This document shows, piece by piece, positions 1 through 62,411 of a DNA stretch of 62,411 bases. Under the pieces are notes generated by a model. The model ran no database searches, was not told where the DNA came from, and saw only the letters and a list, made by a program, of their open reading frames with translations. Each line of letters starts with the position of its first letter. Within the stretch, counting starts at the first letter, position 1. Origin of the DNA: a virus. Both the position numbers and the translations under genes were made by a program. Location of the stretch: the IMG/VR virus record IMGVR_UViG_3300024239_000003, positions 1 through 62,411 of that record, one strand, 5' to 3'.

Positions 1-127
1 CTGGCATTGGCGGTCAGGTCCTCGGCGAAGGGTACGCAGTTGAAGTCTTTGGCCATGCGGACGATGTGGCGCTCTGCGGCGCGGCGGCCTTCCGCCTTCT
101 CGATGGCGATGATTTCCCTGGCGGCCT
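1..127. repeat. Terminal overlap, copy 1 (identical to 62285..62411)
   Basis: Read directly: the first 127 nt (ctggcattggcggtcagg...ccctggcggcct) are also the last 127 nt of the window. This implies a circular or circularly permuted molecule. Confidence 0.97.
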
Positions 128-149
128 CGATGTGATCGAACTGTTCCAT
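1..149 (-). CDS. Hypothetical early protein, 5' end (same gene as 61903..62411; it wraps the circular junction)
   Basis: ATG at 149 (minus) preceded by GAGAGGTAGCAGC. It reads MEQFDHIEAAREIIAIEKAEGRRAAERHIVR in frame into MAKDFNCVPF, the start the ORF track gives at 62340. Confidence 0.75.
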   Translation of the reverse strand, partial: MEQFDHIEAAREIIAIEKAEGRRAAERHIVRMAKDFNCVPFAEDLTANA

Positions 150-201
150 GCTGCTACCTCTCGGTCGGTTGCTGTCCGGCATTGCTTGCCGTGTTGAGAT
201 C

Positions 202-230
202 ATCTTAGGTTAGCGTTAGAACTAACGCAA
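202..230 (-). promoter_or_regulatory. Candidate sigma70-type early promoter: TTGCGT, 17 nt, TAAGAT (minus strand)
   Basis: In the only AT-rich patch upstream of the minus-strand early operon. -35 is at 225-230 and -10 at 202-207, with an exact 17-nt spacer. Confidence 0.4.
213..228. promoter_or_regulatory. Operator-like palindrome GCGTTAG-AA-CTAACGC
   Basis: Perfect 7-2-7 inverted repeat lying in the spacer of the candidate early promoter. Confidence 0.5.
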
Positions 231-365
231 TCATAAGAAGTAGAAACCCGACGAACGGTAGTATTTAAATTTGCAAATCTGTATCGGGCTGGCAGATACT
301 TCGCTCCACCAGCTCACCTGCTGGACCAGTACAGCCTGGAAAGACGGGCGGACAGCCGGAGAGAC

Positions 366-424
366 GGCCCGATCACCTCCCACGGCTCCTGGCGGAAAAC
401 GGGAGGCTGCATCGGAAAGAGGGC
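366..424 (+). ncRNA. Hairpin module X1 (GGCCCGATCACCTCCC...GGGAGGCTGCATCGGAAAGAGGGC)
   Basis: Helix CCGAT(369-373)/ATCGG(411-415) stacked on CCTCCC(376-381)/GGGAGG(401-406). The flanks are conserved with X2. Confidence 0.4.
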
Positions 425-828
425 GGCCCGTGCAAAAAGCTGAGCAGGGCGCACGAGCAATGCGAACGGCCGGACGCAGTGCGCCATAGCTGTCAGGTTC
501 CCTCTTTCCAATGCAGAACATGGCGAAAGCCGGAAGTCTGAAAGCCAGCCACCCATGAGGTGCTTTCTGCGGTCCCCAATGCTGGATAGGGCCGCCCCCA
601 AGGGTCACGGGGAGAGTGTTGCGGAACGCCGGTCCAACAAGCAGACCTTAAACCCAGGCGTGACGGCTCGGAGAGACGAGCACTGAACAATGCAGCACCC
701 GCCGTTCGGGCATGAGCAGCAGCGCGGGAGCTTCACGAGTGGCACGACACGATCCCGTTGGTCTCATGCGGATGCGGGTGGAAACAGCGCCAGACCATGG
801 CGATACCCTGGCAAGCCGGTGGAAGTCC

Positions 829-884
829 GGCCCGATCACCTCGCCATCCCCTCGGGTAAGCTGGCGAGGCTGCATCGGAGAGGG
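829..884 (+). ncRNA. Hairpin module X2 (GGCCCGATCACCTCGCCA...TGGCGAGGCTGCATCGGAGAGGGC)
   Basis: Same flanks and outer helix as X1 (CCGAT 832-836/ATCGG 874-878). The inner helix is CCTCGCCA/TGGCGAGG, with a C:G to G:C swap relative to X1. It abuts tRNA-like element 1. Confidence 0.4.
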
Positions 885-985
885 CAATGGGTAGCTCAGC
901 GCGGTAGAGCAGCGAGCGCAAGCGGTCATGAACGCGAACGCTCATCCCCCCATGCAGGTCGCGGGTTCGACCCCCGCCTCATTGC
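885..985 (+). ncRNA. tRNA-like element 1 (34-nt anticodon-loop region instead of 7)
   Basis: Acceptor CAATGGG/CTCATTG, U8-A9, D arm GCTC-AGCGCGGTA-GAGC, variable loop AGGTC, T arm GCGGG-TTCGACC-CCCGC. Between GCGAG(912-916) and CATGC(951-955) lie 34 nt that can fold into an extended hairpin with loop GTCATGAA. Confidence 0.55.
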
Positions 986-1003
986 CTTCCCCGATGCAGA
1001 TGT

Positions 1004-1178
1004 ACCCCACTCGTCCAGTTGGTCAGGACACCATGAACCGGAGCGCCGAGGATCGCCGCCGACCTTGCACAGCGGCGGAAGGATGCGGAGCGAAGGGTAG
1101 TGTCAGGATGTTGCGTAAGTGCTGCGCAATTGAATGCCGCGAGCCGTGGAGACCGTGGTTCGATCCCACGGTGGGGCG
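1004..1178 (+). ncRNA. tRNA-like element 2 (109-nt insertion where the anticodon loop should be)
   Basis: Acceptor ACCCCAC/GTGGGGC, D arm GTCC-AGTTGGTCA-GGAC, anticodon stem CCATG(1031-35)/CGTGG(1145-49), T arm CGTGG-TTCGATC-CCACG. Bases 1036-1144 replace the 7-nt loop and contain hairpins plus AAGGATG and CAGGATG. Confidence 0.5.
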
Positions 1179-1383
1179 CCTAATCCCCGTCAACTCACTC
1201 CGGGGGCCGGCTCTGAGGCGAAGGAAGCGCCAAGGAGTAACGACGTGGAATTGCCCGCCATCGGCGCAAGGGCATGCTGGCGGGTAAGCCGCCCTTGAAA
1301 TTCTAGAGGTTGACGCCGGCAATCATGGCCAGAGGTCGAGGGCCGGCGCCTGACTTATCAGTGATCCAGCTCACAATGGGCGA

Positions 1384-1683
1384 TCACTTCGTATCAGACA
1401 GGCGATCCCCCGGCGGGGGCGTGCAGTCAGAGCGCAACGCTATCACATGCGCGACCGCGCCAGCTCTCGACCACACGTAGGCTTTCCACAGCGACACATC
1501 GTACAGTTCCACTCCGGCCAAGCGACAGGCATCTTCAAGAGCGCCACGCCAGCCCACATATCCCAGGTCAACCTCGACCGCGTCGGGAGGAACCTGGGGC
1601 TCCCCCGTGATGCGCTCGGTGTCTTGGAACCGGAAAACCCCGTTCCCCATCTCCACCACGGTGAACTCGATAGCCGTTTGCAC
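1384..1683 (-). CDS. Hypothetical protein (99 aa)
   Basis: Protein-like composition (MQTAIEFTVVEMGNGVFRFQD...). Isolated minus-strand gene between the RNA locus and terS. Confidence 0.7.
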   Translation of the reverse strand: MQTAIEFTVVEMGNGVFRFQDTERITGEPQVPPDAVEVDLGYVGWRGALEDACRLAGVELYDVSLWKAYVWSRAGAVAHVIALRSDCTPPPGDRLSDTK

Positions 1684-1696
1684 TATATCCGCTCCG

Positions 1697-1712
1697 TTTT
1701 TACAATCGAAAC
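1697..1712 (+). promoter_or_regulatory. AATCGAAAC motif site (TTTTTACAATCGAAAC)
   Basis: Member of the recurring motif family. Lies 60 nt upstream of terS. Confidence 0.4.
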
Positions 1713-1772
1713 AGTCACGCCTGAATCACCATCTCAGGCGATTCGTCAATACCGGAGTCGGATCAACGAGTT

Positions 1773-2531
1773 ATGCCCACGAAGCGCGCGCAAGATGCAG
1801 CGGCATCCCCGAAGAAACCCAGGCCCCTGACGCCCAAGCAGCAGGCTTTCGTGGACGAGTATCTCGTTGACATGAATGCAACGCAGGCGGCCATCCGCGC
1901 GAAATACAGCGCCAAGACCGCAGGCCAGATCGGCGAGAAGCTGCTGAAAAAAGCTGAAATCGCCCAGGCCATCGAGGCAGCACGCAAGGAGCTGTCTGCA
2001 CGGACGCAAATCACGCAAGAAATGGTGCTCAAACGCTGGTGGGAGATCGCCACCGCTGACCCGAACGAGCTGATCCAGCATCGCCGCGTCTGCTGCCGGC
2101 ATTGCTATGGCCGGGACCACGCCTACCACTGGAAGGACGAGGCCGAGTACGAGCGCGCTTGCGACAACGCCGCGAAGGATGACCGCGAGCCGCCCAGCGA
2201 CGAGGGCGGATACGGCTTCGACCCGACCCTGCCGCCGCATCCCAGGTGCCCGAAGTGCTTCGGCGAAGGGCACGGCGATGTATTCGTGGCCGACACCCGC
2301 CACCTCGGCCCGTCAGCCCGAGCGCTCTACGCCGGCGTGAAGGTCACGAAGGAAGGCTTGGAGATCAAGATGCAGGACCAGGGCAAGGCCCTGGAGAACG
2401 TCGCGCGCCACCTGGGCATGTTCAACGACAAGCTGACCCTGAAGGGCGACGCGGAGAACCCGATTGCGCTGCTGCTGCAACAGGTCTCCGGCGCCACGCT
2501 GAAGCCATCCGGCCAGGGAGGCGATCAGTGA
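1773..2531 (+). CDS. terS: Terminase small subunit
   Basis: N-terminus PKKPRPLTPKQQAFVDEYLVDMNATQAAIRAKYS is the typical Terminase_2/P27-type small-subunit HTH. Sits upstream of terL. Confidence 0.9.
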   Translation: MPTKRAQDAAASPKKPRPLTPKQQAFVDEYLVDMNATQAAIRAKYSAKTAGQIGEKLLKKAEIAQAIEAARKELSARTQITQEMVLKRWWEIATADPNELIQHRRVCCRHCYGRDHAYHWKDEAEYERACDNAAKDDREPPSDEGGYGFDPTLPPHPRCPKCFGEGHGDVFVADTRHLGPSARALYAGVKVTKEGLEIKMQDQGKALENVARHLGMFNDKLTLKGDAENPIALLLQQVSGATLKPSGQGGDQ

Positions 2532-2722
2532 AGCCAGGGCTGCGCGATCTTTTCGGCGCCCAGGTACAGCGCCGCGCAGGCCAGGGCCGTGCGCTTGCTT
2601 ATCTCGGTCTTCCCCGTCTCCATCGCCCTGTAGGCGTTCTCGGTCATGCCGAGGGCGGCCGCCGCGCGCCGTTTGCTGAGCTTCATGGTGCCGCGCCACG
2701 CGGCCAGTTCTTCGGGCTTCAC
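2525..2722 (-). CDS. Small HTH (XRE-like) DNA-binding protein, antisense between terS and terL
   Basis: 65 aa with GTG start. LSKRRAAAALGMTENAYRAMETGKTEISKRTALACAAL is an HTH pattern. The 3' end overlaps the terS stop by 7 nt. Confidence 0.65.
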   Translation of the reverse strand: MKPEELAAWRGTMKLSKRRAAAALGMTENAYRAMETGKTEISKRTALACAALYLGAEKIAQPWLH

Positions 2723-2956
2723 TCCACCACCACCATAAAATGCGCTATTGGAGCCGGGAATATAGCTCAGTTTCTGCGCTTTCGCGCGTCGCTACGTGAA
2801 ATCTGGCCACCAGCGTGGGGGATTGCCCAGCGCTTTTCGCGTAGGAGCGGGCTGCTGGCCTGCCGCCTGGGCTTTCATCGCCATCAGTTCCGAGAGGAGC
2901 GCGACATCCGCGTCCAGCTCATCACCGGCGGCGAGCCACTGACCATCGGCGAGGAG

Positions 2957-3052
2957 ATGCGCTGGAGCTGCAAGCGATGCGGCGTGACCTTGCTGGTCGC
3001 TCGCTGGTTCAAGTCGGCGCACCACCGGCGAGTGTGGGAGATGCTTCAGTGA
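2957..3052 (+). CDS. Possible small Cys-containing ORF translationally coupled to terL (start uncertain)
   Basis: The frame ending at TGA 3050-3052 overlaps the terL GTG as GTGA and has strong G/C third-position bias from about 2822. The only canonical start is ATG 2957 (MRWSCKRCGVTLLVARWFK...), and its SD abuts the ATG. Confidence 0.3.
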   Translation: MRWSCKRCGVTLLVARWFKSAHHRRVWEMLQ

Positions 3053-4620
3053 GCGCCCGCGTCGGCATCGACCTCGACTTCCGCCCGAACACGCCCGAGG
3101 AGCTGGCGGCCTGCCTCGCTGATCCATGGTGGCGCCTGTGCTCCGGCGCCCTGTACAAGATCATCGTCAAGACCGAGGGCGATGGCGAGGACGGCCTGGT
3201 TCTCCCGTTCCGTCCCAACCGCGCCCAGCGCCGCCTGCTGAAGAACCTGCACACGCGCAATCTGATCCTGAAGGCGCGCCAGCTCGGTTTCACGACGCTG
3301 ATCGCGATTTTCTTCCTCGACTGCGTTCTGTTCCGGGCGAACGTGCGCGCCGGCATCATCGCCCAGGACCGGAGCGCGGTGGAGACGATCTTCCGCGACA
3401 AGGTGAAGTTCGCCTACGACAATCTGCCGGACGCCCTGCGCGAGGCCATGCCGCTCGCCGTCGAGAGCAAGACCGAGCTGCTGTTCGCCCACAACAACAG
3501 CAGCATCCGCGTCGGCACGTCCATGCGCTCCGGCACGATGCACTACCTGCACGTCTCCGAGATGGGGAAGATCGGCGCCAAGTTCCCCGAGAAGGCCAAG
3601 GAGGTCGTCACGGGCTCCATTCCTGCCGTGCCTGATGACGGCATGCTGTTCATCGAGAGCACGGCCGAGGGCCAGGAAGGCGAGTTCTACAACCTCGCCA
3701 TGCGCGCCAAGCGGCTGGCGGACGGCGGCAAGCGCCTGACCAGCAAGGACCTGAAGTTCCACTTCTACCCCTGGTGGGGCGAGATGACGTATCGCTCCGA
3801 CCCGGACCTCGTGGTCATCACCCAGCGCGAGCACGAGTATTTCGACGAGATCGAGGCGAAGACAGGCGCCGTGATCGACATCGAGCAGCGCGCATGGTGG
3901 ATCGACACGCGCGACAGCCTGTTCTCCGGCCAGGACGAGAAGATGTGGCAGGAGTACCCGTCCACCCCGGACGAGGCGTTCAAGAAGTCGCTCGAAGGCT
4001 GCTACTACACCCGCCAGATCGTCGCCGCGCGCAAGGAGCGCCGGATCGGCGTCGTGCCCTACATGCCCGGCTATCCGGTCAATACCTACTGGGACATCGG
4101 CGCCGGCGACGGGACCGCCATCTGGTTCCATCAGCACATCGGCCAGCAGCATCGGTTCATCAAGTTCATGGAGGGCTGGGGCGAGCCGTACTCCTACTTC
4201 GTCGGCCAGATGCAGGCGCTCGGCTGGGTTTGGGGCACGCACTACCTGCCGCACGACGGCGCGCACATCCGCCAGGGCATGGACGCCAACCTGTCGCCGC
4301 GCGAGCAGTTGGAGAAGCTGGGGCTGAAGAACATCGAGATCGTTGACCGCGTGCAGGAGCTACAACACGGCATCCAGGCAGTCCGCGACATCTTCCCGGC
4401 CTGCTGGTTCGACGAAGAAGGCTGCAAGGAGGGCATCGCTCACCTTGAGCTGTACCGCAAGAAGTTCAACACCACGACGCAGACGTTCACCGACCAGCCG
4501 CTCAAGGACATCCACACCGAGGGCGCCGACAGCTTCCGGCAGTTCGCCCAGGGCTACAAGGTCGTCAACGTCCGCGCCGGGCAGCGGCCGAAGCGGAAGG
4601 TCAGCGCGAGGGCTGTTTAG
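3049..4620 (+). CDS. terL: Terminase large subunit
   Basis: The ORF track gives 2977..4620. Coding-type codon bias begins at GTG 3049, preceded by GGGAGA. Large ATPase/nuclease-sized protein between terS and portal (…LILKARQLGFTTL…MLFIESTAEGQEGEFY…). Confidence 0.88.
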   Translation: MSARVGIDLDFRPNTPEELAACLADPWWRLCSGALYKIIVKTEGDGEDGLVLPFRPNRAQRRLLKNLHTRNLILKARQLGFTTLIAIFFLDCVLFRANVRAGIIAQDRSAVETIFRDKVKFAYDNLPDALREAMPLAVESKTELLFAHNNSSIRVGTSMRSGTMHYLHVSEMGKIGAKFPEKAKEVVTGSIPAVPDDGMLFIESTAEGQEGEFYNLAMRAKRLADGGKRLTSKDLKFHFYPWWGEMTYRSDPDLVVITQREHEYFDEIEAKTGAVIDIEQRAWWIDTRDSLFSGQDEKMWQEYPSTPDEAFKKSLEGCYYTRQIVAARKERRIGVVPYMPGYPVNTYWDIGAGDGTAIWFHQHIGQQHRFIKFMEGWGEPYSYFVGQMQALGWVWGTHYLPHDGAHIRQGMDANLSPREQLEKLGLKNIEIVDRVQELQHGIQAVRDIFPACWFDEEGCKEGIAHLELYRKKFNTTTQTFTDQPLKDIHTEGADSFRQFAQGYKVVNVRAGQRPKRKVSARAV

Positions 4621-4631
4621 TGGCCCGAGTG

Positions 4632-4647
4632 TTGCTAAAATCGAAAC
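4632..4647 (+). promoter_or_regulatory. AATCGAAAC motif site (TTGCTAAAATCGAAAC)
   Basis: Intergenic, just after the terL stop. A possible -10 AAAATA follows 17 nt after TTGCTA. Confidence 0.4.
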
Positions 4648-4684
4648 GACCTGCAAAATAGCGGAACAAAACGGGGGTATCGGC

Positions 4685-4912
4685 GTGCAACTGATCGAAG
4701 ACTGGCGGAAGGCGTGGAAGATGGCGAGCGTCCGCATCGCTGTCGTGATCATCATCCTGAACGCCGCCCTGGCGCTCCTCCCGCAGCTCGGCCTGTCGCC
4801 GACCGCCTACGCCATCCTGAACAGCGCCCTCGGCACGCTCGTGGCTATCGCCCGCGTCGTCCGCCAGCCGGGCCTGCACACCGACACCACGACCGAGGAC
4901 CGCCAGCAGTGA
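4685..4912 (+). CDS. Small membrane protein (2 predicted TM helices)
   Basis: GTG 4685 after GGGGGT. VRIAVVIIILNAALALLPQLGLSPTAYAILNSALGTLVAIARVV is hydrophobic. Confidence 0.6.
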   Translation: MQLIEDWRKAWKMASVRIAVVIIILNAALALLPQLGLSPTAYAILNSALGTLVAIARVVRQPGLHTDTTTEDRQQ

Positions 4913-5334
4913 GCACCCGCATCGCCCTGGACCTGACCAAGCACGCATTCCGCCGCCAGCACGGCGACATCACCGTCTACGGCACATGGTTCGGCGAGCA
5001 ACAGCGCCCGGCCCTGGTGCTGGTCCCGAGCTACCGGGAAGGCTTCGAGCGCGTCACCCCTTGCGTCGTCCCCCTGGAGAACGCCTGGAAGTGGAGCGAG
5101 GAGGTCGGCGACCATCAGGACGCGGTACAGACCGCATTCCAGTTCGCCGAGTGCCTGGGCCTCGACGGCTTCAACCGCTTCACCCTCATGCGCATCCTGT
5201 CCATCGTCCGCGACGAGCTGGGCGAGCTGCTGAAAATCCCGCCCAAGCCTACCGAGTCCGTAGTCGTCGCCGATGCCTTCCGCACCGACCAGAACGGCAA
5301 CGTTCGCCACATCGAGATCAAAGAGCATGTTTGA
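4909..5334 (+). CDS. Hypothetical protein (141 aa)
   Basis: GTG 4909 overlaps the upstream stop (GTGA). Normal composition from VSTRIALDLTKHAF onward, whereas the upstream part of ORF 4714..5334 is R/P-rich off-frame text. Confidence 0.7.
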   Translation: MSTRIALDLTKHAFRRQHGDITVYGTWFGEQQRPALVLVPSYREGFERVTPCVVPLENAWKWSEEVGDHQDAVQTAFQFAECLGLDGFNRFTLMRILSIVRDELGELLKIPPKPTESVVVADAFRTDQNGNVRHIEIKEHV

Positions 5335-7669
5335 CGCCGACCACATGCAGGGCCCGGACATCGCCGCCGCGCGCGTCAAGAAAGACGACGCATGGTCGCG
5401 CAACGCCAACGACAACCCGGCGCCGAAAGGGAAGAAGGCGAACCAGCTCGATAGCGAGCGCATGAAGCGCTTCCACTGCGAAATCCTGGGCATCTACGAG
5501 CAGGAGCTGGACCGTCAGGCCGAGAACCGCGCTCAGATGGCGGTGGACGAAGACTTCTACGACAACATCCAGTGGACGCCCGAGGACGCCCAGGTCCTGC
5601 GCGACCGTGGCCAGGAGCCGCTGGTCTACAACGTCATCACCCAGGCGCTGAACTGGGTGATCGGCACCGAGAAGCGCGGGCGCTCCGACTTCCGCGTGCT
5701 ACCGCGCCGCAAGGAGTCCGGCCGGCAGGCCCGCCGCAAGACCCAGTTGCTCAAGTACCTGGGCGACGTGAACCGCACACCGTTCCACCGCTCGCGCGCC
5801 TTCGAGGATTGCGTGAAGGTCGGCGTCGGCTGGCTGGAAGACGGCGTGCAGGACGACGGCGACGAAGAGCCCGTCTACTCGCGCTACGAGTCCTGGCGCA
5901 ACATGCTGTGGGACAGCGCCTCGACCGAGAAGGACCTGAGCGACTGCCGCTATGTGTTCCGCTCCAAGTGGGTGGACCTCGACGTGGCCGAAGCCATGTT
6001 CCCGAAGCGCATCGGCATGCTGCGCACCTCCGCCCGCGACACCGACAGCTACGGCATCGACACCCAGGGCGATGAGGCGATGGACTCGGCCGAGATCGAG
6101 CTGCAAGACTACAGCAGCTCCCGGTCGAACCTGCGCGAGTACCAGCGCAACCGCGTGCGCCTGATCGAGGGCTGGATACGCCGGCCCGTCACCGTCAAGC
6201 AGATGTACGGCGGCGAGTTCAAGGGCGAGGTCTACGACAAGTACAGCCCAGGCCACCGCGCCGCCATCGAGGCCGGCGAGTCCGTGGTCGTGGACAAGAT
6301 CATGATGCGGATGCACGTCTGCATCTTCACCTCGTCGGGCATCCTGTACTACGGCGAGAGCCCATACCGGCACAACCGCTTCCCGTTCACGCCCATCTGG
6401 TGCTACCGGCGCGGCCGCGACGGGCTGCCCTACGGCATGATCCGGGGCATGCGCGACATCCAGTACGACATCAACAAGCGCGCAGCGAAGGCCCTGCACA
6501 TCCTGAGCACCAACAAGGTGATCATGGACGAGGGCGCCGTCGATGACCTCGACGAGTTCAAGGAAGAGGTCGCCCGGCCCGACGCGGTGATCGTCAAGAA
6601 GTCCGGCAAGGAGATCGTGCTGAACGCCGAGCGCGAGCTGGCCGCCGCCCACCTCGAAATGATGGGCCGCTCGATCAACATGATCCAAACGCTGTCGGGC
6701 GTGACCGACGAGCTGCTGGGCCGCACCACGAACGCCACGTCCGGCAAGGCCATCGGTCTCCGCCAGGAACAAGGCAGCATGGCGACCGCCGGCATCTTCG
6801 ACAACCTGCGCTTCGCCACGCAAATCCAGGGCGAGAAGCAGCTTTCCCTCGTCGAGCAGTTCTTCAGCGAGGAAAAGCAGTTCCGCATCACCAACATGCG
6901 CGGCACGCCCGAGTACATCGTCATCAACGACGGCTTGCCGGAGAACGACATCACCCGGACCAAGGCTGACTTCGTGATCAGCGAGTCCGACTGGCGCGCC
7001 ACGATCCGCCAGAACCAAGCCGAGGAGCTGCTGGCGATGCTCGCCCAGCTCGCGCCGGTGGCGCCGCAGCTCGCCCTGGTGATGATCGACCTGATCGTCG
7101 AGGAGATGGACATCGGCAACCGCGAGGAGCTGGTGAAGCGCATCCGCCAAGTCACCGGCATGCGCGACCCGGACGCCGAGGAGCCGACGCCCGAGGAAAT
7201 CCAGCAGGAGCAGGCGAAGCAGGCCCAGGCCGAAATGCAGCAGCGCGCCACCATGGCCGACATCGCCAAGAAGGAGGCGGACGCGCAGAAGGCAGCAGCC
7301 GACGCGCAGAAGTCTACCGCCGACGCCCAGCGGATCGCCGTGCAGGCGCAGCAGATCGCCAGCCAGCTCGCCGGCCAGAACGTGGACACCCAGCGCAAGG
7401 CGCTCGAAACCGCCCTCGCCATGATCAGCGCGCCCCAGGTTGTCCCAATCGCCGATACCGTCCTGCACGAGGCTGGCTTCCAGTCGCGCACCGAGCAGGA
7501 GACAATCGCCCAGCAGCAGGCCGCCGCCGAGCAGCAGGCGATGGTCGAGGCCCAGGCACAGCAGCAGGCCGCCCAAGAGCAAGCAGCCCAGGAGCAGGCC
7601 GCACAGCAGCAACAGGCACAGCAGGAACAGCCGCCGGCTGATCCCGCGCAGCAGCAACCACCCATGTAA
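5327..7669 (+). CDS. Portal protein
   Basis: 780 aa immediately after terL. ATG 5327 overlaps the upstream stop. Size and position are typical of a portal. The C-terminal tail is Q/A-rich. Confidence 0.85.
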   Translation: MFDADHMQGPDIAAARVKKDDAWSRNANDNPAPKGKKANQLDSERMKRFHCEILGIYEQELDRQAENRAQMAVDEDFYDNIQWTPEDAQVLRDRGQEPLVYNVITQALNWVIGTEKRGRSDFRVLPRRKESGRQARRKTQLLKYLGDVNRTPFHRSRAFEDCVKVGVGWLEDGVQDDGDEEPVYSRYESWRNMLWDSASTEKDLSDCRYVFRSKWVDLDVAEAMFPKRIGMLRTSARDTDSYGIDTQGDEAMDSAEIELQDYSSSRSNLREYQRNRVRLIEGWIRRPVTVKQMYGGEFKGEVYDKYSPGHRAAIEAGESVVVDKIMMRMHVCIFTSSGILYYGESPYRHNRFPFTPIWCYRRGRDGLPYGMIRGMRDIQYDINKRAAKALHILSTNKVIMDEGAVDDLDEFKEEVARPDAVIVKKSGKEIVLNAERELAAAHLEMMGRSINMIQTLSGVTDELLGRTTNATSGKAIGLRQEQGSMATAGIFDNLRFATQIQGEKQLSLVEQFFSEEKQFRITNMRGTPEYIVINDGLPENDITRTKADFVISESDWRATIRQNQAEELLAMLAQLAPVAPQLALVMIDLIVEEMDIGNREELVKRIRQVTGMRDPDAEEPTPEEIQQEQAKQAQAEMQQRATMADIAKKEADAQKAAADAQKSTADAQRIAVQAQQIASQLAGQNVDTQRKALETALAMISAPQVVPIADTVLHEAGFQSRTEQETIAQQQAAAEQQAMVEAQAQQQAAQEQAAQEQAAQQQQAQQEQPPADPAQQQPPM

Positions 7670-7687
7670 CCACGAGAGGATCGAGGA

Positions 7688-8566
7688 ATGTCCCCTGAAG
7701 AACTTGCTCTGCTGACCGAAGAAGAACGCGCCGGGCTCGACGAAGAGCATAGCGACGACCTGCCGGCCGACGACGACACCGATACCGACGACGATCAGGA
7801 CGGCGACGGCAAGGACGGCGAGCAGAACCCGGACGATCAGCAGCAGCCCGGCCGCGACGACGGCAACGATGACCAGCCCGGCGACGATGACCAGGGCGAG
7901 GACGACAGCGCACGCCCGTTGCCGCTGCTGAAGGTCGAGACCGTCGAGGACGCCGAGGCGAAGCTGGCCGACATCGACAAGCGCGAGGACGAAATCTCGC
8001 AGAAGTTCGAGGACGGCGACCTGACCACGGCGGAATACCGCGCCGAGCTGCGCAAGCTGGAGAAGGAGCGCGGCACCATCGAGCGCCAGCAACTGGAGGC
8101 CGACTTCGCCGAGAAGCACAATCAGGCGCAGATCGACGCCATGTGGCAGGCGAACGTCCAGACCTTCCTCGAAGGCCACCCGGAGATCGGCAAGAGCGAG
8201 CTGCGCTGGAACGCCTTCGATAGCGTCGTCCGCAAGGTCACGGCCGAGACCATGCAGGCCGGCAAGAACCCCGGCATGGCCGACCTGAAGAAGGCCTACA
8301 AGCAGTGGGCCGAGGACCTGGGCCTGCCGGCCGAGCAGCCCAAGGCGGACGACAAGAGCGGCAAGGAGCCGGCCAGGAAGCAGGAGCGCCAGCAGCGCGA
8401 GATTCCCCCGAGCCTCGCCAAGGTCCCGGCGGCGGACATCAACGACACCGACGATGGCCGGTGGGCGAGCCTCGACCGCCTGATGGATACCGACCCGCTC
8501 GGCTTCGAGAAGGCCTTCGGCAAGCTGTCCGAGGCCGACCAAGAAGCCTACCTCGCAAGCCGCTAG
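7688..8566 (+). CDS. Scaffolding protein
   Basis: Very acidic N-terminus (DDDTDTDDDQDGDGKDGE...) followed by coiled-coil-like sequence. Lies between portal and capsid genes. Confidence 0.75.
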   Translation: MSPEELALLTEEERAGLDEEHSDDLPADDDTDTDDDQDGDGKDGEQNPDDQQQPGRDDGNDDQPGDDDQGEDDSARPLPLLKVETVEDAEAKLADIDKREDEISQKFEDGDLTTAEYRAELRKLEKERGTIERQQLEADFAEKHNQAQIDAMWQANVQTFLEGHPEIGKSELRWNAFDSVVRKVTAETMQAGKNPGMADLKKAYKQWAEDLGLPAEQPKADDKSGKEPARKQERQQREIPPSLAKVPAADINDTDDGRWASLDRLMDTDPLGFEKAFGKLSEADQEAYLASR

Positions 8567-8575
8567 GAGAGAAAC

Positions 8576-8761
8576 GTGGCCCTGAAGATCGACCTGCGCC
8601 CAGGACAGAGCGTCCAGATCGGCGATGTCACCGTGAAGATGGTCAAGAAGTCAGGCCAGATCGCCAGTCTGGTGATCGAGGCGCCCCAGGATGTCCAGAT
8701 CAAGGGGCCACACCTGCGAGATGTTAGCCAGCAGGCACCTATGGCAGCCGCCATGCCATAG
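8576..8761 (+). CDS. CsrA-like small RNA-binding protein (61 aa)
   Basis: MALKIDLRPGQSVQIGDVTVKMVKKSGQIASLVIEAPQDVQIKG aligns by eye with CsrA ([47 protein letters not shown]) and has the same length. The HREEI-equivalent segment differs. Confidence 0.55.
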   Translation: MALKIDLRPGQSVQIGDVTVKMVKKSGQIASLVIEAPQDVQIKGPHLRDVSQQAPMAAAMP

Positions 8762-8763
8762 GT

Positions 8764-8780
8764 GTTTGCGTTTTGCAATC
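8764..8780. promoter_or_regulatory. GTTTGC-N5-GCAAxC operator-like site (GTTTGCGTTTTGCAATC)
   Basis: Its first 15 nt are identical to the site at 47763. It overlaps the -35 of the capsid promoter. Confidence 0.45.
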
Positions 8781-8794
8781 ACTTACCCGATAAT
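8766..8794 (+). promoter_or_regulatory. Candidate sigma70 promoter: TTGCGT, 17 nt, GATAAT, upstream of the major capsid gene
   Basis: -35 at 8766-8771, -10 at 8789-8794, exact 17-nt spacer. A near-motif ATAATCGGAAC follows. Confidence 0.45.
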
Positions 8795-8866
8795 CGGAAC
8801 GGACGGCGCTGCGCAAGACGTGCGGTATCGACGTGCAAGCATCAACCCGCATGAGGGCACAGCGCT

Positions 8867-9967
8867 ATGGCTCAAACAGTTATTCCCTTCGGTGATCCGA
8901 AGGCCATCAAGAAATGGTCCGCCAAGCTGTTCTTGGAAACCGCCAAGAAAAGCTACTGGGACACCCGCTTCGTCGGCGAGTCCGAGAACAGCGTCATCCA
9001 GCGTAAGACCGAGCTGGAGAGCGACGCGGGCGACCGCATCTCCTTCGACCTGTCGGTACAACTCCGGGGCAAGCCGGTGCATGGCGATAACCGCGCCAAG
9101 GGCACCGAGGAGAACCTGAAGTTCTACACCGACGAGGTCATCATCGACCAAATCCGTAAGACCGTCTCCGCCGGCGGCAAGATGACCCGCAAGCGCACCG
9201 CGCACGACCTGCGCCGCGTCGCAAAGGATCGTCTGTCCGACTACTGGTCCATGTACATCGACGAGCTGTACTTCATGTACATGTCCGGTGCGCGCGGCAT
9301 CAACGAGGACTTCATCGAGCCGACCGACTACACCGGCCACGCGGGCAATGCGTTCCTGCCGCCGGATGCGCAGCACCTGCTGTACGGCGGTGATGCGCAG
9401 TCCAAGGCCACCCTGGACGCCACCGACGTGATGACCCGCCTCATGATCGAGCGCGCCGTCGTCAAGGCGAAGATGATGCGCGCCAAGGACCCGAAGACCG
9501 CGAACATGATGCCGGTCACGGTCAACGGCGAGAAGCACTACGTCTGCCTGATGTCGCCGTTCCAAGAGCACGACCTGCGCAACGAGACCGGCGAACGCGG
9601 CTGGCTCGAAGTGCAGAAGGCTGCCGCCGGCGCCGAAGGTCGCAACAACCCGATCTTCAAGGGCTCCATGGGCATGATCAACAACGTCGTGCTGCACAGC
9701 CACGAGTCGGCGATCCGCTTCAACGACTACGGCGCTGGTAGCAACGTCGCCGCAGCCCGCGCCCTGTTCATGGGCCGTCAGGCTGGCGTCGTTGCGTTCG
9801 GCACCGCCGGCGGCCTGCGCTTCACATGGAAGGAAGAGATGGACGACTTCGACAACGAGCCGACCGTCTGCGCTGGCACCATCATCGGCGTGACCAAGAC
9901 CCGCTTCAACGGCCGGGACTTCGGTATCTGCGCCATCGACACCGCTGCCAAAGACCCGAACGCCTAA
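8867..9967 (+). CDS. Major capsid protein
   Basis: 366 aa after the scaffold gene. The N-terminus (IPFGDPKAIKKWSAKLFLETAKKSYWDTRF...) and overall pattern resemble the podovirus/N4-type capsid family as I recall it. Confidence 0.85.
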   Translation: MAQTVIPFGDPKAIKKWSAKLFLETAKKSYWDTRFVGESENSVIQRKTELESDAGDRISFDLSVQLRGKPVHGDNRAKGTEENLKFYTDEVIIDQIRKTVSAGGKMTRKRTAHDLRRVAKDRLSDYWSMYIDELYFMYMSGARGINEDFIEPTDYTGHAGNAFLPPDAQHLLYGGDAQSKATLDATDVMTRLMIERAVVKAKMMRAKDPKTANMMPVTVNGEKHYVCLMSPFQEHDLRNETGERGWLEVQKAAAGAEGRNNPIFKGSMGMINNVVLHSHESAIRFNDYGAGSNVAAARALFMGRQAGVVAFGTAGGLRFTWKEEMDDFDNEPTVCAGTIIGVTKTRFNGRDFGICAIDTAAKDPNA

Positions 9968-9994
9968 GTTCGGGTCAACAGGAGGAGCTGAGTA

Positions 9995-10444
9995 ATGGCA
10001 ATCATCCAATCCGCTTGGGCCAAGGGCAACCGTCAGGCTGTCCGCCCGCAAACCGCCGGCGCCAGTCATACGCAGAAGTTCACCTTCGACTTCAGCAGTA
10101 AGGCCGTCGCCTCCGCCGACATTCTGGAGATCGGCGAACTGCCGCCCTTCTGCCAGATCGGCGCCGCGACCCTGGTGCCCGAAGGCGACTTCACCGGCGT
10201 TACTGTCGATGTGGGCCTGATGTCGGGCGCCTACGGCGACGCCGAGGACACCGCTCGGACCTCGGGCAACGAGCTGTTCGCGGCCCAGGCCGTGCAGTTC
10301 GCCTCCCTGAGCAAGGGCGAGGCTCTGCTGATCAAGTCCGTCGAGGGCTCGCGCGGAATCGGCGTGAAGTTCTCCGGCAACATCGGCGCAGCCGCCGGCA
10401 AGAAGTTGCATCTGGTACTGTTCTACTACCAGACCGGCGAGTGA
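9995..10444 (+). CDS. Virion structural protein (possible capsid decoration)
   Basis: 149 aa, SD GGAGGAG upstream, directly after the capsid gene and followed by a terminator. Confidence 0.7.
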   Translation: MAIIQSAWAKGNRQAVRPQTAGASHTQKFTFDFSSKAVASADILEIGELPPFCQIGAATLVPEGDFTGVTVDVGLMSGAYGDAEDTARTSGNELFAAQAVQFASLSKGEALLIKSVEGSRGIGVKFSGNIGAAAGKKLHLVLFYYQTGE

Positions 10445-10452
10445 TCCGACCA

Positions 10453-10478
10453 AGAGCCGGCTTATGCCGGCTCTTTCC
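10453..10478 (+). terminator. Rho-independent terminator
   Basis: AGAGCCGGC-TTAT-GCCGGCTCT followed by TTTCC. Confidence 0.7.
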
Positions 10479-10494
10479 TACCGAGGGAATCCCC

Positions 10495-11154
10495 ATGAAG
10501 ATCGAGAGCATCATCCGCCGCAAGAACGGCACGCGCGTCGAGCTGGACGATCAGGTCTACCACTTCAAGCCGACGCCGGAGGATGAACGCCACCTTGCCG
10601 ACGTGAGCATCCGCGCGCACATCCAGCGCTTCCTGTCCATTCCCGAGGGCTTCCAGCCCGCCGAGATCGACGAGCCCAACCCGTCGCCAGCGTCTGCGCC
10701 CGTGCAGGAGCAGCCGGCGCCGACAGTGCAGGCTTCTCCGCTGAACACCGATCAGCCGGTGCTCGGCACCCTGGCCGGCGTGCAGAATAAGGACGGCAGC
10801 ATCTCCACCCTGTCGCAGCTCCCGCGCGAGCAACTGCTGGTTCTGGCCCGCGACATGGACATCGAGAACGCCGAGAGCCTGAGCGACGAGGAGCTGGTCA
10901 AGGCCATCGAGGCCGAGCCGGTCGAGCCCGTCGATGGCGCCGACACCGACGACAAGGGCGGCGACGACGGCAAAGGCGACGAGACCAAGGGTGACGCCAG
11001 CACCGCCGGCGGCGACAAGTCTGCCGAGCAGCCTGCACCCCTGGACCGCGATGCCCTGGCCGAGCAGTACAAGGAGCGCTTCAAAAAGGCGCCTCACCAC
11101 AAGCTGACTGCCGAGCGCATCAAGCAAATCCTCGACGAAGACGAGGGTGAGTAA
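10495..11154 (+). CDS. Hypothetical acidic protein with Rho-N/HeH-like motif
   Basis: ATG 10495 after GAGGGAAT. LSQLPREQLLVLARDMDIENAESLSDEELVKAIE resembles the Rho N-terminal/SAP-like helix-extended-helix motif. Confidence 0.7.
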   Translation: MKIESIIRRKNGTRVELDDQVYHFKPTPEDERHLADVSIRAHIQRFLSIPEGFQPAEIDEPNPSPASAPVQEQPAPTVQASPLNTDQPVLGTLAGVQNKDGSISTLSQLPREQLLVLARDMDIENAESLSDEELVKAIEAEPVEPVDGADTDDKGGDDGKGDETKGDASTAGGDKSAEQPAPLDRDALAEQYKERFKKAPHHKLTAERIKQILDEDEGE

Positions 11155-11780
11155 TGCCCATTCCGGTCAGCGAAGTCCTTGAGCGTGCTGGGATCATCCT
11201 GAACGATGATCAGTTCGTTCGTTGGACCAAGGAAGAACTGATCGGATGGATCAACGACGGGGCCGCCGAGATCGTTATCCGGCGCCCGTCTGCGCACGCC
11301 ATCACCGTGACCGTCGAGCTGCAAGCCGGCGTGCTCCAGCGCATCCCGGTGGGCGGCATCCAGCTCCTCGACATCCCTGCAACGGAAGACGGCTACCCGG
11401 TGCGCCGCGTTGATCGCCAGCTCCTCGACGATCAGTACCCAGGCTGGCGCCGCGCGAAGGCCGGTCGGACCAAGCACTACACCTATGACGAGCGCACGGC
11501 GACGACCTTCTACGTTTACCCGGCGGCCGTGGCTGGCGCCAAGGTGGAGATGTTCTACAGCTCGCCGCCTCCCGAGGTAGCAAGCGACACCGACAGCTTG
11601 GACCTCGACCGCGTGTACATGAGCCCGCTGGTCAGCTTCGTGCTGTACCGCGCCCTGGCGAAGGACAGCGAGTACGCCGATGGAGTGCTCGCCGCCGCGC
11701 ATTACGGCGCCTTCGGCGATGCCCTTGGACAGCAGAACGAGACCGCCGCAGCGGCCTCTCCGAACGTGGGTAGCGTATGA
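11154..11780 (+). CDS. Virion structural protein (head completion/adaptor, by position)
   Basis: 208 aa, start coupled to the upstream stop, within the morphogenesis block. Confidence 0.75.
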   Translation: MPIPVSEVLERAGIILNDDQFVRWTKEELIGWINDGAAEIVIRRPSAHAITVTVELQAGVLQRIPVGGIQLLDIPATEDGYPVRRVDRQLLDDQYPGWRRAKAGRTKHYTYDERTATTFYVYPAAVAGAKVEMFYSSPPPEVASDTDSLDLDRVYMSPLVSFVLYRALAKDSEYADGVLAAAHYGAFGDALGQQNETAAAASPNVGSV

Positions 11781-12394
11781 CCGACCTCGACGTGTTTCTC
11801 CCGAGCATCATGCCCTACGCGCCCGGCTGCCCGGAGCCAACCGCGTTCGCGGCCATCATCAACGCGGCGCAACAGTTCTGCGAGCGCACGCGCCTGTGGC
11901 GTGACGCGGATTGCTTCGAGGTGACTGGCGACGACTGCAACGTCGTGTGCGTGCCAGAAGGCGCCGAGCTGCTGGAGATCGAGTCCGCGACCTTCAACGA
12001 CCAGCCGATCGACCCTATCGCCTACGCTGATCTTCAGCGCGACTATCCGACGTGGCGCACCCATGACGGCGACCCGCGCTTCGTCTCCCAGGCATCCATG
12101 GACAGCATCGTCCTGGCGCCGCGAGGCCATGGCGGCAAGCTCCATCTGAGCCTGTACCTGAAGCCGACGAACGAGGCCGAGCAGCTCCCCGACTTCCTGT
12201 CGAAGCATTACCTGCGCGTGATCGCTGACGGCGCGCTGGGCGAAATCCTGATGCTGCCGCTACAATCGTTCAGCGATCCCGAGCGAGCCCAGTTCTACGC
12301 GCTGCGCTTCAGCCAGAGGCTCGACTCCCTGTCCACCCGCAACATTAAAGGCCAGCAGCGGGCGCCCGCCCGGACGCGGCCGAGTTTCTTCTAA
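11777..12394 (+). CDS. Virion structural protein
   Basis: 205 aa, start overlaps the upstream stop (ATGA), normal composition. Confidence 0.75.
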   Translation: MTDLDVFLPSIMPYAPGCPEPTAFAAIINAAQQFCERTRLWRDADCFEVTGDDCNVVCVPEGAELLEIESATFNDQPIDPIAYADLQRDYPTWRTHDGDPRFVSQASMDSIVLAPRGHGGKLHLSLYLKPTNEAEQLPDFLSKHYLRVIADGALGEILMLPLQSFSDPERAQFYALRFSQRLDSLSTRNIKGQQRAPARTRPSFF

Positions 12395-12403
12395 GGAGGC
12401 CAC

Positions 12404-12826
12404 ATGTCCGCTGCATCCGACTACCTCGAAAACAAGCTCTACGACAACCTGCTGCGCGGCGTGAACTTTCCGCCACCGGCCGCGATCTATGTCGCCCTGC
12501 ACACCGCCAGCCCCGGTGACACCGGCGCGAACGAGGTCACGCTTGCGGCGTTCCCAGCCTACAAGCGCCAGGACGCGGCCAAGGGTAGCGGCAACGTCGC
12601 GGACGGCTGGACCCCGCCGGCCGGCGGCTCCGGCAAGAACGCGCTGCAACTGATCTTCCCAGTGTTCGACGGCGCGGCGCCGATTACCGTCACCCACTAC
12701 ACCCTGTGGGATGCGCTGACCGGCGGCAACTGCCTGGTCTCGGGCCAGCTCGCATCCAGCCGGACGCTCAACGCCGGCGACGTGTTCGTCGTGGACGTGC
12801 AGAAGCTGACTGTCTCGGTGCTGTAA
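12404..12826 (+). CDS. Virion structural protein
   Basis: 140 aa, SD AAGGAGG upstream. Confidence 0.75.
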   Translation: MSAASDYLENKLYDNLLRGVNFPPPAAIYVALHTASPGDTGANEVTLAAFPAYKRQDAAKGSGNVADGWTPPAGGSGKNALQLIFPVFDGAAPITVTHYTLWDALTGGNCLVSGQLASSRTLNAGDVFVVDVQKLTVSVL

Positions 12827-12827
12827 C

Positions 12828-13676
12828 GTGAACCTGTTCCCCGTCAATGCAGCCGAGGTCAACGGCTCCAACGAGGTTTGGAGTTGGTACGGCTCGTCTG
12901 AATTGGCGGTTCAGGCGGGGGGCGAGATGCTTATCGGCGTCCCCCTGTCTGGCTCCGCGAGCATCGAGGTCAACAGCTCCGTAGAGGCGCGCGCGATCTT
13001 TTATCCGAGCTTTCCCGAAGCCGGCATCGCGCTCACCTCTACTGGCGAGGCGCTGTATGGCCGAACCGGCTCCGGCACCTCCATCATCGAGATCAGCAGC
13101 ACGGCGGACGGAACCCGCTGGGTGCTGGGTGAAAGTACGTCGGACATCGTCTTCGAGGCCGAAGGCGAAGCCCAGGTTGTCGCGCCGGCGGCTGCCTCGT
13201 TCGACATCATCATCAGCTCGACCATCGAGGAGCGCGTTACCCCGGCCATCATGGGCGCTGGACAGTCTCTGATCGAGCTGCGCACCGACCTTGCTGGCGC
13301 CGTTGGCAGGGCTGTCCGCCTGGAGGCCAGCTCGCAGATCGTGCTCGCCAGCAGGGCGATCCCGCGCCTCGTGATCGACTCTCCTCCGGGCAGCTCCGAC
13401 ATCCTGCTGAATGCGCTGGGTGATGCACGCTTCGGGCGGAAAGTGTACCTTGAGCCAAGCGAGGCCGTGATCGAGCTGTTCTCGCGTGGCGAAAGCGGGC
13501 GGCAGCGGTACATCTACGGCGAGGGCGGGTCTGTGATCGCCATTCTCGCCGGAATGCTCCAGGCCGGCATCCCGCCGATCCCGGCAATCTACGTCCCGGC
13601 GCCGAGGTCTCGCACCATCATCGTTCAACGCGATCCGCGCGACATGATCGTCGCGCGAGAGAACAGGAGTATCTGA
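12828..13676 (+). CDS. Virion structural protein
   Basis: 282 aa, GTG start right after the upstream stop, within the tail-gene block. Confidence 0.7.
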   Translation: MNLFPVNAAEVNGSNEVWSWYGSSELAVQAGGEMLIGVPLSGSASIEVNSSVEARAIFYPSFPEAGIALTSTGEALYGRTGSGTSIIEISSTADGTRWVLGESTSDIVFEAEGEAQVVAPAAASFDIIISSTIEERVTPAIMGAGQSLIELRTDLAGAVGRAVRLEASSQIVLASRAIPRLVIDSPPGSSDILLNALGDARFGRKVYLEPSEAVIELFSRGESGRQRYIYGEGGSVIAILAGMLQAGIPPIPAIYVPAPRSRTIIVQRDPRDMIVARENRSI

Positions 13677-13972
13677 TGCTCGCAGTCAACAAGCGCGCAG
13701 ATGATCGGCTCGACTACGACGTGAAGTTCGAGAAGTGGGTCTCGGACGACGACACGATTACCGGTGCCGAGGCTCAGGCCAGCATCAAGAGCACCGATCC
13801 CGATGCAGTGACCGACCTGACCATCGACTCGGTGCAGGTCTTCGGCCTGACCGTGAAGCTGTGGCTCTCCGGCGGAACCTCTGGCGCGACTTATGCCGTG
13901 CTCGTCACCGCCTCCACCGGACAGGGCCGCGTGAAAGAAGAAAAGTTCGTTATTCGCATAAAGGATTGCTGA
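13676..13972 (+). CDS. Small virion protein
   Basis: 98 aa, ATG overlaps the upstream TGA, beta-rich composition. Confidence 0.7.
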   Translation: MLAVNKRADDRLDYDVKFEKWVSDDDTITGAEAQASIKSTDPDAVTDLTIDSVQVFGLTVKLWLSGGTSGATYAVLVTASTGQGRVKEEKFVIRIKDC

Positions 13973-13973
13973 T

Positions 13974-15128
13974 ATGTCCGTCTTGATCAAAAACAATGCG
14001 TCGAGCCGGCTTGCGTCATCGCTGGCGGTTGGCGGAACCTCTTTCGCAGTGTCGGCCGGCGAAGGCGCGAAGTTTCCCGTGTGCGCTCCGCCCGATTGGT
14101 TCCCGGTCACTGTCATCAATTCCGCCGGCGAGATGGAGATCATGCGCTGCACTTCGCGCAGTGGCGACGTGCTTACCGTTGTGCGCGCAAGCGAAGGGAC
14201 GGCAGCGCGGGCATTCAGTCCTGGCGACCGTGTCGAGCTGCGTATCACGCAAGCAGTAATGGCTGAATTTTTGCAGAACGCTGATTCACGCCTTGGATCG
14301 GCCGCCTGGGTCAATGCGCAGGCGTCCGTTGGCGACACGACTGCTGGAAGCCTTATGCGTCTCGGAGCCTTTGGCTGGGGCACCGAAACTCTGGAGACTG
14401 CAAGCTCGATACATTCCTATCGGACATCCGCTAGGCTATTCACTCCCGAGACGACAGACGTAGCTGCAACTGGCCTTCAATATGGAACGATGGTCACTTT
14501 TGCATTTGAGGTGCCATCTTTCAGGGCGGCGCAACTGTTCTTCTCGCAAATACCTTCCAATAAGATCATGTTTCGAGTTGGCGATTTCCGCTCCGCGCCT
14601 ATTCTCGAACTTTGGCATACCGGAAACTTCAACCCTGCCGTCAAGGTGACTGGAGACTATTCGACGGTAATGGGCCTGTACGGCAATAACCTGAGCGTGC
14701 CCTACATGCGTCGGGACTCCGATGGTGCGATCTGCTGGTTGCAGCCGGCGCTCAACTTCACCCCGGTCCAGCAGGGCGGAGGCGCCTACCAGACCAATGA
14801 CAAGGTTTACCTTGGGTACAACGGATCAACCGCAGTCCGTGTTCAGGTGGGCGGCAGCTTCGATATGGGTGACATCCTGACCGACTCGAATAGTAAGGAG
14901 AAAATCCGTCAGCGATTGGTAGACTTCAATACTGGCGAGATTGGAACTTATGCGTTCTTGAGGAACAACACGGGCGGGAATGTTAACCCTGGCGGCACTT
15001 ACTCTGGAGCAAATCTTATCTACGGCTCCAGCTACCCTGGAGATGGTGGTTTATCGCCGGGCGGGGTGTGGCGCTGCATGGGTGCTGCTTCGGTCAACCA
15101 AGTGACACTTTTCTTGAGGATTAGTTGA
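13974..15128 (+). CDS. Tail fibre A
   Basis: The first ~95 aa (MSVLIKNNASSRLASSLAVGG...GDRVELRITQAVMAEF) are paralogous to the N-terminus of 15723..16706. The C-terminal part is visibly lower in GC. Confidence 0.85.
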   Translation: MSVLIKNNASSRLASSLAVGGTSFAVSAGEGAKFPVCAPPDWFPVTVINSAGEMEIMRCTSRSGDVLTVVRASEGTAARAFSPGDRVELRITQAVMAEFLQNADSRLGSAAWVNAQASVGDTTAGSLMRLGAFGWGTETLETASSIHSYRTSARLFTPETTDVAATGLQYGTMVTFAFEVPSFRAAQLFFSQIPSNKIMFRVGDFRSAPILELWHTGNFNPAVKVTGDYSTVMGLYGNNLSVPYMRRDSDGAICWLQPALNFTPVQQGGGAYQTNDKVYLGYNGSTAVRVQVGGSFDMGDILTDSNSKEKIRQRLVDFNTGEIGTYAFLRNNTGGNVNPGGTYSGANLIYGSSYPGDGGLSPGGVWRCMGAASVNQVTLFLRIS

Positions 15129-15595
15129 TGAGCGATGAAGTGAAAGAATTTGAACCTTACGTGCCGCCGCCCGTATACACGGGTGCTCGGCTCCCTCGCT
15201 GGGCCGATGCTGCGCACACGATGATCGACCTACTGGTGACGTTCCCCAATTTCGGGGAGTTGATGTTTACAGCCAGCCCGCGCGACACGGCGGAGCACGG
15301 CCGCGAGCTTTTCGCGCGCGCCCTAAAAGGCGATTTCGGCCCCATTGCTCCGTATCAGCCTCCCACTTATACCGACGAGCAGCTTGCGCAAATGGCGCGT
15401 GACAAGCGCGATCAGCTCCTTGGCGAGGCAGCAATACGCATAGCTCCGCTACAGGACGCGGTTGATCTTGGCGAAGCTACCCCGGAGGAGACGGCTGCTC
15501 TCACGGCCTGGAAGCGATACCGTATCGCGCTCAACCGGATCGAGCTGCAAGCGAGCTTTCCGCGCGACATCCAATGGCCGGAAAGGCCGGCTTGA
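15128..15595 (+). CDS. Tail fibre assembly chaperone
   Basis: C-terminus ...APLQDAVDLGEATPEETAALTAWKRYRIALNRI... is the classic tail-fibre-assembly motif. ATG 15128 overlaps the fibre stop (TGATG). Confidence 0.85.
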   Translation: MSDEVKEFEPYVPPPVYTGARLPRWADAAHTMIDLLVTFPNFGELMFTASPRDTAEHGRELFARALKGDFGPIAPYQPPTYTDEQLAQMARDKRDQLLGEAAIRIAPLQDAVDLGEATPEETAALTAWKRYRIALNRIELQASFPRDIQWPERPA

Positions 15596-15638
15596 CGCTC
15601 GCATGAGCGAGGCGGGAGAATCGGCGGCATGATCAAGC

Positions 15639-15719
15639 GAAATCTCACTCTGGTGTCACGCCAACCCTGAAACGCCCAGGGGCGCCCTCGTGCGCGCGTG
15701 TTCACCAGAATGAGATTTC
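15639..15719. repeat. 17-bp inverted repeat (one mismatch) ending 3 nt before the fibre B start
   Basis: GAAATCTCACTCTGGTG (15639-15655) pairs with CACCAGAATGAGATTTC (15703-15719). The loop is 47 nt. Confidence 0.8.
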
Positions 15720-15722
15720 ACC

Positions 15723-16706
15723 ATGCCCGTATTGCTCGCCAATAACGCGACCAGCCGTTTGGCTGGCTCCATCGCAACGACCGATGAGCAGATCGCCCTG
15801 AACGCAGGCGACGGCTCTCGGTTCCCTTCCCCTGGTACTGGCGAATGGTTCCCGCTGACCATAATCAACGCCGCCGGCGTCATGGAGATCGTTCACGCGA
15901 CCGCGCGCAGTGGCGACGTGGTGACGGTCCTGCGCGGCCGCGAGGGAACGCAACCAGCAGCATTCGCCGCCGGCGACCGGATCGAGCTGCGCGTGACCGC
16001 CGCTGTCATGGCCGAGAAGTTCGACAAGGGTGGCGGCACCATTACCGGGCCGGTCACGCTGACCGCCGACCTCACGACCTATCGGCCGGCATCGCCTGGA
16101 ACCGGCGTGGTCTTCCTCGGGAACAGCGGAAGCCGCTACCTGCACTGGGATGGCTCGAACTACATCATGCCCGGCGGGCATCTGTACGTGAACGGCAATC
16201 CGGTGTGGACCTCTGGCAACTTCAACCCGGCGAACTACCTGCCGCTCTCCGGCGGGACGATCAGCGGCGGGTTTCAGATCAACAGCACCGCGCCGCAGAT
16301 CAACCTGTACGACACCGACTGGGGCATGCGCTACCTGCACTGCAACGGCGGCCTCGTGGGCTTCCTGACCAGTGGCGGGGGCTGGGCCTGCTACTCGCAG
16401 AACGACGGAACTTTCATCGCCTCGGGCAACATCGGGGCGTATTCCGACCGCAAGCACAAGAAGCGCATCAGGCCGATCCGTGGCGCCCTGGCGCTGATCG
16501 AGCGCCTGCGCGGCGTGCGGTATGTGGACAAGCGCACCGGAGTCCAGCGCGTCGGCGTCATCGCTCAGGAGGTGCGCGGGGAGCTGCCGGAAGTTGTTGG
16601 CGAAGGGCCGGACGGCCTGCACGTCGATTACGGCAACATCGTCGGCCCGCTGATCGAGGCTGTGAAGGAGCTGGCGGCCAAAGTGCGCAAGCTGGAGGCT
16701 CGGTAA
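15723..16706 (+). CDS. Tail fibre B with C-terminal S74-type intramolecular chaperone domain
   Basis: The N-terminus is paralogous to fibre A. C-terminus SDRKHKKRIRPIRGALALIERLRGVRYVDK...GVIAQEV...VDYGNIVGPLIEAVKELAAKVRKLE matches the peptidase S74 chaperone pattern. Confidence 0.88.
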   Translation: MPVLLANNATSRLAGSIATTDEQIALNAGDGSRFPSPGTGEWFPLTIINAAGVMEIVHATARSGDVVTVLRGREGTQPAAFAAGDRIELRVTAAVMAEKFDKGGGTITGPVTLTADLTTYRPASPGTGVVFLGNSGSRYLHWDGSNYIMPGGHLYVNGNPVWTSGNFNPANYLPLSGGTISGGFQINSTAPQINLYDTDWGMRYLHCNGGLVGFLTSGGGWACYSQNDGTFIASGNIGAYSDRKHKKRIRPIRGALALIERLRGVRYVDKRTGVQRVGVIAQEVRGELPEVVGEGPDGLHVDYGNIVGPLIEAVKELAAKVRKLEAR

Positions 16707-17383
16707 TGGCTCTCCCAGGCTCTGGAACGATCTGGATTTCCCAGTTGCGCGACGAGTTCGGGAACTGGGGACCGCCCAACTACCTGTCGCACTACTATCG
16801 TGGTGCACTAACAACCGCGAACAACCTGAATGTGCCGACCGGCGGCGCGATCTACCTGAGCCAGTTCTACGGCGCGCAGAAGTCGGTCGCTGGCTCTCGC
16901 AGCTTCACGAGCCCCGGCACCTACAGCTTTACGATTCCGGTCTACAGCACTCTGCGCATCGACGTTCGCGGCGCAGGTGGCGGCGGTGGCGGATCTACCT
17001 ATGATGCTGGTTATCCTGGCTCGAATGGTGCTGCTGGCGGCGATGCAACGGTTTCCGGCACCGGCCTTCGAGGGAACGGTGGCGCAGGCGGCCAGGGCTC
17101 GTACTACAACAAGCCGGGCAAAGCGGCCAGCGGGTCCGGGTCCGGTGGTAACGTGCTGAACAGCACTGGCGCTGGCGCAGACGGCGGCGTCGGCGGAACC
17201 TACGGGGCGACCAAGGGCGGAGACGGTGGCGATGGCGGTCGCGCGGTTAGCGACTACGGGCCGGGCGCGCTCGGCGTCGGCGCAACGCTCACGGTGACGG
17301 TTCCATCGGGCGGTAATGGTGGTGCTGGGCAGGCGGCCGGCGCCAAAGGCGGGAATGGGGCGGTCTACATCTCGTGGACCTAA
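16706..17383 (+). CDS. Glycine-rich tail-associated protein
   Basis: ATG 16706 overlaps TAA. It carries ...RGAGGGGGGSTYDAGYPGSNGAAGGDA...GGNGGAGQAAGAKGGNGAVYISWT. The upstream part of ORF 15845..17383 is off-frame text. Confidence 0.75.
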   Translation: MALPGSGTIWISQLRDEFGNWGPPNYLSHYYRGALTTANNLNVPTGGAIYLSQFYGAQKSVAGSRSFTSPGTYSFTIPVYSTLRIDVRGAGGGGGGSTYDAGYPGSNGAAGGDATVSGTGLRGNGGAGGQGSYYNKPGKAASGSGSGGNVLNSTGAGADGGVGGTYGATKGGDGGDGGRAVSDYGPGALGVGATLTVTVPSGGNGGAGQAAGAKGGNGAVYISWT

Positions 17384-17422
17384 GCGAGGTAGAATGCGGC
17401 AAACAGCGAGGGCTGGAAAGAA

Positions 17423-19174
17423 ATGGCAATCATCAAGCTGATCGGCTTCACGGGAGAGGTCCCGAAGCTGAATGCGCGGCTCCTGCCGGACAACGCATCG
17501 CAGAACGCATTCAACACGCGCCTGACCGGCGGTGATCTGCGGCCGATCCGGCGCTCGCGCTTTCGCCACTTCTTCGGCGATGTGCCTCCCGGCGGATACA
17601 AGACGATCTACAAGAACGGTGCCGAGTGGCTGGGCTGGCCTGGGATCGTCAACGCTGCACCCGGACCTGTCGCGCAGGATCGTCTGTACTACATGGGCGA
17701 TGGAGCGCCCAAGATGCGCGTCGCTGGCACGGTCTACAATCTGGCCGTGCCGCGCCCGGCCAGCGCGCTGACCGCAAGCCTTGTTGGCACTCCATCGTCC
17801 ACGAGCCTCAGTGAAAGCCGGCTCTACGTCTACACCTTCGTGACCGCGTTCGGCGAGGAGTCGGAGCCGTGCCCTATCAGCAACGAGGTGGTCTGGAACC
17901 CTGGGCAGACCGTCACGCTGTCCGGCTTCCAGTCTCCGCCGGCTGGCCGGAATATCACCTTGCAGCGCATCTATCGCTCGCAATCCAGCACCAGCGGCAC
18001 TCAGCTCTATTTCATCGCCGAGCGCGCCGCGTCCAATGCCAACTTCTCCGACACCGTACCGCCGGCATCCATCGGCGAGCCGCTGCCGTCGCTCGACTGG
18101 AACGCTCCGCCTGACGGGCTGAAGGGCCTGATTCCGCTGCCCAACGGCATGATGGCCGCGTTCATGGGCAAGGACCTGTACTTCTGCGAGCCCTGGATGC
18201 CGCATGCGTGGCCCGAGAAGTACATCCTGACAATGGACTACGACATCGTCGGCCTGGGCGCATACGGCACTACGGTCGTGGTGATGACCACGGGCAACCC
18301 GTACATCGTCAGCGGCACCGCACCGGAGAACATGCAGTCGGAGAAGCTGGAGTTCAACCTGCCGTGTATCAACGCGCGCGGCATCCAAGACCTCGGCTAT
18401 GCCATAGCCTACCCGTCGAACGACGGCTTGGTGCTGGCGTCCGCCGGCGGCGTGCGCGTGGCGACCGAGGAGCTTTTCACACGGGAGAGCTGGCAGCAGC
18501 TTATCCCAGCGACGATGATCGCCGGCCAGCACGACGGGCGCTATTTCGCGGCCTACTCCTATTCCGACCGCACGAACCAAGAGCACCAGGGCAGCATTAT
18601 CCTTGATCTGGCGGGACGCGAAGGCTTCGTCTCCCGCGCCAGCATCTACCCGGATGCGTTCTTCTACGACATCACCGAGAGCAGGCTCTACTACCTCCTC
18701 GGCTCCGATGTGTACGAGTGGGATGCTATCGGCGAGGTAAACGAAATCCAGTCCTGGCGCTCGAAGCCCTTCATCTTGCCCAAGCCGACGAACATGGGCG
18801 CTGTCCTCATCGAAGCTCAGGTCGCACTCAGCGACGACGAGATCGCAGCTCTGGAGCAACTGGCTGAACAAATTCGGGCCGAGAACGCGGTGATTTTCGC
18901 GGCCGGCGACCTCGGCGGCGAGCTGAATGGCGCTGCCGTCAACGCCTTCGCAGTCAACGGCGACAAGCTCAAGCCGGTGCCGAGCGTCAGCCAGACCTGC
19001 TCGGTCAACGTGTACGCGGACGGAAAGCTGGCGGCCTCGATTGGCAGGCTCAACCGCATGGCACGCCTGCCGTCCGGCTTCAAGGCGCAGAAGTGGGAGG
19101 TCGAGGTGACGGGCGACATGGTCGTCGATCAGGTGCTCGTCGCCGGTACGGGCGCCGAGCTGGCGCAAGCGTGA
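17423..19174 (+). CDS. Large tail structural protein (nozzle/tubular-type, by position)
   Basis: 583 aa, SD GGAAAGAA upstream, normal composition, within the tail block. Confidence 0.8.
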   Translation: MAIIKLIGFTGEVPKLNARLLPDNASQNAFNTRLTGGDLRPIRRSRFRHFFGDVPPGGYKTIYKNGAEWLGWPGIVNAAPGPVAQDRLYYMGDGAPKMRVAGTVYNLAVPRPASALTASLVGTPSSTSLSESRLYVYTFVTAFGEESEPCPISNEVVWNPGQTVTLSGFQSPPAGRNITLQRIYRSQSSTSGTQLYFIAERAASNANFSDTVPPASIGEPLPSLDWNAPPDGLKGLIPLPNGMMAAFMGKDLYFCEPWMPHAWPEKYILTMDYDIVGLGAYGTTVVVMTTGNPYIVSGTAPENMQSEKLEFNLPCINARGIQDLGYAIAYPSNDGLVLASAGGVRVATEELFTRESWQQLIPATMIAGQHDGRYFAAYSYSDRTNQEHQGSIILDLAGREGFVSRASIYPDAFFYDITESRLYYLLGSDVYEWDAIGEVNEIQSWRSKPFILPKPTNMGAVLIEAQVALSDDEIAALEQLAEQIRAENAVIFAAGDLGGELNGAAVNAFAVNGDKLKPVPSVSQTCSVNVYADGKLAASIGRLNRMARLPSGFKAQKWEVEVTGDMVVDQVLVAGTGAELAQA

Positions 19175-19182
19175 GGTGATTC

Positions 19183-19527
19183 ATGTCCAGAAGCGGTAGC
19201 GAGATTGCACGCGCTCGCGCGCAGAATGCCCGGCAGACTCAGGGCGGGGTCGGCGTCGATCTGGCGACCGAGCGCGCGATAACCTCGATAGTCGAGCGCA
19301 TTATGAGCCAGCGCACGTCCGAGCAGGCCAAGGCTACGGAAAAGGTGCAGGTTCTCCTCGGCGAGCGCGGCGAAAAGCGGGACAGCGCCCTCCGGCGCGG
19401 TGAGCTTCTGCTGGGACTGGAACGCCTGCCCAGGGCTACGGCCGCGCCGACCATGGATCAGTACAATGCTCTCGTTGACGCCTTCAACAGCCTGATCATT
19501 GCCCTGGCCGATCTGGCACGCAAATAG
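19183..19527 (+). CDS. Hypothetical protein (114 aa)
   Basis: Compact ORF following the tail gene. Confidence 0.65.
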   Translation: MSRSGSEIARARAQNARQTQGGVGVDLATERAITSIVERIMSQRTSEQAKATEKVQVLLGERGEKRDSALRRGELLLGLERLPRATAAPTMDQYNALVDAFNSLIIALADLARK

Positions 19528-19537
19528 CTGGCCCGCT

Positions 19538-19552
19538 GTTTCGCTTTCGCAT
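19538..19552 (-). promoter_or_regulatory. AATCGAAAC-family site, inverted orientation (ATGCGAAAGCGAAAC)
   Basis: Plus strand reads GTTTCGCTTTCGCAT. Matches 13 of 15 positions of TTGCGAAATCGAAAC. Confidence 0.35.
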
Positions 19553-19557
19553 AGACT

Positions 19558-19574
19558 GTTTGCATTCGGCAAAC
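19558..19574. promoter_or_regulatory. Perfect palindrome GTTTGC-ATTCG-GCAAAC
   Basis: 6-5-6 inverted repeat with the same arms as the site at 47763. Lies 10 nt upstream of the GNAT start. Confidence 0.5.
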
Positions 19575-19583
19575 GGTGATGGT

Positions 19584-20018
19584 ATGGCGCGGATCATCTA
19601 CAACGACCCGGAACGACTGAAGGACTGGGCCGTCGAGCACTACCCTGACGCGGCAGTAGACGGCGACACCCATTCCATAGGGATGGAAATCGACGGTCAG
19701 CTCGTGGTCGTCACCCTGTACAACAACTTCACCCCCCACATGTGCAACATGCACGTCGTCAGCGATGGCGGCCGCCGCTGGTGTACGCGGGGGTTCCTCG
19801 CCGCAGCCTTCGCCTACCCATTCCACCAGCTCGGACTGAACAGGGTCACGGCCCTGGTGCCGGCAAAGAATAAGGCCGCGCTGAAGCTCGACATGTGGCT
19901 CGGGTTCAAGCCGGAGGGAACCATGGCCGAGGCCATGGGCGACGATGACCTGATCGTGCTGGGCATGCTCCGGCGCGACTGCATTTGGCTACCGGAGGAG
20001 CAGCATGGGCGGCGGTAA
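19584..20018 (+). CDS. GNAT-family N-acetyltransferase
   Basis: ...RRWCTRGFLAAAFAYPFHQLGLNRVTALVPAKNKAALKLDMWLGFKPEG... fits the GNAT core (acetyl-CoA motif A region). Confidence 0.7.
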   Translation: MARIIYNDPERLKDWAVEHYPDAAVDGDTHSIGMEIDGQLVVVTLYNNFTPHMCNMHVVSDGGRRWCTRGFLAAAFAYPFHQLGLNRVTALVPAKNKAALKLDMWLGFKPEGTMAEAMGDDDLIVLGMLRRDCIWLPEEQHGRR

Positions 20019-21144
20019 GGGCAAGAGCAAGGCTCCGGCGCCGGACCCGAATATCGGGCTCGCGGCGATGAAACAGGCGGAGATCGCCAGCGAATGGCTG
20101 GACTTCTCCAGGGAACAGTTCGGCGTGGCGAACGAGCGCCAGAAGGACATCGACGCGCTGACCAAGCGCGTGACCGAGCAGCAACTGGCAACCCAGGATC
20201 AGGCGAACCAGTGGGCCAAGGAAGACCGTTCCCGCTACATTGGCACCTATCGCCCGCTGGAAGACCAGTTCATCAACGAGGCGAAGACCTGGGACAGCGC
20301 CGACCGGCAGGCAGCGGCCGCCAGCGAGGCGCGCGCCGACGTGCTGGGCGCGGCAGACATGCAGCGCCAGACCAGCAATCGCCAGATGTCCGCCATGGGC
20401 GTAAACCCGAACAGCGGCCGCTTCGCCGGAACCCAGCGCGCGGGCGAGACTGCTACAGCCTTGGCCGCCGCCGGCGCCGCGAACAACTCCCGCGACCGTG
20501 TCCGCCAGCAGGGCATCGCCATGCGCGCCGACGCGATCAACATGGGGCGAGGCCTGCCATCCCAGGCGGCCGGCTCCGCAGGCCTCGGCCTGTCCGCCGG
20601 TAACTCGGCCCTGGGGAACAACCTGAGCGCCAATGCCTCGTGGCAGAACGGCCTGGGGATCATGACAAGCGGCTACGGCGGCGCGATGCAGGGCTACGGC
20701 AGTCAGGCGAGCATCCTGAATCAGCAGTATGCGAACCAGCTCAACGCCTGGAACTCGCAGCAGCAGGCGAACGCGCAGGGTACCGCCGGCCTGTGGAGCG
20801 GCATCGGCACCGCCGCCGGCCTCGGCATGATGGCCTTCTCCTCGAAGGAGCTGAAGGAGGACAAGGCGCCTGTCGATGGTGCGCTGGACGCAGTCAACTC
20901 TATGCCCGTCGAGGAGTGGAGCTACAAGGAAGGCGTCGCCGACGAGGGCCGCCACATCGGCCCCTATGCCGAAGACTTCCAGGCAGCCACCGGCATGGGC
21001 GACGGCAAGACCATCAACCTGATCGACGCGGTCGGCGTGAACATGAAGGCCGTGCAGGAGCTGGACCAGAAGGTCGAGAAGCTGGCTCGCAGCATTGGCA
21101 AGCGGCCGAAGGCTGGCAAATCGGAGCGGAGGGCAAACGCATGA
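20005..21144 (+). CDS. Internal virion protein with C-terminal S74-like chaperone domain
   Basis: Q/N/G/A-rich body. C-terminus SSKELKEDKAPVDGALDAVNSMPVEEWSYKEG...IGPYAEDF...LIDAVGVNMKAVQELDQKVEKL resembles the S74 domain. Confidence 0.75.
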   Translation: MGGGKGKSKAPAPDPNIGLAAMKQAEIASEWLDFSREQFGVANERQKDIDALTKRVTEQQLATQDQANQWAKEDRSRYIGTYRPLEDQFINEAKTWDSADRQAAAASEARADVLGAADMQRQTSNRQMSAMGVNPNSGRFAGTQRAGETATALAAAGAANNSRDRVRQQGIAMRADAINMGRGLPSQAAGSAGLGLSAGNSALGNNLSANASWQNGLGIMTSGYGGAMQGYGSQASILNQQYANQLNAWNSQQQANAQGTAGLWSGIGTAAGLGMMAFSSKELKEDKAPVDGALDAVNSMPVEEWSYKEGVADEGRHIGPYAEDFQAATGMGDGKTINLIDAVGVNMKAVQELDQKVEKLARSIGKRPKAGKSERRANA

Positions 21145-21416
21145 GCGGAGTAGGACTCGGGGCTTTCGCGCAAGGGCTCGCCGGTGGCGTGTCCATGGCC
21201 AAGTCTTTCAAGGACGGCAAGAAGAAGGGCGCTCCCGGCGCGGCCGCTGTCGCCGATCAGAAGCCCCTCGGCCTGGGCATCATCCAGTCTCTCGCAGGCG
21301 GCGATGGCGGATCGGCTGAGATCGTCGGCTCCGCACCGGCCGACAGCAGCGCCGGATCGTGGAGCGCGCTGGCGAACATCCTGGGCGGCATCATCAATTC
21401 GGACACGGGGGCCTGA
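21141..21416 (+). CDS. Small Gly/Ala-rich virion protein
   Basis: ATG 21141 overlaps the upstream stop (ATGA). 91 aa: MSGVGLGAFAQGLAGGVSMAKSF... Confidence 0.6.
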   Translation: MSGVGLGAFAQGLAGGVSMAKSFKDGKKKGAPGAAAVADQKPLGLGIIQSLAGGDGGSAEIVGSAPADSSAGSWSALANILGGIINSDTGA

Positions 21417-21418
21417 AG

Positions 21419-22651
21419 ATGGCAGGCAATTTCGGTATCGGCGTCGGCGCATTCATGGCCGGCTTGAACCAGGGCGTGCAGGCCTACGACACGATCCAGA
21501 AGGCGCGCGACCGCAAGGCGCTGCGCGACATCGCCACCCAGGGCACCGATGCGGCGAAGGCCGCGCGCGAGGCTGACATCGGCCGGTCGATCAACGTCGG
21601 CAGCAGGTCCGAGAACGGTGTCACCGTGCCGACCTACGAGGTCGGCGGCCAGAGCTACGCGAGCGAGGGTGACGCGCGCGCAGCCGCCGAGAAGCAGGTC
21701 GGCTCCTTCATGGACTACTACTCCAAGAGCGTGCTCCCGAAGTACCAAGAGCATTGGATGCAGACCGGCGAGGTGGACAAGGCTCAGGCGCTGGAAAAGT
21801 GGATGCAGGATCAGAACGTGCAGAAGGGCGTCAAGGCATGGGCCGGCGCCGTGCGCGCGTTTCAGGTGGGCGACCGCGAGGGGTTCAAGAAGAACCTGAT
21901 GGCCGCCTACAACCAGCAGGGCTATTTCCAAGACGGCATGGAAGCCGTGAGCATCGACGATGTGAACGACGACAAGGGCAACCTGCTCGGCTACAAGATC
22001 AAGTTCAAGGACCCGAAGGGCAAAGTCACCGAGCAGACCTACGACGGCGAGGACGTGGCGCGCCTTGGCCTGAACGCTCTGTCGCCGGCTGAGGTGCTGT
22101 CCTACGGCGTCGATCAGTTGAAGCAGGCCCAGGCCGCGCGCACCGAGCTGGCGAAGGAGAACCGCAAGTTCCAGCGCGACATCCAGGGCAAGAGCCTCGA
22201 CCAAGCCTACCGCCTGGAGGCCCAGGGCAACGCCTCGCAACTGCGCCGAGCCGAGGAGGCGGAGAAGCTGCGCACCGGCGGCGCCAGCACCAAGGTCCGC
22301 GACGCCGAGGCAATCGCCGCATGGCTGAAGCAGCAGGGCTACAGCGACGACTTCATCCGCGCCCAGGCGCCGCGACTGGTCGGCATCGAGGCGCAACAGA
22401 TGTCGCCGCAGAACCGGCTGAACTCCATTCTGGAGACGCTGAACAAGAGCCTCGACTTCCAAGACCTTTCGGACGACGAGAAGGTCCGCCGCGCCTACGA
22501 TGTCATGAAGATGCAGGACGAGATGCTGTCGAAGCGCTCTGGCGCTTCCGGCGGCGCGCCCAGTGGTGCGCCTGCTGCTGCCGCTCCGGTACAATCCGGC
22601 CGTGGCATCCCCGTGTGGGACAACAAGACGAACTCCCTGATTTATCGCTGA
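21419..22651 (+). CDS. Internal virion/ejection protein
   Basis: ATG 21419 right after the upstream TGA. 410 aa, immediately upstream of the giant virion gene. Confidence 0.75.
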   Translation: MAGNFGIGVGAFMAGLNQGVQAYDTIQKARDRKALRDIATQGTDAAKAAREADIGRSINVGSRSENGVTVPTYEVGGQSYASEGDARAAAEKQVGSFMDYYSKSVLPKYQEHWMQTGEVDKAQALEKWMQDQNVQKGVKAWAGAVRAFQVGDREGFKKNLMAAYNQQGYFQDGMEAVSIDDVNDDKGNLLGYKIKFKDPKGKVTEQTYDGEDVARLGLNALSPAEVLSYGVDQLKQAQAARTELAKENRKFQRDIQGKSLDQAYRLEAQGNASQLRRAEEAEKLRTGGASTKVRDAEAIAAWLKQQGYSDDFIRAQAPRLVGIEAQQMSPQNRLNSILETLNKSLDFQDLSDDEKVRRAYDVMKMQDEMLSKRSGASGGAPSGAPAAAAPVQSGRGIPVWDNKTNSLIYR

Positions 22652-22660
22652 GGAAAGCCC

Positions 22661-25600
22661 GTGGCAAAAGCACCGCTGTCGCCGCTCGAAAAGGTATTGT
22701 CGGAAGCCCCGTCCCAAGGTCTGCCGGACTTCCAATTCAACGCTACGGAGCGGCAGCCATCGGCTTCCAGCTCCGCCGCGCCGACCGAACTGATGCCGAT
22801 GTTCGAGCAGTCGGCGGTCAAGTACAACGTCCCGGTCAACGTCCTGCTCGCGCTCGGCGATCAGGAGTCGAGATTCAACCCGCGCGCGCTCGGCCAGCCT
22901 ACCAAGTGGGGCCGCGCCAAGGGGCTGATGCAGTATCTCGACAGCACCGCCGCGAACCTGGGGATCAACCCCTACGACCCGGCTCAGTCCATCGACGCCG
23001 CCGCGCGCCAGATACGCGAGCGTCTGGACAAGGGTTACTCCATGGAGGACGCGGTCAAGGAGCACTTCGCCGGCCCGGATCGCCGCCAGTGGGGGCCGAA
23101 GACCGCCCGCTACGGCGAGGAGGTCATGGAGAAGGTCGCAAAGTGGGGCGGCCAGTTCCAGCCGACCGGCGCCGCCGTTGCGTCCGGTGCGCCGGATCGC
23201 GCGGGCGCAGTTGCCGAACTCCAGAAGCAGCTCGATGCCGAGGAAGAAGGTCGGTACACGGCGCTTACGCCGGATCAGGTCGAGCGTTACCAGCGCCGCG
23301 CGGCTATGATGCAGGGCGATGCGCTCGCCGCCACCCAACCGTTTGTTCAGGTCAGCGCGCCGTCGCCGCTCACCATCGAGAACCAGCAGCGCCAGCAGCA
23401 ACAGCAGGCCGAGGCTCAGCCGTCGCCGCTCACCCTGGAGAACCAGAACCGTCTGGCCGCCGGCCTGCCGCCGAAGGACACCCGCGAGTATCAGGGTTTC
23501 CTCGAAGCCACGGGAGCATCGCTGGAAAACGTGCCCGAGCGCTTCCAGCAGTCGATTGCCGGCCTGATCCAGATGGCAGGCGAGGACCTGGGCCTGGAGC
23601 GCGAGCGCTTCATCGCTGACCGCGCGCGCCAGTACGGCATCACCCCCGGCGACATGAAGCTGCTGGCCTGGGCCGGCAACGAGAAGCTGATCGATCCGAA
23701 GACGCCGATCCCCGAGGCGCTGAAGACCGTCAAGCAGAACATCGCCCAGTCGCTCAACGAGCAGCAATTGAGGCAGCTCGACGCCGCCGGCATCATCAAC
23801 CCGAAGGAGATTTCGGCCTTCGCGCGTGACTGGCGCGAGCAGACAAAGAAGACCATGGTCGAGGTCCGCCCCGAGCCGGAGAGCATGGCCTACTACGGCA
23901 GCGCCGCCATTGGCTCGCTGGCCGAGATGGCGCCGATGCTGGCTGCTGCCGTCGTCACCCGTAATCCGCGCATCGCAACCGCCATCATGGGCGGTCAGGT
24001 GGGTGGTCAGGCCTACGCCACCGGCCGAGAGAGCGGCCTGAGCGAGGAGCAGGCGCAGACCTATGCCCTGCTGACTGCCGCCGCCGAGGCCGCGCCCGAG
24101 GCGCTTGTTCTCGGACGCCTGCTCAAGCCCGGCGCCGGCATCATGAAAAAGGCGCTCGAAGGCACCGTCTTGGAGGGCGCTCAGGAGGCGGTGACTGCCG
24201 CGCTCCAGGCTGGCATCGACAAGGGCTACATCAGCCCCGACATGACCTTGAAGGAAGCGCTGGTACAGGTGCGCGACAGCGCCATCATCGGTGCCATGAC
24301 CGGCGGCGCCTTGGGTGGCACGTTCGCCGGCGCCGAAAAGCTGACCAGCCGCAAGCCGGCGGAGCAGCGCGAGCGCATCGAGCCTACCGTCAGCGAGGAC
24401 GGCGCCACCCCGTCCGCCCAGCCGGCAGCGACCACTCCGGCCGCCCAGGCTGAAACGACCCCGGCCGCCGAGGCGCCGCAGGAAATCCAGGCCGCTCCGC
24501 CCGCGCCGCAGCCGGAGCCCCAGCCTGCACCGCAACCCGCTCCCCAGCCAGCACCGCAGCCGGAGCCGTCCGGCCAGCTCGGTCGCGCGCTCCAGAACGC
24601 CATGCCCGGCCGCGCCGAGGAGAGTGCCGCCGATGGTCAGCGCGTTGCCCTGATCGCCGAGGGCCTGGAGCCGATCACCGGCGCCGTGGTCTCCGAATCC
24701 CCGGACAGCCTGATGGTGCGCGGCGATGACGGCCAGAGCTACGAAATCACCCGCGACGAGATCGCCTCCGGCGCCGTCTCTGTGATGCCCGAGGAGCAGC
24801 TTGCCGCCCAGCAGGCCGCCGCGCCCGCTCAGGAACAGCAGGCCGCCCAGCCGGTCGAGGAGCCGGCTCCGGCGGAGCAGCAGGCCGAGCAGCAGGTCGA
24901 GCAACCGCAGTTGTTCGCCGAAACAGAACAGGCGGCTCCTATGTCCGAGCCCGCTCCCGAGGAGCGCAAGCCCGCGCGCACCTACGAGGAGATGGACGAG
25001 CCCGAGCTGCGCGAGCGCTTGAAGTACCTCGCCGGTCAGGCGCGCAACTCCGGCGGCTGGAACAAGACGCTCATGCAGGAGCGCCGGAAGATCGAGAAGG
25101 CCATCGAGGCGAAGAAGGCCGAGGCCGCCCCGGTCGAGCAGCCGGCCGTCGAGCCTGCGCCCGCCGTCGAACAGCCGACCGCCGAGCAGCCGGCCGCCGA
25201 GCAGGCGCCCGTCAAATGGTTCGGCAGTCGCGAGAAGGCCGATGCCTTCATCACCAAGAAGAAGCTGTCCGACAGCCACGAGGTTGTCGAAGCCGGCCGC
25301 TCGCGCTTCGAAATCCGCGAGAAGGCGCCCAAGGACGGTTGGGAAGACGTGCCCGGCTTCACCGACCGCAGCCGAAAGGAGGTCATGGACGCCGTCGTAG
25401 ACATGCGGAAGTTCAATCCAGGCATGGAGTTCCGCACCAAGGCAGTCGATGGAAAGCTGATCATCCAGAAGCGCAAGGCGCCTGCCGAGCAAGAGCAGGC
25501 CGCCCCGGCGCCTGCCGCGCAGCAGGAGCAGCCAAAGACCTCCGGCCACATCAACCGCGCCCGCAAGCTGATCGGCGCCGAGGTCGGCGATACCATCGTT

Positions 25601-28600
25601 CCGTCCGCCGATGTCGGCTATGCCTCCGGCGGAAAGCCCTACGTCATCGAGCGCATCGAGAAGAACGGCGAGGTCGTCGTCCGCAATGCGGAAACGAACT
25701 CCCGGACCAACCTGAGCCGGGCCGAGCTGGAGCGCGCCCGCCGCGCCGGAGTTACCTACGCCAAGCAGCAGGCCCTGGAAGAAGCCGGCGGCGACATGCG
25801 CGGCCAGGACATCAACAGCGAGTGGTCCGCGTTCGCGCCGGAGTCCGGCACCCTGAGCGTGCCGCGAGCCGAGATGCCGCAGATCAAGGCCGAGCATCGC
25901 GGCGCCATGGTCAACTTCCTGAACGCGCGCGGCATCGAGCACGAGGAGCAGACCGTCCCGGCCGACAGCCTGAAGCCGACGCAGGCGGAGTTCTCGCCCT
26001 CGAAGGTCGCCCAGGCGAAGGAGTTCACCGGCGGCGACCGCGCCATTCTCGTCTCCAGCGACGGCCATGTGCTGGACGGCCATCACCAGTGGCTCGCCAA
26101 GCGCGACGCCGGCGAGGACGTGCGCATCATCCGCCTGGACGCGCCGATCCGCGACCTGCTGCCGCTCGTGCATGAGTTCCCCAGCTCCACTCAGGCCGAA
26201 GGCGCATCTTCTGCTGCGCCGAGTGTTGCGAAAGCGGAAACTCCATCCGCAAAATCTGAACAGATCAATATCACCGTCGATGATGGCCTGATGCCGCGTG
26301 ATGACATGGCAAGAATCCAGAGCCGCGCCGGTGTTGAGGCATTCGCAATTGGCAGCGATCCAGAAACTGGCGCCGTTAAATTCAAGCGCGGCATGGAGTA
26401 CGGCGACTACAACATCAATCGTCTCGACACGAGCGGCGACTTCTACTCTCGTGAGGCATCCGCTAAGTTCAAGAACGATGGAACCTATCGCGTAGAGTTC
26501 GACGACGGCCGCGACCCGATTTCTGGAACATTCGACAAGGGCAACTACGTCGATAGCATCGTTGAGATATTGAAGCCGATTGCTGATGCTGTTCCGCGTG
26601 TAAACCGCTTCACTGGGAAACCAGTCGCAACCAAAGCACCTACCGCAGCGCCAAGCAAGGCGTCGCCAGCCGTCAGCGAGAACAAGGTCTTCACCGAGGA
26701 CGCCGCCGAGAAGGCCCGCGCCCTGCTGCGCTCGAAGCTGACCCAGCTGAACAGCGGTATTGACCCGGAGATCATGCAGGCCGGAATCACCCTGGCCGGC
26801 TACCATATCGAGAAGGGCGCGCGCACCTTCGCGGCCTATGCAAAGGCCATGGTCGGCGACCTGGGCGATGTCGTTCGCCCCTACCTGAAGTCGTGGTATA
26901 TGGGCGTGAAGTACGACCCGCGCGCCGCCGGCTTCGACGGAATGAGCACGGCGGCCGAGGTCGAAACTTTCGACGTGGACGCCCTGAGCGAGGAGACCCC
27001 GAATGAACCTGAACAGTTGGATCAGCCAAGCCAGGGAGCACTGGAAGGAGCACCTGCCGAACCGGTACAAGGAGCTGCAAGCCAAGAACCAGCTCGGGAA
27101 CGCCCTGCGCGGAGCAGCGGAGCGGACGCACGCCGAGATGAGCGAGCTGGAAGCGGCCGGGATGACGACGCACGAGGCCTGGGAAGCGACGAGGGAGCTG
27201 TACCTGTTCCCGCCGCAGGAGCAAGCCGAGACGGACGAGGCGGCGACCGGAGCGCTGTTCAACGAGGCGATGCAGGTAATCCAGCCCGATCCCGAGGACG
27301 GGGTGGTCGAGAGCCGCGCGGCGTAACACCGTCGCTGGGCGTCGTCGCCGAGCAGCGCCCTGCGAACTACACCATCACCGAGGCCGACGAGATCGGCCAG
27401 GGCGGCGCCAAGACCAAGTACCGGAACAACGTCGCCGCGATCCGGCTGCTGAAGCAGTTGGAGACCGATGGCCGCGCCGCTACCGCCTCGGAGCAGGTGG
27501 TCCTGGCGAAATACGTCGGCTGGGGCGGCATTCCGCAGGCCTTCGAGCGCAGCGACGGCAGCGCCAGCAAGGGCTGGGATAGCGAAGTCGCCGAGCTGAT
27601 GGGCCTGCTGACCGCCGAGGAATACCGCGCCGCCGCATCCTCCTCGAAGAACGCCCACTACACCGCGCCGGAGATCGTGCGCGCGATGTGGGGCGCCGTG
27701 GCCCGCCTGGGCTTCAACGGCGGCCGGGTGCTGGAGCCGTCTGTCGGCGTCGGCAACTTCTTCGGCCTGATGCCGCACGAGCTGCGCAAGGCTGCCGCGC
27801 TGAACGGCGTTGAGCTGGATCGCGTTACCAGCGGAATCGCCACCCAGCTCTACCCCGAGGCGAAGATCGCCCGCATGGGCTATCAGGACTACCTGATCCC
27901 TGACGGTCACTTCGATGTCGCCATCGGCAACCCGCCGTTCGGCCGCGAAAGCCTGTACGACGGGCGCCGCAAGGACCTGAGCGGCTTCAGTATCCACAAC
28001 TATTTCTTCGCCAAGAGCCTGGACGGCCTGCGCCCCGGCGGCGTGCTCGCCATGGTCGTGACCAATCGCATGATGGACGTGCCGGGCGACAAGGCGCGCC
28101 GCTACATGGCCGACCGCGCCGACTTCCTGGGCGCGATCCGCCTGCCGAACGACGCCTTCATGGCGAACGCCGGCACGTCCGTGACCACGGACATCATCTT
28201 CATGCGCCGCCGCGCCGAGGGCGAGCAGCCCGCCGGCGAGAGCTGGATGGAGGTGCGCGACTACACCGACAAGGACGGCAACACCGTCCCGCTGAACGAG
28301 TATTTCCACCGCCACCCGGAAATGATGCTCGGCGACTTCGGCGCCTACGGCTCCATGTACCGCGACGGCGAGCCTGCCCTGGTCGCCCGCGAGGGCCAGG
28401 ACACCCAGGCCGAGCTGACGCGCGCCATCGGCCGCCTGCCCGAGGGCGTCATGACCCAGTCGGCGCCGGTGAAGCCGGAGACCGCCGAGACCGTGCGCGC
28501 CGAGAACGTGCGCGTCGGCTCCATGTTCCTCGACGGCGACACCGTGAAGGTGCGCGGCGACGACGTGCTGGGCGAGAACACCGCCGAGGCTGTGACCTTC

Positions 28601-31600
28601 CCGAACGAGAAGGCCCGCGAGCGCGTCGTCGGCATGATCGGTATCCGCGACGTGCTGGCCCGCCTGCGCGGCCTGCAACTGGACCCGAGCGCCACCGACA
28701 AGCGGATCGAGGTCGCCCGCAAGGAGCTGAACGCAGCCTATGATGCCTTCGTCAAGGCGAACGGCCCGATCAACCTCGATGCCAACAAGCGCCTGTTCCG
28801 CGACGATCCGACGTGGCCGCAGCTCTCCGCCCTGGAGGACAACTTCGACAAGGGGCTGTCCGCCGCCATGGCGAAGAAGACCGGCGAGGAGCCGCGCAAG
28901 CCGAGCGCGCAGAAGGCCGCGATCTTCAGCAAGCGCACCCAGCAGCCGTATCAGGCGCCGACCAGCGCCGCGTCGGCGAAGGACGCCCTGGTCGCCAGTC
29001 TCGCCGAGACCGGCCGCGTAGACCTCGACCTGATGAGCGAGCTGTACGGCAAATCGCCCGACACCATCGTCAAGGAGCTGGGCGACCTCGTCTTCCGCGA
29101 CCCGGTGAAGGGCTACGTCACCCGCGACGAGTACCTGAGCGGTAACGTGAAGGCGAAGCTGGCCCAGGCCCGCGAGGCGGCCAAGAGCGATCCGGCATTC
29201 GCCGCGAACGTCGATGCCCTGGAGGCTGTGCAGCCTGCCGACATCGAGGCCGTGGACATCAACGTCAAGCCCGGCGCGCCGTGGGTTCCGCAGGAGACCA
29301 TGGCCGAGTTCGCCAACCACATCGCCGAGGGCAGCCGTGCCCGCGCGATCTACAACCCGGCGACCGCGAAGTGGTCGTTCCTGAACGTCGATGCCACCAC
29401 CGCAGCCGACCAGCGCTTCGCCACCGGCCGCGTCACCCTGACCGGCATCCTCGAAGCCGCGGCGAACCAGAAGACCCTACAGGTCTACGACTCGCACCCG
29501 GACGGCAGCCGCACCTTGAACGAGGGCGAAACCCAGCTCGCTAACGACAAGGTGAACGCGGTCAAGGAGGCTTGGGATCGTTGGGTTTGGGCGGATGATG
29601 CCCGGCGCGAGCGCCTGGGCCGCATCTACAACGACACCTACAACACCAACGTCGCGCGCGACTACGACGGCTCGCACCTGACATTCCCCGGCAAGGTCGG
29701 CGACGACATCATTTCCCTGCGCCCTCACCAGGGGAACGCCGTGTGGCGGATCGTGCAGGCCGATACGACCCTGCTGGATCACGTCGTCGGCGCCGGCAAG
29801 ACCTTCACCATGGTCGCCGGCGCGATGGAGCTGCGCCGCATGGGCCTCGCCAAGAAGCCCATGTTCGTGGTGCCGAACCACCTCGTCAGCCAGTGGGCCG
29901 CCGACTTCACCAAGCTCTACCCAGGCGCCAACGTGCTCGCGGCGAACAAGAAGGACTTCGAGAAGGAGAACCGCAAGCGCCTGTTCGCCCGGATCGCCAC
30001 CGGCGACTGGGACGCGGTGATCGTCGCGCACTCCAGTTTCGGCAAGGTCGAGGTGGAGCCGCACGAGCAGGCCGCATTCATTCAGGAGCAGGTCGATGAC
30101 CTCGACGCCTCTATCGAGCTGATGCGTCTGGTAGACGGCAAGAACAGCCGGAACGTCAAGGAGACGCAGAAGCGCCGCGACGCCTTGCAGGAGAAGCTGA
30201 AGAAGCTGATCGACGCCGACAACAAGGACGACAGCCTGTACTGGGGCGAGCTGGGCGTGGACGCCCTGTTCGTGGACGAGGCGCACGAGTTCAAGAACCT
30301 CGCGTTCTCCACCTCCATGAACCGCGTCGCAGGCCTGGGCGCGCAGACCGGCAGCCAGAAGGCGGCCGACCTGTTCCTGAAGGTCCGGCAGGTACTGAAG
30401 GCTACCGGCGGCCGCAACGTCGTGTTCGCTACCGGCACGCCGATCAGCAACACCATGGCCGAGATGTACACCATGCAGCGGTATCTCGACTATGTGAACC
30501 TGAAGGGCCAGGGCCTGAGCCACTTCGACGCCTGGGCGCGCATGTTCGGCGAGGTCGTGACCGACTGGGAGCTGTCGCCGTCCGGCAAGTACAAGATGAA
30601 CAGCCGGTTCGCCAAGTTCGTGAACATGCCGGAGCTGATGCAGCGCTACGGCTCCTTCGCCGACGTGGTGAACCGTGCGGACATCAACCGCATGCTCGCC
30701 GCCCAGGGCAAGAAGCTGCCGGTGCCGAAGGTGCGCGGCGGCAAGCCGGAGAACGTGGTCGTTCCGCGCAGCCAGGACCAAGCCAACTACATCGGCGAGC
30801 CGATCAAGGACGCGGACGGCAACGACACTGACGACTACCCGCGCGGCACGCTGGTATGGCGCTCCGAGAACCTGCCGAAGAAGGCGGAGAAGGGCTCGGA
30901 CAACATGCTGAAGATCATGGGCGACGCCCGGAAGGCCGCCCTGGATATGCGCCTGATCGACCCGAGCTACCCGGACTACGCCGGCAGCAAGGTCAACGAG
31001 GCCGCCGGCCGCATGAAGGAGCTGTACGACCGCTGGCACGAGGATCGCGGCACGCAACTGGTCTTCATCGACCTGTCCACGCCGAAGAACGCCCGTTCCG
31101 CCGAGGCCGAGCGCCTGCGCGACCTCGCCCGCCGGGCCGATGATGGCGACGAGGACGCGGCCGCCGAGCTGGATAAGGTCAGCCCCGACGAGCTGATGGC
31201 CCTGGACGGCGACTTCTCGGTCTACGACGACCTGAAGCAGAAGCTGATCGCCAAGGGCATCCCTGCCGACGAGATCGCCTTCATCCACGATGCCAAGACC
31301 GACCTCCAGAAGGAGGAGCTTTTCGGCAAGGTCCGCTCCGGCCGCGTGCGCTTCCTGTTCGGCTCCACCGCGAAGATGGGCGCCGGCACCAACGTGCAGG
31401 ACCGGCTGGTCGGCCTGCACCACATGGACGCCCCGTGGCGGCCTTCCGATCTGGAGCAGCGCGAGGGGCGGATCATCCGCCAGGGCAACAAGCTGTACGA
31501 GCGTGATCCCGAGGGCTTCGAGGTGGCGATCTTCCGCTACGCCACGAAGCAGACCCTGGACAGCCGCATGTGGCAGACCATCGAGGGCAAGGCCAACTTC

Positions 31601-34600
31601 ATCGAGCAGGTGCGCAAGGGCGCGTCCGGCACCCGCGAGATCGAGGACGTTGCCGGCGAGGCCGCGAACGCCGCCGAGATGAAGGCGGCCGCCAGCGGCA
31701 ACCCGCTGATCCTCGAAGAGATGAGCCTACGCCAGAAGATCAGGAAGCTCGAAAATGAGCGGATGAACCACGAGCGCGAGCAGTTCCGCCTGCGCGACAG
31801 CGTCCGCTCGGCGAAGCGCAGCATCGAGCGCGCTGACCGCCTGCTAGCCGAGCTGCGCGCCGACGCCAAGCGCGAGCTGCCCAAGGAGTTCGCCCTGACC
31901 ATCAACGGCGTGGAGTTCGACAAGCGCAAGGACGCTGGCGAGGCGATCCTGGCCCAGGCCGCCAAGATGGAGGCGAACGGAACCGAGGAGGCCGAGATCG
32001 GCCGCTACGGCGACTTCACCATTCGCCTGGAGCGCATCACCAAGGAGCGCTACGAGGCGCAGGTCGTGGGCGATGGCACCTATACCGCCGCCTTTGAACT
32101 CGACACCGATCCGCTCGGCCTGTCCATGCGCGTGACCAACACCGTCAAGGACCTGGGCGGAGCCATCGAGCAGGTCGAGCAGCGCAAGGCCCGTGCCCAG
32201 GCCGACATCCCGAAACTGGAGGAGCAGGCCGCCGACTGGTCGAAGCGCGACGAGCTGTCCCAGGCCAAGGGGCGCCACAACGACGTGCTCACCCAGTTGA
32301 AGCCGAAGAAGAAGGAGACGCCGCCGGCGCAGCAGCAGCCGGAGATCAAGGCGTCCATTGCAAAGCAGACGAGCACGCCCGAGTTCAAGCGCTGGTTCGG
32401 CGACAGCAAGGTGGTGGACGAGGACGGCCAGCCGCTGGTGGTCTATCACGGCTCCATCGTCCGCGACAGCCCGCGCACGCCGGGCATGGGCGACATCCAA
32501 GCGTTCGACCGCCTGTACACCACGCGATTCCGCAAGCCCTCCGTGGACACCATGGGGAGCTGGTTCAGCACCAACCCTGGCGAAGGTGGCGCACAGAAGT
32601 ATTCTGGCGCCCGCGAAGGCTCGGTGATCTATCCTGTCTACCTGTCCATCCAGAACCCGCAGGAAACCACGTTCCAGCTCCTGCTGCGCCGCGCCCGCCT
32701 GCTGGCCAATGGCGTCGATGATGGTCGCATGGTCGGTGAAGCGGAGGTTAACGCCTACCGCAAGTGGCTGAAGGAAATGGGCAAGGACGGCATCAAGATC
32801 GTCCATGATGAGTACGCCGAGAACGGTTCCACCGAGTTCAAGGACCAAACCGCGTGGGTTGTACTCGAACCCGAGCAGATCAAGAGCGCCACCGGAAACC
32901 GTGGCACCTTCGATCCGAACAGTGCAGACATTCGTTACTCCATCGCCGATCAGCTCCAGCGTGCGCTGAACGACGGGTCGCGTGTCGATGCCGTGGTGGA
33001 TGGCGAGCGTTTCAGCGTGCAGCCGGACGGCATGTACGAGCTGATCCGCTCCGACGCTATCGACCTGAAGTCTCCGGCGGAGATCGCCAGCCTCCCGGTG
33101 GCGGACGCCCGCGCCCGCGTCTTCGACGCTCTGCTGGCGAAGCGCGGCATCTCTATGCAGCACCAGAAGCTCGGCGCCATCAACTTCAACCGGGCCGGCA
33201 TCACCAAGAGCCGGGCGAACAGCAACGACCCGGCCAAGGTGAAGACCATCCCGCTGCTGGATCGCATCGTGGACGGCGCGCCTTACCTGGGCCGCCGCGA
33301 GGCTGACGGCACCGTCTATCACTACCTGGGCCGCCGCATCCGCGTGGACGGTGAGCCGATCACCACCATGATCACGCTGCGCGAGACCCCGGACGGTCGG
33401 ATCACCTACTACAACCACACCATGCTCAACGACGTTCGCACGATCATGGTGGAGCCGGACGATCCGTCCGTGAATGATCGGTACTACCGCCGCCCGGACC
33501 TGCGCTACGAGCTGATGAGCCTGTCGGCGCCGGCGAGCCCCGAGCGCATCCGTGCCGTGCTCACCGGCGGCCCGCTGGGCGCGCAGTTGCAGAAGCTGAT
33601 GGATGCCGGCCGGCTGGTCGTGCATGCCGACGCCAGCACCGTGCCGGGCGCGAGCGTTCCGGGCATGCAGGCCAAGACCTACGACGACGGAAGCGTCCAC
33701 ATGGTCGCCGCCAACGTCACGCCGCAGAACGCCCTGGCGGTCCTGCTGCACGAGATGTTCCACTCGGGCGCCCGTCCGCTGGTCGGGACGCGCCGCTGGG
33801 CGCAGCTCATGGTCCGCCTGGAGCAACTGTACAAGCAGTTCGAGAAGTCGAACGGTCGCGCGCGCCAGTTCTTCGACGCCGCCCGCAACCGCGTCGAGAC
33901 CGCCAAGCGCTACCTGCCGATGAGCGATGTGCTGGCGGTCGAGGAGTTCGGCGCCTACGCCATCGAGGAGTACGAGAGTGCGCCGGCAGCCGTCCGCCGC
34001 TGGGTGGACGACGTGATCGGCGCCATCAAGGACTTCCTGTTCCGCACCTTCGGCGTGCAGCTCGGGCAGGTCACGCCGGCGCAACTGCGCGCCATGGCCC
34101 TGGCTGCGATCCGCAGCGAGGCCCAGGCGCCGGGCGCCTCCTCGATGGACGGGGAGCGGTACTCCATCGCCAGCCTGCCGGAGAATGCCCCGAACGATAC
34201 CGAGGTGGAAGGCTGGTTCAGCCGGAAGCTGACCGACGCCATGGCCGGGCCGCGCAGCGGCGGCCGGTGGAGCATCCTCTCCCTGGCGCCCATGGACCGG
34301 ATGGTCGAGGAGCTGGCCGGCGGGAACCAACCGGCGCAGGAGTACCTGAACCTGAAGCGCGACATGGACGCCTACCGCTCGAAGAAGCATCAGCAGTTCG
34401 ACACCATCGCCCAGCGTTGGCTGAAGCTGATCGCCTTCGACCGGAAGGGCGCGCAGGAGATGGCCGACATCATGCACGAGGCCACCCTGGCGCAGACCGA
34501 CCCGGCCGAGCCGTTCAAGACCTCGATCACCAAGGCCGACGAGCAGGTGATGCAGTACCGTCCGAACAGCGAGGCCGCCGAGGAGGCCTTCGCCAAGAAG

Positions 34601-37000
34601 GCGGCCGACGAGCGGCGACGCGAGGAGCACAAGGCCCTGGCCGAGCGCTTCCGCAAGCTGTCGCCCGAGTTGCAGGCGCAGTACCGCGAGGTCCGCGACG
34701 CCTACAAGCAGATGACCGAGGAGCTGGACGCCATCCTGATGGCGAACCTCGGGCAGGCCCTGGACATCGCCGGCCGCAAGGCTGAGCGCCAGTACGAGAA
34801 GGACATGCAGGAAATCCGCGACGACGGCCTGACCGGCGACGCGCGGAAGGAGGCCGAGGCCGCCGCGCTGAAGAAGTACAACACCGCCATGTCCAAACAG
34901 CGGTGGAACAAGCGCGCCCGCATGACCGAGCTGCGCCAGCAACTGGAATCGAACCGCGTCGCCGGCCCGTATTTCCCGCTCGCCCGGTTCGGCGACTACT
35001 TCGTCACCGTGCGCGACCGCGACAGCGGCGAGGTCCTGAGCTTCTCGCGCTTCGAGACCCGTGCCGAGCAGCAGCGTTTCGCCAAGCAGGCGGCGCGCCT
35101 GGGCTCTGTGCAGACCGGCCTGCTGAACAACGACGCCGACGTTCGCGGCTCGGTCGATCCGCGCTTTGTCTCGGACGTTGAGGACATCCTGTCCGGCGCC
35201 AGCGTTCCCGATTCCGTCAAGGATCAGGTCTGGCAGCGCTTCCTCGAAAGCATGCCGGACATGAGCATGCGCAAGGGCTTCATCCACCGGAAGGGCCGCT
35301 CCGGCTTCAGCTCCGACGCCCTGCGCGCCTTCGCCTCGCGCATGTTCCACGGCGCGCACCAGCTCGGCCGCCTGAAGTACGGCGCGCAGATGCAGGAGCA
35401 GCTCGACCTCGCCAAGGATGCGGCGCGCGTCAGCGGCAACCCGGAGCGCGACACCGCCGTGGTGAACGAGCTGAACCGCCGGCATGACTACGTCATGAAC
35501 CCGAAAGGCGGGGCGCTCGCCCAGCACATCACGTCCGCCGCGTTCGTCTACCACCTGTCGATGTCGCCGGCGGCCGCGCTGGTGAACCTGTCGCAGACCG
35601 TCGTCCTGGGCGTGCCGATCATGGGCGCCAAGTACGGCGCCGCCCGCACCACTGTGGAGCTGAACCGCGCCCTGGGCAACTTCATCACCGGGCGCGGCCG
35701 CGCCGAGCGCTCCTCCGGCCTGACTGAGGACGAGCGCAAGGCAATGCGGGCGGCCTACGACTCCGGCGTGGTGGACAGCTCGCAGTCGCACAACCTCGCC
35801 GGCGTCGGCGAAACCGGCGTCGAGTACAGCCCGGTACGGAACAAGGTCATGGGCATCATTGCGTGGCAGTTCCATCAGGCCGAACGGCTCAACCGTGAGG
35901 TGACTTTCCTGGCTGCCTACCGGATGGCCCGGAAGGATGGCCTGGACCACGAGCGCGCCGTCGATCAGGCCTCGCGCATGACCTACAAGGTGCATTTCGA
36001 CTACGGCAACACCAACCGCCCGCGCGCTATGCACGGCGACGTGGCGAAGGTCGCCCTGGTCTTCCGCAACTACCAGATCAACATGCTGTGGCGCCTGTTC
36101 CGCGATACCCATCAGGCGCTGCGCGGGGACAAGGAAGGCCGCCGCGAGGCCGTGCGCCAGTTGGCGGGCGTCACCGGCCTGATGGCTCTGAACGCCGGCG
36201 TGCGCGGCGTGTGGCTGTACGGTCTGGCGATGGCCCTGGCCAGCATGTTCTTCGGCGACGACGCGGAGGAGCGCTTCAAGAAGGCGACCGTGGACCTGCT
36301 CGGCCCGACCGCCGCCGGCTTCCTGCTGAACGGCGTGCCCGGCCATGCCCTGGGCATCTCCATCTCCGAGCGCGTCGGTATGCCTGACCTGTGGTTCCGC
36401 TCGCCCGACCGCCAGCTCGAAGGCGAAGACGAGTTCAACTACTGGCAGACCCAGCTCCTCGGCGCCGTTCCCGGCATCGCGCAAAACATGTGGCGCGGCT
36501 GGAATCAGATGCTCGACGGGCACGTCTTCCGTGGCGTCGAGACCATGTCGCCGAAGTTCATCAAAGACATGATGCGGGCTGGCCGGTTCGCCACCGAGGG
36601 AGCGCAGACCCTGCGCGGCGATGCCCTGGTGGACCGCTTCAAGCCGAACGAGATCGTGGCGCAGTTGCTCGGCTTCACCCCGGCGGTGCTCGCGGAGCAG
36701 TACGAGCGCAACTCGGCCCTGAAGAACGCCGAGAAGCGGATCATGGACGAGCGCCGGCGCCTGATGGACCGCTACGCCACGGCCTACAAGCTGAAGGACC
36801 GGGAGGAGATGCAGGCGATCCGCGAGGACGTGAAGGCCTTCAACAAGGAGCACCGGGAGGTCGCCATCACGGCCGAGACCATCACCCGGTCGATCCGGTC
36901 GCGGCAGCGGTACAGCCAGCGCACCGAGGGCGGCGTCGCGCTGAACCCACGACTTGACCGGCGCCTTCGTGATAACCTCGGTGACGCTATCTATCGGTAA
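22661..37000 (+). CDS. Giant polyvalent virion protein (4779 aa): SLT, ParB-like, N6-A MTase, SNF2/DEAH helicase, ART-like, HExxH peptidase, PLxRFG
   Basis: Motifs read in frame: LALGDQESRFNP (E codon at 22865); DSLKPTQ...LDGHHQWLA (25963-26100); VLEPSVGVGNF plus NPPF (27928-27939); GAGKT and DEAH (30275-30286); FKRWFGDSKVVDEDGQPLVVYHGS (32384-); HEMFH (33749-33763); PLARFG (34976-34993). Confidence 0.9.
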   Translation: MAKAPLSPLEKVLSEAPSQGLPDFQFNATERQPSASSSAAPTELMPMFEQSAVKYNVPVNVLLALGDQESRFNPRALGQPTKWGRAKGLMQYLDSTAANLGINPYDPAQSIDAAARQIRERLDKGYSMEDAVKEHFAGPDRRQWGPKTARYGEEVMEKVAKWGGQFQPTGAAVASGAPDRAGAVAELQKQLDAEEEGRYTALTPDQVERYQRRAAMMQGDALAATQPFVQVSAPSPLTIENQQRQQQQQAEAQPSPLTLENQNRLAAGLPPKDTREYQGFLEATGASLENVPERFQQSIAGLIQMAGEDLGLERERFIADRARQYGITPGDMKLLAWAGNEKLIDPKTPIPEALKTVKQNIAQSLNEQQLRQLDAAGIINPKEISAFARDWREQTKKTMVEVRPEPESMAYYGSAAIGSLAEMAPMLAAAVVTRNPRIATAIMGGQVGGQAYATGRESGLSEEQAQTYALLTAAAEAAPEALVLGRLLKPGAGIMKKALEGTVLEGAQEAVTAALQAGIDKGYISPDMTLKEALVQVRDSAIIGAMTGGALGGTFAGAEKLTSRKPAEQRERIEPTVSEDGATPSAQPAATTPAAQAETTPAAEAPQEIQAAPPAPQPEPQPAPQPAPQPAPQPEPSGQLGRALQNAMPGRAEESAADGQRVALIAEGLEPITGAVVSESPDSLMVRGDDGQSYEITRDEIASGAVSVMPEEQLAAQQAAAPAQEQQAAQPVEEPAPAEQQAEQQVEQPQLFAETEQAAPMSEPAPEERKPARTYEEMDEPELRERLKYLAGQARNSGGWNKTLMQERRKIEKAIEAKKAEAAPVEQPAVEPAPAVEQPTAEQPAAEQAPVKWFGSREKADAFITKKKLSDSHEVVEAGRSRFEIREKAPKDGWEDVPGFTDRSRKEVMDAVVDMRKFNPGMEFRTKAVDGKLIIQKRKAPAEQEQAAPAPAAQQEQPKTSGHINRARKLIGAEVGDTIVPSADVGYASGGKPYVIERIEKNGEVVVRNAETNSRTNLSRAELERARRAGVTYAKQQALEEAGGDMRGQDINSEWSAFAPESGTLSVPRAEMPQIKAEHRGAMVNFLNARGIEHEEQTVPADSLKPTQAEFSPSKVAQAKEFTGGDRAILVSSDGHVLDGHHQWLAKRDAGEDVRIIRLDAPIRDLLPLVHEFPSSTQAEGASSAAPSVAKAETPSAKSEQINITVDDGLMPRDDMARIQSRAGVEAFAIGSDPETGAVKFKRGMEYGDYNINRLDTSGDFYSREASAKFKNDGTYRVEFDDGRDPISGTFDKGNYVDSIVEILKPIADAVPRVNRFTGKPVATKAPTAAPSKASPAVSENKVFTEDAAEKARALLRSKLTQLNSGIDPEIMQAGITLAGYHIEKGARTFAAYAKAMVGDLGDVVRPYLKSWYMGVKYDPRAAGFDGMSTAAEVETFDVDALSEETPNEPEQLDQPSQGALEGAPAEPVQGAASQEPARERPARSSGADARRDERAGSGRDDDARGLGSDEGAVPVPAAGASRDGRGGDRSAVQRGDAGNPARSRGRGGREPRGVTPSLGVVAEQRPANYTITEADEIGQGGAKTKYRNNVAAIRLLKQLETDGRAATASEQVVLAKYVGWGGIPQAFERSDGSASKGWDSEVAELMGLLTAEEYRAAASSSKNAHYTAPEIVRAMWGAVARLGFNGGRVLEPSVGVGNFFGLMPHELRKAAALNGVELDRVTSGIATQLYPEAKIARMGYQDYLIPDGHFDVAIGNPPFGRESLYDGRRKDLSGFSIHNYFFAKSLDGLRPGGVLAMVVTNRMMDVPGDKARRYMADRADFLGAIRLPNDAFMANAGTSVTTDIIFMRRRAEGEQPAGESWMEVRDYTDKDGNTVPLNEYFHRHPEMMLGDFGAYGSMYRDGEPALVAREGQDTQAELTRAIGRLPEGVMTQSAPVKPETAETVRAENVRVGSMFLDGDTVKVRGDDVLGENTAEAVTFPNEKARERVVGMIGIRDVLARLRGLQLDPSATDKRIEVARKELNAAYDAFVKANGPINLDANKRLFRDDPTWPQLSALEDNFDKGLSAAMAKKTGEEPRKPSAQKAAIFSKRTQQPYQAPTSAASAKDALVASLAETGRVDLDLMSELYGKSPDTIVKELGDLVFRDPVKGYVTRDEYLSGNVKAKLAQAREAAKSDPAFAANVDALEAVQPADIEAVDINVKPGAPWVPQETMAEFANHIAEGSRARAIYNPATAKWSFLNVDATTAADQRFATGRVTLTGILEAAANQKTLQVYDSHPDGSRTLNEGETQLANDKVNAVKEAWDRWVWADDARRERLGRIYNDTYNTNVARDYDGSHLTFPGKVGDDIISLRPHQGNAVWRIVQADTTLLDHVVGAGKTFTMVAGAMELRRMGLAKKPMFVVPNHLVSQWAADFTKLYPGANVLAANKKDFEKENRKRLFARIATGDWDAVIVAHSSFGKVEVEPHEQAAFIQEQVDDLDASIELMRLVDGKNSRNVKETQKRRDALQEKLKKLIDADNKDDSLYWGELGVDALFVDEAHEFKNLAFSTSMNRVAGLGAQTGSQKAADLFLKVRQVLKATGGRNVVFATGTPISNTMAEMYTMQRYLDYVNLKGQGLSHFDAWARMFGEVVTDWELSPSGKYKMNSRFAKFVNMPELMQRYGSFADVVNRADINRMLAAQGKKLPVPKVRGGKPENVVVPRSQDQANYIGEPIKDADGNDTDDYPRGTLVWRSENLPKKAEKGSDNMLKIMGDARKAALDMRLIDPSYPDYAGSKVNEAAGRMKELYDRWHEDRGTQLVFIDLSTPKNARSAEAERLRDLARRADDGDEDAAAELDKVSPDELMALDGDFSVYDDLKQKLIAKGIPADEIAFIHDAKTDLQKEELFGKVRSGRVRFLFGSTAKMGAGTNVQDRLVGLHHMDAPWRPSDLEQREGRIIRQGNKLYERDPEGFEVAIFRYATKQTLDSRMWQTIEGKANFIEQVRKGASGTREIEDVAGEAANAAEMKAAASGNPLILEEMSLRQKIRKLENERMNHEREQFRLRDSVRSAKRSIERADRLLAELRADAKRELPKEFALTINGVEFDKRKDAGEAILAQAAKMEANGTEEAEIGRYGDFTIRLERITKERYEAQVVGDGTYTAAFELDTDPLGLSMRVTNTVKDLGGAIEQVEQRKARAQADIPKLEEQAADWSKRDELSQAKGRHNDVLTQLKPKKKETPPAQQQPEIKASIAKQTSTPEFKRWFGDSKVVDEDGQPLVVYHGSIVRDSPRTPGMGDIQAFDRLYTTRFRKPSVDTMGSWFSTNPGEGGAQKYSGAREGSVIYPVYLSIQNPQETTFQLLLRRARLLANGVDDGRMVGEAEVNAYRKWLKEMGKDGIKIVHDEYAENGSTEFKDQTAWVVLEPEQIKSATGNRGTFDPNSADIRYSIADQLQRALNDGSRVDAVVDGERFSVQPDGMYELIRSDAIDLKSPAEIASLPVADARARVFDALLAKRGISMQHQKLGAINFNRAGITKSRANSNDPAKVKTIPLLDRIVDGAPYLGRREADGTVYHYLGRRIRVDGEPITTMITLRETPDGRITYYNHTMLNDVRTIMVEPDDPSVNDRYYRRPDLRYELMSLSAPASPERIRAVLTGGPLGAQLQKLMDAGRLVVHADASTVPGASVPGMQAKTYDDGSVHMVAANVTPQNALAVLLHEMFHSGARPLVGTRRWAQLMVRLEQLYKQFEKSNGRARQFFDAARNRVETAKRYLPMSDVLAVEEFGAYAIEEYESAPAAVRRWVDDVIGAIKDFLFRTFGVQLGQVTPAQLRAMALAAIRSEAQAPGASSMDGERYSIASLPENAPNDTEVEGWFSRKLTDAMAGPRSGGRWSILSLAPMDRMVEELAGGNQPAQEYLNLKRDMDAYRSKKHQQFDTIAQRWLKLIAFDRKGAQEMADIMHEATLAQTDPAEPFKTSITKADEQVMQYRPNSEAAEEAFAKKAADERRREEHKALAERFRKLSPELQAQYREVRDAYKQMTEELDAILMANLGQALDIAGRKAERQYEKDMQEIRDDGLTGDARKEAEAAALKKYNTAMSKQRWNKRARMTELRQQLESNRVAGPYFPLARFGDYFVTVRDRDSGEVLSFSRFETRAEQQRFAKQAARLGSVQTGLLNNDADVRGSVDPRFVSDVEDILSGASVPDSVKDQVWQRFLESMPDMSMRKGFIHRKGRSGFSSDALRAFASRMFHGAHQLGRLKYGAQMQEQLDLAKDAARVSGNPERDTAVVNELNRRHDYVMNPKGGALAQHITSAAFVYHLSMSPAAALVNLSQTVVLGVPIMGAKYGAARTTVELNRALGNFITGRGRAERSSGLTEDERKAMRAAYDSGVVDSSQSHNLAGVGETGVEYSPVRNKVMGIIAWQFHQAERLNREVTFLAAYRMARKDGLDHERAVDQASRMTYKVHFDYGNTNRPRAMHGDVAKVALVFRNYQINMLWRLFRDTHQALRGDKEGRREAVRQLAGVTGLMALNAGVRGVWLYGLAMALASMFFGDDAEERFKKATVDLLGPTAAGFLLNGVPGHALGISISERVGMPDLWFRSPDRQLEGEDEFNYWQTQLLGAVPGIAQNMWRGWNQMLDGHVFRGVETMSPKFIKDMMRAGRFATEGAQTLRGDALVDRFKPNEIVAQLLGFTPAVLAEQYERNSALKNAEKRIMDERRRLMDRYATAYKLKDREEMQAIREDVKAFNKEHREVAITAETITRSIRSRQRYSQRTEGGVALNPRLDRRLRDNLGDAIYR
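27003..27326 (+). CDS. Nested +1-frame ORF (107 aa) inside the giant gene
   Basis: GAGGAG lies 7 nt before ATG 27003, and the ORF ends at TAA 27324-27326. G/C third-position bias follows this frame over exactly this interval. The product MNLNSWISQAREHWKEHLPNRYKELQAK... looks globular. Confidence 0.55.
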   Translation: MNLNSWISQAREHWKEHLPNRYKELQAKNQLGNALRGAAERTHAEMSELEAAGMTTHEAWEATRELYLFPPQEQAETDEAATGALFNEAMQVIQPDPEDGVVESRAA

Positions 37001-37011
37001 CGGGGAGCACG

Positions 37012-37043
37012 CCGCGCAACTGGCACCCGATCTGGTTGCGCGG
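37012..37043 (+). terminator. Hairpin after the giant gene (CCGCGCAAC-14 nt-GTTGCGCGG)
   Basis: 9-bp stem 12 nt after the stop codon. No clear U-tract, so terminator function is uncertain. Confidence 0.35.
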
Positions 37044-37102
37044 ATCACCTCTTGGACCATGGCGACGGGCATGGAATCGGGCGCATCCCGTCACTTCACT
37101 GT

Positions 37103-37131
37103 TTCGATAATGGCAATATGCTGTATAGAAT
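37103..37131 (+). promoter_or_regulatory. Candidate promoter for the lysis cassette: TTCGAT, 17 nt, TAGAAT
   Basis: In an AT-rich patch (ttcgataatggcaatatgctgtatagaat) between the giant gene and the endolysin gene. Confidence 0.35.
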
Positions 37132-37183
37132 GTGATCAGCAGCGCATGACGTGCCGCCCCCCGTGGAAACTGGAGGCACGTCT

Positions 37184-37783
37184 GTGCGCAAGAAACTCAC
37201 CGAACCCGATATTCAGAAAGCCGCCGACTCCCTGTCGGTGCCGGTCGCAGCCGTGAAAGCGGTCTGCGCTGTCGAGAGCCGTGGCGACGGCTTCCTGCCG
37301 GATGGCCGACCGGTCGTCCTGTTCGAGCGCCACATCATGTACCGGCGCACCAAGGCCAAGTACGGCTTCACCCGCGCCGACGCCCTGGTCGAGCGCTACC
37401 CTGACATCATCAATCCGAAGCCCGGCGCCTACGGCAAGGAGTCCGCGCAGCCTGATCGCATGGACCGCGCCGCCAAGCTGATCGACCGGGAGTGCGCCCT
37501 GGAGTCGGCGAGCTGGGGTCTGTTCCAGATCATGGGCTACCACTGGGATACGCTCGGTTATCCCACGCTCCAGGCCTTCATCAACGCCATGTACTACACC
37601 GAGGGCGACCAGCTCGACGCCTTCGTCCGGTTCGTCAAGGCGAACCCGAAGCTGCACGAGGCGCTGAAGCGTCAGGACTGGAAGACCTTCGCGCTCCTCT
37701 ACAACGGCCCGAACTACGCGGCGAACCAGTACGACACCAAGCTGGCAGCCGCCTTCAAGAGCGCGGGAGGGGGCATTGCCTGA
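37184..37783 (+). CDS. Endolysin (N-acetylmuramidase family, DUF3380-type)
   Basis: ...VKAVCAVESRGDGFLPDGRPVVLFERHIMYR...ASWGLFQIMGYHW...FALLYNGPNYAANQYDTKL matches the muramidase family pattern. GTG 37184 follows GGAGG. Confidence 0.85.
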   Translation: MRKKLTEPDIQKAADSLSVPVAAVKAVCAVESRGDGFLPDGRPVVLFERHIMYRRTKAKYGFTRADALVERYPDIINPKPGAYGKESAQPDRMDRAAKLIDRECALESASWGLFQIMGYHWDTLGYPTLQAFINAMYYTEGDQLDAFVRFVKANPKLHEALKRQDWKTFALLYNGPNYAANQYDTKLAAAFKSAGGGIA

Positions 37784-38148
37784 TGGACGAGCAACCGCAA
37801 ACCCTGTGGGGGATGATCGGCGCCGGCCTGACCAGTCTTGTGATGGGCGGCCTGTGGCTCCGCACGAAGCTCTCCAAGGACGCGGCGGAGATCGCCAACT
37901 CCAGGGCCGAAGTGGACATGATCGACCGGCTCCAAGAGGAGAACAAAGAGCTGCGCATGAGCCTGCAAGAGGTCACAGCCGAGCGCAACAAGCTCTACCG
38001 GGAGGTAGGCGAGCTGATCGGCAGCGTCCGCGCCCTGGAAACCAGCCAGAAGATGCTGGAATCGCGCATCGAACAGATGAAGCAGGAAATTGTCACACTG
38101 CGGGGGGCGCTGGAGAGGACTGGAGATGAACGACGGTCGCAGCACTAA
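37783..38148 (+). CDS. Membrane-anchored coiled-coil protein (lysis cassette; holin/antiholin candidate)
   Basis: ATG overlaps the endolysin stop (TGATG). N-terminal TM (WGMIGAGLTSLVMGGLWL) followed by coiled coil. Confidence 0.65.
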   Translation: MDEQPQTLWGMIGAGLTSLVMGGLWLRTKLSKDAAEIANSRAEVDMIDRLQEENKELRMSLQEVTAERNKLYREVGELIGSVRALETSQKMLESRIEQMKQEIVTLRGALERTGDERRSQH

Positions 38149-38407
38149 CTGCAAGGTCGGCTTCCGCAGCGCGGAAACCTGGGGCATCGTCGGCGTGCTG
38201 TTCGCCGCCGGCGTCGCCATCGGGTTCCCGCTGGGGATGATGTGGGAGCGGAGCAGCGCGGAACAGCGTATCTCCGCCCTGAATGCCGCCTATGCCGAGG
38301 CGCTGAGCGCCAAGGACGAGTCCATTCACATCTGCATCGCCAAAGCGACCGAGGCCGCCAACAAGGCGGAAACGGCGGTCGAGAAGGCTACGGAGCAGGC
38401 GAAGTGA
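38126..38407 (+). CDS. Single-TM protein (holin candidate)
   Basis: ATG 38126 after GGAGAGGACTGGAG. TM helix WGIVGVLFAAGVAIGFPLGMMW. Confidence 0.6.
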   Translation: MNDGRSTNCKVGFRSAETWGIVGVLFAAGVAIGFPLGMMWERSSAEQRISALNAAYAEALSAKDESIHICIAKATEAANKAETAVEKATEQAK

Positions 38408-38940
38408 CGCTCAAGGGCTACGCCGTTCTCATCCTCTCCTCAATCCTGGCCGGCGCCATCGCCGCCGGCACCGCGCAGGGCTGGCGCTACGGCGAGAAGC
38501 TCGCCGACAAGGACAAGGCCTACAGCCAGCTCCAGACCGACCACGCGACCGAACTGAAGCGCATCTCCGACGAGGCGCAGCGGGCGACCGCCGGCGCCCT
38601 GGAAAAGCAGCAGGCCGCCGAGCAGCGGCTGGCCGACTCCGACCGCAAGCACACCGAGGACCTGAAGAATGCCCAAGCCGAGAACGCTCGTCTTGCTAAT
38701 GCTGTTGCCGCTGGCGAGCGCCGGCTGCGCGTCCAAGCCCGCTGTCCAGCTCCAGCCGGTGGCGACCAAGGCGGCCAGAATGCCGCCGCCGGCGGCCTGG
38801 GCGATGACACCACCGTCGAACTCGCTGGAGCTGCTGGACGCAACGTTCTTGCCGCCCGAGGAGGCATCCTCGAAGACCGGGCGAAGATAGCCTATCTGCA
38901 AGACTACGCGCGGCAGTGTCAGGCGCTCCAGCAGCCGTGA
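38404..38940 (+). CDS. Rz: i-spanin (Rz)
   Basis: N-terminal TM, coiled coil, and ...ANAVAAGERRLRVQARCPA..., the Rz signature (compare lambda Rz ...GKRRLRIKAVC...). GTG overlaps the upstream stop. Confidence 0.85.
   Translation: MTLKGYAVLILSSILAGAIAAGTAQGWRYGEKLADKDKAYSQLQTDHATELKRISDEAQRATAGALEKQQAAEQRLADSDRKHTEDLKNAQAENARLANAVAAGERRLRVQARCPAPAGGDQGGQNAAAGGLGDDTTVELAGAAGRNVLAARGGILEDRAKIAYLQDYARQCQALQQP
38669..38890 (+). CDS. Rz1: o-spanin (Rz1), embedded in Rz in the +1 frame
   Basis: Lipoprotein signal with lipobox LLPLASAGC, then a Pro-rich mature part. Entirely nested in Rz. Confidence 0.85.
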   Translation: MPKPRTLVLLMLLPLASAGCASKPAVQLQPVATKAARMPPPAAWAMTPPSNSLELLDATFLPPEEASSKTGRR

Positions 38941-39035
38941 TACAGTAGCACCGCAGCTAGGCCGGCCAGCCGAAAAGGAGTCCGCTCACTCCCTGCTGCA
39001 TCCCCACCCGAGCGATCACATGGAGAGCGCCATGT

Positions 39036-39527
39036 ATGAAGCAGCAGCTTCCCACCAAGGCAGAGCTTGAACGCCTTCTTTCCTACGATCCAGAGACCGG
39101 CATTTTCCGGTGGAAGGTAGCGCGCGGCAGGGTTCGCCCTGGCGACATCGCCGGCAAAACCAACAAGGACGGGTATCGGGTTATCAAGGTCAGTCAGGAG
39201 TACCACTACGCGCATCGCCTCGCGTGGCTATTTGTGACGGGCTCCTGGCCGGCGGGCGAGATCGACCATCGCAACCGCCGGCGCGCCGATAACCGATTCG
39301 ATAACCTACGCGACGCAACGCACGCACAGAACCTGCTCAATCAGCCAGGGCGCGGCCGTTCTGGCGCCAAGGGTGTCAGTTGGAAGAAGAAAGCCAGGAA
39401 ATGGAGGGTGCGCGTGCGCATCGAGGGAACCCCGCGCGAGATCGGTCTGTTCGACGACTTCGAGCTGGCCGAGTTCGTCGCGGCGGAAGCGCGAAACCTC
39501 TACCACGGCGAGTTCGCCTGTCACTGA
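39036..39527 (+). CDS. HNH homing endonuclease with AP2-like DNA-binding domain
   Basis: ...YHYAHRLAWLFVTGSWPAGEIDHRNRRRADNRFDNLRDATHAQN (HNH_3 pattern), followed by GVSWKKKARKWRVRVRIEG...LGLFDDFELA (AP2-like). Confidence 0.85.
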   Translation: MKQQLPTKAELERLLSYDPETGIFRWKVARGRVRPGDIAGKTNKDGYRVIKVSQEYHYAHRLAWLFVTGSWPAGEIDHRNRRRADNRFDNLRDATHAQNLLNQPGRGRSGAKGVSWKKKARKWRVRVRIEGTPREIGLFDDFELAEFVAAEARNLYHGEFACH

Positions 39528-39661
39528 ACTGTGGATAACCGGCGCGCGTGGTAGAGATCGTGGTATACCCCGCGCCGGGTACGGAAATTCCGCAAGCGTA
39601 GCAGTACCTTAGCTGAACAGTTCGAGCGTCTCCGTCTCCGCCATTTACCTTTCCCAGCTTT

Positions 39662-39734
39662 TCCCGACCTGATCAAAACCTGTTGATAATTCAACGGGTT
39701 AGGCCTCCTTTTCCGTCCCATTCACTCCCGACCT
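39662..39734. repeat. Candidate attP elements: direct repeats TCCCGACCT (39662-70, 39726-34) flanking the imperfect IR AACCTGTTGA-TAAT-TCAACGGGTT (39677-39700)
   Basis: Read directly in the 290-nt non-coding stretch upstream of int. The assignment as arm and core sites is inference. Confidence 0.3.
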
Positions 39735-39820
39735 TTCCCGCCCAATCCCAGCGCCACCTGGGTAGGAAACGTGGACCGGGTATGCTGAAACCTGGGTATC
39801 GCAACAGCCGAGGAAATCGA

Positions 39821-41083
39821 ATGCTGACCGATACCCAGCTCAGGAAAATCAAACCCACCGAGAAGACTCAGAAACTCGCCGATGGCGGCGGCCTCTATCT
39901 GTTCGTCCAGCCCAACGGCTCCAAGCTGTGGCGCATGCGGTTCTTCTTCGCCGGCAAGGAGAGCATGCTGTCGTTCGGGCCTTACCCAGGCGTTACCCTG
40001 GCCGAGGCCAGGGAGAAGCGCGAGGAGGTCAAGGCGCTGCTCCGGCAGGGTAAGAACCCGGCCACGGCCAGGAAGGAGCAGGAGGCTGCCGCGATCTTCG
40101 ACGCCGGCACCACCTTCGAGGCGGTCGCCCGCGAGTGGCACGAGGCCAACAAAGCGAAGTGGACGCCCGTTCACTGCTACGACGTGTTGCACAGCCTGGA
40201 GCGCGACGTGTTCCCCGAGCTGGGCGCCCTGCCAATCAAGTCGATCACCGCGCCCATGGTGCTGAAGGTCCTGCGCGCCATCGAGAAGCGGCCGGCGGTG
40301 GAGACCGCCCGGCGCATCCGGCAGCGGATGTCCGCCGTGTTCGTCTACGCCATCGCCTCCGGCCGTGGCGAGAATGACCCGGCCGCCATCGTCCAGGGCG
40401 CCATGGCCCCGCTGAAGAAGGGCCGGCAGCCGGCCATCACCGACCTCGAACAGGCGCGCGAAATCATCCGCAAGGTGGACCGCGAGGGCGCACACCCGGC
40501 GACGAAGCTGGCGATCCGGCTGCTGGCGCTGACCGCGCTCCGCCCCGGAACCCTGGCGACCACGCCCTGGGAGGAGCTGGAGGATGTCGAGGACCTGTGG
40601 ATCGTGCCGGCGGCGCGGATGAAGCTGGCGCTGCACCTGAAGGACGACGAGGCCCGCGACCACCTCGTCCCGCTGTCACGGCAGGCCCGCGAGGTGATCG
40701 AGACGCTGCGCCCGCTGACCGGCCGCTGCCCGTTCGTGTTCCCGAACGGCCGGCACGCGCACAAGCCGATGAGCGAGAACGCCATGGGGTATCTGCTGAA
40801 CCGGGCGGGGTATCACCACCGCCATGTACCCCACGGCTGGCGGTCAACGTTCTCGACGGTGATGAACGAGCGCCACCCCCAGGACAGCCGCATCATCGAC
40901 CTGATGCTGGCGCACACGCCAAAGGACAAGGTCGAGGCGGCGTACAATCGCGCGGCGCATCTGGCGCGCCGCCGCGAGCTGGCCCAAGAATGGGCGGACC
41001 TGCTGATCGTCGATCAGATGCCGCTGGAAGAAGTCGTTTCCGGCCGCAGGCGCGGCAAGGCGTCGATCCACGCCTCGACCTGA
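39821..41083 (+). CDS. int: Tyrosine integrase, P4 type (N-terminal DUF4102 arm-binding domain)
   Basis: MLTDTQLRKIKPTEKTQKLADGGGLYLFVQPNGSKLWRMRFFFAGKESMLSFGPYP...AREKREE is the P4-integrase N-terminal signature. C-terminus has HGWRSTFST...LAH. ATG 39821 follows AGGAAA. Confidence 0.92.
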   Translation: MLTDTQLRKIKPTEKTQKLADGGGLYLFVQPNGSKLWRMRFFFAGKESMLSFGPYPGVTLAEAREKREEVKALLRQGKNPATARKEQEAAAIFDAGTTFEAVAREWHEANKAKWTPVHCYDVLHSLERDVFPELGALPIKSITAPMVLKVLRAIEKRPAVETARRIRQRMSAVFVYAIASGRGENDPAAIVQGAMAPLKKGRQPAITDLEQAREIIRKVDREGAHPATKLAIRLLALTALRPGTLATTPWEELEDVEDLWIVPAARMKLALHLKDDEARDHLVPLSRQAREVIETLRPLTGRCPFVFPNGRHAHKPMSENAMGYLLNRAGYHHRHVPHGWRSTFSTVMNERHPQDSRIIDLMLAHTPKDKVEAAYNRAAHLARRRELAQEWADLLIVDQMPLEEVVSGRRRGKASIHAST

Positions 41084-41247
41084 GACTCGCGCCACCGCGC
41101 GGTAAACCCGCCGATCTTGACCGGCGCCGGGAAGGTGCCGGCCTGGATGTAGCGGTAGATCGTAGAGGAGCCCAGCCCGGTCTTCGTCTTCACGTCGCGC
41201 AGGCGGAGCAGGCGATCACCGGACTGGATGGAATGAGCAGACGACAA
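41014..41247 (-). CDS. xis: AlpA/Xis-type excisionase-regulator
   Basis: LLRLRDVKTKTGLGSSTIYRYIQAGTFPAPVKIGGFTARWRESQVEAWI is the AlpA-family HTH. TTG 41247 follows AGGAGGG. The 3' end overlaps the int 3' end by 70 nt (convergent genes). Confidence 0.8.
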   Translation of the reverse strand: MSSAHSIQSGDRLLRLRDVKTKTGLGSSTIYRYIQAGTFPAPVKIGGFTARWRESQVEAWIDALPRLRPETTSSSGI

Positions 41248-41260
41248 GGAGCCCTCCTGT

Positions 41261-41275
41261 TTGCGAAATCGAAAC
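41261..41275 (+). promoter_or_regulatory. Motif TTGCGAAATCGAAAC (exact copy 1), nested in a 10-bp IR CCTGTTTGCG...CGCAAACAGG
   Basis: Lies immediately upstream of the xis start. Identical 15-mer to the one at 48435-48449 on the other strand. Confidence 0.5.
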
Positions 41276-41330
41276 GCTCGATAGCACGACGCAAACAGGA
41301 GGGAAAGGGACAAGGTGGGGCGCAGCAGGA

Positions 41331-41489
41331 TTAGAAATGGCACCCCCACTGCCATCCGATCAGGCTCTTGATCAGCGGGAGGGCCAGCGCGGCGCCGCCA
41401 ATGACCGTCGCGGCGATCAATGCCGATCCCCAGGTAATGGCCCTGACGCGCAGTATGCTCCGGTTTATTTCGTTCAGACTCTTTTTCAT
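41331..41489 (-). CDS. Small membrane protein (52 aa; below the ORF-track cutoff)
   Basis: Hand-translated: MKKSLNEINRSILRVRAITWGSALIAATVIGGAALALPLIKSLIGWQWGCHF. SD GAGGTG upstream. Confidence 0.55.
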   Translation of the reverse strand: MKKSLNEINRSILRVRAITWGSALIAATVIGGAALALPLIKSLIGWQWGCHF

Positions 41490-41519
41490 GCCTTCACCTC
41501 GACCAGCTTCGCAGGATGT

Positions 41520-41657
41520 TCATTTGACTTCGGCCTCCGGCCAGATCACCCGAGCGGCGGCCAGCGCCTCGTCAAAGTCCATCTTGGCGCCGACCATGAA
41601 GAACGGCTTCCGGCCAGGAAGGCAGACGAGCCAGCAGGATTTGCTTTCGGTAGCCAT
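41520..41657 (-). CDS. Small protein (45 aa; below the ORF-track cutoff)
   Basis: MATESKSCWLVCLPGRKPFFMVGAKMDFDEALAAARVIWPEAEVK. SD GGAGGG lies in the end of the upstream gene. Confidence 0.45.
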   Translation of the reverse strand: MATESKSCWLVCLPGRKPFFMVGAKMDFDEALAAARVIWPEAEVK

Positions 41658-41660
41658 GGA

Positions 41661-42164
41661 TCAGGCCCTCCACTCGACGAGCTGGGTGTCGTAACCGAGC
41701 ATGAGCGGGTGCTTGGGATCGCCGCGCTTGGTCAGGCCCAGGTGGCAAATCGGCTTCGCTGGGTGCCGCAGCAGGTGGAGCACGTCGCTCGGGCGGTCGC
41801 GCAGCACCTTCGGGATTTTCCCTCGGTCGCCCCAGCACGGCACCAGCAGATCGGCGTTTCGGATGATGTCGAGCAGGTATCGCGACTCGATGGCGAACAG
41901 CGGGCGGGTCTCGAATGGATCGAGATACGCACGGCGCAGCTCCCGCACGTCGGTCGCGCGGTAGGCGAACAGGTTGCCGACGATGATCCTGCTGTAGCCC
42001 CACCGGCGGGCGAAGCCGACCATCTTGCGGATGGTGGCGTCGTCCTCGGTGGCGTCGGCGGTGGACGGGTTAACGCCGATGAAGGCGACGACCGGCCCGG
42101 CCACGCCGGTCTCGCGCTCCAGGCGGTAGCGGTAGCGGCCGCACTCGCTGATGATGGCGCTCAC
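41661..42164 (-). CDS. DUF1643-family protein
   Basis: The N-terminus ...CGRYRYRLERE...VAFIGVNPSTADATEDDATIRK... matches my recollection of the DUF1643 pattern. Confidence 0.75.
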   Translation of the reverse strand: MSAIISECGRYRYRLERETGVAGPVVAFIGVNPSTADATEDDATIRKMVGFARRWGYSRIIVGNLFAYRATDVRELRRAYLDPFETRPLFAIESRYLLDIIRNADLLVPCWGDRGKIPKVLRDRPSDVLHLLRHPAKPICHLGLTKRGDPKHPLMLGYDTQLVEWRA

Positions 42165-43498
42165 GCCGCACCCCCTTCGCCGGCCGGCAGCGCTTCCTCG
42201 GGCAGCCCAGGGCGCATGCTCGTGTTGGCGCCCAGGATCGCGGCGTGCCAGTTGTTCATCGCGGCCGCCGTGCTGATGCAGTGGTGCAAGGCCTTCTCGG
42301 TGTCGCCGGCGAGCTGCGCCATCATGGCCTTCTGCGCGAGGTAGCCGATCAGCCAGAACCAGTCGGCCGGCTGCTTCCCTTCGTCGTGGTTGCCGCCCCA
42401 GCGCTCGCGCTGGTGCGCCGCCTCCAGCACCGCGCCCTTGGCGAAGTCGTGAAGCTCGGGGCTGTCGATCAGGCCGCGCAGCCGCTCGTTCTCCTTCGCC
42501 TCGTCGCGGTAGCGGTTCTCCCAGTACCGTTCGGACGGATGGACCAAATGCCGGCGCCAGGAGGCATCGAGTGCCGCCATCCGGCGCCCGTGCAGGGCGA
42601 CGGTCATAAGCTGGTCTTCTGTCACCGTGCAGCCACGCTCACGCCAGTGCGCTACCTGCGCGTCGTGCGGGTCCTTGAAGTAGTTGATCGCCTTGTGCGG
42701 CTGACCGTGCTTCGGATGTTCGGCAGTGGCGAGATAGGCCACCACCTCCACCTCGCCGAGGTCTTCCGGCTTCAGCTCCCAGCCCTGGGATGCGGCCGCT
42801 TCGGCAAGGCATTCCGGCGAGTGATCGCCCGTCGTTGTTCCGCAGTTGGTGCCCTGGCAACCAACAGCCTCTTCCGGTTCGGCGAGCTGGCGGATCGCGT
42901 CTCGCCATCCCTCAAGCCCCGACTTCGGCTCTGCCTGCTCGCCCTGCGCTGCGAGACACTTCCCAGCCTCGTCGAAATGGTCGGGACCGACGCCTTTGGC
43001 GAAACATCCGTAGCAGAGGATTCTGTCACCGGGCTTTTCCTCTTCCGGCGCCGGGGAGGGTTGCGCCAGGGCGGCACGGGCTTGCCACGCTTCCCACGCC
43101 CATTGAGTCGGCGGCATGTAGAGGTCTGGTCGCAGGTACTGCCGATCCATCGGTAAATGCGTAGCCCACGCCTCGAACGCCGCGCGCTCATCCCCGCCTG
43201 CCTGCTCTCCCGATGCCGGATGCACCGGGCACGGATGGCGGAGCGATCCGTCGCCGCTCGGGCATGTGCAGCCCGCCGAGCGGTGTTGGGCAATGGCCGC
43301 CGGCAGCATGTCCAGGCACTTCTGCCGGTTGCGCCACGCGGTAGGCTCGTCGCGGTTCTCCACCGTTACACCTGTTGGGAGATGGGTAATGCGCACCGCT
43401 GTTCGGCTGGTGTGGAAAAAGCCGCTGTGCTCGCCAGCGTGGAAGGTGTCGATGCGAATGCTATCGGCCGTGATGACGACCGTTTCGTCGGTTTTCAT
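42161..43498 (-). CDS. Multidomain protein with an N-terminal class-I release-factor (RF-1/GGQ-type) domain that lacks GGQ
   Basis: [52 protein letters not shown] aligns with RF [50 protein letters not shown]. GGQ is replaced (codons 43418-43429). Cys-rich middle region. The C-terminus carries HQRERWG...[13 protein letters not shown]. Confidence 0.8.
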   Translation of the reverse strand: [445 protein letters not shown]

Positions 43499-44376
43499 GC
43501 GGGGATTGCCTCTTGTTGTTCGCCGGGCAGCGGGAGCACGCCATCGGCGGTGGCTTCTTGGATGCGCTCGAACAGCCTGCGCAGTCGTTGGACCTCGGCG
43601 TCTTCGGCAAGGCGCCGGGCGGCCTGCCGGACGGCGTCACACAGCTCGCTCGTCGTGGTTTCCGCTGGCAGGCCAAGCGCTTTGGCCAGATCGCGCAGCT
43701 CGGCGGACAGGTAAGCGCTTTCGGCCTCGATGCGCTCGCGCGCCCACTTCAGCTCGCGGTGTGTTCCGGCGTTGATCTCCTGGCGCTGTTCCTCGGCGTG
43801 CCGGATCGCGTTCTCTACGCCCTCGCGCGATCTCATAGCCTGGGCGATCAGCTCGGCGATCTCGCCGCCGACTTTCTTCCGCAGCATCTGCTGCACCGTC
43901 CAAGAGTTCGGCGCGTGGCGTAGCCTGGGCTCGTCGCGCTGCTTTACGGCGCGCTCGATGCCGTCGATCACCAGCTTCATCCAGGCTTCATGCGGAAGCG
44001 TTTCGATCACCTGCATGGTCGGCCGCTTGACCGTGCGCCATACCTCGTCGTGGCGAACGATCAGACCGCAGCCGGCCGGCACGTCGGCCTTGTTGATCAG
44101 CCCGGCGGGCACCGCGAAGATCACGCCGCTGGAGAACTTCAGGTAGCCCTGCCACTTTCCGGAGGTGACATCGCTTCGGAAGTCGCTGACGCTGACCTTC
44201 ACCTCGTAGGTCACGGGCGCGAAGGTCGAGTAGCGCTTCTTCAGCAGGTACACGTCCGGGCGGATGGAGCCCGAAGGCCCCATCTGCATGTTCTCCCAAA
44301 CGATGTGCTCGGGATTCACCCGGAGGCTCTGTGCGAGGTCGTGGGCCAGCTCGTCATGACCCCACGCCCGGCTCAC
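43495..44376 (-). CDS. PD-(D/E)xK nuclease-like protein (MmcB-like)
   Basis: ...IRPDVYLLKK...VTYEVKVSVSDFRSD... gives a D...E-x-K arrangement. The C-terminal half is coiled coil. Confidence 0.65.
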   Translation of the reverse strand: MSRAWGHDELAHDLAQSLRVNPEHIVWENMQMGPSGSIRPDVYLLKKRYSTFAPVTYEVKVSVSDFRSDVTSGKWQGYLKFSSGVIFAVPAGLINKADVPAGCGLIVRHDEVWRTVKRPTMQVIETLPHEAWMKLVIDGIERAVKQRDEPRLRHAPNSWTVQQMLRKKVGGEIAELIAQAMRSREGVENAIRHAEEQRQEINAGTHRELKWARERIEAESAYLSAELRDLAKALGLPAETTTSELCDAVRQAARRLAEDAEVQRLRRLFERIQEATADGVLPLPGEQQEAIPA

Positions 44377-44759
44377 ACGGCACCGCCTTCGCCGGCCTTG
44401 TCGGCGTGATCGTTCATCGCCCTGACCATGGCGAGGACCTGGGCGTCGTTCAGTTGCTCAGGTTTCAGGTTCCGAAGCGTGTCGCGGGCGTTCTCCAGCC
44501 TGACACGACGCCGGGCCTCCTTCGTCGGCTTTTCCAGGGAGTCGCTGCTGCCCCACCTGGGCGGGCTCTCGTACTGGCGGCCGTCCTTTCGGCGGAAGCG
44601 ACGATTACCTTCGAGCACGATCAGCGTTGGAGTGACACGGGCAACCTTGGCGACGCAATCTCGATTGTGAAAGCCGTAGCCGGATTTCAGGATCACGGCG
44701 TCGCCGGGCTTCAGGCTCTCCAACCACTCGTCGTAGGCTTTCCGCTCCGCGATATTCAT
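44373..44759 (-). CDS. Hypothetical protein (128 aa)
   Basis: ATG 44759 after GGAGGG. Upstream of it the tracked ORF reads as off-frame text. Confidence 0.65.
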   Translation of the reverse strand: MNIAERKAYDEWLESLKPGDAVILKSGYGFHNRDCVAKVARVTPTLIVLEGNRRFRRKDGRQYESPPRWGSSDSLEKPTKEARRRVRLENARDTLRNLKPEQLNDAQVLAMVRAMNDHADKAGEGGAV

Positions 44760-45208
44760 TCCGGCATGCCCTCCACCTGCTGCACCAGGGAGGAGCCGCA
44801 GTCCGGGCAGCCGCAGCGCGCCGCCGGGCGATCCATGGTTTCGCACCAGCGGCCAGCCGGGAAGCCGATGTCGGCGAACGGATCGACCCACAGACCATGC
44901 TTCAGGGCGATGTGCATGGTCTTCTCGGCGAAGTGCATCCACTCCTGGCTCGTCGTCACCGCGACTTCATCCATCCAGGCCATGTGCGGATCGAGCTTTT
45001 CCACCAGCTCGGGGTTGTGGTTGAGTTCGGCGCTGAAACGCAGCAGGCGGGCCTCGCGCAGCAGCTCCAGGCGGTTGATGCCCTTGATCGAGGCGTCCAC
45101 CTCGGCGACGGCGCAGTGCTCGACGGCCTCGCGCAGCTCGCGCCATTGCGCGGCCTCGGTTTCGGTCGTGGCTTCGGCGATGCGTTGGTCAATCAGACTC
45201 AGGTTCAT
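44756..45208 (-). CDS. Hypothetical protein (150 aa)
   Basis: ATG 45208 after GAGGAAACGAACC. Begins MNLSLIDQRIAEATTETEAAQWRELREAVEH... Confidence 0.7.
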   Translation of the reverse strand: MNLSLIDQRIAEATTETEAAQWRELREAVEHCAVAEVDASIKGINRLELLREARLLRFSAELNHNPELVEKLDPHMAWMDEVAVTTSQEWMHFAEKTMHIALKHGLWVDPFADIGFPAGRWCETMDRPAARCGCPDCGSSLVQQVEGMPE

Positions 45209-45464
45209 GGTTCGTTTCCTCGTAGAGTTTTTCGTTGTAGATGCAGCTCCCGCCTCCGCGCCGATGAGGCGCACCACGGATCGAGAACCAGACACCATCG
45301 CAGTGACAGAGCTTGCTCTTGGCGCGCCAGGGCCGGCTGTTCGCCCACTTGTCCACCCGGTAGGTGCCGCCGCACGGGCAGCGCCTGGGGCGCAGGTACT
45401 CCTCCGGCCGCTGGCTCAGGGTTTTTCGGGCGCCGCACTTGCGGCATCGGCAGTGGATTCGCAT
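45189..45464 (-). CDS. Cys-rich (zinc-ribbon-like) small protein
   Basis: MRIHCRCRKCGARKTL...RRCPCGGTYRVDKW...CHCDG contains several CxxC-type pairs. Confidence 0.6.
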   Translation of the reverse strand: MRIHCRCRKCGARKTLSQRPEEYLRPRRCPCGGTYRVDKWANSRPWRAKSKLCHCDGVWFSIRGAPHRRGGGSCIYNEKLYEETNHEPESD

Positions 45465-45670
45465 TGCGCTCCCTGCTTCTGGCGGTCTTCGAACTCGATC
45501 ACCTCGGAAAGGCGGTAGGTCACGCCCTGGCCGAAGCCCCCTTTCTTGCCGAGCGGATAGGAGGGCGGCACCTTGCCGCCTCCTTCCTTGCGCCAGCGCT
45601 TGATCGTGCGCTCCGATTTGCCCCAGCGCACCGCAAGCTCCCGCTCGGAGATCATGCGGTCGTCGGTCAT
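45416..45670 (-). CDS. Small HTH DNA-binding protein
   Basis: ISERELAVRWGKSERTIKRWRKEG is an MerR/Xis-like HTH. Confidence 0.7.
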   Translation of the reverse strand: MTDDRMISERELAVRWGKSERTIKRWRKEGGGKVPPSYPLGKKGGFGQGVTYRLSEVIEFEDRQKQGAQCESTADAASAAPEKP

Positions 45671-46380
45671 ACGCGGACGCTCACGCTCTTGTCCTCGTAG
45701 GGTTCGCAGCCCGGAATGCTCAGGCTGCCCTTCAGCGCCTTCGCCAGCCCGTCGAGGACCTGCTGATTGACTTCGAGGAGCGCCATGTCGGCGCGGCCCT
45801 CGGCCACGGCCTTGATCAGCGCCATCTTGTCGGTCACGCGGCCTTTCCAGACCGAGCGGGTGCTGATGCCGGAGAGCTTGGTCTGCTCGGCCTGGGGAAC
45901 GACGGGCGCGAAGGTCAGCTCCTCGCTGATCGCGGCGGCGGCTTCGTGGTCGCCGGCAGCCTCGGCCTCGGCGATGCGCTCCTGGCGCTCCTCCTCCTGG
46001 CGCTGGCGCTCGGCCTCTGCCTCGGCGTTGATCCGGCGCTGCTCTTCTTCGATGCGGCGCTGCTCGGCCGCCTGGAAGTTCACGATGGCGCCCTTCAGCA
46101 CCTTCTCGGCGTTCGCCAGGAAGTCGAGCGGCCGCTTGAAATGCTTGTCGATGGCGCGGCCTTCTTCCAGGCTCGGCTTCTTCAGAGTGGTGCGCAGGTT
46201 GTCGAGGTCCTTGGCCTTGGCCTTGATCGACTTCAGGTCCTCGGCGGCGGCCTCGGCCATCTCCGGGGAGTCGATGACGTAGGACTTCGCCACCTGTTCC
46301 CAGTTGATGGCCTCCTTCTCGGCGGCCATGGCCTCTTTGCTGTCGGTGATGATGGCGGGGAGCTTGATTTCAGTTGCCAT
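45667..46380 (-). CDS. Hypothetical coiled-coil protein adjacent to the recombination genes
   Basis: 237 aa with a central E/R/Q-rich helix (QRRIEEEQRRINAEAEAERQRQEEERQERIAEAEAA). Confidence 0.75.
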   Translation of the reverse strand: MATEIKLPAIITDSKEAMAAEKEAINWEQVAKSYVIDSPEMAEAAAEDLKSIKAKAKDLDNLRTTLKKPSLEEGRAIDKHFKRPLDFLANAEKVLKGAIVNFQAAEQRRIEEEQRRINAEAEAERQRQEEERQERIAEAEAAGDHEAAAAISEELTFAPVVPQAEQTKLSGISTRSVWKGRVTDKMALIKAVAEGRADMALLEVNQQVLDGLAKALKGSLSIPGCEPYEDKSVSVRV

Positions 46381-46954
46381 TGCGGAGTCTCCAATGGTGG
46401 CAAGTAAGGGCCGCGAGGAAGACCGAGCGGTCGTCTCGGGCGGTCATGGGTTCAAAGCGGTATTGATCGGTGCCCAGGCGGAGGATCACCCGGTCATCGG
46501 TTTTCAGCCCGTCCTGCTCCTCCAGGGCGAGGTCGTAGGCGGCCGTCTGCAAGCCCATCACGGGGTACACGTCGGCCGTGGTCTTGATGTCCGCGAGCGT
46601 GGCGCGCCCGTTCAGGTAGCCCCACAGGTCGAGCGTGCCGGCGAAGCGATACTTGCGGCTGAGGACGCGACGCTCGGTCAGGACAACCTCGAAACCGCTC
46701 TGCTCCAGAAACAGCAGGTACTGGTCCACATACGGGCGCGCCTCGTCGTCGAGCGCGTCGTAGTCGAGCGTTCCGTGGTTGACCTGCTCGCAGGCGGTAT
46801 GCACGGCCGTGCCGAGCGCTGCCTTGCGGGCCAGCACCTCCGGCGGGATGTGGCTGAGGTCATTCAGCGGCTTCAGGATCGTGGTGACGCCCGGAATGAC
46901 CTTGCCGTCCAGCCGGTAGGTGTGGGTTGCGGCGTCGAACGTCAGGCCGCTCAC
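46370..46954 (-). CDS. PD-(D/E)xK exonuclease (RecB/Cas4-like phage exonuclease)
   Basis: ...HTYRLDGKVIPGVTTIL...GTAVH...FAGTLDLWGYLNGRATLADIKT... gives D...D-x-K catalytic spacing. Lies next to ERF. Confidence 0.75.
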   Translation of the reverse strand: MSGLTFDAATHTYRLDGKVIPGVTTILKPLNDLSHIPPEVLARKAALGTAVHTACEQVNHGTLDYDALDDEARPYVDQYLLFLEQSGFEVVLTERRVLSRKYRFAGTLDLWGYLNGRATLADIKTTADVYPVMGLQTAAYDLALEEQDGLKTDDRVILRLGTDQYRFEPMTARDDRSVFLAALTCHHWRLRNGN

Positions 46955-47691
46955 GACTTGATCCAGTCCATCGCGTCGTTGACGAGCGAGCGCGGGATGT
47001 CTTCGAGCGCGGCGACGCCGAAGTGCTCCAGCAGCGCCTCGACGCTCTTGTCGGCGGCGGCCAGCTTCGTATGGAGCATCTTGATCATGCCATCGGTCAG
47101 GCCGGCGCTACCGGCCGGCGCCTCGGGGTTGGCCGGCTGCTGCTCGACCTGCTGCTCGACCTGCTGCTTCGCCGGCGCCTGCTTCTGCCCTGGTTTGTTG
47201 GTGCGCGGGCTGCGCGGCTTGCTCTTGCCGGTCGGCTCGTCTTCCGGCTGCTGGCCGTTCTCGTCGAGATCGTCATCGGCGGAGACGCCGAGGATCGCGG
47301 TCACGGCATAGCGGCGCAGGTAGCTGATTTCGGCGCCGTAGTGCTTCAGGTCGGCCATGGCCGCCGGGTCGTGCAGCGGAATCGACGAAGTGATGACGCC
47401 GCCATCGGCGTGCATCAGCATCGTGTCGAGGTAGACGCCGCCATTGTCCTCGCGGATCGGCTGCACCAGGGCGAGCCCGTTCGCAGCGAGCGCCGGACGG
47501 GTGGCGGCCAGAATGGTCTCCAGATCGGCATAGCGGAACTGGTAGGAGGTTTCCTGCTGGGTGTGCTTGTTGCGGCCGCGAATGGTGACATCGCGGTTCT
47601 TGGCGATTGGCTTGAACTCGCCTTGAGCTTTCGCCAGGGCAGCATAGAGCGCGGGCATGGGATCGCGCGCCGGAACGGCGTTTTCTTCCAT
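46951..47691 (-). CDS. erf: ERF-family single-strand annealing protein
   Basis: ...ALAKAQGEFKPIAKNRDV...SYQFRYADLETILAATRPALAANGLAL... is the ERF signature. ATG 47691. Confidence 0.85.
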   Translation of the reverse strand: MEENAVPARDPMPALYAALAKAQGEFKPIAKNRDVTIRGRNKHTQQETSYQFRYADLETILAATRPALAANGLALVQPIREDNGGVYLDTMLMHADGGVITSSIPLHDPAAMADLKHYGAEISYLRRYAVTAILGVSADDDLDENGQQPEDEPTGKSKPRSPRTNKPGQKQAPAKQQVEQQVEQQPANPEAPAGSAGLTDGMIKMLHTKLAAADKSVEALLEHFGVAALEDIPRSLVNDAMDWIKS

Positions 47692-47762
47692 CGGGGATTG
47701 CCTCGGATTGTCGGTTGATTTGGGGCGCGTCTTGCGCCGTCGTTCCGATAGTAGATCAACCT

Positions 47763-47779
47763 GTTTGCGTTTTGCAAAC
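47763..47779. promoter_or_regulatory. Perfect palindrome GTTTGC-GTTTT-GCAAAC between the repressor gene and the ERF operon
   Basis: Overlaps a minus-strand promoter candidate (TTGCAA, 18 nt, TACTAT) for the ERF operon and a plus-strand candidate (TTGCGT, 17 nt, CAAATA). Confidence 0.5.
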
Positions 47780-47821
47780 ACCTTTGGCAAATAGAAAGCG
47801 CATCGAGTGCGCTTTGCTGAT

Positions 47822-48397
47822 TCAGTGGCGGGTTATGAGGACCGGCGAGGCAGAGGCCACGCGCTCGTTGAGCAGGGTATTGATGCCGAAGAGATTGAAG
47901 GTCCCAGGAGTGTATCCGCGCCTGATGGTTGCCGGGAGCTGCCGACCGTCGGCGAGCTTCACTACGCAATACCGATCCAGAAGCTCCTCGGGGGCGTGCT
48001 CGCCATTGCAGAACATCACCCACCCATCCATGAAGCCGAGCGGGCTTTCGGCGGTGCGGGCCTGGACTGCGAAAACCTCTGACGGCATCCCGTCTGGCAC
48101 CATCACGCGCTCGATGGAGTCCTTCTCCACCTCCGTGATGAAGCCGTTGCCGTTGAGCACGCCGACCACCTTGCAGCGACGAGCGGTAGCCTCGACGATG
48201 CCGGCCGCCGCCATGACCTCGTTGAGTGGGGCGCCAAGGAGCTGCGATATGCGCACAGCCTCGGCCATCTGCATGCGGCGCTTCCCGTTGAAGGTCAGCG
48301 AGAGCTGCGACGGCAGGACATCCATGCGCTTCGCCAACTGGCGGAGCGACATGCCCTTGCTGACGAGCAGATCGTCGAAGAAAGCCTTGTTCACCAT
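47822..48397 (-). CDS. CI-like repressor (N-terminal XRE HTH)
   Basis: LVSKGMSLRQLAKRMDVLPSQLSLTFNGKRRMQMAEAVRISQLLG is an XRE-type HTH. Transcribed divergently from a Cro-like gene. Confidence 0.8.
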   Translation of the reverse strand: MVNKAFFDDLLVSKGMSLRQLAKRMDVLPSQLSLTFNGKRRMQMAEAVRISQLLGAPLNEVMAAAGIVEATARRCKVVGVLNGNGFITEVEKDSIERVMVPDGMPSEVFAVQARTAESPLGFMDGWVMFCNGEHAPEELLDRYCVVKLADGRQLPATIRRGYTPGTFNLFGINTLLNERVASASPVLITRH

Positions 48398-48434
48398 ACT
48401 GCACTCCAGAATCTGAGCCCCTTATGCACCGCCT

Positions 48435-48485
48435 GTTTCGATTTCGCAATTGCTTTTCTTGAATCGGCGTTTCGATTATGCAAAC
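48435..48485 (-). promoter_or_regulatory. Immunity-switch region with two motif copies: TTGCGAAATCGAAAC (48435-49) and GTTTGCATAATCGAAAC (48469-85)
   Basis: Both read on the minus strand, upstream of the repressor gene. CATAAG lies 17 nt after TTGCGA. Confidence 0.5.
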
Positions 48486-48519
48486 ATTGCCCCGGAATCA
48501 TCGACACCCAGGTGGGAAA

Positions 48520-48873
48520 GTGGAAATCAAAAACGAAAATGACATCAACGGTGTGGCGTCCCTGGAGCTTCGCACGAAGCTGAAGCTGACGCAGAAAGAG
48601 TTTTGGGGGGCCGTTTGCGTTTCCGGCTCGCGCGGATGCGCATACGAAACAGGCAAAACGCCGATACCGGCGGCAGTTCGCCGACTGCTGTTCCTCCATT
48701 ACGTGCTCGGCATCCCTACGGACATCAATGACCGCGAGGTCAAGGAACTGGCGAAGGTGGCCGCCCCGGCGCGGCGCGCACGCCGCCAGATGGATGCCGC
48801 CTCCAGCCTGATCGACGAGGCGGCCGTCCTGCTCAACCGCGCGAAGGAGACGATGAATGCTCCTCTCCCGTAG
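48520..48873 (+). CDS. Cro/CII-like HTH regulator
   Basis: LRTKLKLTQKEFWGAVCVSGSRGCAYETGKTPIP is an HTH pattern. The ORF track starts it at 48478, but GTG 48520 after AGGTGGG is the preferred start. Confidence 0.7.
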   Translation: MEIKNENDINGVASLELRTKLKLTQKEFWGAVCVSGSRGCAYETGKTPIPAAVRRLLFLHYVLGIPTDINDREVKELAKVAAPARRARRQMDAASSLIDEAAVLLNRAKETMNAPLP

Positions 48874-49312
48874 CCACATCGACCAACGCGAGGCCGACCG
48901 CGCGATGATCGCCGCCGCAACTGAGCGTTTCCTGGCCGCTGGCAATGCCGTGAAGGAGTTCTCCTCCGGCGCCTGCGCTGACCTGGGCGAAGGCCGTGAC
49001 CGGATGGCTCGCGTCTTCACCATCAACCCGCAGTCGAAAGAGGATCGGCCGCGTCCCCGCAGGAAGGCGCCGGCGCGCCGCGCTCCATCCCAGGGCAACC
49101 CGGAGGCGCTGAAGAAAGCGCATGCCGTGAAAAGCGAGATGCGCCGCCGCGAGCGCGAGGTCCTGTCCGCGAAAGTGGCGATCCATGCCGGGCTCGGCGA
49201 CACCATCACGGAAACCGCCAGGGCGCTCGGCATCAGCCGGAATCACCTGAAGCGGATCGCCCGCGAGCACAACATCAGCTTCACCACCACCCCCGGCCGC
49301 AAGGCCCAATAA
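48857..49312 (+). CDS. Hypothetical protein with C-terminal HTH
   Basis: ...[26 protein letters not shown] is an HTH at the C-terminus. Confidence 0.7.
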
Positions 49313-49329
49313 CCAAGAGGAAAGCCCCC

Positions 49330-50232
49330 ATGTTCTTCCGTAACGCACTGATCTACCGCTTCGCCCAGCACATCGACCTGAAGCCCGACGCCCTGGCCGA
49401 GGCCCTGGCCACCAAGCCGCACCGCGAGCCGGCATCCCAGGAGCTGACGACCTACGGCTTTGTCCCGCCGTTCGGCTCTGAGCTGGTGCAGCACGTCGAT
49501 GGCGCGATGCTGATCGCCGCCAAGAAGACCGAGCGCATCCTGCCCGGCGCCGTGGTCCGCGAGGAGCTGGCGAAGAAGGTCGCCGAGATCGAAGAGCAGC
49601 AGATGCGCAAGGTCTACAAGAAGGAGAAGGACCAGCTCAAAGACGAGATCATTCTGAACCTGCTGCCGCGCGCGTTCCTGCGCCACAAGGCGACCTTCGC
49701 CATCATCGGCGAGGAGTTCATCATCGTGGACGCCACCAGCGCGCGCCACGCCGAGGACCTGCTGTCTACCCTGCGCGAAGCCCTGGGCTCCCTGCCGGTG
49801 CGGCCGCTGGCCGTGAAGGTCGCGCCGACCGCCAGCATGACCGACTGGGTGAAGACCCAGGAGGCGCCGGGCGACTTCCACCTCCTCGACGAATGTGACC
49901 TGCGCGACACCCACGAGGACGGCGGCATCGTCCGCTGCAAGCGCCAGGACCTGACCAGCGAGGAAACCCAGTTGCACCTGACCGCCGGCAAGCTGGTGAC
50001 GAAGCTGTCGATGGCCTGGGGCGACAAGCTCTCGTTCGTGCTGGACGACAAGCTGGCGATCAAGCGCCTCCGGTTCGAGGACCTGCTGCAAGAGCAGGCC
50101 GAGAAGGACGGCGGCGAAGATGCCCACGGACAGTTGGTCGCATCTCTGGCAATCGCGGCCGGCTCGCTCTACGAATTGATCGCCGCGCTTACCGAAGCGC
50201 TCGGCGGTGAAGAATTACCTACAGGGGTCTGA
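49330..50232 (+). CDS. rdgC: Recombination-associated protein RdgC
   Basis: [11 protein letters not shown]..., the 300-aa length and the overall pattern are typical of RdgC. Confidence 0.85.
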
Positions 50233-50233
50233 A

Positions 50234-50356
50234 ATGACTGGAATGCTCTTGGCCGGCATCGTGATCGGCGCGGTCCTCGGATACTTCGGGCGCATGCTGG
50301 ATGAACGGCAGCGCCACCGGAATGGATGGGAGAAAGGTGAAACTCTACGTTCGTAA
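50234..50356 (+). CDS. Possible 40-aa membrane peptide
   Basis: Hand-translated MTGMLLAGIVIGAVLGYFGRMLDERQRHRNGWEKGETLRS. Starts 2 nt after the rdgC stop. Confidence 0.35.
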   Translation: MTGMLLAGIVIGAVLGYFGRMLDERQRHRNGWEKGETLRS

Positions 50357-50807
50357 GGTCCAAGGGGGCGTGCTCGTCCCTGACAACGACGAGACCGCCG
50401 AATGGCTCCAGAAGGTGAAGAACGGTGAGGCCCTGGCCGCCGAGATCACGCGGCCACGGAATTACAAGTTCTTCAAGAAGATGTTCGCCCTGGCCCGCGT
50501 GTGTTTCGACTACTTCGTCGAGCAGTACGACACCGGCCTTGAGTACAAGGGCATGAAGGCGCAGCCCTCATTCGAGCGGTTCCGCAAGGATATGACGATC
50601 CTGGCAGGCCACTACGACGCGACCTACGACATCAACGGTCGCGTCCGCCTGGAGGCGAAGTCTTGGTCCTGGGCGAACTGCTCGGAGGAGGAGCAGCAGC
50701 AAATCTACTCCGACTTCATCAACGTGGCGCTCAAGAAGGTCTTCAGGATGTCCGTGTCCGAGGAGCAGCTACGGAAGATGGTCGATGACATATTGGCATT
50801 CGCATGA
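50337..50807 (+). CDS. DUF1367-family protein
   Basis: VKLYVRKVQGGVLVPDNDETAEWLQKVKNGEALAAEITRPRNYKFFKKMFAL... GTG 50337 follows GGGAGAAAG. Confidence 0.7.
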   Translation: MKLYVRKVQGGVLVPDNDETAEWLQKVKNGEALAAEITRPRNYKFFKKMFALARVCFDYFVEQYDTGLEYKGMKAQPSFERFRKDMTILAGHYDATYDINGRVRLEAKSWSWANCSEEEQQQIYSDFINVALKKVFRMSVSEEQLRKMVDDILAFA

Positions 50808-51115
50808 GAGTTGAGAGCCAGAAATACCGCGACTTCGCGCGCGGCCAGGACTGCACCGTCCGCTTTCCGGGCGTGTGCAACTTCAATCCAGAGACAACCG
50901 TGCTGGCGCACCTGCCCTGTGGACAGAAGGGCACCGGCATGAAGGGCTTCGATACGGTCGCCGTCGATGCGTGCTCCGCCTGCCATGACGTGATCGACGG
51001 CCGGGTCGCCGGCGTCGAGATCGACTGGCGCGACATGCTCCGTGCCGTCGCTGAAACCCAAGAGCGCCGGATCGCCGCCGGCATCATCACCATCAAGGGC
51101 ATGAAAGCCCGCTGA
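50804..51115 (+). CDS. DUF1364/YbcO-like putative nuclease
   Basis: ...ARGQDCTVRFPGVCNFNPETTVLAHLP...CSACHDVIDG... is a Cys/His pattern typical of DUF1364. Confidence 0.7.
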   Translation: MRVESQKYRDFARGQDCTVRFPGVCNFNPETTVLAHLPCGQKGTGMKGFDTVAVDACSACHDVIDGRVAGVEIDWRDMLRAVAETQERRIAAGIITIKGMKAR

Positions 51116-51128
51116 TCGAGGAAAGGAC

Positions 51129-51926
51129 GTGAAGCACAGCCATTACTTCAAGCCCGTTACCGGCCTGACGCACATCGACGTGTACCGCGTGCTGCGCCTG
51201 TTCGAAGTGACCGACCCGTGCCTCCAGCACGCCATCAAGAAACTTCTGGTGGCCGGTGGCCGGGGCGCCAAAGACATCAGCCAGGACGTGCAGGAGGCCG
51301 TCGATACCCTGGAGCGCTGGAAGGCTATGCGCGGCGAGGATGTTGCTACCGCTTGCCCGCCGTGTGACGCATGCGGCGCAGTCTTCGACGGCCCTTGCGG
51401 GCTTGGGGGCGGTGAGCACTGTCCCAGGACCGCCATCACCGGGACCGGGGTTGATCCCGTTGTCGTTGCCAACGTGAATGCGTTCAACGCTTTCGATGAG
51501 GCCCGCGCCGACATCATCGGCCAGAACGGCAACACCGGCGAGCACTACGAGGAGCAGGAGCCCGAGCGCCCGCGCCACGTCTGTAGCGGTTGCGGCCAGG
51601 GCCATCCGCTGCACCGCTGCACCGCCGGCAACGAGCCCGAGCAGGCTCCTGCCTACAGCCCCGTGAAGGTCGCGGAAAAGCAGGAGCTTCCGATCACTGA
51701 CGGCCTCGTCGATCCGACCGGGAAACCGTCGTGGGATGACGCCCCGCACTGGGCCATGTGGCTGACCCAGGACAAGGACGGAGTATGGCGCTTCTGGAAG
51801 AACAAGCCGGCCATCAGCGGCAACGTCTGGTATGCGCGCGGCATCTACCAAGAGTTCAACTCCGGCGAGGTCGTCGGCCGCTGGCAGGATCGCCTGGAAT
51901 CGGCGCCGGGGAGGATCGTGACATGA
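51129..51926 (+). CDS. Hypothetical protein (265 aa)
   Basis: GTG start after GAGGAAAGGAC, normal composition. Confidence 0.7.
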   Translation: MKHSHYFKPVTGLTHIDVYRVLRLFEVTDPCLQHAIKKLLVAGGRGAKDISQDVQEAVDTLERWKAMRGEDVATACPPCDACGAVFDGPCGLGGGEHCPRTAITGTGVDPVVVANVNAFNAFDEARADIIGQNGNTGEHYEEQEPERPRHVCSGCGQGHPLHRCTAGNEPEQAPAYSPVKVAEKQELPITDGLVDPTGKPSWDDAPHWAMWLTQDKDGVWRFWKNKPAISGNVWYARGIYQEFNSGEVVGRWQDRLESAPGRIVT

Positions 51927-52390
51927 GCGCTCGCCTCTCCGAAGCAGAGTTCGCCAAGCTGAAGGGCCGGGCCCGGCCCGCCTCCGGCCATAAGCGATGG
52001 CAGGCTCTCGGCCGCCTACCCAAGGGCACGATGAACAAGACCGAGCGCGAGTATGCCGACCTGCTGGACCAGCAGAAGGCGGCCGGCGAGATCATCGACT
52101 ACAAGTTCCACCCCATGCGCATCAGGCTGGCGGACAACACCTACTACGAGGTGGACTTCCTGGTCCTGCATGCCGACCAGTCGCTGGCGATCCACGAGAC
52201 CAAGGGCGGCTTCACCTCCGAAAAGGGACAGATGAAGATCAAGCTGGTCGCCGAGCTGATGCCCTGGTTCGGCTTCTTCAAGGCGGTCAAGCAGGCCAAG
52301 AAGGATGGCGGCGGCTTCAGGCTGGAGGACTTTTCTCGCGGCCTGAGTGTTGCGGAAATCGAAACAATACAGAAGGATGCAGAACAATGA
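51923..52390 (+). CDS. DUF1064-family PD-(D/E)xK endonuclease-like protein
   Basis: ...NKTEREYADLLDQQKAAGEIIDYKFHP...YYEVDFLVLH...AIHETKG... ATG 51923 overlaps the upstream stop. Confidence 0.7.
   Translation: MSARLSEAEFAKLKGRARPASGHKRWQALGRLPKGTMNKTEREYADLLDQQKAAGEIIDYKFHPMRIRLADNTYYEVDFLVLHADQSLAIHETKGGFTSEKGQMKIKLVAELMPWFGFFKAVKQAKKDGGGFRLEDFSRGLSVAEIETIQKDAEQ
52350..52365 (+). promoter_or_regulatory. AATCGAAAC motif site (TTGCGGAAATCGAAAC)
   Basis: Lies 22 nt upstream of the oxygenase gene start, inside the end of the preceding gene. Confidence 0.4.
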
Positions 52391-53130
52391 TTCACCGATT
52401 GCACCCCGACCTACGCACCCATCTGCCGGCGCTGCTGGAGATCATCACCTGCGCCAAGGAGGTGACGGACGATCCAGAGCGCCTGACCGAGCTGATCGAG
52501 GAGGATAGCGACTGGCTGGCCGCCTGGACCTGGGCGCGCGACCTACTGGTAAACAACCGCGTCACCGGTCTCGCCGGCTCCGCCTTCGGCCTGCCTCTCC
52601 TCGATCCGGCCTACTGCGACGAGCTGGTCGCCCACGCCGAGCGCCTGGGCAAGGAGGTCGGCCACCGGCCGAACCCCGAGGAGGAGTCGCCGTACCAGAT
52701 ACCCGAGCTGGTGCTGGCGCACGTAGCGCCCGAGCTGCATGCCGAGGTGGTGGAGCTGATCAGCTTCCTGAACGTCTGGTTCCTGCTGATCTACCAGATC
52801 GAGGCGCGCGGTATCGCCTCCATTCAGTTCGCCAAGTACGAGCCGAACGGCACCGCGCACGGCAACTGGCACCACGACCGCGACAGCGACCTGACCGCCG
52901 TGGTCAGCCTCGCGCCCGAGCTGCACCTGGGCGGCGGCACCGACGTGCGCATGAGCCCGGTGGACTACCTGAGCGTCCCGCCGCTGCCCAAGGGCTACGC
53001 CCTGGTCTTCGACGGCAAGCACATCCAGCACCGTGGCCGCGCCGTCGAGGCGGGCGTGCGCCATCTGCTGGTGTTCTGGCTGACTGCTGCCGGCAGTGTT
53101 CCGGTTTCCGAAACGGCACAGGTAGAATAG
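52387..53130 (+). CDS. 2OG-Fe(II) oxygenase superfamily protein
   Basis: ...NWHHDRDSDLTAVVSL...KHIQHRGRAV... gives the HxD...H facial triad plus a basic residue. Confidence 0.65.
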   Translation: MIHRLHPDLRTHLPALLEIITCAKEVTDDPERLTELIEEDSDWLAAWTWARDLLVNNRVTGLAGSAFGLPLLDPAYCDELVAHAERLGKEVGHRPNPEEESPYQIPELVLAHVAPELHAEVVELISFLNVWFLLIYQIEARGIASIQFAKYEPNGTAHGNWHHDRDSDLTAVVSLAPELHLGGGTDVRMSPVDYLSVPPLPKGYALVFDGKHIQHRGRAVEAGVRHLLVFWLTAAGSVPVSETAQVE

Positions 53131-53168
53131 CGACACGAAGTAGGCCGCGCTGAACGGCCAATAAAAAA

Positions 53169-53205
53169 CCCCCGATCTTCAGCGGCCTGCCAGCCTGATC
53201 GGGGG
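53169..53205. terminator. Hairpin CCCCCGATC-19 nt-GATCGGGGG flanked by an A-run and TT
   Basis: AAAAAACCCCCGATC...GATCGGGGGTT lies between the oxygenase gene and the next operon segment. Confidence 0.45.
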
Positions 53206-53230
53206 TTCCTCGCAAGGAGGTGCCCAGTAT

Positions 53231-53488
53231 ATGGCACACGACGGCGCTTTGCATAACCCCACCACCAACAGCCAGTGCGCCCGCATTCTCGCGTGGCTCC
53301 AGCTCGGCAAGCCCATCACCGCGCACGTCGCGCGCAGCGAGTTCGGATGCGACCGGCTCGCCGCCAGGATCAAGGACCTGCGCAACGACGGGCACACGAT
53401 CCACACCAAGACGATCAAGGTCTTCAACCGCGAGGGCCAGCCCTGCCGCGTAGCCGAATACTGGCTGGTGGAGGGCGGCTCGGTATGA
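53231..53488 (+). CDS. Winged-helix/HTH protein (HTH_39-like)
   Basis: NSQCARILAWLQLGKPITAHVARSEFGCDRLAARIKDLRNDGHTIHT... Confidence 0.7.
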   Translation: MAHDGALHNPTTNSQCARILAWLQLGKPITAHVARSEFGCDRLAARIKDLRNDGHTIHTKTIKVFNREGQPCRVAEYWLVEGGSV

Positions 53489-54237
53489 CCATGCAACGCA
53501 AGTTCCAGGGCGTTTGGATTCCGGCCGATCTTTGGCTGGATCGTTCTCTCTCGCTCGTGGAGAAGGTCATGCTGGTGGAAATCGGCAGCCTTCAGGACGA
53601 GGAGCGCGGCTGCTACGCCAGCAACGCCCACTTCGCCGAGTTCTTCGGCCTATCAATCTCCAGGGTGTCGGAGATCATCAGCGGCCTCGCCGAGAAGGGA
53701 TACCTGCGCGTCGAGCAGGTCCGCGAGGGCAAGCGCATCGTAGAGCGGCGCGTCTACCTGAAGGACCCCTTCGGAAAACCGAATACCCCTTCGGAAAAGG
53801 CGGTGAACCCCTTCGGAAAAGGCGGTGAACCCCCTTCGGAAAAGGCGAAGGGGAATAATACATCTGGGAGTAATACAGGGAATAAACCAGCTCTCTCTGA
53901 TGCTGAAAGTATCGACGCCCTGTTCGACGAGTTCTGGAAGGCATACCCGAGGAAAGTCGGCAAGGACGCGGCGCGGAAAGCCTTCTCCAAGCGCAAGCCG
54001 ACGCGCGAACTACTGGACCTGATGCTGGTCGCAGTGACTGAGCAGTCCAAGTCTTTCGACTGGAGGAAGGATGCCGGCCGCTTCATCCCGCACCCGGCCA
54101 CTTGGCTGAACCAGGGCCGGTGGCAGGACGAGATCGCGCCATCCGCGCGGGTCATGCCGGGCGGAAAGCACCATGGGCTTGATGCCAGGGACTACGGCAG
54201 CGGGTCCGAAGAGACCGTACTTGTCGGGGGGCTGTGA
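53485..54237 (+). CDS. Replication initiator (lambda O/DnaD-like N-terminal wHTH)
   Basis: ...WIPADLWLDRSLSLVEKVMLVEIGSLQDEERGCYASNAHFAEFFGLSISRVSEIISGLAEKGYLRVE... The gene contains iterons internally. Confidence 0.8.
   Translation: MTMQRKFQGVWIPADLWLDRSLSLVEKVMLVEIGSLQDEERGCYASNAHFAEFFGLSISRVSEIISGLAEKGYLRVEQVREGKRIVERRVYLKDPFGKPNTPSEKAVNPFGKGGEPPSEKAKGNNTSGSNTGNKPALSDAESIDALFDEFWKAYPRKVGKDAARKAFSKRKPTRELLDLMLVAVTEQSKSFDWRKDAGRFIPHPATWLNQGRWQDEIAPSARVMPGGKHHGLDARDYGSGSEETVLVGGL
53766..53845. repeat. Four iterons CCCCTTCGGAAAA(G/C)(G/C) at 53766, 53786, 53808 and 53831 (candidate origin)
   Basis: Direct repeats spaced 20-23 nt apart, each with internal dyad CCTT...AAGG. An AT-rich stretch (53851-53920) follows, all inside the initiator gene. 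Confidence 0.7.
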
Positions 54238-55025
54238 TGCAGGAGATTTCGACCATCATCAGCGAAATGGATCGTCGCTTCGGGATCACGAAGAAGCGCC
54301 GTAGCACCTGCGAGGTGCATGGCGACTTCGTGTCCGCGCTGATCGAGCGCACCGGCAACTGGACGAGCTGCCCGGAGTGCTCGCGCGAGGAGCAGAGCCG
54401 CATCGAGCAGGAGGAGCAGCAGCGCGAGCGCGAGCGCCGTGCATCGCAGCGCGTTATGGCGCTGCTTGGCCGCTCCGCGATCCCTCCGCGCTTCGAGAGC
54501 AAGACCTTTCAGGACTACCGCGTCGAGGGCGACCGCCAGCGCGCAGCCATGGAGGCCTGCCGCGACTATGCCGAGACCTTCCCTGAGCGCCTGGAGGACG
54601 GCCGCTGCCTGCTGTTGCTCGGCCCGCCGGGCACCGGAAAAACTCACCTCGCCACCGCCATCGCCGGCGAGGTGATCCGCCGGCACCGGATGTCCGCTGT
54701 CTACTCGACCGTCACCGACGCGGTGCGACAGTTCAAGGACAACTGGACGACCCGCGCCAGGGCGGAGAGCGACATCATCGACGCCTACGCCTCGCCGTCC
54801 CTGCTGGTGCTGGACGAGATCGGCATGGGCTGGGGGAGCGATACCGAGCTGCTGTACCTCTTCGAGATCATCAACGCCCGGTATCAGGCGAAGCGCCCGA
54901 CCGTGTTCGCCGGCAACATCGAGCGCGATCAGGTGCGCGCCTGCCTGGGCGACCGGGTTGCCGATCGACTGAACGAGGCCGGCGGCCGGACTATCCTCTG
55001 CAAGTGGGCGTCTGCTCGCGCGTAG
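54237..55025 (+). CDS. DnaC/IstB-like helicase loader ATPase
   Basis: Walker A LLGPPGTGKTHLA, Walker B LLVLDEIG. The start overlaps the initiator stop (GTGATG). Confidence 0.88.
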   Translation: MQEISTIISEMDRRFGITKKRRSTCEVHGDFVSALIERTGNWTSCPECSREEQSRIEQEEQQRERERRASQRVMALLGRSAIPPRFESKTFQDYRVEGDRQRAAMEACRDYAETFPERLEDGRCLLLLGPPGTGKTHLATAIAGEVIRRHRMSAVYSTVTDAVRQFKDNWTTRARAESDIIDAYASPSLLVLDEIGMGWGSDTELLYLFEIINARYQAKRPTVFAGNIERDQVRACLGDRVADRLNEAGGRTILCKWASARA

Positions 55026-55114
55026 AGCGCGGTGGCGGCATGGATGCTGCCGACGCCATGGGTAAGCGAAGAAAACGCCGCCTGCGCGAAATCTGGCGGC
55101 CTCCTGGGGGTGAT

Positions 55115-55594
55115 ATGTTCCTTTCCGTCGATGACTTTCCCGCGATCCGCTCGCTTGCCGGCCAGCTCCAGGCCCAGGCCGACCAGCTCCGCCAGTTCGC
55201 GGAGAACGCCTCGCGGTCGTTCATGGAGTGGCCGGAGCCGCTGCACGGCGGCGGCTGGGATGTGTTCGCGCTGAAGTGGCAGGGCGAGGTCGTGCTGCCG
55301 GTGATCGAGCTGTTTCCCTGGCTGGCGCGTGCCCTGGTGTTCAACGCCGGCTTCTCCAGGCTGGCGCCGGGCACGGTGATCGTGCCGCACGTCGGCTACA
55401 CGAGCGATGTCCTGCGCCTGCACCTGGGGCTCGACTGCCCGCCGGGCGCGAGCATCACTGTCGGGGAGGAAGCGCGCGAGTGGCGCGACGGGGAGGTCCT
55501 GCTGTTCGACGACACGCTACTGCACAGCGCGCGGAACGATGGGGATCGGGATCGGCTGATCCTGCTGGTGGACGTAATGAAAAGCGGGCACTAG
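55115..55594 (+). CDS. Aspartyl/asparaginyl beta-hydroxylase-family (cupin) oxygenase-like protein
   Basis: ...WDVFALKW...GTVIVPHVGYTSDVLRLHLGL...WRDGEVLLFDDTLLHSARNDGDRDRLILLVD matches the Asp/Asn hydroxylase pattern. An alternative start is ATG 55040. Confidence 0.65.
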   Translation: MFLSVDDFPAIRSLAGQLQAQADQLRQFAENASRSFMEWPEPLHGGGWDVFALKWQGEVVLPVIELFPWLARALVFNAGFSRLAPGTVIVPHVGYTSDVLRLHLGLDCPPGASITVGEEAREWRDGEVLLFDDTLLHSARNDGDRDRLILLVDVMKSGH

Positions 55595-55770
55595 GCCCGC
55601 TCAAGGAGTTGTTCGAGGAAGTCGGCCGGCTGCATGCCCGCCTTGCTGGCCAGGACCTCCAGTCGCGCCCTGGCCTTTGCGCTCACCCAGTAGGAGAGCT
55701 TCACCTTGCCCTCGGCGATCCGCTTCTCGTACAGGCGCTTCGCGCGCTCGTTTCTGGTTCTGTCGGTCAT
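55591..55770 (-). CDS. Ribbon-helix-helix (CopG/Arc-like) protein, 59 aa (below the ORF-track cutoff)
   Basis: Hand-translated MTDRTRNERAKRLYEKRIAEGKVKLSYWVSAKARARLEVLASKAGMQPADFLEQLLERA. Confidence 0.6.
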   Translation of the reverse strand: MTDRTRNERAKRLYEKRIAEGKVKLSYWVSAKARARLEVLASKAGMQPADFLEQLLERA

Positions 55771-55782
55771 TCTCTACTCCGG

Positions 55783-55953
55783 TTATGGGTGGAAGCGCTC
55801 AAGGAGCTTGCCGCCGAATTTCTTGCCGTCTGGCATCACCACTACCTCGCCGCGAGGGAGCGCGAGCAGAACATAGGGGATGCCCTCGTAAATGGCCTTG
55901 GCCTGGGCCAGCCTGATCTTTTCGAGATACCAGTCTCGGGAGTGCCTGCGCAT
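55783..55953 (-). CDS. Small protein, 56 aa (below the ORF-track cutoff)
   Basis: MRRHSRDWYLEKIRLAQAKAIYEGIPYVLLALPRGEVVVMPDGKKFGGKLLERFHP. Lies 12 nt upstream of the RHH gene. Confidence 0.5.
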   Translation of the reverse strand: MRRHSRDWYLEKIRLAQAKAIYEGIPYVLLALPRGEVVVMPDGKKFGGKLLERFHP

Positions 55954-55957
55954 CGCG

Positions 55958-56230
55958 TCATCCTCCCCGGCGCCGCCGGGCCGGTATCGTTGCGAAGACG
56001 AAGTAGCTCTCCGTCCAGCGCTCGAAGTAGCGCCCGCGCTCGCTGACCTCAGAGCGCCGGAACTCCATGCCCATGCCGGAGCCGCCGCGCATCGGCAGCA
56101 TGTCGCCCTCGATGAGCGTCTGCACGATGTCCGAGTCGGGGAAGAACTCGACGGTGTAGGTGATGCCCTCCAGCGCGAGCACGGCGCGCGCCGTGCTGCC
56201 TTGGGCCGATGGTCGGATCGCTTCGAACAT
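55958..56230 (-). CDS. Hypothetical protein (90 aa)
   Basis: ATG 56230 after GAGGTCCGCC. Begins MFEAIRPSAQGSTARAVLALEGITYTVEFFPDSDIV... Confidence 0.65.
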   Translation of the reverse strand: MFEAIRPSAQGSTARAVLALEGITYTVEFFPDSDIVQTLIEGDMLPMRGGSGMGMEFRRSEVSERGRYFERWTESYFVFATIPARRRRGG

Positions 56231-56238
56231 GGCGGACC

Positions 56239-56397
56239 TCAGATCAGGAAAGCCAGGACCAGCAGCAGGCCGGTCACGATCAGCTCGACCGGGCGCGGCA
56301 TGTCGCGGTCGCCGATCATGCGCTCTCCCAGGGCGTGCTGGCGCTCGATGTGCTGTTGAACCTGCGCCGGGGTGGCGCGCTCGGCCTGGCGCTTCAT
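56239..56397 (-). CDS. Tail-anchored small membrane protein, 52 aa (below the ORF-track cutoff)
   Basis: MKRQAERATPAQVQQHIERQHALGERMIGDRDMPRPVELIVTGLLLVLAFLI. Confidence 0.5.
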   Translation of the reverse strand: MKRQAERATPAQVQQHIERQHALGERMIGDRDMPRPVELIVTGLLLVLAFLI

Positions 56398-56840
56398 GCC
56401 TGCGATCCTCTGCCCAGGCGCTTCGCGCGCTCGGCCAGCATGGCGTCCGCGATGTCGTAAGCGGATTCAGCCATCGCCTCCGGCGTCGAGCCGCGAGTGT
56501 GGTATGCATCGATGAGCAGCGAGGGCAGCACGCGCATGGCGATGTCGTCGAGCAGGTCGTTGAGGAAGTCGGCGCCTTCGGCCTGAGCCTGGGAGCGCGG
56601 CGTCTGGCCGGTGTACGGCAGGCCTTTCTTGAAGCGCGCGATCATCTCGCGCAGCGCCGCCGGAGTGGTCACGGCGCCGGCGGTGTTGGTGAAGATCGCC
56701 GCCCAGCCACGGGACAGCTTCACCTGCATCAGCTCGAACTCGCCCTTGCCCTTCCGCCAGGGCAGCTTGTTCTCGTCCATCCAGCGCTGGAACGCCAGAA
56801 TATCGTCGGTTTTCAGCAGGTTGCGGTCATGGGAAGCCAT
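56394..56840 (-). CDS. Hypothetical early protein (148 aa)
   Basis: ATG after GAGAGGTAACACCCCC, normal composition. Confidence 0.75.
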   Translation of the reverse strand: MASHDRNLLKTDDILAFQRWMDENKLPWRKGKGEFELMQVKLSRGWAAIFTNTAGAVTTPAALREMIARFKKGLPYTGQTPRSQAQAEGADFLNDLLDDIAMRVLPSLLIDAYHTRGSTPEAMAESAYDIADAMLAERAKRLGRGSQA

Positions 56841-56868
56841 GGGGGTGTTACCTCTCGTTCTTGGGGAT

Positions 56869-56887
56869 GGGCGCCGCGCGGGCGCCC
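56869..56887 (-). other. Intercistronic hairpin GGGCGCC-GCGCG-GGCGCCC
   Basis: Between a stop codon (56898) and the next start (56840) of the minus-strand early operon. Confidence 0.6.
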
Positions 56888-56897
56888 GCCCTGGTGG

Positions 56898-57413
56898 TCA
56901 GCCCTTCGGCTGGTCGATGGTCTGGATCGCGGTGTTCAGGGCTAGCTGTACGCGCTCCTGAATGCGCTTGTTCGCCACTCGCACGACCTCGGCGTTGATT
57001 GCCTGCTCGATGCGCTGGTCCAGGGTTTCAAGGATCAGCGCGGCACGCTGCTTCACCAGCTTGTCGATGTGCTCAGCGTGGCGCTTGCTGAACTCGTCAC
57101 GCACGCGCACCGCGATGGCCTCGGCCATGTGCGAGCCATCCCGAACTTCCAGGCCGGCATTCCAGCCCTGCTTGCGGGCGAACGCCCGCGCGATTTGCTG
57201 CTCCAGATCGATGTGCGCGGCGACCTTGGACACGGCAGCATCGAGGTACTTCTGCACCTCCGGGCTGAGCTGGCCCTTGACGTACTGGCTCGCAGCCTGG
57301 GTGAGCACGGCATTCTGGAGCTGGACGCGGGCTTCGGTCCCCTCCGGGAAAAGCGCTTCGAGGGCCTGGGCATTCAGGCGGATGATCAGCTTGTTGCTGT
57401 CGCTATGAGACAT
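56898..57413 (-). CDS. Hypothetical early protein (171 aa)
   Basis: ATG 57413 after GAGGAG. Begins MSHSDSNKLIIRLNAQALEALFPEG... Confidence 0.75.
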   Translation of the reverse strand: MSHSDSNKLIIRLNAQALEALFPEGTEARVQLQNAVLTQAASQYVKGQLSPEVQKYLDAAVSKVAAHIDLEQQIARAFARKQGWNAGLEVRDGSHMAEAIAVRVRDEFSKRHAEHIDKLVKQRAALILETLDQRIEQAINAEVVRVANKRIQERVQLALNTAIQTIDQPKG

Positions 57414-57434
57414 GGGGAGTTCTCCTCGTTGTTG

Positions 57435-57451
57435 GGGCGCGCATGGCGCCC
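57435..57451 (-). other. Intercistronic hairpin GGGCGC-GCATG-GCGCCC
   Basis: Between stop 57460 and start 57413. Confidence 0.6.
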
Positions 57452-57459
57452 GGTGGTGG

Positions 57460-57660
57460 TCAGTGCTTGGTGATGCCGCCCATGTCCACCGCGACCAGAA
57501 TGGCGCGGCCTTCGCCAATCGAGGCGGCGCAGTCGTTCGCCATCTCCTGCATTGTGGCAATCGCCTGCCTGAGTTCATCGACGCCGCTGCAATGGCAGTT
57601 GGCGATGTAGGTCTCGATCAGTCGCTGCGCGAGCGTCCTGCGCTGCTGTTCAGTCAGCAT
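57460..57660 (-). CDS. Hypothetical early protein (66 aa)
   Basis: ATG after GAGGAAAGGAAC. Confidence 0.65.
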   Translation of the reverse strand: MLTEQQRRTLAQRLIETYIANCHCSGVDELRQAIATMQEMANDCAASIGEGRAILVAVDMGGITKH

Positions 57661-57677
57661 GTTCCTTTCCTCGGTGA

Positions 57678-57696
57678 GGGCGCCGCCAGGGCGCCC
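57678..57696 (-). other. Intercistronic hairpin GGGCGCC-GCCAG-GGCGCCC
   Basis: Between stop 57710 and start 57660. Confidence 0.6.
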
Positions 57697-57709
57697 GGTA
57701 GGTTGATGA

Positions 57710-58837
57710 TCAGATGTGGCAGTCGTAGACGGACAGCAGGGTATCGTCGGGCAGGCCTTCCACCAGCTTGCCGAACTCCTCGATCCATGCGCCCTGGTCT
57801 TTCTCGTCGGACACGCAGCCCCACCAGCCCATGCTGCCGCGCTCGTACCACTTGCCGTCCTTCACCACGGCGAAGGTCATGCTGGAGCGGATGCCCTGGT
57901 GGCGGATGTAGGTGGCGCGGTCGCCGGCGTAGTCCTCTGCATTCTCCCAGGTGTATTTCTCGCATTCGCGCAGGGCCTTGACTGCCGGCTGTTCGCGGTA
58001 GGCCTCGCGTGCCGCCTCGATGCCGCCGGGCAGCTCAGGCTCCGCGCCGTCCTCGCGCCAATACTGGCCGCGCACCTCGGCCCAGGACTGGACAGGCAGG
58101 TGCGGCTCGATGATCGCGCGGATAGCGTCGAACTTCTCGGCGGCCTTGGCCTCCGCCTCGGCGCGCATGCCCTCGAAGTCGATGTCCATCTTGAAGGCGC
58201 TGTCGGCATAGCCTTCCTTCGCCGGGCTGGTCATCAGGCCAGGGCGCCCCTGGATGCCGCGCACATGCGGTTTCATCTTGAAGAAGCCTGTCCAGCGCCC
58301 GCCCAGGACGTGCCAGTCCCATTTCTTGTTGGGGTTGGTGCGGTCGATGACTTCCAGAACCTCGCCGGCCGCGTCAACGCGAACCCAGCCCCATTTCTGC
58401 GCGCCTTCCAGATCAGGCTTCACGTTCTCGCCGATGGGCTCGCTTTCGCTGTCCTCGGTGACGTACTCCAAGAACGTCATCAGCTCGCGCACGGGAACTT
58501 CGATTTCCTCATAGCCCTCCGGCAACTGGAAGGTTCTGCGAGCGCCGCCAAGGGGGTCCTTCTCGCCCGTCTCCACGTAGAACATGCTCGCGTAGCGGCT
58601 GACGAGTGTTCCATGCGCAGGATGGCTTACCAGATCGCGTGTGCCATCCGGTACAACCACGCCGGCAGGAACCTTGACCATGTTGCGCGTGTCGCTCTCG
58701 TAGTCCTCGCGCTTCTCGGCGGTCAGGTCGATGCTCTGCACGAACTCATCGACCACGCCGGTGCATTCGAACTCGTGATACGGCGCGAGCTGCCTTTCCG
58801 GGTCCTGTCCGATTACCAGTACGGTGAAGTGACTCAT
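57710..58837 (-). CDS. Hypothetical early protein (375 aa)
   Basis: MSHFTVLVIGQDPERQLAPYHEFE...NKKWDWHVLGGRWTGFF... Well-formed ORF. I do not recognise a function. Confidence 0.8.
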   Translation of the reverse strand: MSHFTVLVIGQDPERQLAPYHEFECTGVVDEFVQSIDLTAEKREDYESDTRNMVKVPAGVVVPDGTRDLVSHPAHGTLVSRYASMFYVETGEKDPLGGARRTFQLPEGYEEIEVPVRELMTFLEYVTEDSESEPIGENVKPDLEGAQKWGWVRVDAAGEVLEVIDRTNPNKKWDWHVLGGRWTGFFKMKPHVRGIQGRPGLMTSPAKEGYADSAFKMDIDFEGMRAEAEAKAAEKFDAIRAIIEPHLPVQSWAEVRGQYWREDGAEPELPGGIEAAREAYREQPAVKALRECEKYTWENAEDYAGDRATYIRHQGIRSSMTFAVVKDGKWYERGSMGWWGCVSDEKDQGAWIEEFGKLVEGLPDDTLLSVYDCHI

Positions 58838-58875
58838 GGGGCTTTGCCTCTTTGGTTATTGGGCCTTGCGGCCGG

Positions 58876-59178
58876 TTATTCGTCGGGCTGGTTGTGGTAG
58901 TCCACGTAAGCCAGCAGCAGGATGTCGTGGATCGCGCGCCAGAACTCTTTGCTGATGGTCATTCCTGCGGCCCCGCCATCAATCCAGCCGCGCTCACGCC
59001 AGTCGCTGAGAATCTGGCGCTCCTCGTCGTTGATCTTTCGCGGGTCGATGCGCTGTTCGTTCAACATCACGTACTGCGCGTAGGGCATCAGGCGCAGCTC
59101 GACCTGGGTGATTTCCTTGCCAAGCAGCTCGCGCGCCTTGTCGGCTACGGCCTGGGTCAGTTGTCCGCGTTTAGCCAT
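58876..59178 (-). CDS. Hypothetical early protein (100 aa)
   Basis: ATG after GAGAGGGAATCCCC. Confidence 0.75.
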   Translation of the reverse strand: MAKRGQLTQAVADKARELLGKEITQVELRLMPYAQYVMLNEQRIDPRKINDEERQILSDWRERGWIDGGAAGMTISKEFWRAIHDILLLAYVDYHNQPDE

Positions 59179-59220
59179 GGGGATTCCCTCTCGTTATTGG
59201 GCCTTTGGGCCATGGAGAAA

Positions 59221-59238
59221 CCGGCCCCGAAGGGCCGG
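59221..59238 (-). terminator. Intercistronic hairpin CCGGCCC-TTCG-GGGCCGG followed by TTTCTC (minus-strand sense)
   Basis: Strongest hairpin of the series, with a UUCG tetraloop and a short U-tract. It could attenuate transcription or stabilise the transcript. Confidence 0.5.
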
Positions 59239-59256
59239 CGCTCGGTCGGTGGTTGA

Positions 59257-59649
59257 TCAGTGAGCGGTTTCCGAGGCCGGAGCTTCGGCCGGCTCCTCGT
59301 CGGTGCCGTGGCGCTCCATGGCTCCACTCGCCACAAGCATGACGCCTTCCAAATGGCGCCGCGATGCGGAGATGAGCATCAGCATCTCCGGCGGTGTATG
59401 CTCCATCGAGGGGAAGTGGTGGCTGCATGCTGCGCCGGTGTCGCCGTTGGCCTGTTGGGTATGCGTAATGACGGCGAAGAACGGGAGCCCGTGGCGCCGA
59501 CAGGCTTGGTGAAGTGCGAGCACCAGCGGCTCGATGTGTTCCTCGTACTCCGCCTTACGGTCGAAGGCGGCGGGCTTGCTTTCGATCCACTGCTCAAGGT
59601 TGAAACCTTCGCTTTCCTCGCGTTCGACTTCGGTAACTTTCTCGTTCAT
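59257..59649 (-). CDS. Hypothetical early protein (130 aa)
   Basis: ATG 59649 after GAAGGAAAG. Begins MNEKVTEVEREESEGFNLEQWIESKPAAFD... Confidence 0.7.
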   Translation of the reverse strand: MNEKVTEVEREESEGFNLEQWIESKPAAFDRKAEYEEHIEPLVLALHQACRRHGLPFFAVITHTQQANGDTGAACSHHFPSMEHTPPEMLMLISASRRHLEGVMLVASGAMERHGTDEEPAEAPASETAH

Positions 59650-59718
59650 CGGTAGCTTTCCTTCTTGGTTGGGTGCCGTCCATGCCGGGCCGGCTTCGGT
59701 TCTGGCCATGCGGCCGGA

Positions 59719-59892
59719 TCAGTTGTCGTAGGTGACGCACTCGACGCCTTCGCCGAATGCGCTGTAGTTGGGCTTCTCGTCCGCTGCGATGGTCAGGCAG
59801 ATGCGCAGCGCGTCGTGTTCGTCGGAGACGATAGGCGTTGCGGCCTCGCAGCTCGTGGCGGTCAGCCACCACACCAGCAGGGCGACGGTCAC
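59719..59892 (-). CDS. Small putative lipoprotein (57 aa; below the ORF-track cutoff in this frame)
   Basis: GTG overlaps the upstream stop (GTGA). VTVALLVWWLTATSCEAATPIV... has a lipobox-like ATSC. Confidence 0.45.
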   Translation of the reverse strand: MTVALLVWWLTATSCEAATPIVSDEHDALRICLTIAADEKPNYSAFGEGVECVTYDN

Positions 59893-59996
59893 AGCGGCAT
59901 CCCTCCCAGGTTCGCGGCGATGATCTCCAGCACCACGAAGGCGGCCAGGAGGGTCAGGGCGAGGCCGGCGACGGCCAGTTTCAGAAAGGGAGACAT
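59889..59996 (-). CDS. 35-aa hydrophobic peptide
   Basis: MSPFLKLAVAGLALTLLAAFVVLEIIAANLGGMPL, a single TM helix. Confidence 0.4.
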   Translation of the reverse strand: MSPFLKLAVAGLALTLLAAFVVLEIIAANLGGMPL

Positions 59997-60223
59997 TCGT
60001 TGAACGCCTTCGGCCAGGGAGTTTTGGCGGAGCAGTGGCCGGCGGCATTCCGCTCCAGCGTGAACAGCCGAGTGCTCTCCTCGTGGGTGAGCAGTCCGCT
60101 TTGCAGGGCGAAGTGGCGAGCGCCCTGGGCGTATCCGCGTGCGGTCTCGATGCTCTCGGGGTTGCCAGGGTCGCGCAGCCGGCAGAGCGCTTCGAGGATG
60201 AGTTTGCGCTGATACTTGTTCAT
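59981..60223 (-). CDS. Hypothetical early protein (80 aa)
   Basis: MNKYQRKLILEALCRLRDPGNPESIETARGYAQG... Confidence 0.65.
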   Translation of the reverse strand: MNKYQRKLILEALCRLRDPGNPESIETARGYAQGARHFALQSGLLTHEESTRLFTLERNAAGHCSAKTPWPKAFNECLPF

Positions 60224-60226
60224 GGA

Positions 60227-60424
60227 TCACCCCAGGAGGTAGACGGCGCGCGGCGCCGGGTTCTTGGCGATGTAGGCCGAGGCCTTCGCGCGGATGCGCT
60301 CCAGCTCCAGCGTCTGGCGCTCCAGCTCGGCGGCCTGGATCATGTCGGCGTCGTGCAGGGTGATGCGCGGCGCGGAGTACAGAGCGCGGTTCAGGCGCTC
60401 GCGGTAAGTCGGGAAGCGTTTCAT
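60227..60424 (-). CDS. Hypothetical early protein (65 aa)
   Basis: ATG 60424 after GAGGA is preferred to the tracked TTG at 60436. Confidence 0.6.
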   Translation of the reverse strand: MKRFPTYRERLNRALYSAPRITLHDADMIQAAELERQTLELERIRAKASAYIAKNPAPRAVYLLG

Positions 60425-60432
60425 GGTGATCC

Positions 60433-60720
60433 TCAAGCCGCGAAGCGCGGAAGGAAGCAGTCAGTGAGCTGGCCGGTGGTGCGGTCCATGTAGAGGCGGA
60501 TGCCGAACACATCGTGCGCGAAATTCGCGTCGTCGGCGTCCAGCAGCGCCTGGAACTTCAGCGGGCAGCCGTTCGCGTTGCAGGCGATAAGGTCCATCAG
60601 CAGGGACGTGCGGTCGATTTCCTGGCCGTACTTGCGCGCCATGCTCTCGGCACGCTCGACGATCAGTTGCGCGGTTTCCAGCTCGGTATCGGTGGCGGTG
60701 AAGCTGATTTCTCGGGTCAT
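60433..60720 (-). CDS. Hypothetical early protein (95 aa)
   Basis: MTREISFTATDTELETAQLIVERAESMARKYGQEIDR... Confidence 0.7.
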   Translation of the reverse strand: MTREISFTATDTELETAQLIVERAESMARKYGQEIDRTSLLMDLIACNANGCPLKFQALLDADDANFAHDVFGIRLYMDRTTGQLTDCFLPRFAA

Positions 60721-60763
60721 GGCGGGTTGATCCTCGCTCGTTGGTCATTGGCTGGCGTGTCGA

Positions 60764-61495
60764 TCACACCAGCGCCTTGTGGTCCGGCTCGAAGGCAATG
60801 AAATCGAGCCGACCGCGCTCAACAGGGTTGAAGGCAAAGAGAACCCCGCTGTCGAAACTGATCGGAATATCCAACCGATGGATTGCGCGCTTCGATCCCT
60901 TTTCACGGACCTCTACAACCATTCGGCATGCCGAGTGGCGGCGGGTCACAACGATGTCATGCGTCTCCTCGCGGAACTGGAGCATGGCCGGGGTCAGTCT
61001 TCGTGAGATTGCCTCATCGCGTCGTGCGGCGGCGCGCTTTTGATGACGGGCGACGCTCTCCATGAATTGCGGTGGGATGACGCCCTTCTTGTAGTTCTGG
61101 CGTTGAGTTTCGAGGGCATCCTCAATGCTCATGCCGTTTTTCATTCGGTAGCGAACGCTTTGCAGGCTAACCTTTCCGAAGCGCGACACCAGCTCAGGCA
61201 GAGTGCCGGTTACGCCAAACGCCGTGTATTTTTTGGCTTTATGGCGGCTACCAATGCAGGGTTTCGGAAAGAGTTCAGACTGAGGCTTGCCCCGGCGAGA
61301 CTCATGGAGCCTTGCAAGCTGTTCCTGCCTTGCGAGGCAACGGTGAGGATTCGGCCATTCGATATCGTTGACCCCCAGGCTCTCCAGTAAGCTCTTGAGC
61401 TGATACGAGTAGTCGAATCCGACAAGCTGTGCGGTGCGATTGAAGCTGTGGCCGCGACGCGCACAATCGCGGATGAAATCCAGATCGGTGCTCAT
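60764..61495 (-). CDS. Hypothetical protein in a lower-GC island (243 aa)
   Basis: ATG 61495 after GGGAGAAACCTTC. Codon usage is visibly more A/T-rich than in neighbouring genes. Confidence 0.7.
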   Translation of the reverse strand: MSTDLDFIRDCARRGHSFNRTAQLVGFDYSYQLKSLLESLGVNDIEWPNPHRCLARQEQLARLHESRRGKPQSELFPKPCIGSRHKAKKYTAFGVTGTLPELVSRFGKVSLQSVRYRMKNGMSIEDALETQRQNYKKGVIPPQFMESVARHQKRAAARRDEAISRRLTPAMLQFREETHDIVVTRRHSACRMVVEVREKGSKRAIHRLDIPISFDSGVLFAFNPVERGRLDFIAFEPDHKALV

Positions 61496-61553
61496 GAAGG
61501 TTTCTCCCTGGTCGTGCTCTCGACAGCGCACCGCTCTGGATGCGCTCTCGGGA

Positions 61554-61572
61554 GGCCCGGCTTCCGGCCGGG
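61554..61572 (-). other. Intercistronic hairpin GCCCGGC-TTCCG-GCCGGGC
   Basis: Between stop 61580 and start 61495. Confidence 0.55.
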
Positions 61573-61579
61573 CGGCGGG

Positions 61580-61675
61580 TTAAGAGTTCAGCCACTCCTC
61601 GAAGGTCTTCACCGTCCAGCCGAGGTCGGTGGCGCAGCGGACGTAGATTTCGTAGCGGTCACGAAGGCTTTGCAT
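61580..61675 (-). CDS. 31-aa protein
   Basis: Strong SD AAGGAGA lies 8 nt before ATG 61675. MQSLRDRYEIYVRCATDLGWTVKTFEEWLNS. The longer tracked ORF upstream reads as off-frame text. Confidence 0.55.
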   Translation of the reverse strand: MQSLRDRYEIYVRCATDLGWTVKTFEEWLNS

Positions 61676-61697
61676 GTTGGTGTCTCCTTTGGTGATG

Positions 61698-61713
61698 CCC
61701 CGGCGTACCGGGG
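61698..61713 (-). other. Intercistronic hairpin CCCCGG-CGTA-CCGGGG
   Basis: Between stop 61722 and start 61675. Confidence 0.55.
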
Positions 61714-61721
61714 CGGGTTGA

Positions 61722-61886
61722 TTAGCGGCCGTGATGTTCGCGGATGCATTTCGCCTCGTCATGCATCGCGCGAATTTGCTTCGCCCACGGGTGGCCGGCA
61801 AAGCTGAAGCCGTGCCATCTGTTCGAAAGCATGTCGCGAAGCATCCAAGCGCGTTTGTTTTGAAGCCTTGCCAGTGCTGCGTTCAT
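61722..61886 (-). CDS. 54-aa protein
   Basis: ATG 61886 after GGGAGGG. MNAALARLQNKRAWMLRDMLSNRWHGFSFAGHPWAKQIRAMHDEAKCIREHHGR. Confidence 0.55.
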   Translation of the reverse strand: MNAALARLQNKRAWMLRDMLSNRWHGFSFAGHPWAKQIRAMHDEAKCIREHHGR

Positions 61887-61902
61887 CGTCTTGCCCTCCC
61901 GG

Positions 61903-62411
61903 TCAGAAGTTGTAGTCGTAGAACCGGCGCGGCTTGGCCTCGCGGCGGAACTTGCTGCCCTGGTGGTAGAAGCACCCATCCTTGCGCAGGTGCAGGCGGA
62001 TGACCGGGGCGCTCTCGTCGCTGGTGATGATCCAGCGCTGTTCATGCTGGTTGGTGCAGTGGGCAGCGAAGCCGCCAGGGATCATCTCGGGCTTCCAAGT
62101 CGGGTCGCGCTCGGCCTTCATCGCGCGCACCTCGATGATCTTGTCGGAGACTTCCCGCACGATTTCGTAGGGATGCACGTCGCTGTAGCCGATGTGGTTG
62201 GCGAACTTCCCAACGGCGCTGTTCAGGGTGTCGGCGATCCAACGAAGGGTGGACGGCAGCACGTTCAGCACGTCGGCCAGCTCGCTGGCATTGGCGGTCA
62301 GGTCCTCGGCGAAGGGTACGCAGTTGAAGTCTTTGGCCATGCGGACGATGTGGCGCTCTGCGGCGCGGCGGCCTTCCGCCTTCTCGATGGCGATGATTTC
62401 CCTGGCGGCCT
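61903..62411 (-). CDS. Hypothetical early protein, first gene of the early operon (5' end continues at 1..149)
   Basis: The ORF track starts it at ATG 62340, but the frame stays open to the window edge. Through the 127-nt overlap it reaches ATG at position 149, giving 176 aa. Confidence 0.75.
   Translation of the reverse strand, partial: AAREIIAIEKAEGRRAAERHIVRMAKDFNCVPFAEDLTANASELADVLNVLPSTLRWIADTLNSAVGKFANHIGYSDVHPYEIVREVSDKIIEVRAMKAERDPTWKPEMIPGGFAAHCTNQHEQRWIITSDESAPVIRLHLRKDGCFYHQGSKFRREAKPRRFYDYNF
62285..62411. repeat. Terminal overlap, copy 2 (identical to 1..127)
   Basis: Exact 127-nt duplicate of the window start. Confidence 0.97.

What the first reader, a model, noticed from the sequence alone, without database searches (positions are those of the whole stretch)
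231..1340. 1.1-kb ORF-free, structure-rich, GGA-rich locus between the early promoter and the packaging genes
This is the only long stretch of an otherwise tightly packed genome with no believable ORF. Every tracked ORF here is Arg/Pro/Ser/Gly-rich and overlaps others in different frames. It contains two tRNA-shaped elements, a duplicated hairpin module, many GNRA-type hairpins (GGC-GAAA-GCC at 523-532, GCG-GAA-CGC at 620-628) and a repeated CGGAGAGACG (357-366 and 668-677). I count 29 GGA triplets between 300 and 1300, roughly 1.5 times a crude expectation for GC-rich sequence. They include near-consensus CsrA/RsmA sites AAGGATG (1079-1085) and CAGGATG (1104-1110), 25 nt apart. Because the phage also encodes a CsrA-like protein (8576..8761), one hypothesis is a phage-borne Csr/Rsm-type protein plus sponge RNA. 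Alternatively it could be a large ornate RNA of the kind that sits beside tRNAs in phages. I cannot assign it to any RNA family from memory.
Basis: partly seen in the sequence, partly recalled or inferred. Interest (0 to 1): 0.82.

Follow-up and report, generated by a model that had tools for sequence, protein, structure and literature searches.

The report
Phage array of tRNA-like RNA cassettes
The gene-free kilobase is most likely a phage locus that makes a string of folded, tRNA-shaped non-coding RNAs, two of them mounted on a stem-and-hairpin scaffold that recurs with dozens of different inserts in many Pseudomonas phages and matched no RNA family in Rfam 15 or in the literature searched.

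Summary
Window 231-1340 has no credible gene and holds two tRNA-shaped elements and a duplicated hairpin module. The GGA excess is not significant (29 observed against 23.3±3.6 in shuffles).

The duplicated module is the key. It is a scaffold: hairpin P0, CCCGAU, hairpin P1, then CUGCAUCGGAG pairing with ...CCCCGAUGCAG to form a 20-22 bp stem (P2).
- About 68 distinct copies were found in IMG/VR contigs and named Pseudomonas phages.
- Covariation is strong: 13 of 22 P2 pairs show changes on both sides.
- P2 carries 42 unrelated insert types, many of them cloverleaf-shaped.
- Near-identical phages differ by whole cassettes.
- Rfam 15 and my literature searches returned nothing.

Best reading, with function inferred: a polycistronic array of stable structured RNAs, cut out by host RNases and acting in trans, possibly in phage-host conflict.

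The locus-wide CsrA-sponge idea is not supported.
- Inserts across the family are depleted in AGGA.
- The CsrA-like gene is a lineage marker of Bcep22-like phages.
- A relative carries that gene but has no such locus.

One weak residue remains: a cluster of three AGGAU motifs, unique in the window, inside the second tRNA-like RNA.

The parts
271..300 (+). Candidate sigma-70-type promoter: TTGCAA (271-276), 18-nt spacer, GATACT (295-300)
   Evidence: Read from the sequence; the consensus scan did not flag it. The homologous RNA genes of phages Jeremy and Dolphis are preceded by TTGCAT-N17/18-TACCAT. Inferred, not shown.
309..339 (+). Leader with two small hairpins (CCAGC..GCTGG 309-324; CCAG..CTGG 326-339)
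   Evidence: MFE fold of 300-352, z -1.8. Identical in Itty13, so there is no comparative test.
355..368 (+). Module 1, hairpin P0 (GCCG-GAGAGA-CGGC)
   Evidence: The same hairpin (GCCGGAAAGACGGC) precedes CCCGAU in many IMG/VR copies.
368..375 (+). Module 1, 5' junction motif CCCGAUCA
   Evidence: Repeated at 831-838. Conserved in the family alignment, though the search pattern required part of it.
376..406 (+). Module 1, hairpin P1 (CCUCCC...GGGAGG), directly abutting P2
   Evidence: 42 distinct P1 hairpins: basal CCU/AGG is conserved and pairs 4-8 covary (pair 4: GC 31, CG 7, UG 3, AU 1).
407..516 (+). Module 1, closing stem P2 (407-423 with 500-516) carrying a 'type 3' insert (424-499)
   Evidence: 17-bp stem with one C-A mismatch. 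The insert has relatives on other scaffolds in L056, L083, L095, L104 and L108; the consensus fold has 10 pairs changed on both sides.
520..665 (+). Unassigned spacer with small hairpins (e.g. GGCGAAAGCC 522-531)
   Evidence: No homologue outside Itty13. Fold no better than shuffles, z -0.04. Status open.
666..681 (+). P0-like hairpin GCUCG-GAGAGA-CGAGC
   Evidence: Aligns with Itty13's P0 hairpin GCCGGAGAGACGGC, with stem changes on both sides.
696..796 (+). 5' domain: nested helices CACCCGC/GCGGGUG (696-702 with 774-780) and GCAUGAG/CUCAUGC (710-716 with 763-769), conserved loop GGCACGACACGAUCC (741-755), then box AAACAGCGCCAGACC (782-796)
   Evidence: Shared with P. putida phages Jeremy and Dolphis (71-80% identity). 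Dolphis has GCAUUAG/CUAAUGC, a change on both sides that keeps the pair. Only three sequences.
815..869 (+). Module 2: P0 (815-831), CCCGAUCA (831-838), P1 (839-869, CCUCGCC...GGCGAGG)
870..999 (+). Module 2, closing stem P2 (870-891 with 978-999; 22 positions, one A-C mismatch, two G-U) carrying tRNA-like RNA 1
   Evidence: Family-wide, P2 is 90.3% paired, 13 of 22 pairs change on both sides, and 0 of 500 shuffles reach the covariation score.
885..986 (+). tRNA-like RNA 1: acceptor 885-891/978-984, D arm 894-910, extended 'anticodon' arm 914-943 ending in loop GUCAUGAA, T arm 961-977
   Evidence: ARAGORN with introns allowed. Consensus cloverleaf of 6 homologues has 14 pairs changed on both sides. 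Homologous copies pass Rfam tRNA (34.9 bits in Jeremy, 44.4 bits in L045); the window copy does not.
1004..1180 (+). tRNA-like RNA 2: acceptor 1004-1010/1171-1177, D arm 1013-1029, T arm 1154-1170, and a 102-nt insert (1036-1137) in place of the anticodon loop
   Evidence: ARAGORN with introns allowed; the residual loop CGCGAGC lacks U33. No homologue outside Itty13.
1049..1109 (+). Three AGGAU motifs (starting at 1049, 1080, 1105) inside the insert of tRNA-like RNA 2: candidate Rsm/Csr-type binding sites
   Evidence: The only cluster of three within 70 nt on either strand of the window.
1183..1345 (+). Tail of the locus: hairpins (e.g. 1217-1231 with an AAGGAAG loop; 1253-1285). End of the transcript not defined
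   Evidence: Fold z -0.75. Identical in Itty13. No terminator-like site found.

Best explanation
Window about 300-1340, + strand, is a stand-alone non-coding RNA locus: a tandem array of structured RNA modules, carried as an accessory insertion by this Itty13-like (Bcep22-type) Pseudomonas phage.

Shown:
- Two modules (355-516 and 815-999) are built on a scaffold that recurs in Pseudomonas phages of several kinds. The scaffold is hairpin P0, CCCGAU(CA), hairpin P1 (CCU...AGG), then CUGCAUCGGAG, which pairs 70-210 nt downstream with ...CCCCGAUGCAG to form a 20-22 bp, almost purely Watson-Crick stem (P2).
- P2 presents a hypervariable insert. In the window the inserts are a 'type 3' RNA and a tRNA-shaped RNA whose anticodon arm is replaced by a long arm.
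- A second tRNA-shaped RNA with a 102-nt insert follows directly.
- Inserts and even single hairpins are swapped between near-identical phages.

Inferred:
- The array is transcribed from its own promoter as one precursor.
- Host RNases cut it: RNase III in the long stems, RNase P and 3' processing enzymes at the tRNA-like bodies. This releases compact, nuclease-resistant RNAs.
- After a cut in P2, the upstream CCGAU can pair with AUCGG. That lengthens P1 into a hairpin capping the 3' end of the upstream fragment, which would explain why CCCGAU is duplicated on both sides.
- The released RNAs act in trans on host factors that recognise tRNA-like shapes, or through their variable arms.
- The diversity and rapid turnover of inserts suggest a role in phage-host or phage-phage conflict.
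For: Non-coding:
- No Pfam or PHROG hit for any internal ORF.
- No consistently open frame across 68 elements.
- AGGA (Shine-Dalgarno-like) is depleted in the inserts.

Family:
- The motif scan returned 120+ IMG/VR loci.
- 68 of the distinct elements have at least 18 of 22 P2 positions paired.
- 36 GenBank records, 35 named Pseudomonas phages, carry it, besides Itty13, Jeremy, Dolphis, Shamal and Haboob.

Structure:
- P2 is 90.3% paired. Changes on both sides occur at 13 pairs and in 125 cells, against 37±5 in shuffles. Versions slid by 1-3 columns collapse to 30-41% paired.
- P1 covaries.
- The tRNA-like cloverleaf has 14 pairs changed on both sides.
- The type 3 insert has 10.

Strand:
- The tRNA model and ARAGORN both hit the + strand.
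- The element is co-oriented with cI in all 25 loci where cI is within reach.
- Jeremy and Dolphis have a terminator on this strand right after the array.
- Outside two special positions, G-U outnumbers A-C 20 to 5 in P2.

Modularity:
- 42 insert clusters among 68 elements, not tied to the flanking genes.
- The window and Itty13 are 98.5% identical in the flanks but differ by module and P1 swaps in 665-990.
- Jeremy has a 286-nt block of two cassettes that Dolphis lacks, between CCGATCAC and AT(A/T)(C/G)CAGCAAGAC.

Link to tRNA processing:
- Cassettes sit among tRNA genes in L050, and 90 nt from a tRNA-Met in L061.

Accessory nature:
- The relative Skulduggery has no such gap.
Against: - There are no expression or end-mapping data, so promoter, processing and stability are all inferred.
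- The whole region folds no better than shuffles on either strand.
- Long 13/14-bp helices are common by chance in this GC-rich genome, at 4-8 per kb.
- P2 is about 96% Watson-Crick in its variable half, and its commonest mismatch (A-C at position 10, 34 of 51) would be a G-U on the other strand. A DNA-level inverted repeat is therefore not excluded by pairing alone.
- Members were collected with an exact motif, so conservation of that motif is partly circular.
- No protein partner co-occurs.
- No target complementarity was found in the phage's own genome.
- About 40% of the locus (520-665 and 1183-1345) has no comparative support at all.
Confidence: 0.42

Rival explanations
1. Cis-acting punctuation. 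The scaffold is an intercistronic RNA processing and stability element: an RNase III stem plus an RNase P-type cloverleaf, in the manner of tRNA punctuation. Its job is to cut and stabilise neighbouring transcripts. The inserts are largely neutral filler, with only their overall shape selected.
For: - In temperate phages the element sits between genes of the early-left operon, starting right after a stop codon and ending 18-40 nt before the next ribosome-binding site.
- Insert sequence is extremely diverse while shape and stems are kept.
- The variable part corresponds to the anticodon arm; from general knowledge, RNase P does not read that arm.
Against: - In the window, Jeremy and Dolphis the array is its own unit with no adjacent mRNA to process.
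- Individual insert families are conserved in sequence across unrelated scaffolds, including loop sequences. That is not expected of filler.
Confidence: 0.2
2. DNA-level element. The conserved inverted repeat CTGCATCGG...CCGATGCAG, with its variable centre, is a folded-DNA recombination or cassette-insertion site (attC-like), or a small non-autonomous mobile element, rather than an RNA.
For: - Whole cassettes are gained or lost between near-identical phages at repeated CCGAT...CAG junctions.
- Stems are nearly perfect Watson-Crick.
- The architecture of conserved outer boxes, tolerated mismatches and a variable terminal structure resembles integron attC sites (general knowledge).
Against: - Inserts keep RNA-specific features that DNA hairpins do not need: D and T arms with the GGUUCGA loop passing the Rfam tRNA model, loop-loop complementarity with compensatory variants, and G-U over A-C asymmetry.
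- Orientation is fixed relative to transcription.
- No recombinase or transposase co-occurs.
- The sequence does not match the integron R-box GTTRRRY.
Confidence: 0.1
3. Csr/Rsm sponge. The locus, or at least the insert of tRNA-like RNA 2, titrates host RsmA/RsmN or the phage CsrA-like protein through GGA motifs.
For: - Three AGGAU motifs lie 25-31 nt apart at 1049-1109, unique in the window.
- A genuine CsrA-family ORF is present.
- A tRNA-shaped body would make a stable carrier (general knowledge of tRNA scaffolds).
Against: - Locus-wide GGA is not above shuffles.
- No Csr/Rsm family matched at E<=10.
- Family inserts are depleted in AGGA.
- The CsrA-like gene is a lineage marker found without the locus.
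- The scaffold occurs in phages not found among the records with that gene.
- The three motifs are identical in the only homologue, so conservation cannot be tested.
- The cluster statistic is post hoc.
Confidence: 0.07
4. Self-assembling ornate RNA. The modules multimerise through loop-loop contacts into a larger particle, as reported for ROOL and GOLLD.
For: - The long arm of tRNA-like RNA 1 ends in a 6-nt palindrome: UCAUGA in the window and the Shamal type, UCCGGA in Jeremy. The centre changes but self-complementarity is kept.
- Loop-loop pairs GCUGA:UCAGC, with compensatory GUCGA:UCGAC variants, occur in another insert type.
- The element is near tRNA genes in L050.
Against: - There are only two palindrome variants.
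- No ROOL or GOLLD match.
- The loop-loop pairs can equally form within one molecule.
Confidence: 0.05
5. Real tRNA genes interrupted by introns that are removed to give decoding tRNAs.
Against: - The inserts are too short for group I introns (general knowledge).
- The residual loop of RNA 2, CGCGAGC, lacks U33, and a Ser tRNA needs a long variable arm that is absent.
- In homologues of RNA 1 the putative loop changes length (CCCCCC, CCA, CGA, AACA), so no anticodon is conserved.
- No insert in 69 elements is called a tRNA in default mode.
Confidence: 0.04
6. Protein-coding after all, for example the 125-aa ORF on the minus strand that Itty13 annotates.
For: Itty13 record CDS QRE00608.1 corresponds to window 231-608 minus.
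Against: - No family hit.
- The ORF overlaps a module whose RNA pairing covaries in other phages, where no frame is conserved.
Confidence: 0.02

Closest known systems
Stable small RNAs co-encoded with phage tRNA clusters (T4 species 1 and 2 / RNA C and D; from my own knowledge)
   Same: Phage-encoded structured non-coding RNAs of unknown function, lying with tRNA genes and matured by the tRNA-processing machinery. In L050 the cassettes sit between tRNA genes.
   Different: No sequence relation was tested. The T4 RNAs are not known to share a swappable scaffold or to be hypervariable. In the window itself there is no true tRNA.
Bacterial Y RNA YrlA (Rfam RF02553)
   Same: A long stem formed by the 5' and 3' ends carries a tRNA-like module, and such RNAs occur in phages (PMC4201824 abstract; the rest from general knowledge).
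   Different: The Rfam match is 15.7 bits against a cut-off of 69. It arises from the T arm of RNA 1 followed by the D arm of RNA 2, an artefact of two tandem tRNA-like units. The order of arms here is canonical, not permuted. No co-occurring protein family was seen within 4 kb of the elements; Ro/Rsr was not searched for specifically.
P1/P7 c4 and P4 CI immunity RNAs, and isrK (processed from a leader by RNase P; general knowledge)
   Same: Small phage RNAs cut out of a longer early transcript through tRNA-like features. They lie in the immunity or early region and carry variable specificity loops.
   Different: Only an 18-bit isrK match in Jeremy, against a cut-off of 50. No complementary target sites were found. 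The scaffold motifs are unrelated.
RNase III processing stems of rRNA operons and of T7 early mRNA (general knowledge)
   Same: A stem of about 20 bp, nearly perfect Watson-Crick, formed by sequences flanking a structured RNA. Cleavage could leave a protective 3' hairpin on the upstream fragment.
   Different: Cleavage was not tested. Here the stem's outer 10 bp are conserved in sequence, and the enclosed RNA is different in each copy.
Integron attC sites (general knowledge)
   Same: Conserved outer inverted boxes with tolerated mismatches, a variable terminal structure, and cassette-wise gain and loss.
   Different: attC acts as folded DNA with an integrase. Here the inserts show RNA-specific features, no integrase is linked, and the R-box consensus is absent.
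Csr/Rsm sponge RNAs (CsrB, RsmX/Y/Z)
   Same: Three AGGAU motifs at sponge-like spacing in one insert.
   Different: No Csr/Rsm family matched at E<=10. There are too few motifs, the family as a whole avoids AGGA, and there is no co-distribution with the CsrA-like gene.

Membership tests
tRNA (Rfam RF00005 / ARAGORN) | Cloverleaf with acceptor stem, D arm and T arm carrying the conserved loop sequences | tested here: met
   ARAGORN with introns allowed draws both cloverleaves. 14 pairs change on both sides in RNA 1 homologues.
tRNA (Rfam RF00005 / ARAGORN) | Score above the curated threshold / detection in default mode | tested here: not met
   Window: no tRNA call and no RF00005 match at E<=10. 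Homologous copies do pass: 34.9 bits in Jeremy and 44.4 bits in L045.
tRNA (Rfam RF00005 / ARAGORN) | Seven-nucleotide anticodon loop with U33 and a conserved anticodon | tested here: not met
   The loop is replaced by 20-37 nt (RNA 1) or about 108 nt (RNA 2). The residual loop lacks U33 and is not conserved in homologues.
Csr/Rsm sponge RNA (CsrB, RsmX/Y/Z) | Match to the family models | tested here: not met
   None at gathering score or at E<=10.
Csr/Rsm sponge RNA (CsrB, RsmX/Y/Z) | Many GGA / ANGGA motifs, above composition | tested here: not met
   Locus: 29 against 23.3±3.6. Family inserts are depleted. Locally, three AGGAU at 1049-1109 leave the single insert inconclusive.
Csr/Rsm sponge RNA (CsrB, RsmX/Y/Z) | Binding to CsrA/RsmA | not testable with these tools
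   Needs EMSA or CLIP.
Y RNA-like YrlA (RF02553) | Model score; permuted tRNA-like module on a Ro-binding stem; rsr gene nearby | tested here: not met
   15.7 bits against 69, and the match spans two separate tRNA-like units. No shared neighbouring protein family; a TROVE/Rsr domain was not searched for.
Twister-sister ribozyme (RF02681) | Model score and conserved internal-loop nucleotides | tested here: not met
   21.1 bits against 34. The 3' internal loop is missing. The alignment borrows one strand of P1, a hairpin supported by covariation. Dolphis keeps the 5' part with no partner strand.
GOLLD / ROOL large phage RNAs | Match to the family models | tested here: not met
   No match at gathering score in the window or in 12 related loci, nor at E<=10 in 1-2000.
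Retron / RT-associated ncRNA | Reverse transcriptase gene directly downstream | tested here: not met
   None in the window near the locus. RT or RT-15 RNA lies 1.6-4.5 kb away in a few prophages only.
Integron attC | R-box RYYYAAC/GTTRRRY and a linked integrase | tested here: not met
   The outer boxes are CTGCATCGG/CCGATGCAG. No recombinase is shared among neighbours.
New scaffold family defined here (P0-CCCGAU-P1-CUGCAUCGGAG...CCCCGAUGCAG) | All four scaffold parts in order, with P2 of at least 17 bp enclosing an insert | tested here: met
   Window 355-516 and 815-999.

The most novel reading that the evidence does not exclude
The scaffold is a natural RNA cassette platform. It is a conserved stem-and-hairpin socket that lets Pseudomonas phages acquire, swap and express an open-ended repertoire of compact tRNA-shaped RNAs (decoys, sponges or guides). 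It would be a hypervariable RNA armoury used in phage-host or phage-phage conflict, and the RNA counterpart of an integron or a defence island.
Probability: 0.3. Interest if true: 0.9.

Novelty: new variant of a known kind. Interest (0 to 1): 0.72.

Why it matters
- Phage-encoded structured RNAs are few, and most have no known function.
- Here one conserved scaffold occurs in temperate lambdoid-type phages, a Bcep22-type phage, roughly 95-kb P. putida phages and a tRNA-rich phage contig. It carries at least 42 unrelated inserts and turns over between near-identical genomes.
- If the inserts are functional, this is a large, unannotated layer of phage biology in an important pathogen's phages, including phages considered for therapy. 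In public records the scaffold lies under no annotated feature or under hypothetical-protein calls.
- It would also be a ready-made natural design for stable RNA display.
- Even if the element only processes transcripts, it is a new, well-defined family for RNA databases, and it would remove false gene calls.

Tried and rejected
- Twister-sister ribozyme (21 bits): rejected because it conflicts with the covarying P1 hairpin and with Dolphis.
- YrlA (15.7 bits): an artefact of two tandem tRNA-like units.
- Whole-region folding energy: not informative on either strand. A scan for long-range helices is swamped by chance hits in GC-rich DNA.
- Antisense targets of the locus in the phage's own genome: only chance-level 12-14-mers.
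- Scan for the 5' domain (GGCACGACACGAYCC) in IMG/VR: 69 loci, all chance.
- Scan for tRNA-like RNA 2: no match.
- Shared neighbouring protein: none beyond the cI repressor and ordinary early genes.
- Linkage between insert type and flanking genes: none.
- True tRNAs as inserts: none in 69 elements.
- Literature: five searches, including the literal motif sequences, found nothing relevant. The Pas sRNA preprint was read and is unrelated.
Full report
**What the window is**

The window is a close relative of Pseudomonas phage Itty13 (Ittyvirus). The flanks of the finding are 98.5% identical to Itty13. The phage belongs to the Bcep22-like group of roughly 60-kb phages. Its 61-aa CsrA-like gene is shared with 51 records of Ralstonia, Burkholderia, Klebsiella, Erwinia, Serratia and Pseudomonas phages. 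It also carries a 4779-aa polyvalent protein.

The finding lies between a leftward gene that starts at about 150 and a leftward ORF at 1384-1683. The small terminase gene follows at 1773.

**Checking the observation**

- The ORFs inside 231-1340 overlap each other in several frames and have no Pfam or PHROG match.
- ARAGORN in default mode finds no tRNA in the whole window, and Rfam finds nothing at gathering score.
- With introns allowed, ARAGORN draws two cloverleaves. One is at 885-986 with 27 extra nucleotides; the other is at 1004-1180 with 102 extra nucleotides in the anticodon loop.
- The duplicated module and the repeated CGGAGAGACG are real.
- The GGA count of 29 is right. However, dinucleotide shuffles give 23.3±3.6, and 8% of them reach 29.
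- Folding energy does not set the region apart from shuffles on either strand. Only the two scaffold modules reach z of about -2.4 and -2.8.

**The scaffold**

The duplicated module is one half of a larger unit. CUGCAUCGG (407-415 and 870-878) is the exact reverse complement of the CCGAUGCAG that follows the tRNA-like element, and a near-complement of CCAAUGCAG at 508-516. The pairing continues inward. It gives a 17-bp stem (407-423 with 500-516) and a 22-position stem (870-891 with 978-999).

Upstream of each stem lie a small hairpin (P0), the motif CCCGAUCA, and a second hairpin (P1) that ends in AGG directly before CUGCAU.

An exact-pattern scan for CCGAY-N12-42-AGGCTGYATCGGA returned more than 120 IMG/VR loci. 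Of the distinct elements, 68 have a downstream partner giving at least 18 of 22 paired positions. A BLAST search with one such element found 36 GenBank records, 35 of them named Pseudomonas phages, including phi1, phi2, MD8, JBD88b, phiPSA1 and Medea1. Part of the window's module also matches Jeremy, Dolphis, Shamal and Haboob.

**Is the structure selected?**

On 31 diverse copies with the inserts cut out:
- P2 is 90.3% paired.
- 13 of 22 pairs show changes on both sides.
- 125 cells carry such changes, against 37±5 in shuffles, and no shuffle of 500 reaches the covariation score.
- Sliding the 3' strand by 1-3 columns drops pairing to 30-41%.

The outer ten pairs are conserved in sequence, but this is partly circular because the search required them. 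They still covary where they can: CUGUAU pairs with AUACAG in three cases.

P1 was examined in 42 distinct versions. It keeps a CCU/AGG base and covaries above it, with loops of 4-20 nt.

No reading frame is conserved, and lengths are not multiples of three.

**The inserts**

The 68 elements carry 42 unrelated insert clusters, 29-168 nt long. Insert type is independent of the genes on either side. Three recurrent types stand out.

1. *A tRNA-like RNA (window module 2).*
   - It has an acceptor stem continuous with P2, a D arm and a T arm.
   - An extended arm replaces the anticodon arm.
   - Six homologues give 14 pairs changed on both sides.
   - The copies in Jeremy and L045 pass the Rfam tRNA threshold at 34.9 and 44.4 bits. 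The window copy does not.
2. *A cloverleaf whose first and third hairpin loops are complementary.* The pairing is GCUGA:UCAGC, and two variants are compensatory, GUCGA with UCGAC. It acts like a Watson-Crick stand-in for the tRNA elbow.
3. *The 'type 3' RNA of window module 1.* Relatives sit on different stems in five IMG/VR loci, with 10 pairs changed on both sides.

None of 69 elements contains a tRNA by default ARAGORN.

**Turnover**

The window and Itty13 are near-identical left of about 665 and right of about 990. In between, they carry different sets of modules. The shared tRNA-like insert sits behind different P1 hairpins in the two phages.

Jeremy and Dolphis are closely related P. putida phages. 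Both have the 5' domain that the window has at 696-796. After CCGATCAC, Jeremy carries a 286-nt block of two cassettes. In Dolphis the sequence runs straight on to ATTGCAGCAAGAC and a terminator.

The cassettes are therefore gained and lost as units at the repeated junction motifs.

**Context**

- In temperate phages the element lies 0.7-3.7 kb downstream of cI on the same strand, in all 25 loci where cI is in reach. It sits between early-left genes such as ParB-like, LuxR-type and recombination genes.
- In Jeremy and Dolphis it forms a separate RNA gene. That gene has a promoter-like TTGCAT-N17/18-TACCAT and a clear intrinsic terminator.
- In L050 three cassettes lie inside a tRNA gene cluster. 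In L061 one lies 90 nt after a tRNA-Met.
- No protein family is shared between these contexts and the window.
- The Bcep22-type relative Skulduggery has no non-coding gap before terS. The locus is therefore an accessory acquisition.

**How it most likely works**

Shown: the locus is non-coding. It encodes RNA structure on the + strand, built from a widespread modular scaffold with hypervariable, often tRNA-shaped inserts.

Inferred, from three observations:
- *The stems.* They are 20-22 bp and almost purely Watson-Crick. In bacteria and phages such stems are typical RNase III processing stems (rRNA operons, T7 early RNA; general knowledge).
- *The tRNA-like bodies and tRNA-cluster neighbours.* These point to RNase P and the 3' processing enzymes.
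- *The duplicated CCCGAU.* It has a simple rationale. Before the 3' strand is made, or after a cut in P2, CCGAU can pair with AUCGG and lengthen P1. That would cap the upstream fragment.

I therefore read the locus as a polycistronic precursor cut into compact stable RNAs that act in trans. Diversity and rapid turnover fit a conflict-related role, but nothing here shows what the RNAs bind.

The main rival is that the scaffold merely punctuates and stabilises transcripts and the inserts are shape-constrained filler. A DNA-level recombination site is a weaker rival, because the inserts keep RNA-specific features.

**The CsrA idea**

The CsrA-like ORF is genuine. However, it is a lineage marker that occurs without the locus. 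The scaffold occurs in phages that are absent from the listed records carrying that gene. Family inserts avoid AGGA, 12 observed against 27±4.7 expected.

What remains is local. Three AGGAU motifs lie within 61 nt inside the insert of tRNA-like RNA 2, and this cluster is unique in the window. It is worth an EMSA but does not explain the locus.

**Novelty**

Rfam 15 has no match at gathering score in the window or in 12 related loci, other than tRNA for one insert and the unrelated RT-15 RNA nearby. Five literature searches, including the literal motifs, found nothing.

I file it as a new variant of a known kind: phage structured or tRNA-like non-coding RNA. A more novel reading, an RNA cassette platform, is not excluded.

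Noticed in passing
window 22661-37000 (+): A single 4779-aa ORF, 23% of the genome. It is a polyvalent protein with SLT transglycosylase, Eco57I-type methylase, ResIII/SNF2 helicase, ART-PolyVal ADP-ribosyltransferase, LPD3 and LPD39 domains.
   Followed up: partly
window 8576-8761 (+): The CsrA-like ORF sits in the structural gene block. It is only 28% identical to P. aeruginosa RsmA over 47 residues. It is a lineage marker of Bcep22-like phages of many genera.
   Followed up: partly
window 213-228: Perfect palindrome GCGTTAG-AA-CTAACGC between the leftward gene and the RNA locus. It looks like an operator for a dimeric regulator of the divergent promoters.
   Followed up: no
window 923-930; L002 4235-4240: The long arm of tRNA-like RNA 1 ends in a loop holding a 6-nt palindrome: UCAUGA in the window and the Shamal type, UCCGGA in Jeremy. 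The centre changes while self-complementarity is kept, so loop-loop dimers are possible.
   Followed up: partly
L002 4297-4445; L101, L023, L098 and other IMG/VR loci: A second recurrent module: a cloverleaf with hairpins UGCGCA-GGCUGA-UGCGCA and GCCGG-AGAUCAGCA-CCGGC. Their loops are complementary, and there are two compensatory variants. It occurs either inside P2 or as the next cassette, closed by GCAGAUG/CAUCUGC, which overlaps the preceding junction motif.
   Followed up: partly
L045 3007-3183; L082 3093-3158; L041 2258-2448; L248 5024-6111: RT-15 RNA (RF03018), and in Haboob a reverse transcriptase gene, lie 1.6-4.5 kb downstream of the element on the same strand. This prophage region seems to be a hotspot for defence-type cargo.
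   Followed up: no
L050 560-2200 (- strand): The order is tRNA-Met, tRNA-Asn, three scaffold cassettes (one with UUGCAUCGG instead of CUGCAUCGG), an HU-like gene, tRNA-Trp, a near-threshold abiF RNA match (33.5 bits against 37) and tRNA-Ser.
   Followed up: partly
68 inserts from IMG/VR and phage loci: AGGA and A.GGA are about two-fold depleted in the inserts relative to dinucleotide shuffles (12 against 27, and 10 against 24). This may be avoidance of ribosome-binding-site-like sequences.
   Followed up: no
window 231-608 (-); L001 12032-12409: Itty13 annotates a 125-aa hypothetical protein (QRE00608.1) on the strand opposite module 1. It has no family match and is probably a false gene call. 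Several other phage records also place hypothetical proteins over the scaffold.
   Followed up: partly
window 1232-1298 (+): AAGGAG, a 7-nt spacer and GUG would open a 17-codon ORF (MELPAIGARACWRVSRP) in the tail of the locus. It could be chance, and the stretch is identical in Itty13.
   Followed up: no
P2 position 10 (window 416 with 507, and 879 with 990): An A opposite C is the majority state at this position of the closing stem (34 of 51 distinct stems; the window's module 1 has A-U). It would be a G-U on the other strand, and remains unexplained.
   Followed up: partly

What the first reader, a model, noticed from the sequence alone, without database searches (positions are those of the whole stretch)
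366..884. Duplicated hairpin module with a compensatory base-pair change
Two copies about 465 nt apart share the flanks GGCCCGATCACCTC...GAGGCTGCATCGGA(A/G)AG(A)GGGC and the outer helix CCGAT/ATCGG. The inner helix differs while keeping its pairing: CCTCCC/GGGAGG in X1 against CCTCGCCA/TGGCGAGG in X2, a C:G to G:C swap plus an extension. The apical loops are unrelated. That pattern is what selection on RNA structure produces. X2 ends exactly where tRNA-like element 1 starts, so the module could be a processing or leader structure. The 5' strand contains GATCACCTC, the sequence of the 16S rRNA 3' end, paired to an SD-like GGGAGG/GAGG.
Basis: seen in the sequence. Interest (0 to 1): 0.6.

Follow-up and report, generated by a model that had tools for sequence, protein, structure and literature searches.

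The report
Front end of phage RNA cassettes
The two repeated hairpins are real and are the conserved front ends of two copies of an unannotated "frame" that Pseudomonas phages use to hold many different folded RNAs (here one tRNA look-alike) inside a 20-base-pair closing stem; what the frame does has not been tested.

Summary
The shared flanks occur twice, 463 nt apart (0 expected by chance), and the inner hairpin keeps pairing through changed bases. The interpretation needs one large correction. The shared 3' flank CUGCAUCGGARAG is not mainly the partner of the 5' CCGAU. It is the 5' strand of a long stem closed by a downstream CCNAUGCAG strand (407-423/500-516 and 870-889/980-999). In copy 2 this stem runs straight into the acceptor stem of a non-decoding tRNA-shaped RNA.

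The same frame is: upstream hairpin, GCCCGAU, covarying hairpin CCU..AGG, 20-24-bp closing stem, variable cargo. It appears in about 180 IMG/VR and genome loci, 31 named Pseudomonas phages and 41 of 151 Pseudomonas species genomes, with at least 58 cargo types. It matches no Rfam family, is never annotated as RNA, and I found no paper on it. That helix survives only as a possible transient alternative pairing. The 16S-3'-end/SD resemblance is not conserved.

Best reading: a folding, insulating and probably processing frame for cargo RNAs in phage early transcripts. The mechanism is inferred. Earlier reports of this scan found the same family on other DNA.

The parts
355..368 (+). P0 of copy 1: small hairpin GCCG-GAGAGA-CGGC directly abutting the conserved CCGAU
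   Evidence: Sequence. In 99 of 141 distinct upstream contexts a hairpin ends 0-3 nt before CCGAU. The P0 sequence itself is not conserved across the family.
369..375 (+). Conserved 5' strand CCGAUCA of copy 1. It is single-stranded in the final fold and can alternatively pair with UG.AUCGG (409-415).
   Evidence: (G)CCCGA is invariant in 31 of 31 relatives found with the covariance model. The alternative hairpin is predicted in 72 of 73 isolated front ends.
376..406 (+). P2 of copy 1: hairpin CCUCCC/GGGAGG (376-381/401-406) with a 19-nt loop
   Evidence: Folds. 57 distinct P2 versions across the family keep the pairing.
407..423 (+). 5' strand of the closing stem of copy 1 (CUGCAUCGGAAAGAGGG)
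   Evidence: Inverted repeat I2, 17 nt, 94%. Covariance-model match 367-518, 47.3 bits, E 2e-12.
424..499 (+). Cargo of copy 1: a recurrent cargo class with conserved GCGGNNCRUGMAAAAAGC and CCGGACG motifs
   Evidence: 14 distinct relatives inside the same frame; 8 predicted pairs with compensatory change.
500..516 (+). 3' strand of the closing stem of copy 1 (CCCUCUUUCCAAUGCAG); C.A mismatch at stem position 7
815..831 (+). P0 of copy 2: hairpin GCCGG-UGGAAGU-CCGGC abutting CCGAU
   Evidence: Sequence and fold. Phage Jeremy has CCGG-UGAAAGU-CCGG at the same place.
832..838 (+). Conserved 5' strand CCGAUCA of copy 2
839..869 (+). P2 of copy 2: hairpin CCUCGCCA/UGGCGAGG (839-846/862-869)
   Evidence: Jeremy has CUUCGCAG/CUGCGAGG at the same place, with compensatory changes and a U.G pair.
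870..884 (+). 5' strand of the closing stem of copy 2 (CUGCAUCGGAGAGGG), continuous with the acceptor stem of the cargo
   Evidence: Inverted repeat I1, 20 nt. Covariance-model match 830-1001, 124.5 bits. Covariation.
885..984 (+). Cargo of copy 2: tRNA-shaped RNA. Acceptor stem 885-891/978-984, U8, D arm, variable AGGUC, T arm GCGGG-UUCGACC-CCCGC. A roughly 44-nt irregular arm replaces the anticodon stem-loop, so it is non-decoding.
   Evidence: Sequence. ARAGORN finds no tRNA. The homologous Jeremy element scores 34.9 bits on Rfam tRNA with a 37-nt insertion. The same cargo sits in the Shamal-class frames.
985..999 (+). 3' strand of the closing stem of copy 2 (CCUUCCCCGAUGCAG); A.C mismatch at stem position 10 (A879/C990)

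Best explanation
The two repeats are the front ends of two copies of a modular non-coding RNA 'frame' on the + strand.

**Anatomy of each copy**
- A small upstream hairpin (P0).
- A conserved strand GCCCGAU(CA).
- A hairpin P2 whose base CCU/AGG is fixed and whose upper part covaries.
- Directly after P2, with no linker, the strand CUGYAUCGG+N. This strand pairs with a distant CCNAURCAG-ending strand to make a 20-24-bp closing stem around a variable cargo RNA.
- In copy 2 the cargo is a tRNA-shaped, non-decoding RNA, and its acceptor stem stacks on the closing stem.

**Shown:** this anatomy, its covariation, its strand, its spread in Pseudomonas phages, and the free exchange of cargos.

**Inferred**
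1. The frame lets any cargo fold on its own inside a long phage transcript.
2. During transcription, the 5' CCGAU(CA) strand pairs for a while with UG.AUCGG. It keeps that strand from mispairing with the cargo until the true 3' partner is made and displaces it.
3. The finished stem of about two helical turns, closed at its foot by P2, then marks the unit for excision by a double-strand-specific nuclease such as RNase III. Alternatively it simply shields the unit from exonucleases. Either way the cargo accumulates as a stable small RNA.

The cargos' own functions are unknown.
For: **The repeat**
- It is real and non-random.

**Closing stem and P2**
- MAFFT alignment A3: 93% of closing-stem cells paired, and 12 of 20 stem pairs have changes on both sides.
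- 31 relatives found by covariance model in Pseudomonas genomes: 94.9% of cells paired. 15 of 25 pairs have changes on both sides. The covariation score is 0.361 against 0.122 for shuffles (0/500) and at most 0.073 for slid controls.

**Strand**
- Outside two hot spots there are 40 G.U against 6 A.C in the stem, and 19 G.U inside P2.
- The model scores 124.5 and 47.3 bits on the + strand against 29.6 and 21.2 on the - strand.
- All large flanking protein clusters are codirectional with the element. For example, a cI-like repressor lies about 1.9 kb upstream on the same strand in 52 loci.

**Modularity**
- 187 instances carry at least 58 cargo clusters of 43-190 nt. One identical scaffold carries at least 8 cargo lengths.
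- Stem length peaks at 20 and 22 bp.

**Alternative pairing**
- 72 of 73 isolated front ends fold into one extended hairpin, with mean -16.2 against -8.0 kcal/mol for P2 alone.
- A module's own 5' strand fits better than swapped ones: -8.73 against -8.10 +/- 0.23, 1 of 300 swaps as good.
- In the full element the long stem wins by a median of 7 kcal/mol (X1 7.0, X2 9.5).
- 46 of 61 stem types carry a mismatch (mostly A.C-type) at position 7 or 10, inside or next to the contested segment.

**Setting**
- In prophages the unit fills a roughly 220-nt gap between same-strand early genes.
- In L168 two units follow a tRNA-Asp gene and end at a terminator-like GC-rich hairpin followed by a U-run, read by eye. 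In L119 a unit ends 6 nt before a tRNA-Asn gene.
Against: - There are no transcript, end-mapping or probing data, so excision, stability and the folding order are all inference.
- The transient 5' pairing has no compensatory changes. One of its pairs is broken in 6 of 30 relatives and the CA:UG extension in most. The conserved GCCCGAU may therefore serve another purpose, such as a protein or tertiary contact.
- The basal 9 bp of the stem are conserved in sequence, which plain RNase III recognition does not require.
- Invariance of CUGYAUCGG in the pattern-derived set is partly built in by the scan patterns. Only the covariance-model set is free of that bias.
- RNAfold z-scores of the window segments are unremarkable (-1.67 and -1.21).
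Confidence: 0.5

Rival explanations
1. Protein-binding handle. The sequence-conserved foot of the frame is GCCCGAU, the CCU/AGG base of P2, and CUGYAUCGG/CCNAURCAG with its A.C mismatch. In this reading it is the docking site of one common host or phage protein, and the cargo supplies specificity or a decoy surface. This is the logic of Y RNAs with Ro60, or of guide-RNA scaffolds.
For: - The foot is conserved in sequence while the upper 11 bp covary freely.
- Non-canonical A.C or C.A pairs recur at two fixed positions in 46 of 61 stem types.
- GCCCGA is invariant without a proven pairing partner.
- tRNA-shaped cargos recall YrlA.
Against: - No protein family co-occurs with the element across lineages. 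The largest cluster, a cI-like repressor, is in 52 of 180 loci and belongs to one phage group.
- No TROVE/Ro60 gene is present in the complete 62-kb phage.
- The Ro-binding motif GNCGAAN(0-1)G is absent, and the tRNA-like domain is not permuted as it is in YrlA.
Confidence: 0.2
2. Each copy is a self-contained hairpin with outer helix CCGAU/AUCGG and the inner helix. It acts as leader or processing signal for the following tRNA-like element, and its GAUCACCUC strand mimics the 16S rRNA 3' end paired to an SD-like GGAGG.
For: - The extended hairpin is the predicted fold of the isolated front end in 72 of 73 variants.
- The CCGAU strand is highly conserved.
- X2 abuts a tRNA-like element.
Against: - AUCGG pairs with the downstream strand in all full-length folds, and that pairing covaries.
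- The outer helix shows uncompensated breaks and no covariation.
- Most cargos are not tRNA-like.
- The 16S-like 9-mer or 10-mer is present in only 8 or 3 of 69 front ends.
Confidence: 0.12
3. DNA-level element. The inverted repeats are terminal repeats of a small mobile element (MITE or Correia-like), or sites for a recombinase or terminase, and the 'covariation' reflects both ends having to bind one protein.
For: - A perfect or near-perfect 13-22-nt inverted repeat flanks a variable interior.
- The pentamer CCGAU occurs before and at the end of the unit, like a target duplication.
- The window copy lies upstream of terS.
- Cargos are exchanged between phages.
Against: - There are 1-3 copies per genome, not tens.
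- Orientation is fixed relative to the flanking genes.
- Mismatches are G.U on one strand only, 40 against 6.
- P2 lies on one side only and covaries.
- Cargos include tRNA-shaped RNAs reading on the same strand.
- The 'duplicated' G is A or C in 41% of stem types.
Confidence: 0.05
4. Self-cleaving ribozyme. The conserved junction nucleotides form a catalytic core that cuts the transcript at the frame.
For: - About 30 conserved nucleotides are concentrated at a helix junction.
- There is a weak twister-sister match at 782-868 (21.1 bits, E 0.19).
Against: - The score is below Rfam's gathering score of 34.
- The match rests on the P0 hairpin, which is not conserved in the family.
- The P1 pairing that the match needs is not kept in phage Jeremy.
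- No other ribozyme family matches.
Confidence: 0.04

Closest known systems
rRNA-operon processing stems and phage T7 intergenic RNase III sites
   Same: Distant flanking sequences pair into a stem of about two helical turns. The stem encloses a stable RNA, or sits between cistrons of a long transcript, and it carries internal mismatches. The location between genes of a phage early operon is also shared.
   Different: - The foot of the stem is conserved in sequence.
- A conserved 5' strand and hairpin precede it.
- The enclosed RNA is freely exchangeable (at least 58 types).
- Cleavage has not been shown.
Bacterial Y RNAs of the YrlA type (Chen et al. 2014, PMC4201824; Rfam RF02553)
   Same: A stem formed by the two ends of the RNA carries a tRNA-shaped domain with intact D and T arms that cannot decode. 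Phages also encode them.
   Different: - In YrlA the T arm precedes the D arm and the Ro-binding stem takes the anticodon position. Here the order is that of a normal tRNA and the stem extends the acceptor.
- There is no GNCGAAN(0-1)G motif and no Ro60 gene.
- The Rfam score is 15.7 bits against a cut-off of 69, and in another register.
- Most cargos here are not tRNA-like.
Metastable 5' hairpins that are displaced by a late-transcribed 3' partner (hok mRNA of plasmid R1; rRNA leader; from my own knowledge)
   Same: A 5' segment can pair locally with a strand whose stable partner lies far downstream. The long-range pairing is thermodynamically favoured (median 7 kcal/mol).
   Different: No kinetic data exist here, and the local pairing has no covariation support.
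Stable tRNA-like RNAs in phage tRNA clusters
   Same: They are phage-encoded, non-decoding, tRNA-shaped RNAs of unknown function, sometimes next to true tRNA genes.
   Different: Those RNAs are not described as held in a shared, sequence-conserved frame with exchangeable content.

Membership tests
YrlA / bacterial Y RNA (RF02553) | Encoded within about 4 kb of a Ro60 (TROVE) gene on the same strand | tested here: not met
   No TROVE match in the complete 62,411-base phage record; the positive controls did match. The criterion is taken from PMC4201824.
YrlA / bacterial Y RNA (RF02553) | GNCGAAN(0-1)G motif near the 5' end; permuted tRNA-like domain (T arm before D arm, with a closed 'acceptor' hairpin between them) | tested here: not met
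   The motif is absent from the frame. The cargo has the normal order D arm, long arm, T arm, with an open acceptor stem continued by the frame. The Rfam match is 15.7 bits against a gathering score of 69.
tRNA (RF00005) | Cloverleaf with a 7-nt anticodon loop on a 5-bp stem; detected by tRNA finders | tested here: not met
   ARAGORN finds 0 genes in the window. No Rfam tRNA match up to E 10 in 1-2000. The acceptor, D arm, variable loop and T arm are present, but the anticodon arm is replaced by about 44 nt. The Jeremy homologue passes Rfam only with a 37-nt insertion.
Twister-sister ribozyme (RF02681) | Reaches the Rfam gathering score; conserved internal-loop nucleotides; P1 pairing kept in relatives | tested here: not met
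   21.1 bits against a gathering score of 34. The matched hairpin (P0) is not conserved in the family. The P1 complement is missing in Jeremy.
MITE / Correia-like repeat | Many copies per genome, both orientations, target-site duplication, uniform interior | tested here: not met
   1-3 matches per Pseudomonas genome. Orientation is codirectional with neighbouring genes. The interior is hypervariable. The flanking pentamer is not a true duplication in 41% of stem types.
RNase III processing stem | About 20 bp or more of double-stranded RNA in a transcript | tested here: met
   Stem lengths peak at 20 and 22 bp. The window copies have 17 bp (X1) and 22 bp including the acceptor stem (X2).
RNase III processing stem | Staggered cleavage in the stem that depends on rnc | not testable with these tools
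   This needs end mapping in wild-type and rnc hosts.
The frame family defined here (covariance model R1) | GCCCGAU, then P2 (CCU..AGG), then CUGYAUCGG closing stem with a 3' CCNAURCAG strand | tested here: met
   Window 830-1001 scores 124.5 bits. This row was in the seed alignment, so the match is by construction. Window 367-518 scores 47.3 bits, E 2e-12, and was not in the seed.

The most novel reading that the evidence does not exclude
The frame is a general-purpose phage 'RNA expression cassette': a standard, self-insulating holder. Pseudomonas phages use it to acquire, swap and deliver diverse small structured RNAs, as they do with accessory protein genes. Such RNAs would include tRNA mimics and other decoys aimed at host RNA-targeting defences or at RNA-binding regulators. 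The conserved foot would be the recognition site of a dedicated maturation or partner factor. This would be a previously unrecognised layer of exchangeable RNA 'morons' in the phage-host arms race.
Probability: 0.2. Interest if true: 0.85.

Novelty: new variant of a known kind. Interest (0 to 1): 0.62.

Why it matters
If the frame works as proposed, about a quarter of the Pseudomonas species genomes searched, and many named P. aeruginosa phages including therapy candidates, carry unannotated small-RNA genes. These genes sit in a slot now labelled 'intergenic' or 'hypothetical protein'.

The frame gives a simple signature for finding them: a conserved front end plus a closing stem. It also gives a natural design for expressing a folded RNA from inside an operon. 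Finally, it offers a tractable case for studying co-transcriptional strand exchange.

The tRNA-shaped cargos bear on the open question of what non-decoding phage tRNA look-alikes do.

Tried and rejected
- **Rfam 15.** Searches at gathering and at E up to 10 over the window and three phage loci gave no family for the module. Weak twister-sister, YrlA, group II and snoRNA matches were rejected on score and on non-conservation.
- **ARAGORN.** No tRNA in the window.
- **YrlA/Ro60.** No TROVE gene.
- **DGR link.** Avd and RT lie downstream of the module in only 4 loci and not in the window.
- **Common protein partner.** None spans the lineages.
- **RsmA/CsrA sponge (GGA-rich).** The GGA of the frame lies inside the stem, and the GGA in the P0 loop is not kept in Jeremy. 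Not pursued further.
- **HDV-like, hammerhead and other ribozyme topologies.** Compared by eye; the strand order does not fit.
- **Recent copy of a host tRNA.** BLAST of the tRNA-shaped cargo against two Pseudomonas genomes gave only short, insignificant matches.
- **Adjacency to true tRNA genes.** Adjacent same-strand tRNA genes were seen in three loci: L153 and L168 among the 180 scanned, and L119 separately.
- **Literature.** Six full-text searches, including the motif strings themselves, found no description.
- **MAFFT alignments of mixed cargo lengths (A1, A2).** These misplaced the 3' strand, so I discarded them in favour of A3 and the model-based A6.

Full report
**1. The observation**

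The window is a complete 62,411-base virus record with terminal repeats. Across 200-1450 it is 98.6% identical to Pseudomonas phage Itty13.

Positions 231-1380 hold no convincing gene. The longest ORFs there have no Pfam match. The stretch lies between a minus-strand ORF (3-203) and the small and large terminase genes (1773-2531 and 2977-4620, + strand).

- 365-379 = 828-842, 15 of 15.
- 403-419 ~ 866-882, 16 of 17, at the same spacing of 463.
- The composite pattern occurs twice, against none in 100 shuffles.

**2.

The shared 3' flank is one arm of a longer inverted repeat:
- 407-423 pairs with 500-516 (17 nt).
- 870-889 pairs with 980-999 (20 nt).

Minimum-free-energy folds place the inner hairpin directly in front of this long stem and leave CCGAUCA unpaired.

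In copy 2 the stem (870-884/985-999) continues without a break into the acceptor stem (885-891/978-984) of a tRNA-shaped RNA. That RNA has U8, a D arm, an AGGUC variable loop and a GCGGG-UUCGACC-CCCGC T arm. About 44 nt stand where the anticodon stem-loop should be. ARAGORN and Rfam do not call it a tRNA.

In copy 1 the stem encloses a different 76-nt RNA.

**3. Relatives**

BLAST found the same architecture in phages Jeremy and Shamal, with visible compensation:
- Jeremy's inner hairpin is CUUCGCAG/CUGCGAGG.
- Shamal's stem is CUGUAU.../...AUACAG.

Collections were then searched in four ways:
- Two pattern scans of IMG/VR.
- One pattern scan of 185,579 species genomes.
- A parser requiring front end plus closure, which gave 187 instances in 180 loci, 108 distinct scaffolds and 61 distinct stem feet.
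- A covariance model, R1, built from 20 equal-length members (A3).

R1 finds only the two copies in window 1-3000. X2 scores 124.5 bits but was in the seed. X1 scores 47.3 bits and was not in the seed. The minus-strand readings score 29.6 and 21.2 bits.

R1 matches 41 of 151 sampled Pseudomonas species genomes, with 1-3 matches each. One of these, G102, is unpublished. I did not use its loci, and no other claim rests on it; without it the tally is 40 of 150.

Real pattern hits outside Pseudomonas were limited to a Stutzerimonas genome and a genome labelled Pantoea.

The front end is present in 31 named Pseudomonas phage records (Haboob, Shamal, YMC11/02/R656, TC7, JBD88b, MD8, phi1, phi2, Ab31 and others). 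It is never annotated as RNA.

**4. Structure tests**

| Measure | A3 (MAFFT alignment) | A6 (31 genome members found by the model, so the core was not fixed) |
|---|---|---|
| Closing-stem cells paired | 93% | 94.5% |
| Closing-stem pairs (of 20) changed on both sides | 12 | 13 |
| Stem plus P2, cells paired | 90.6% | 94.9% |
| Stem plus P2, pairs (of 25) changed on both sides | 13 | 15 |
| Covariation score | 0.340 | 0.361 |
| Shuffled mean (shuffles reaching observed) | 0.106 (0/500) | 0.122 (0/500) |
| Slid controls | at most 0.083 | at most 0.073 |

The A6 alignment is fitted to the model, which favours the structure somewhat. A3 is not fitted and agrees.

P2 covaries. Its first pair is C-G in 23 and U-A in 7. 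Its fifth pair is G-C in 13 and C-G in 5. There are 57 distinct versions, with loops ranging from GNRA tetraloops to 30 nt.

The strand is the + strand:
- Outside two hot spots the stem has 40 G.U against 6 A.C.
- P2 has 19 G.U pairs.
- The tRNA-shaped cargos read on this strand.
- The flanking genes run the same way.

**5.

On A6, four of its five pairs never vary. The U:A pair is broken in 6 of 30 sequences (CCGAG variants). The two further CA:UG pairs are broken in 7 of 30 and 19 of 29. None shows a compensatory change. In the same sequences, the rival pairing of A38 with the 3' strand is kept in 31 of 31.

It still cannot be dismissed, for four reasons:
- (G)CCCGA is invariant.
- The isolated front end folds into the extended hairpin in 72 of 73 variants, gaining about 8 kcal/mol over P2 alone.
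- A module's own 5' strand fits its contested strand slightly better than 5' strands swapped in from other modules (-8.73 against -8.10 +/- 0.23; 1 of 300 swaps as good).
- Some lineages carry CCGAUGC, a perfect 7-nt copy of the 3' strand.

In full-length elements the long stem wins by a median of 7 kcal/mol: 7.0 for X1, 9.5 for X2, and only about 1-3 for the Shamal class.

Three quarters of stem types (46 of 61) carry a mismatch at stem position 7 or 10 (mostly C.A or A.C). That is inside or next to the contested AUCGG. The two mismatches rarely occur together: 5 observed against about 11 expected.

I read this as a conserved alternative pairing that is most likely transient. This is inference.

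**6. Modularity and setting**

The 187 instances hold at least 58 cargo clusters of 43-190 nt. One identical scaffold holds cargos of at least eight lengths, and the same cargo appears behind different upstream hairpins and in front of different downstream genes.

Cargos include:
- the tRNA-shaped RNA of X2, which is also the Shamal-class cargo;
- the X1 class, with 14 distinct relatives and 8 covarying pairs;
- a second-level frame, GCGCAGGCUGAUGCGC...CCGGAGAUCAGCACCGG, with its own variable insert.

Stem length peaks at 20 and 22 bp.

In temperate phages the unit fills a roughly 220-nt gap between same-strand genes of the early operon. It lies about 2 kb downstream of the cI-like repressor and about 30 nt before the next ribosome-binding site.

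In some phages it is part of a small RNA operon with true tRNA genes. In L168 the order is tRNA-Asp, two units, then a terminator-like GC-rich hairpin with a U-run, read by eye. In L119 a unit ends 6 nt before tRNA-Asn.

In the window, X2 is followed 3 nt later by a second tRNA-shaped element.

**7. What it is not**
- No Rfam family matches.
- It is not YrlA.
- It is not a MITE: copy number is low, orientation is fixed, and wobble pairs are on one strand only.
- It is not tied to the DGR seen in four loci.
- It is not tied to any single protein family.
- The 16S 3'-end likeness is confined to a few lineages.
- Six literature searches found nothing.

**8. Mechanism, and how far it is shown**

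Shown:
- The frame's anatomy, strand and covariation.
- Two mutually exclusive pairings for CUGYAUCGG.
- Exchangeable cargo.
- Its location in phage early or RNA operons.

Inferred, about 50% overall: the frame insulates cargo folding. The 5' strand acts as a temporary placeholder during transcription. The completed stem of about two helical turns, capped at its foot by P2, marks the unit for excision (RNase III is the obvious candidate) or protects it, so that the cargo accumulates as a stable RNA.

The main rival, at about 20%, is a protein-binding handle. That reading would better explain the sequence-conserved foot and the fixed A.C mismatches.

**9. Relation to earlier notes of this scan**

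After forming the above reading, I found that other reports had described the same family on other DNA (e1-1958583, e1-1958584, e1-3377721, e1-5351162, e1-2012432). They describe swappable RNA cassettes in a conserved stem. They are unchecked notes. The YrlA lead was tested and not met.

What this report adds:
- The unbiased test of the outer helix.
- The competing-strand picture.
- The mismatch hot spots.
- The 27% prevalence in the Pseudomonas species genomes searched.

Noticed in passing
window 1003-1180: A second tRNA-shaped element starts 3 nt after copy 2. It has a D-arm-like GUCC-AGUUGGUCA-GGAC, a T arm CCGUGG-UUCGAUC-CCACGG and acceptor CCCCA/UGGGG, with about 100 nt inserted between the D and T arms. 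It is not held in the frame. It might set the 3' end of the preceding unit through RNase P.
   Followed up: partly
window 693-828: The structured segment in front of copy 2 (long hairpin GGGCAUGAG...CUCAUGC, then GAAACAGCGCCAGACC) is conserved with P. putida phage Jeremy (about 71% over window 693-1002, copy 2 included) and phage Dolphis (about 80% over window 708-843). It is therefore a further conserved RNA domain of the island.
   Followed up: partly
window 279-333: A degenerate third closing stem, CUGUAUCGGGCUG...UGGACCAGUACAG (11 of 13 pairs), lacks the front end. The model scores it at 5.7 bits only. It overlaps the likely promoter region, so it may not be transcribed in full.
   Followed up: partly
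window 203-238: An operator-like palindrome, UCUUAGGUUAGCGUUAG/CUAACGCAAUCAUAAGA, sits in the AT-rich divergent region between the minus-strand ORF and the RNA island.
   Followed up: no
window 424-499 and 13 distinct relatives at other loci (e.g. L125:264-374, L137:5830-5941): The cargo of copy 1 belongs to a recurrent cargo class with an A-rich AAAAAAGC segment and a CCGGACG motif. A long-range pairing (GGGU:ACCC, GGCC:GGCC, GCCC:GGGC), which RNAalifold did not draw, seems to covary.
   Followed up: partly
Stem positions 7 and 10 of the closing stem (window 413/510 and 879/990): C.A and A.C mismatches recur at exactly these two positions in 46 of 61 stem types and tend to exclude each other. 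On the opposite strand they would read as G.U. The cause is unexplained. They may tune stem strength, or serve as a recognition or anti-cleavage mark.
   Followed up: partly
L008, L021, L045, L053, L097 and others (cargo class 0): Many cargos are themselves a second-level frame: GCGCAGGCUGAUGCGC...variable...CCGGAGAUCAGCACCGG. GCUGAU and AUCAGC covary (GUCGAU/AUCGAC in L053). The same motif also follows the frame in Jeremy and L107.
   Followed up: no
L020 3412-6380 (also L024, L046, L069): A diversity-generating retroelement lies directly downstream of the RNA unit in a subset of P. aeruginosa prophages. It comprises two Lcl_C-like target genes, bAvd and a reverse transcriptase.
   Followed up: partly
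L168 1577-2170: A compact phage RNA operon: tRNA-Asp, a frame unit, a T-loop-bearing spacer, and a second frame unit whose cargo has a T arm. It ends in a terminator-like hairpin, CCCCGC...GCGGGG, followed by UUUUCUUU, read by eye.
   Followed up: partly
Phage records MW460249 (Itty13), OR683409 (Shamal), BK061588, ON778007: 'Hypothetical protein' CDS features are annotated across the RNA units, for example Itty13 QRE00608 over the copy-1 region. These are probably miscalls.
   Followed up: no
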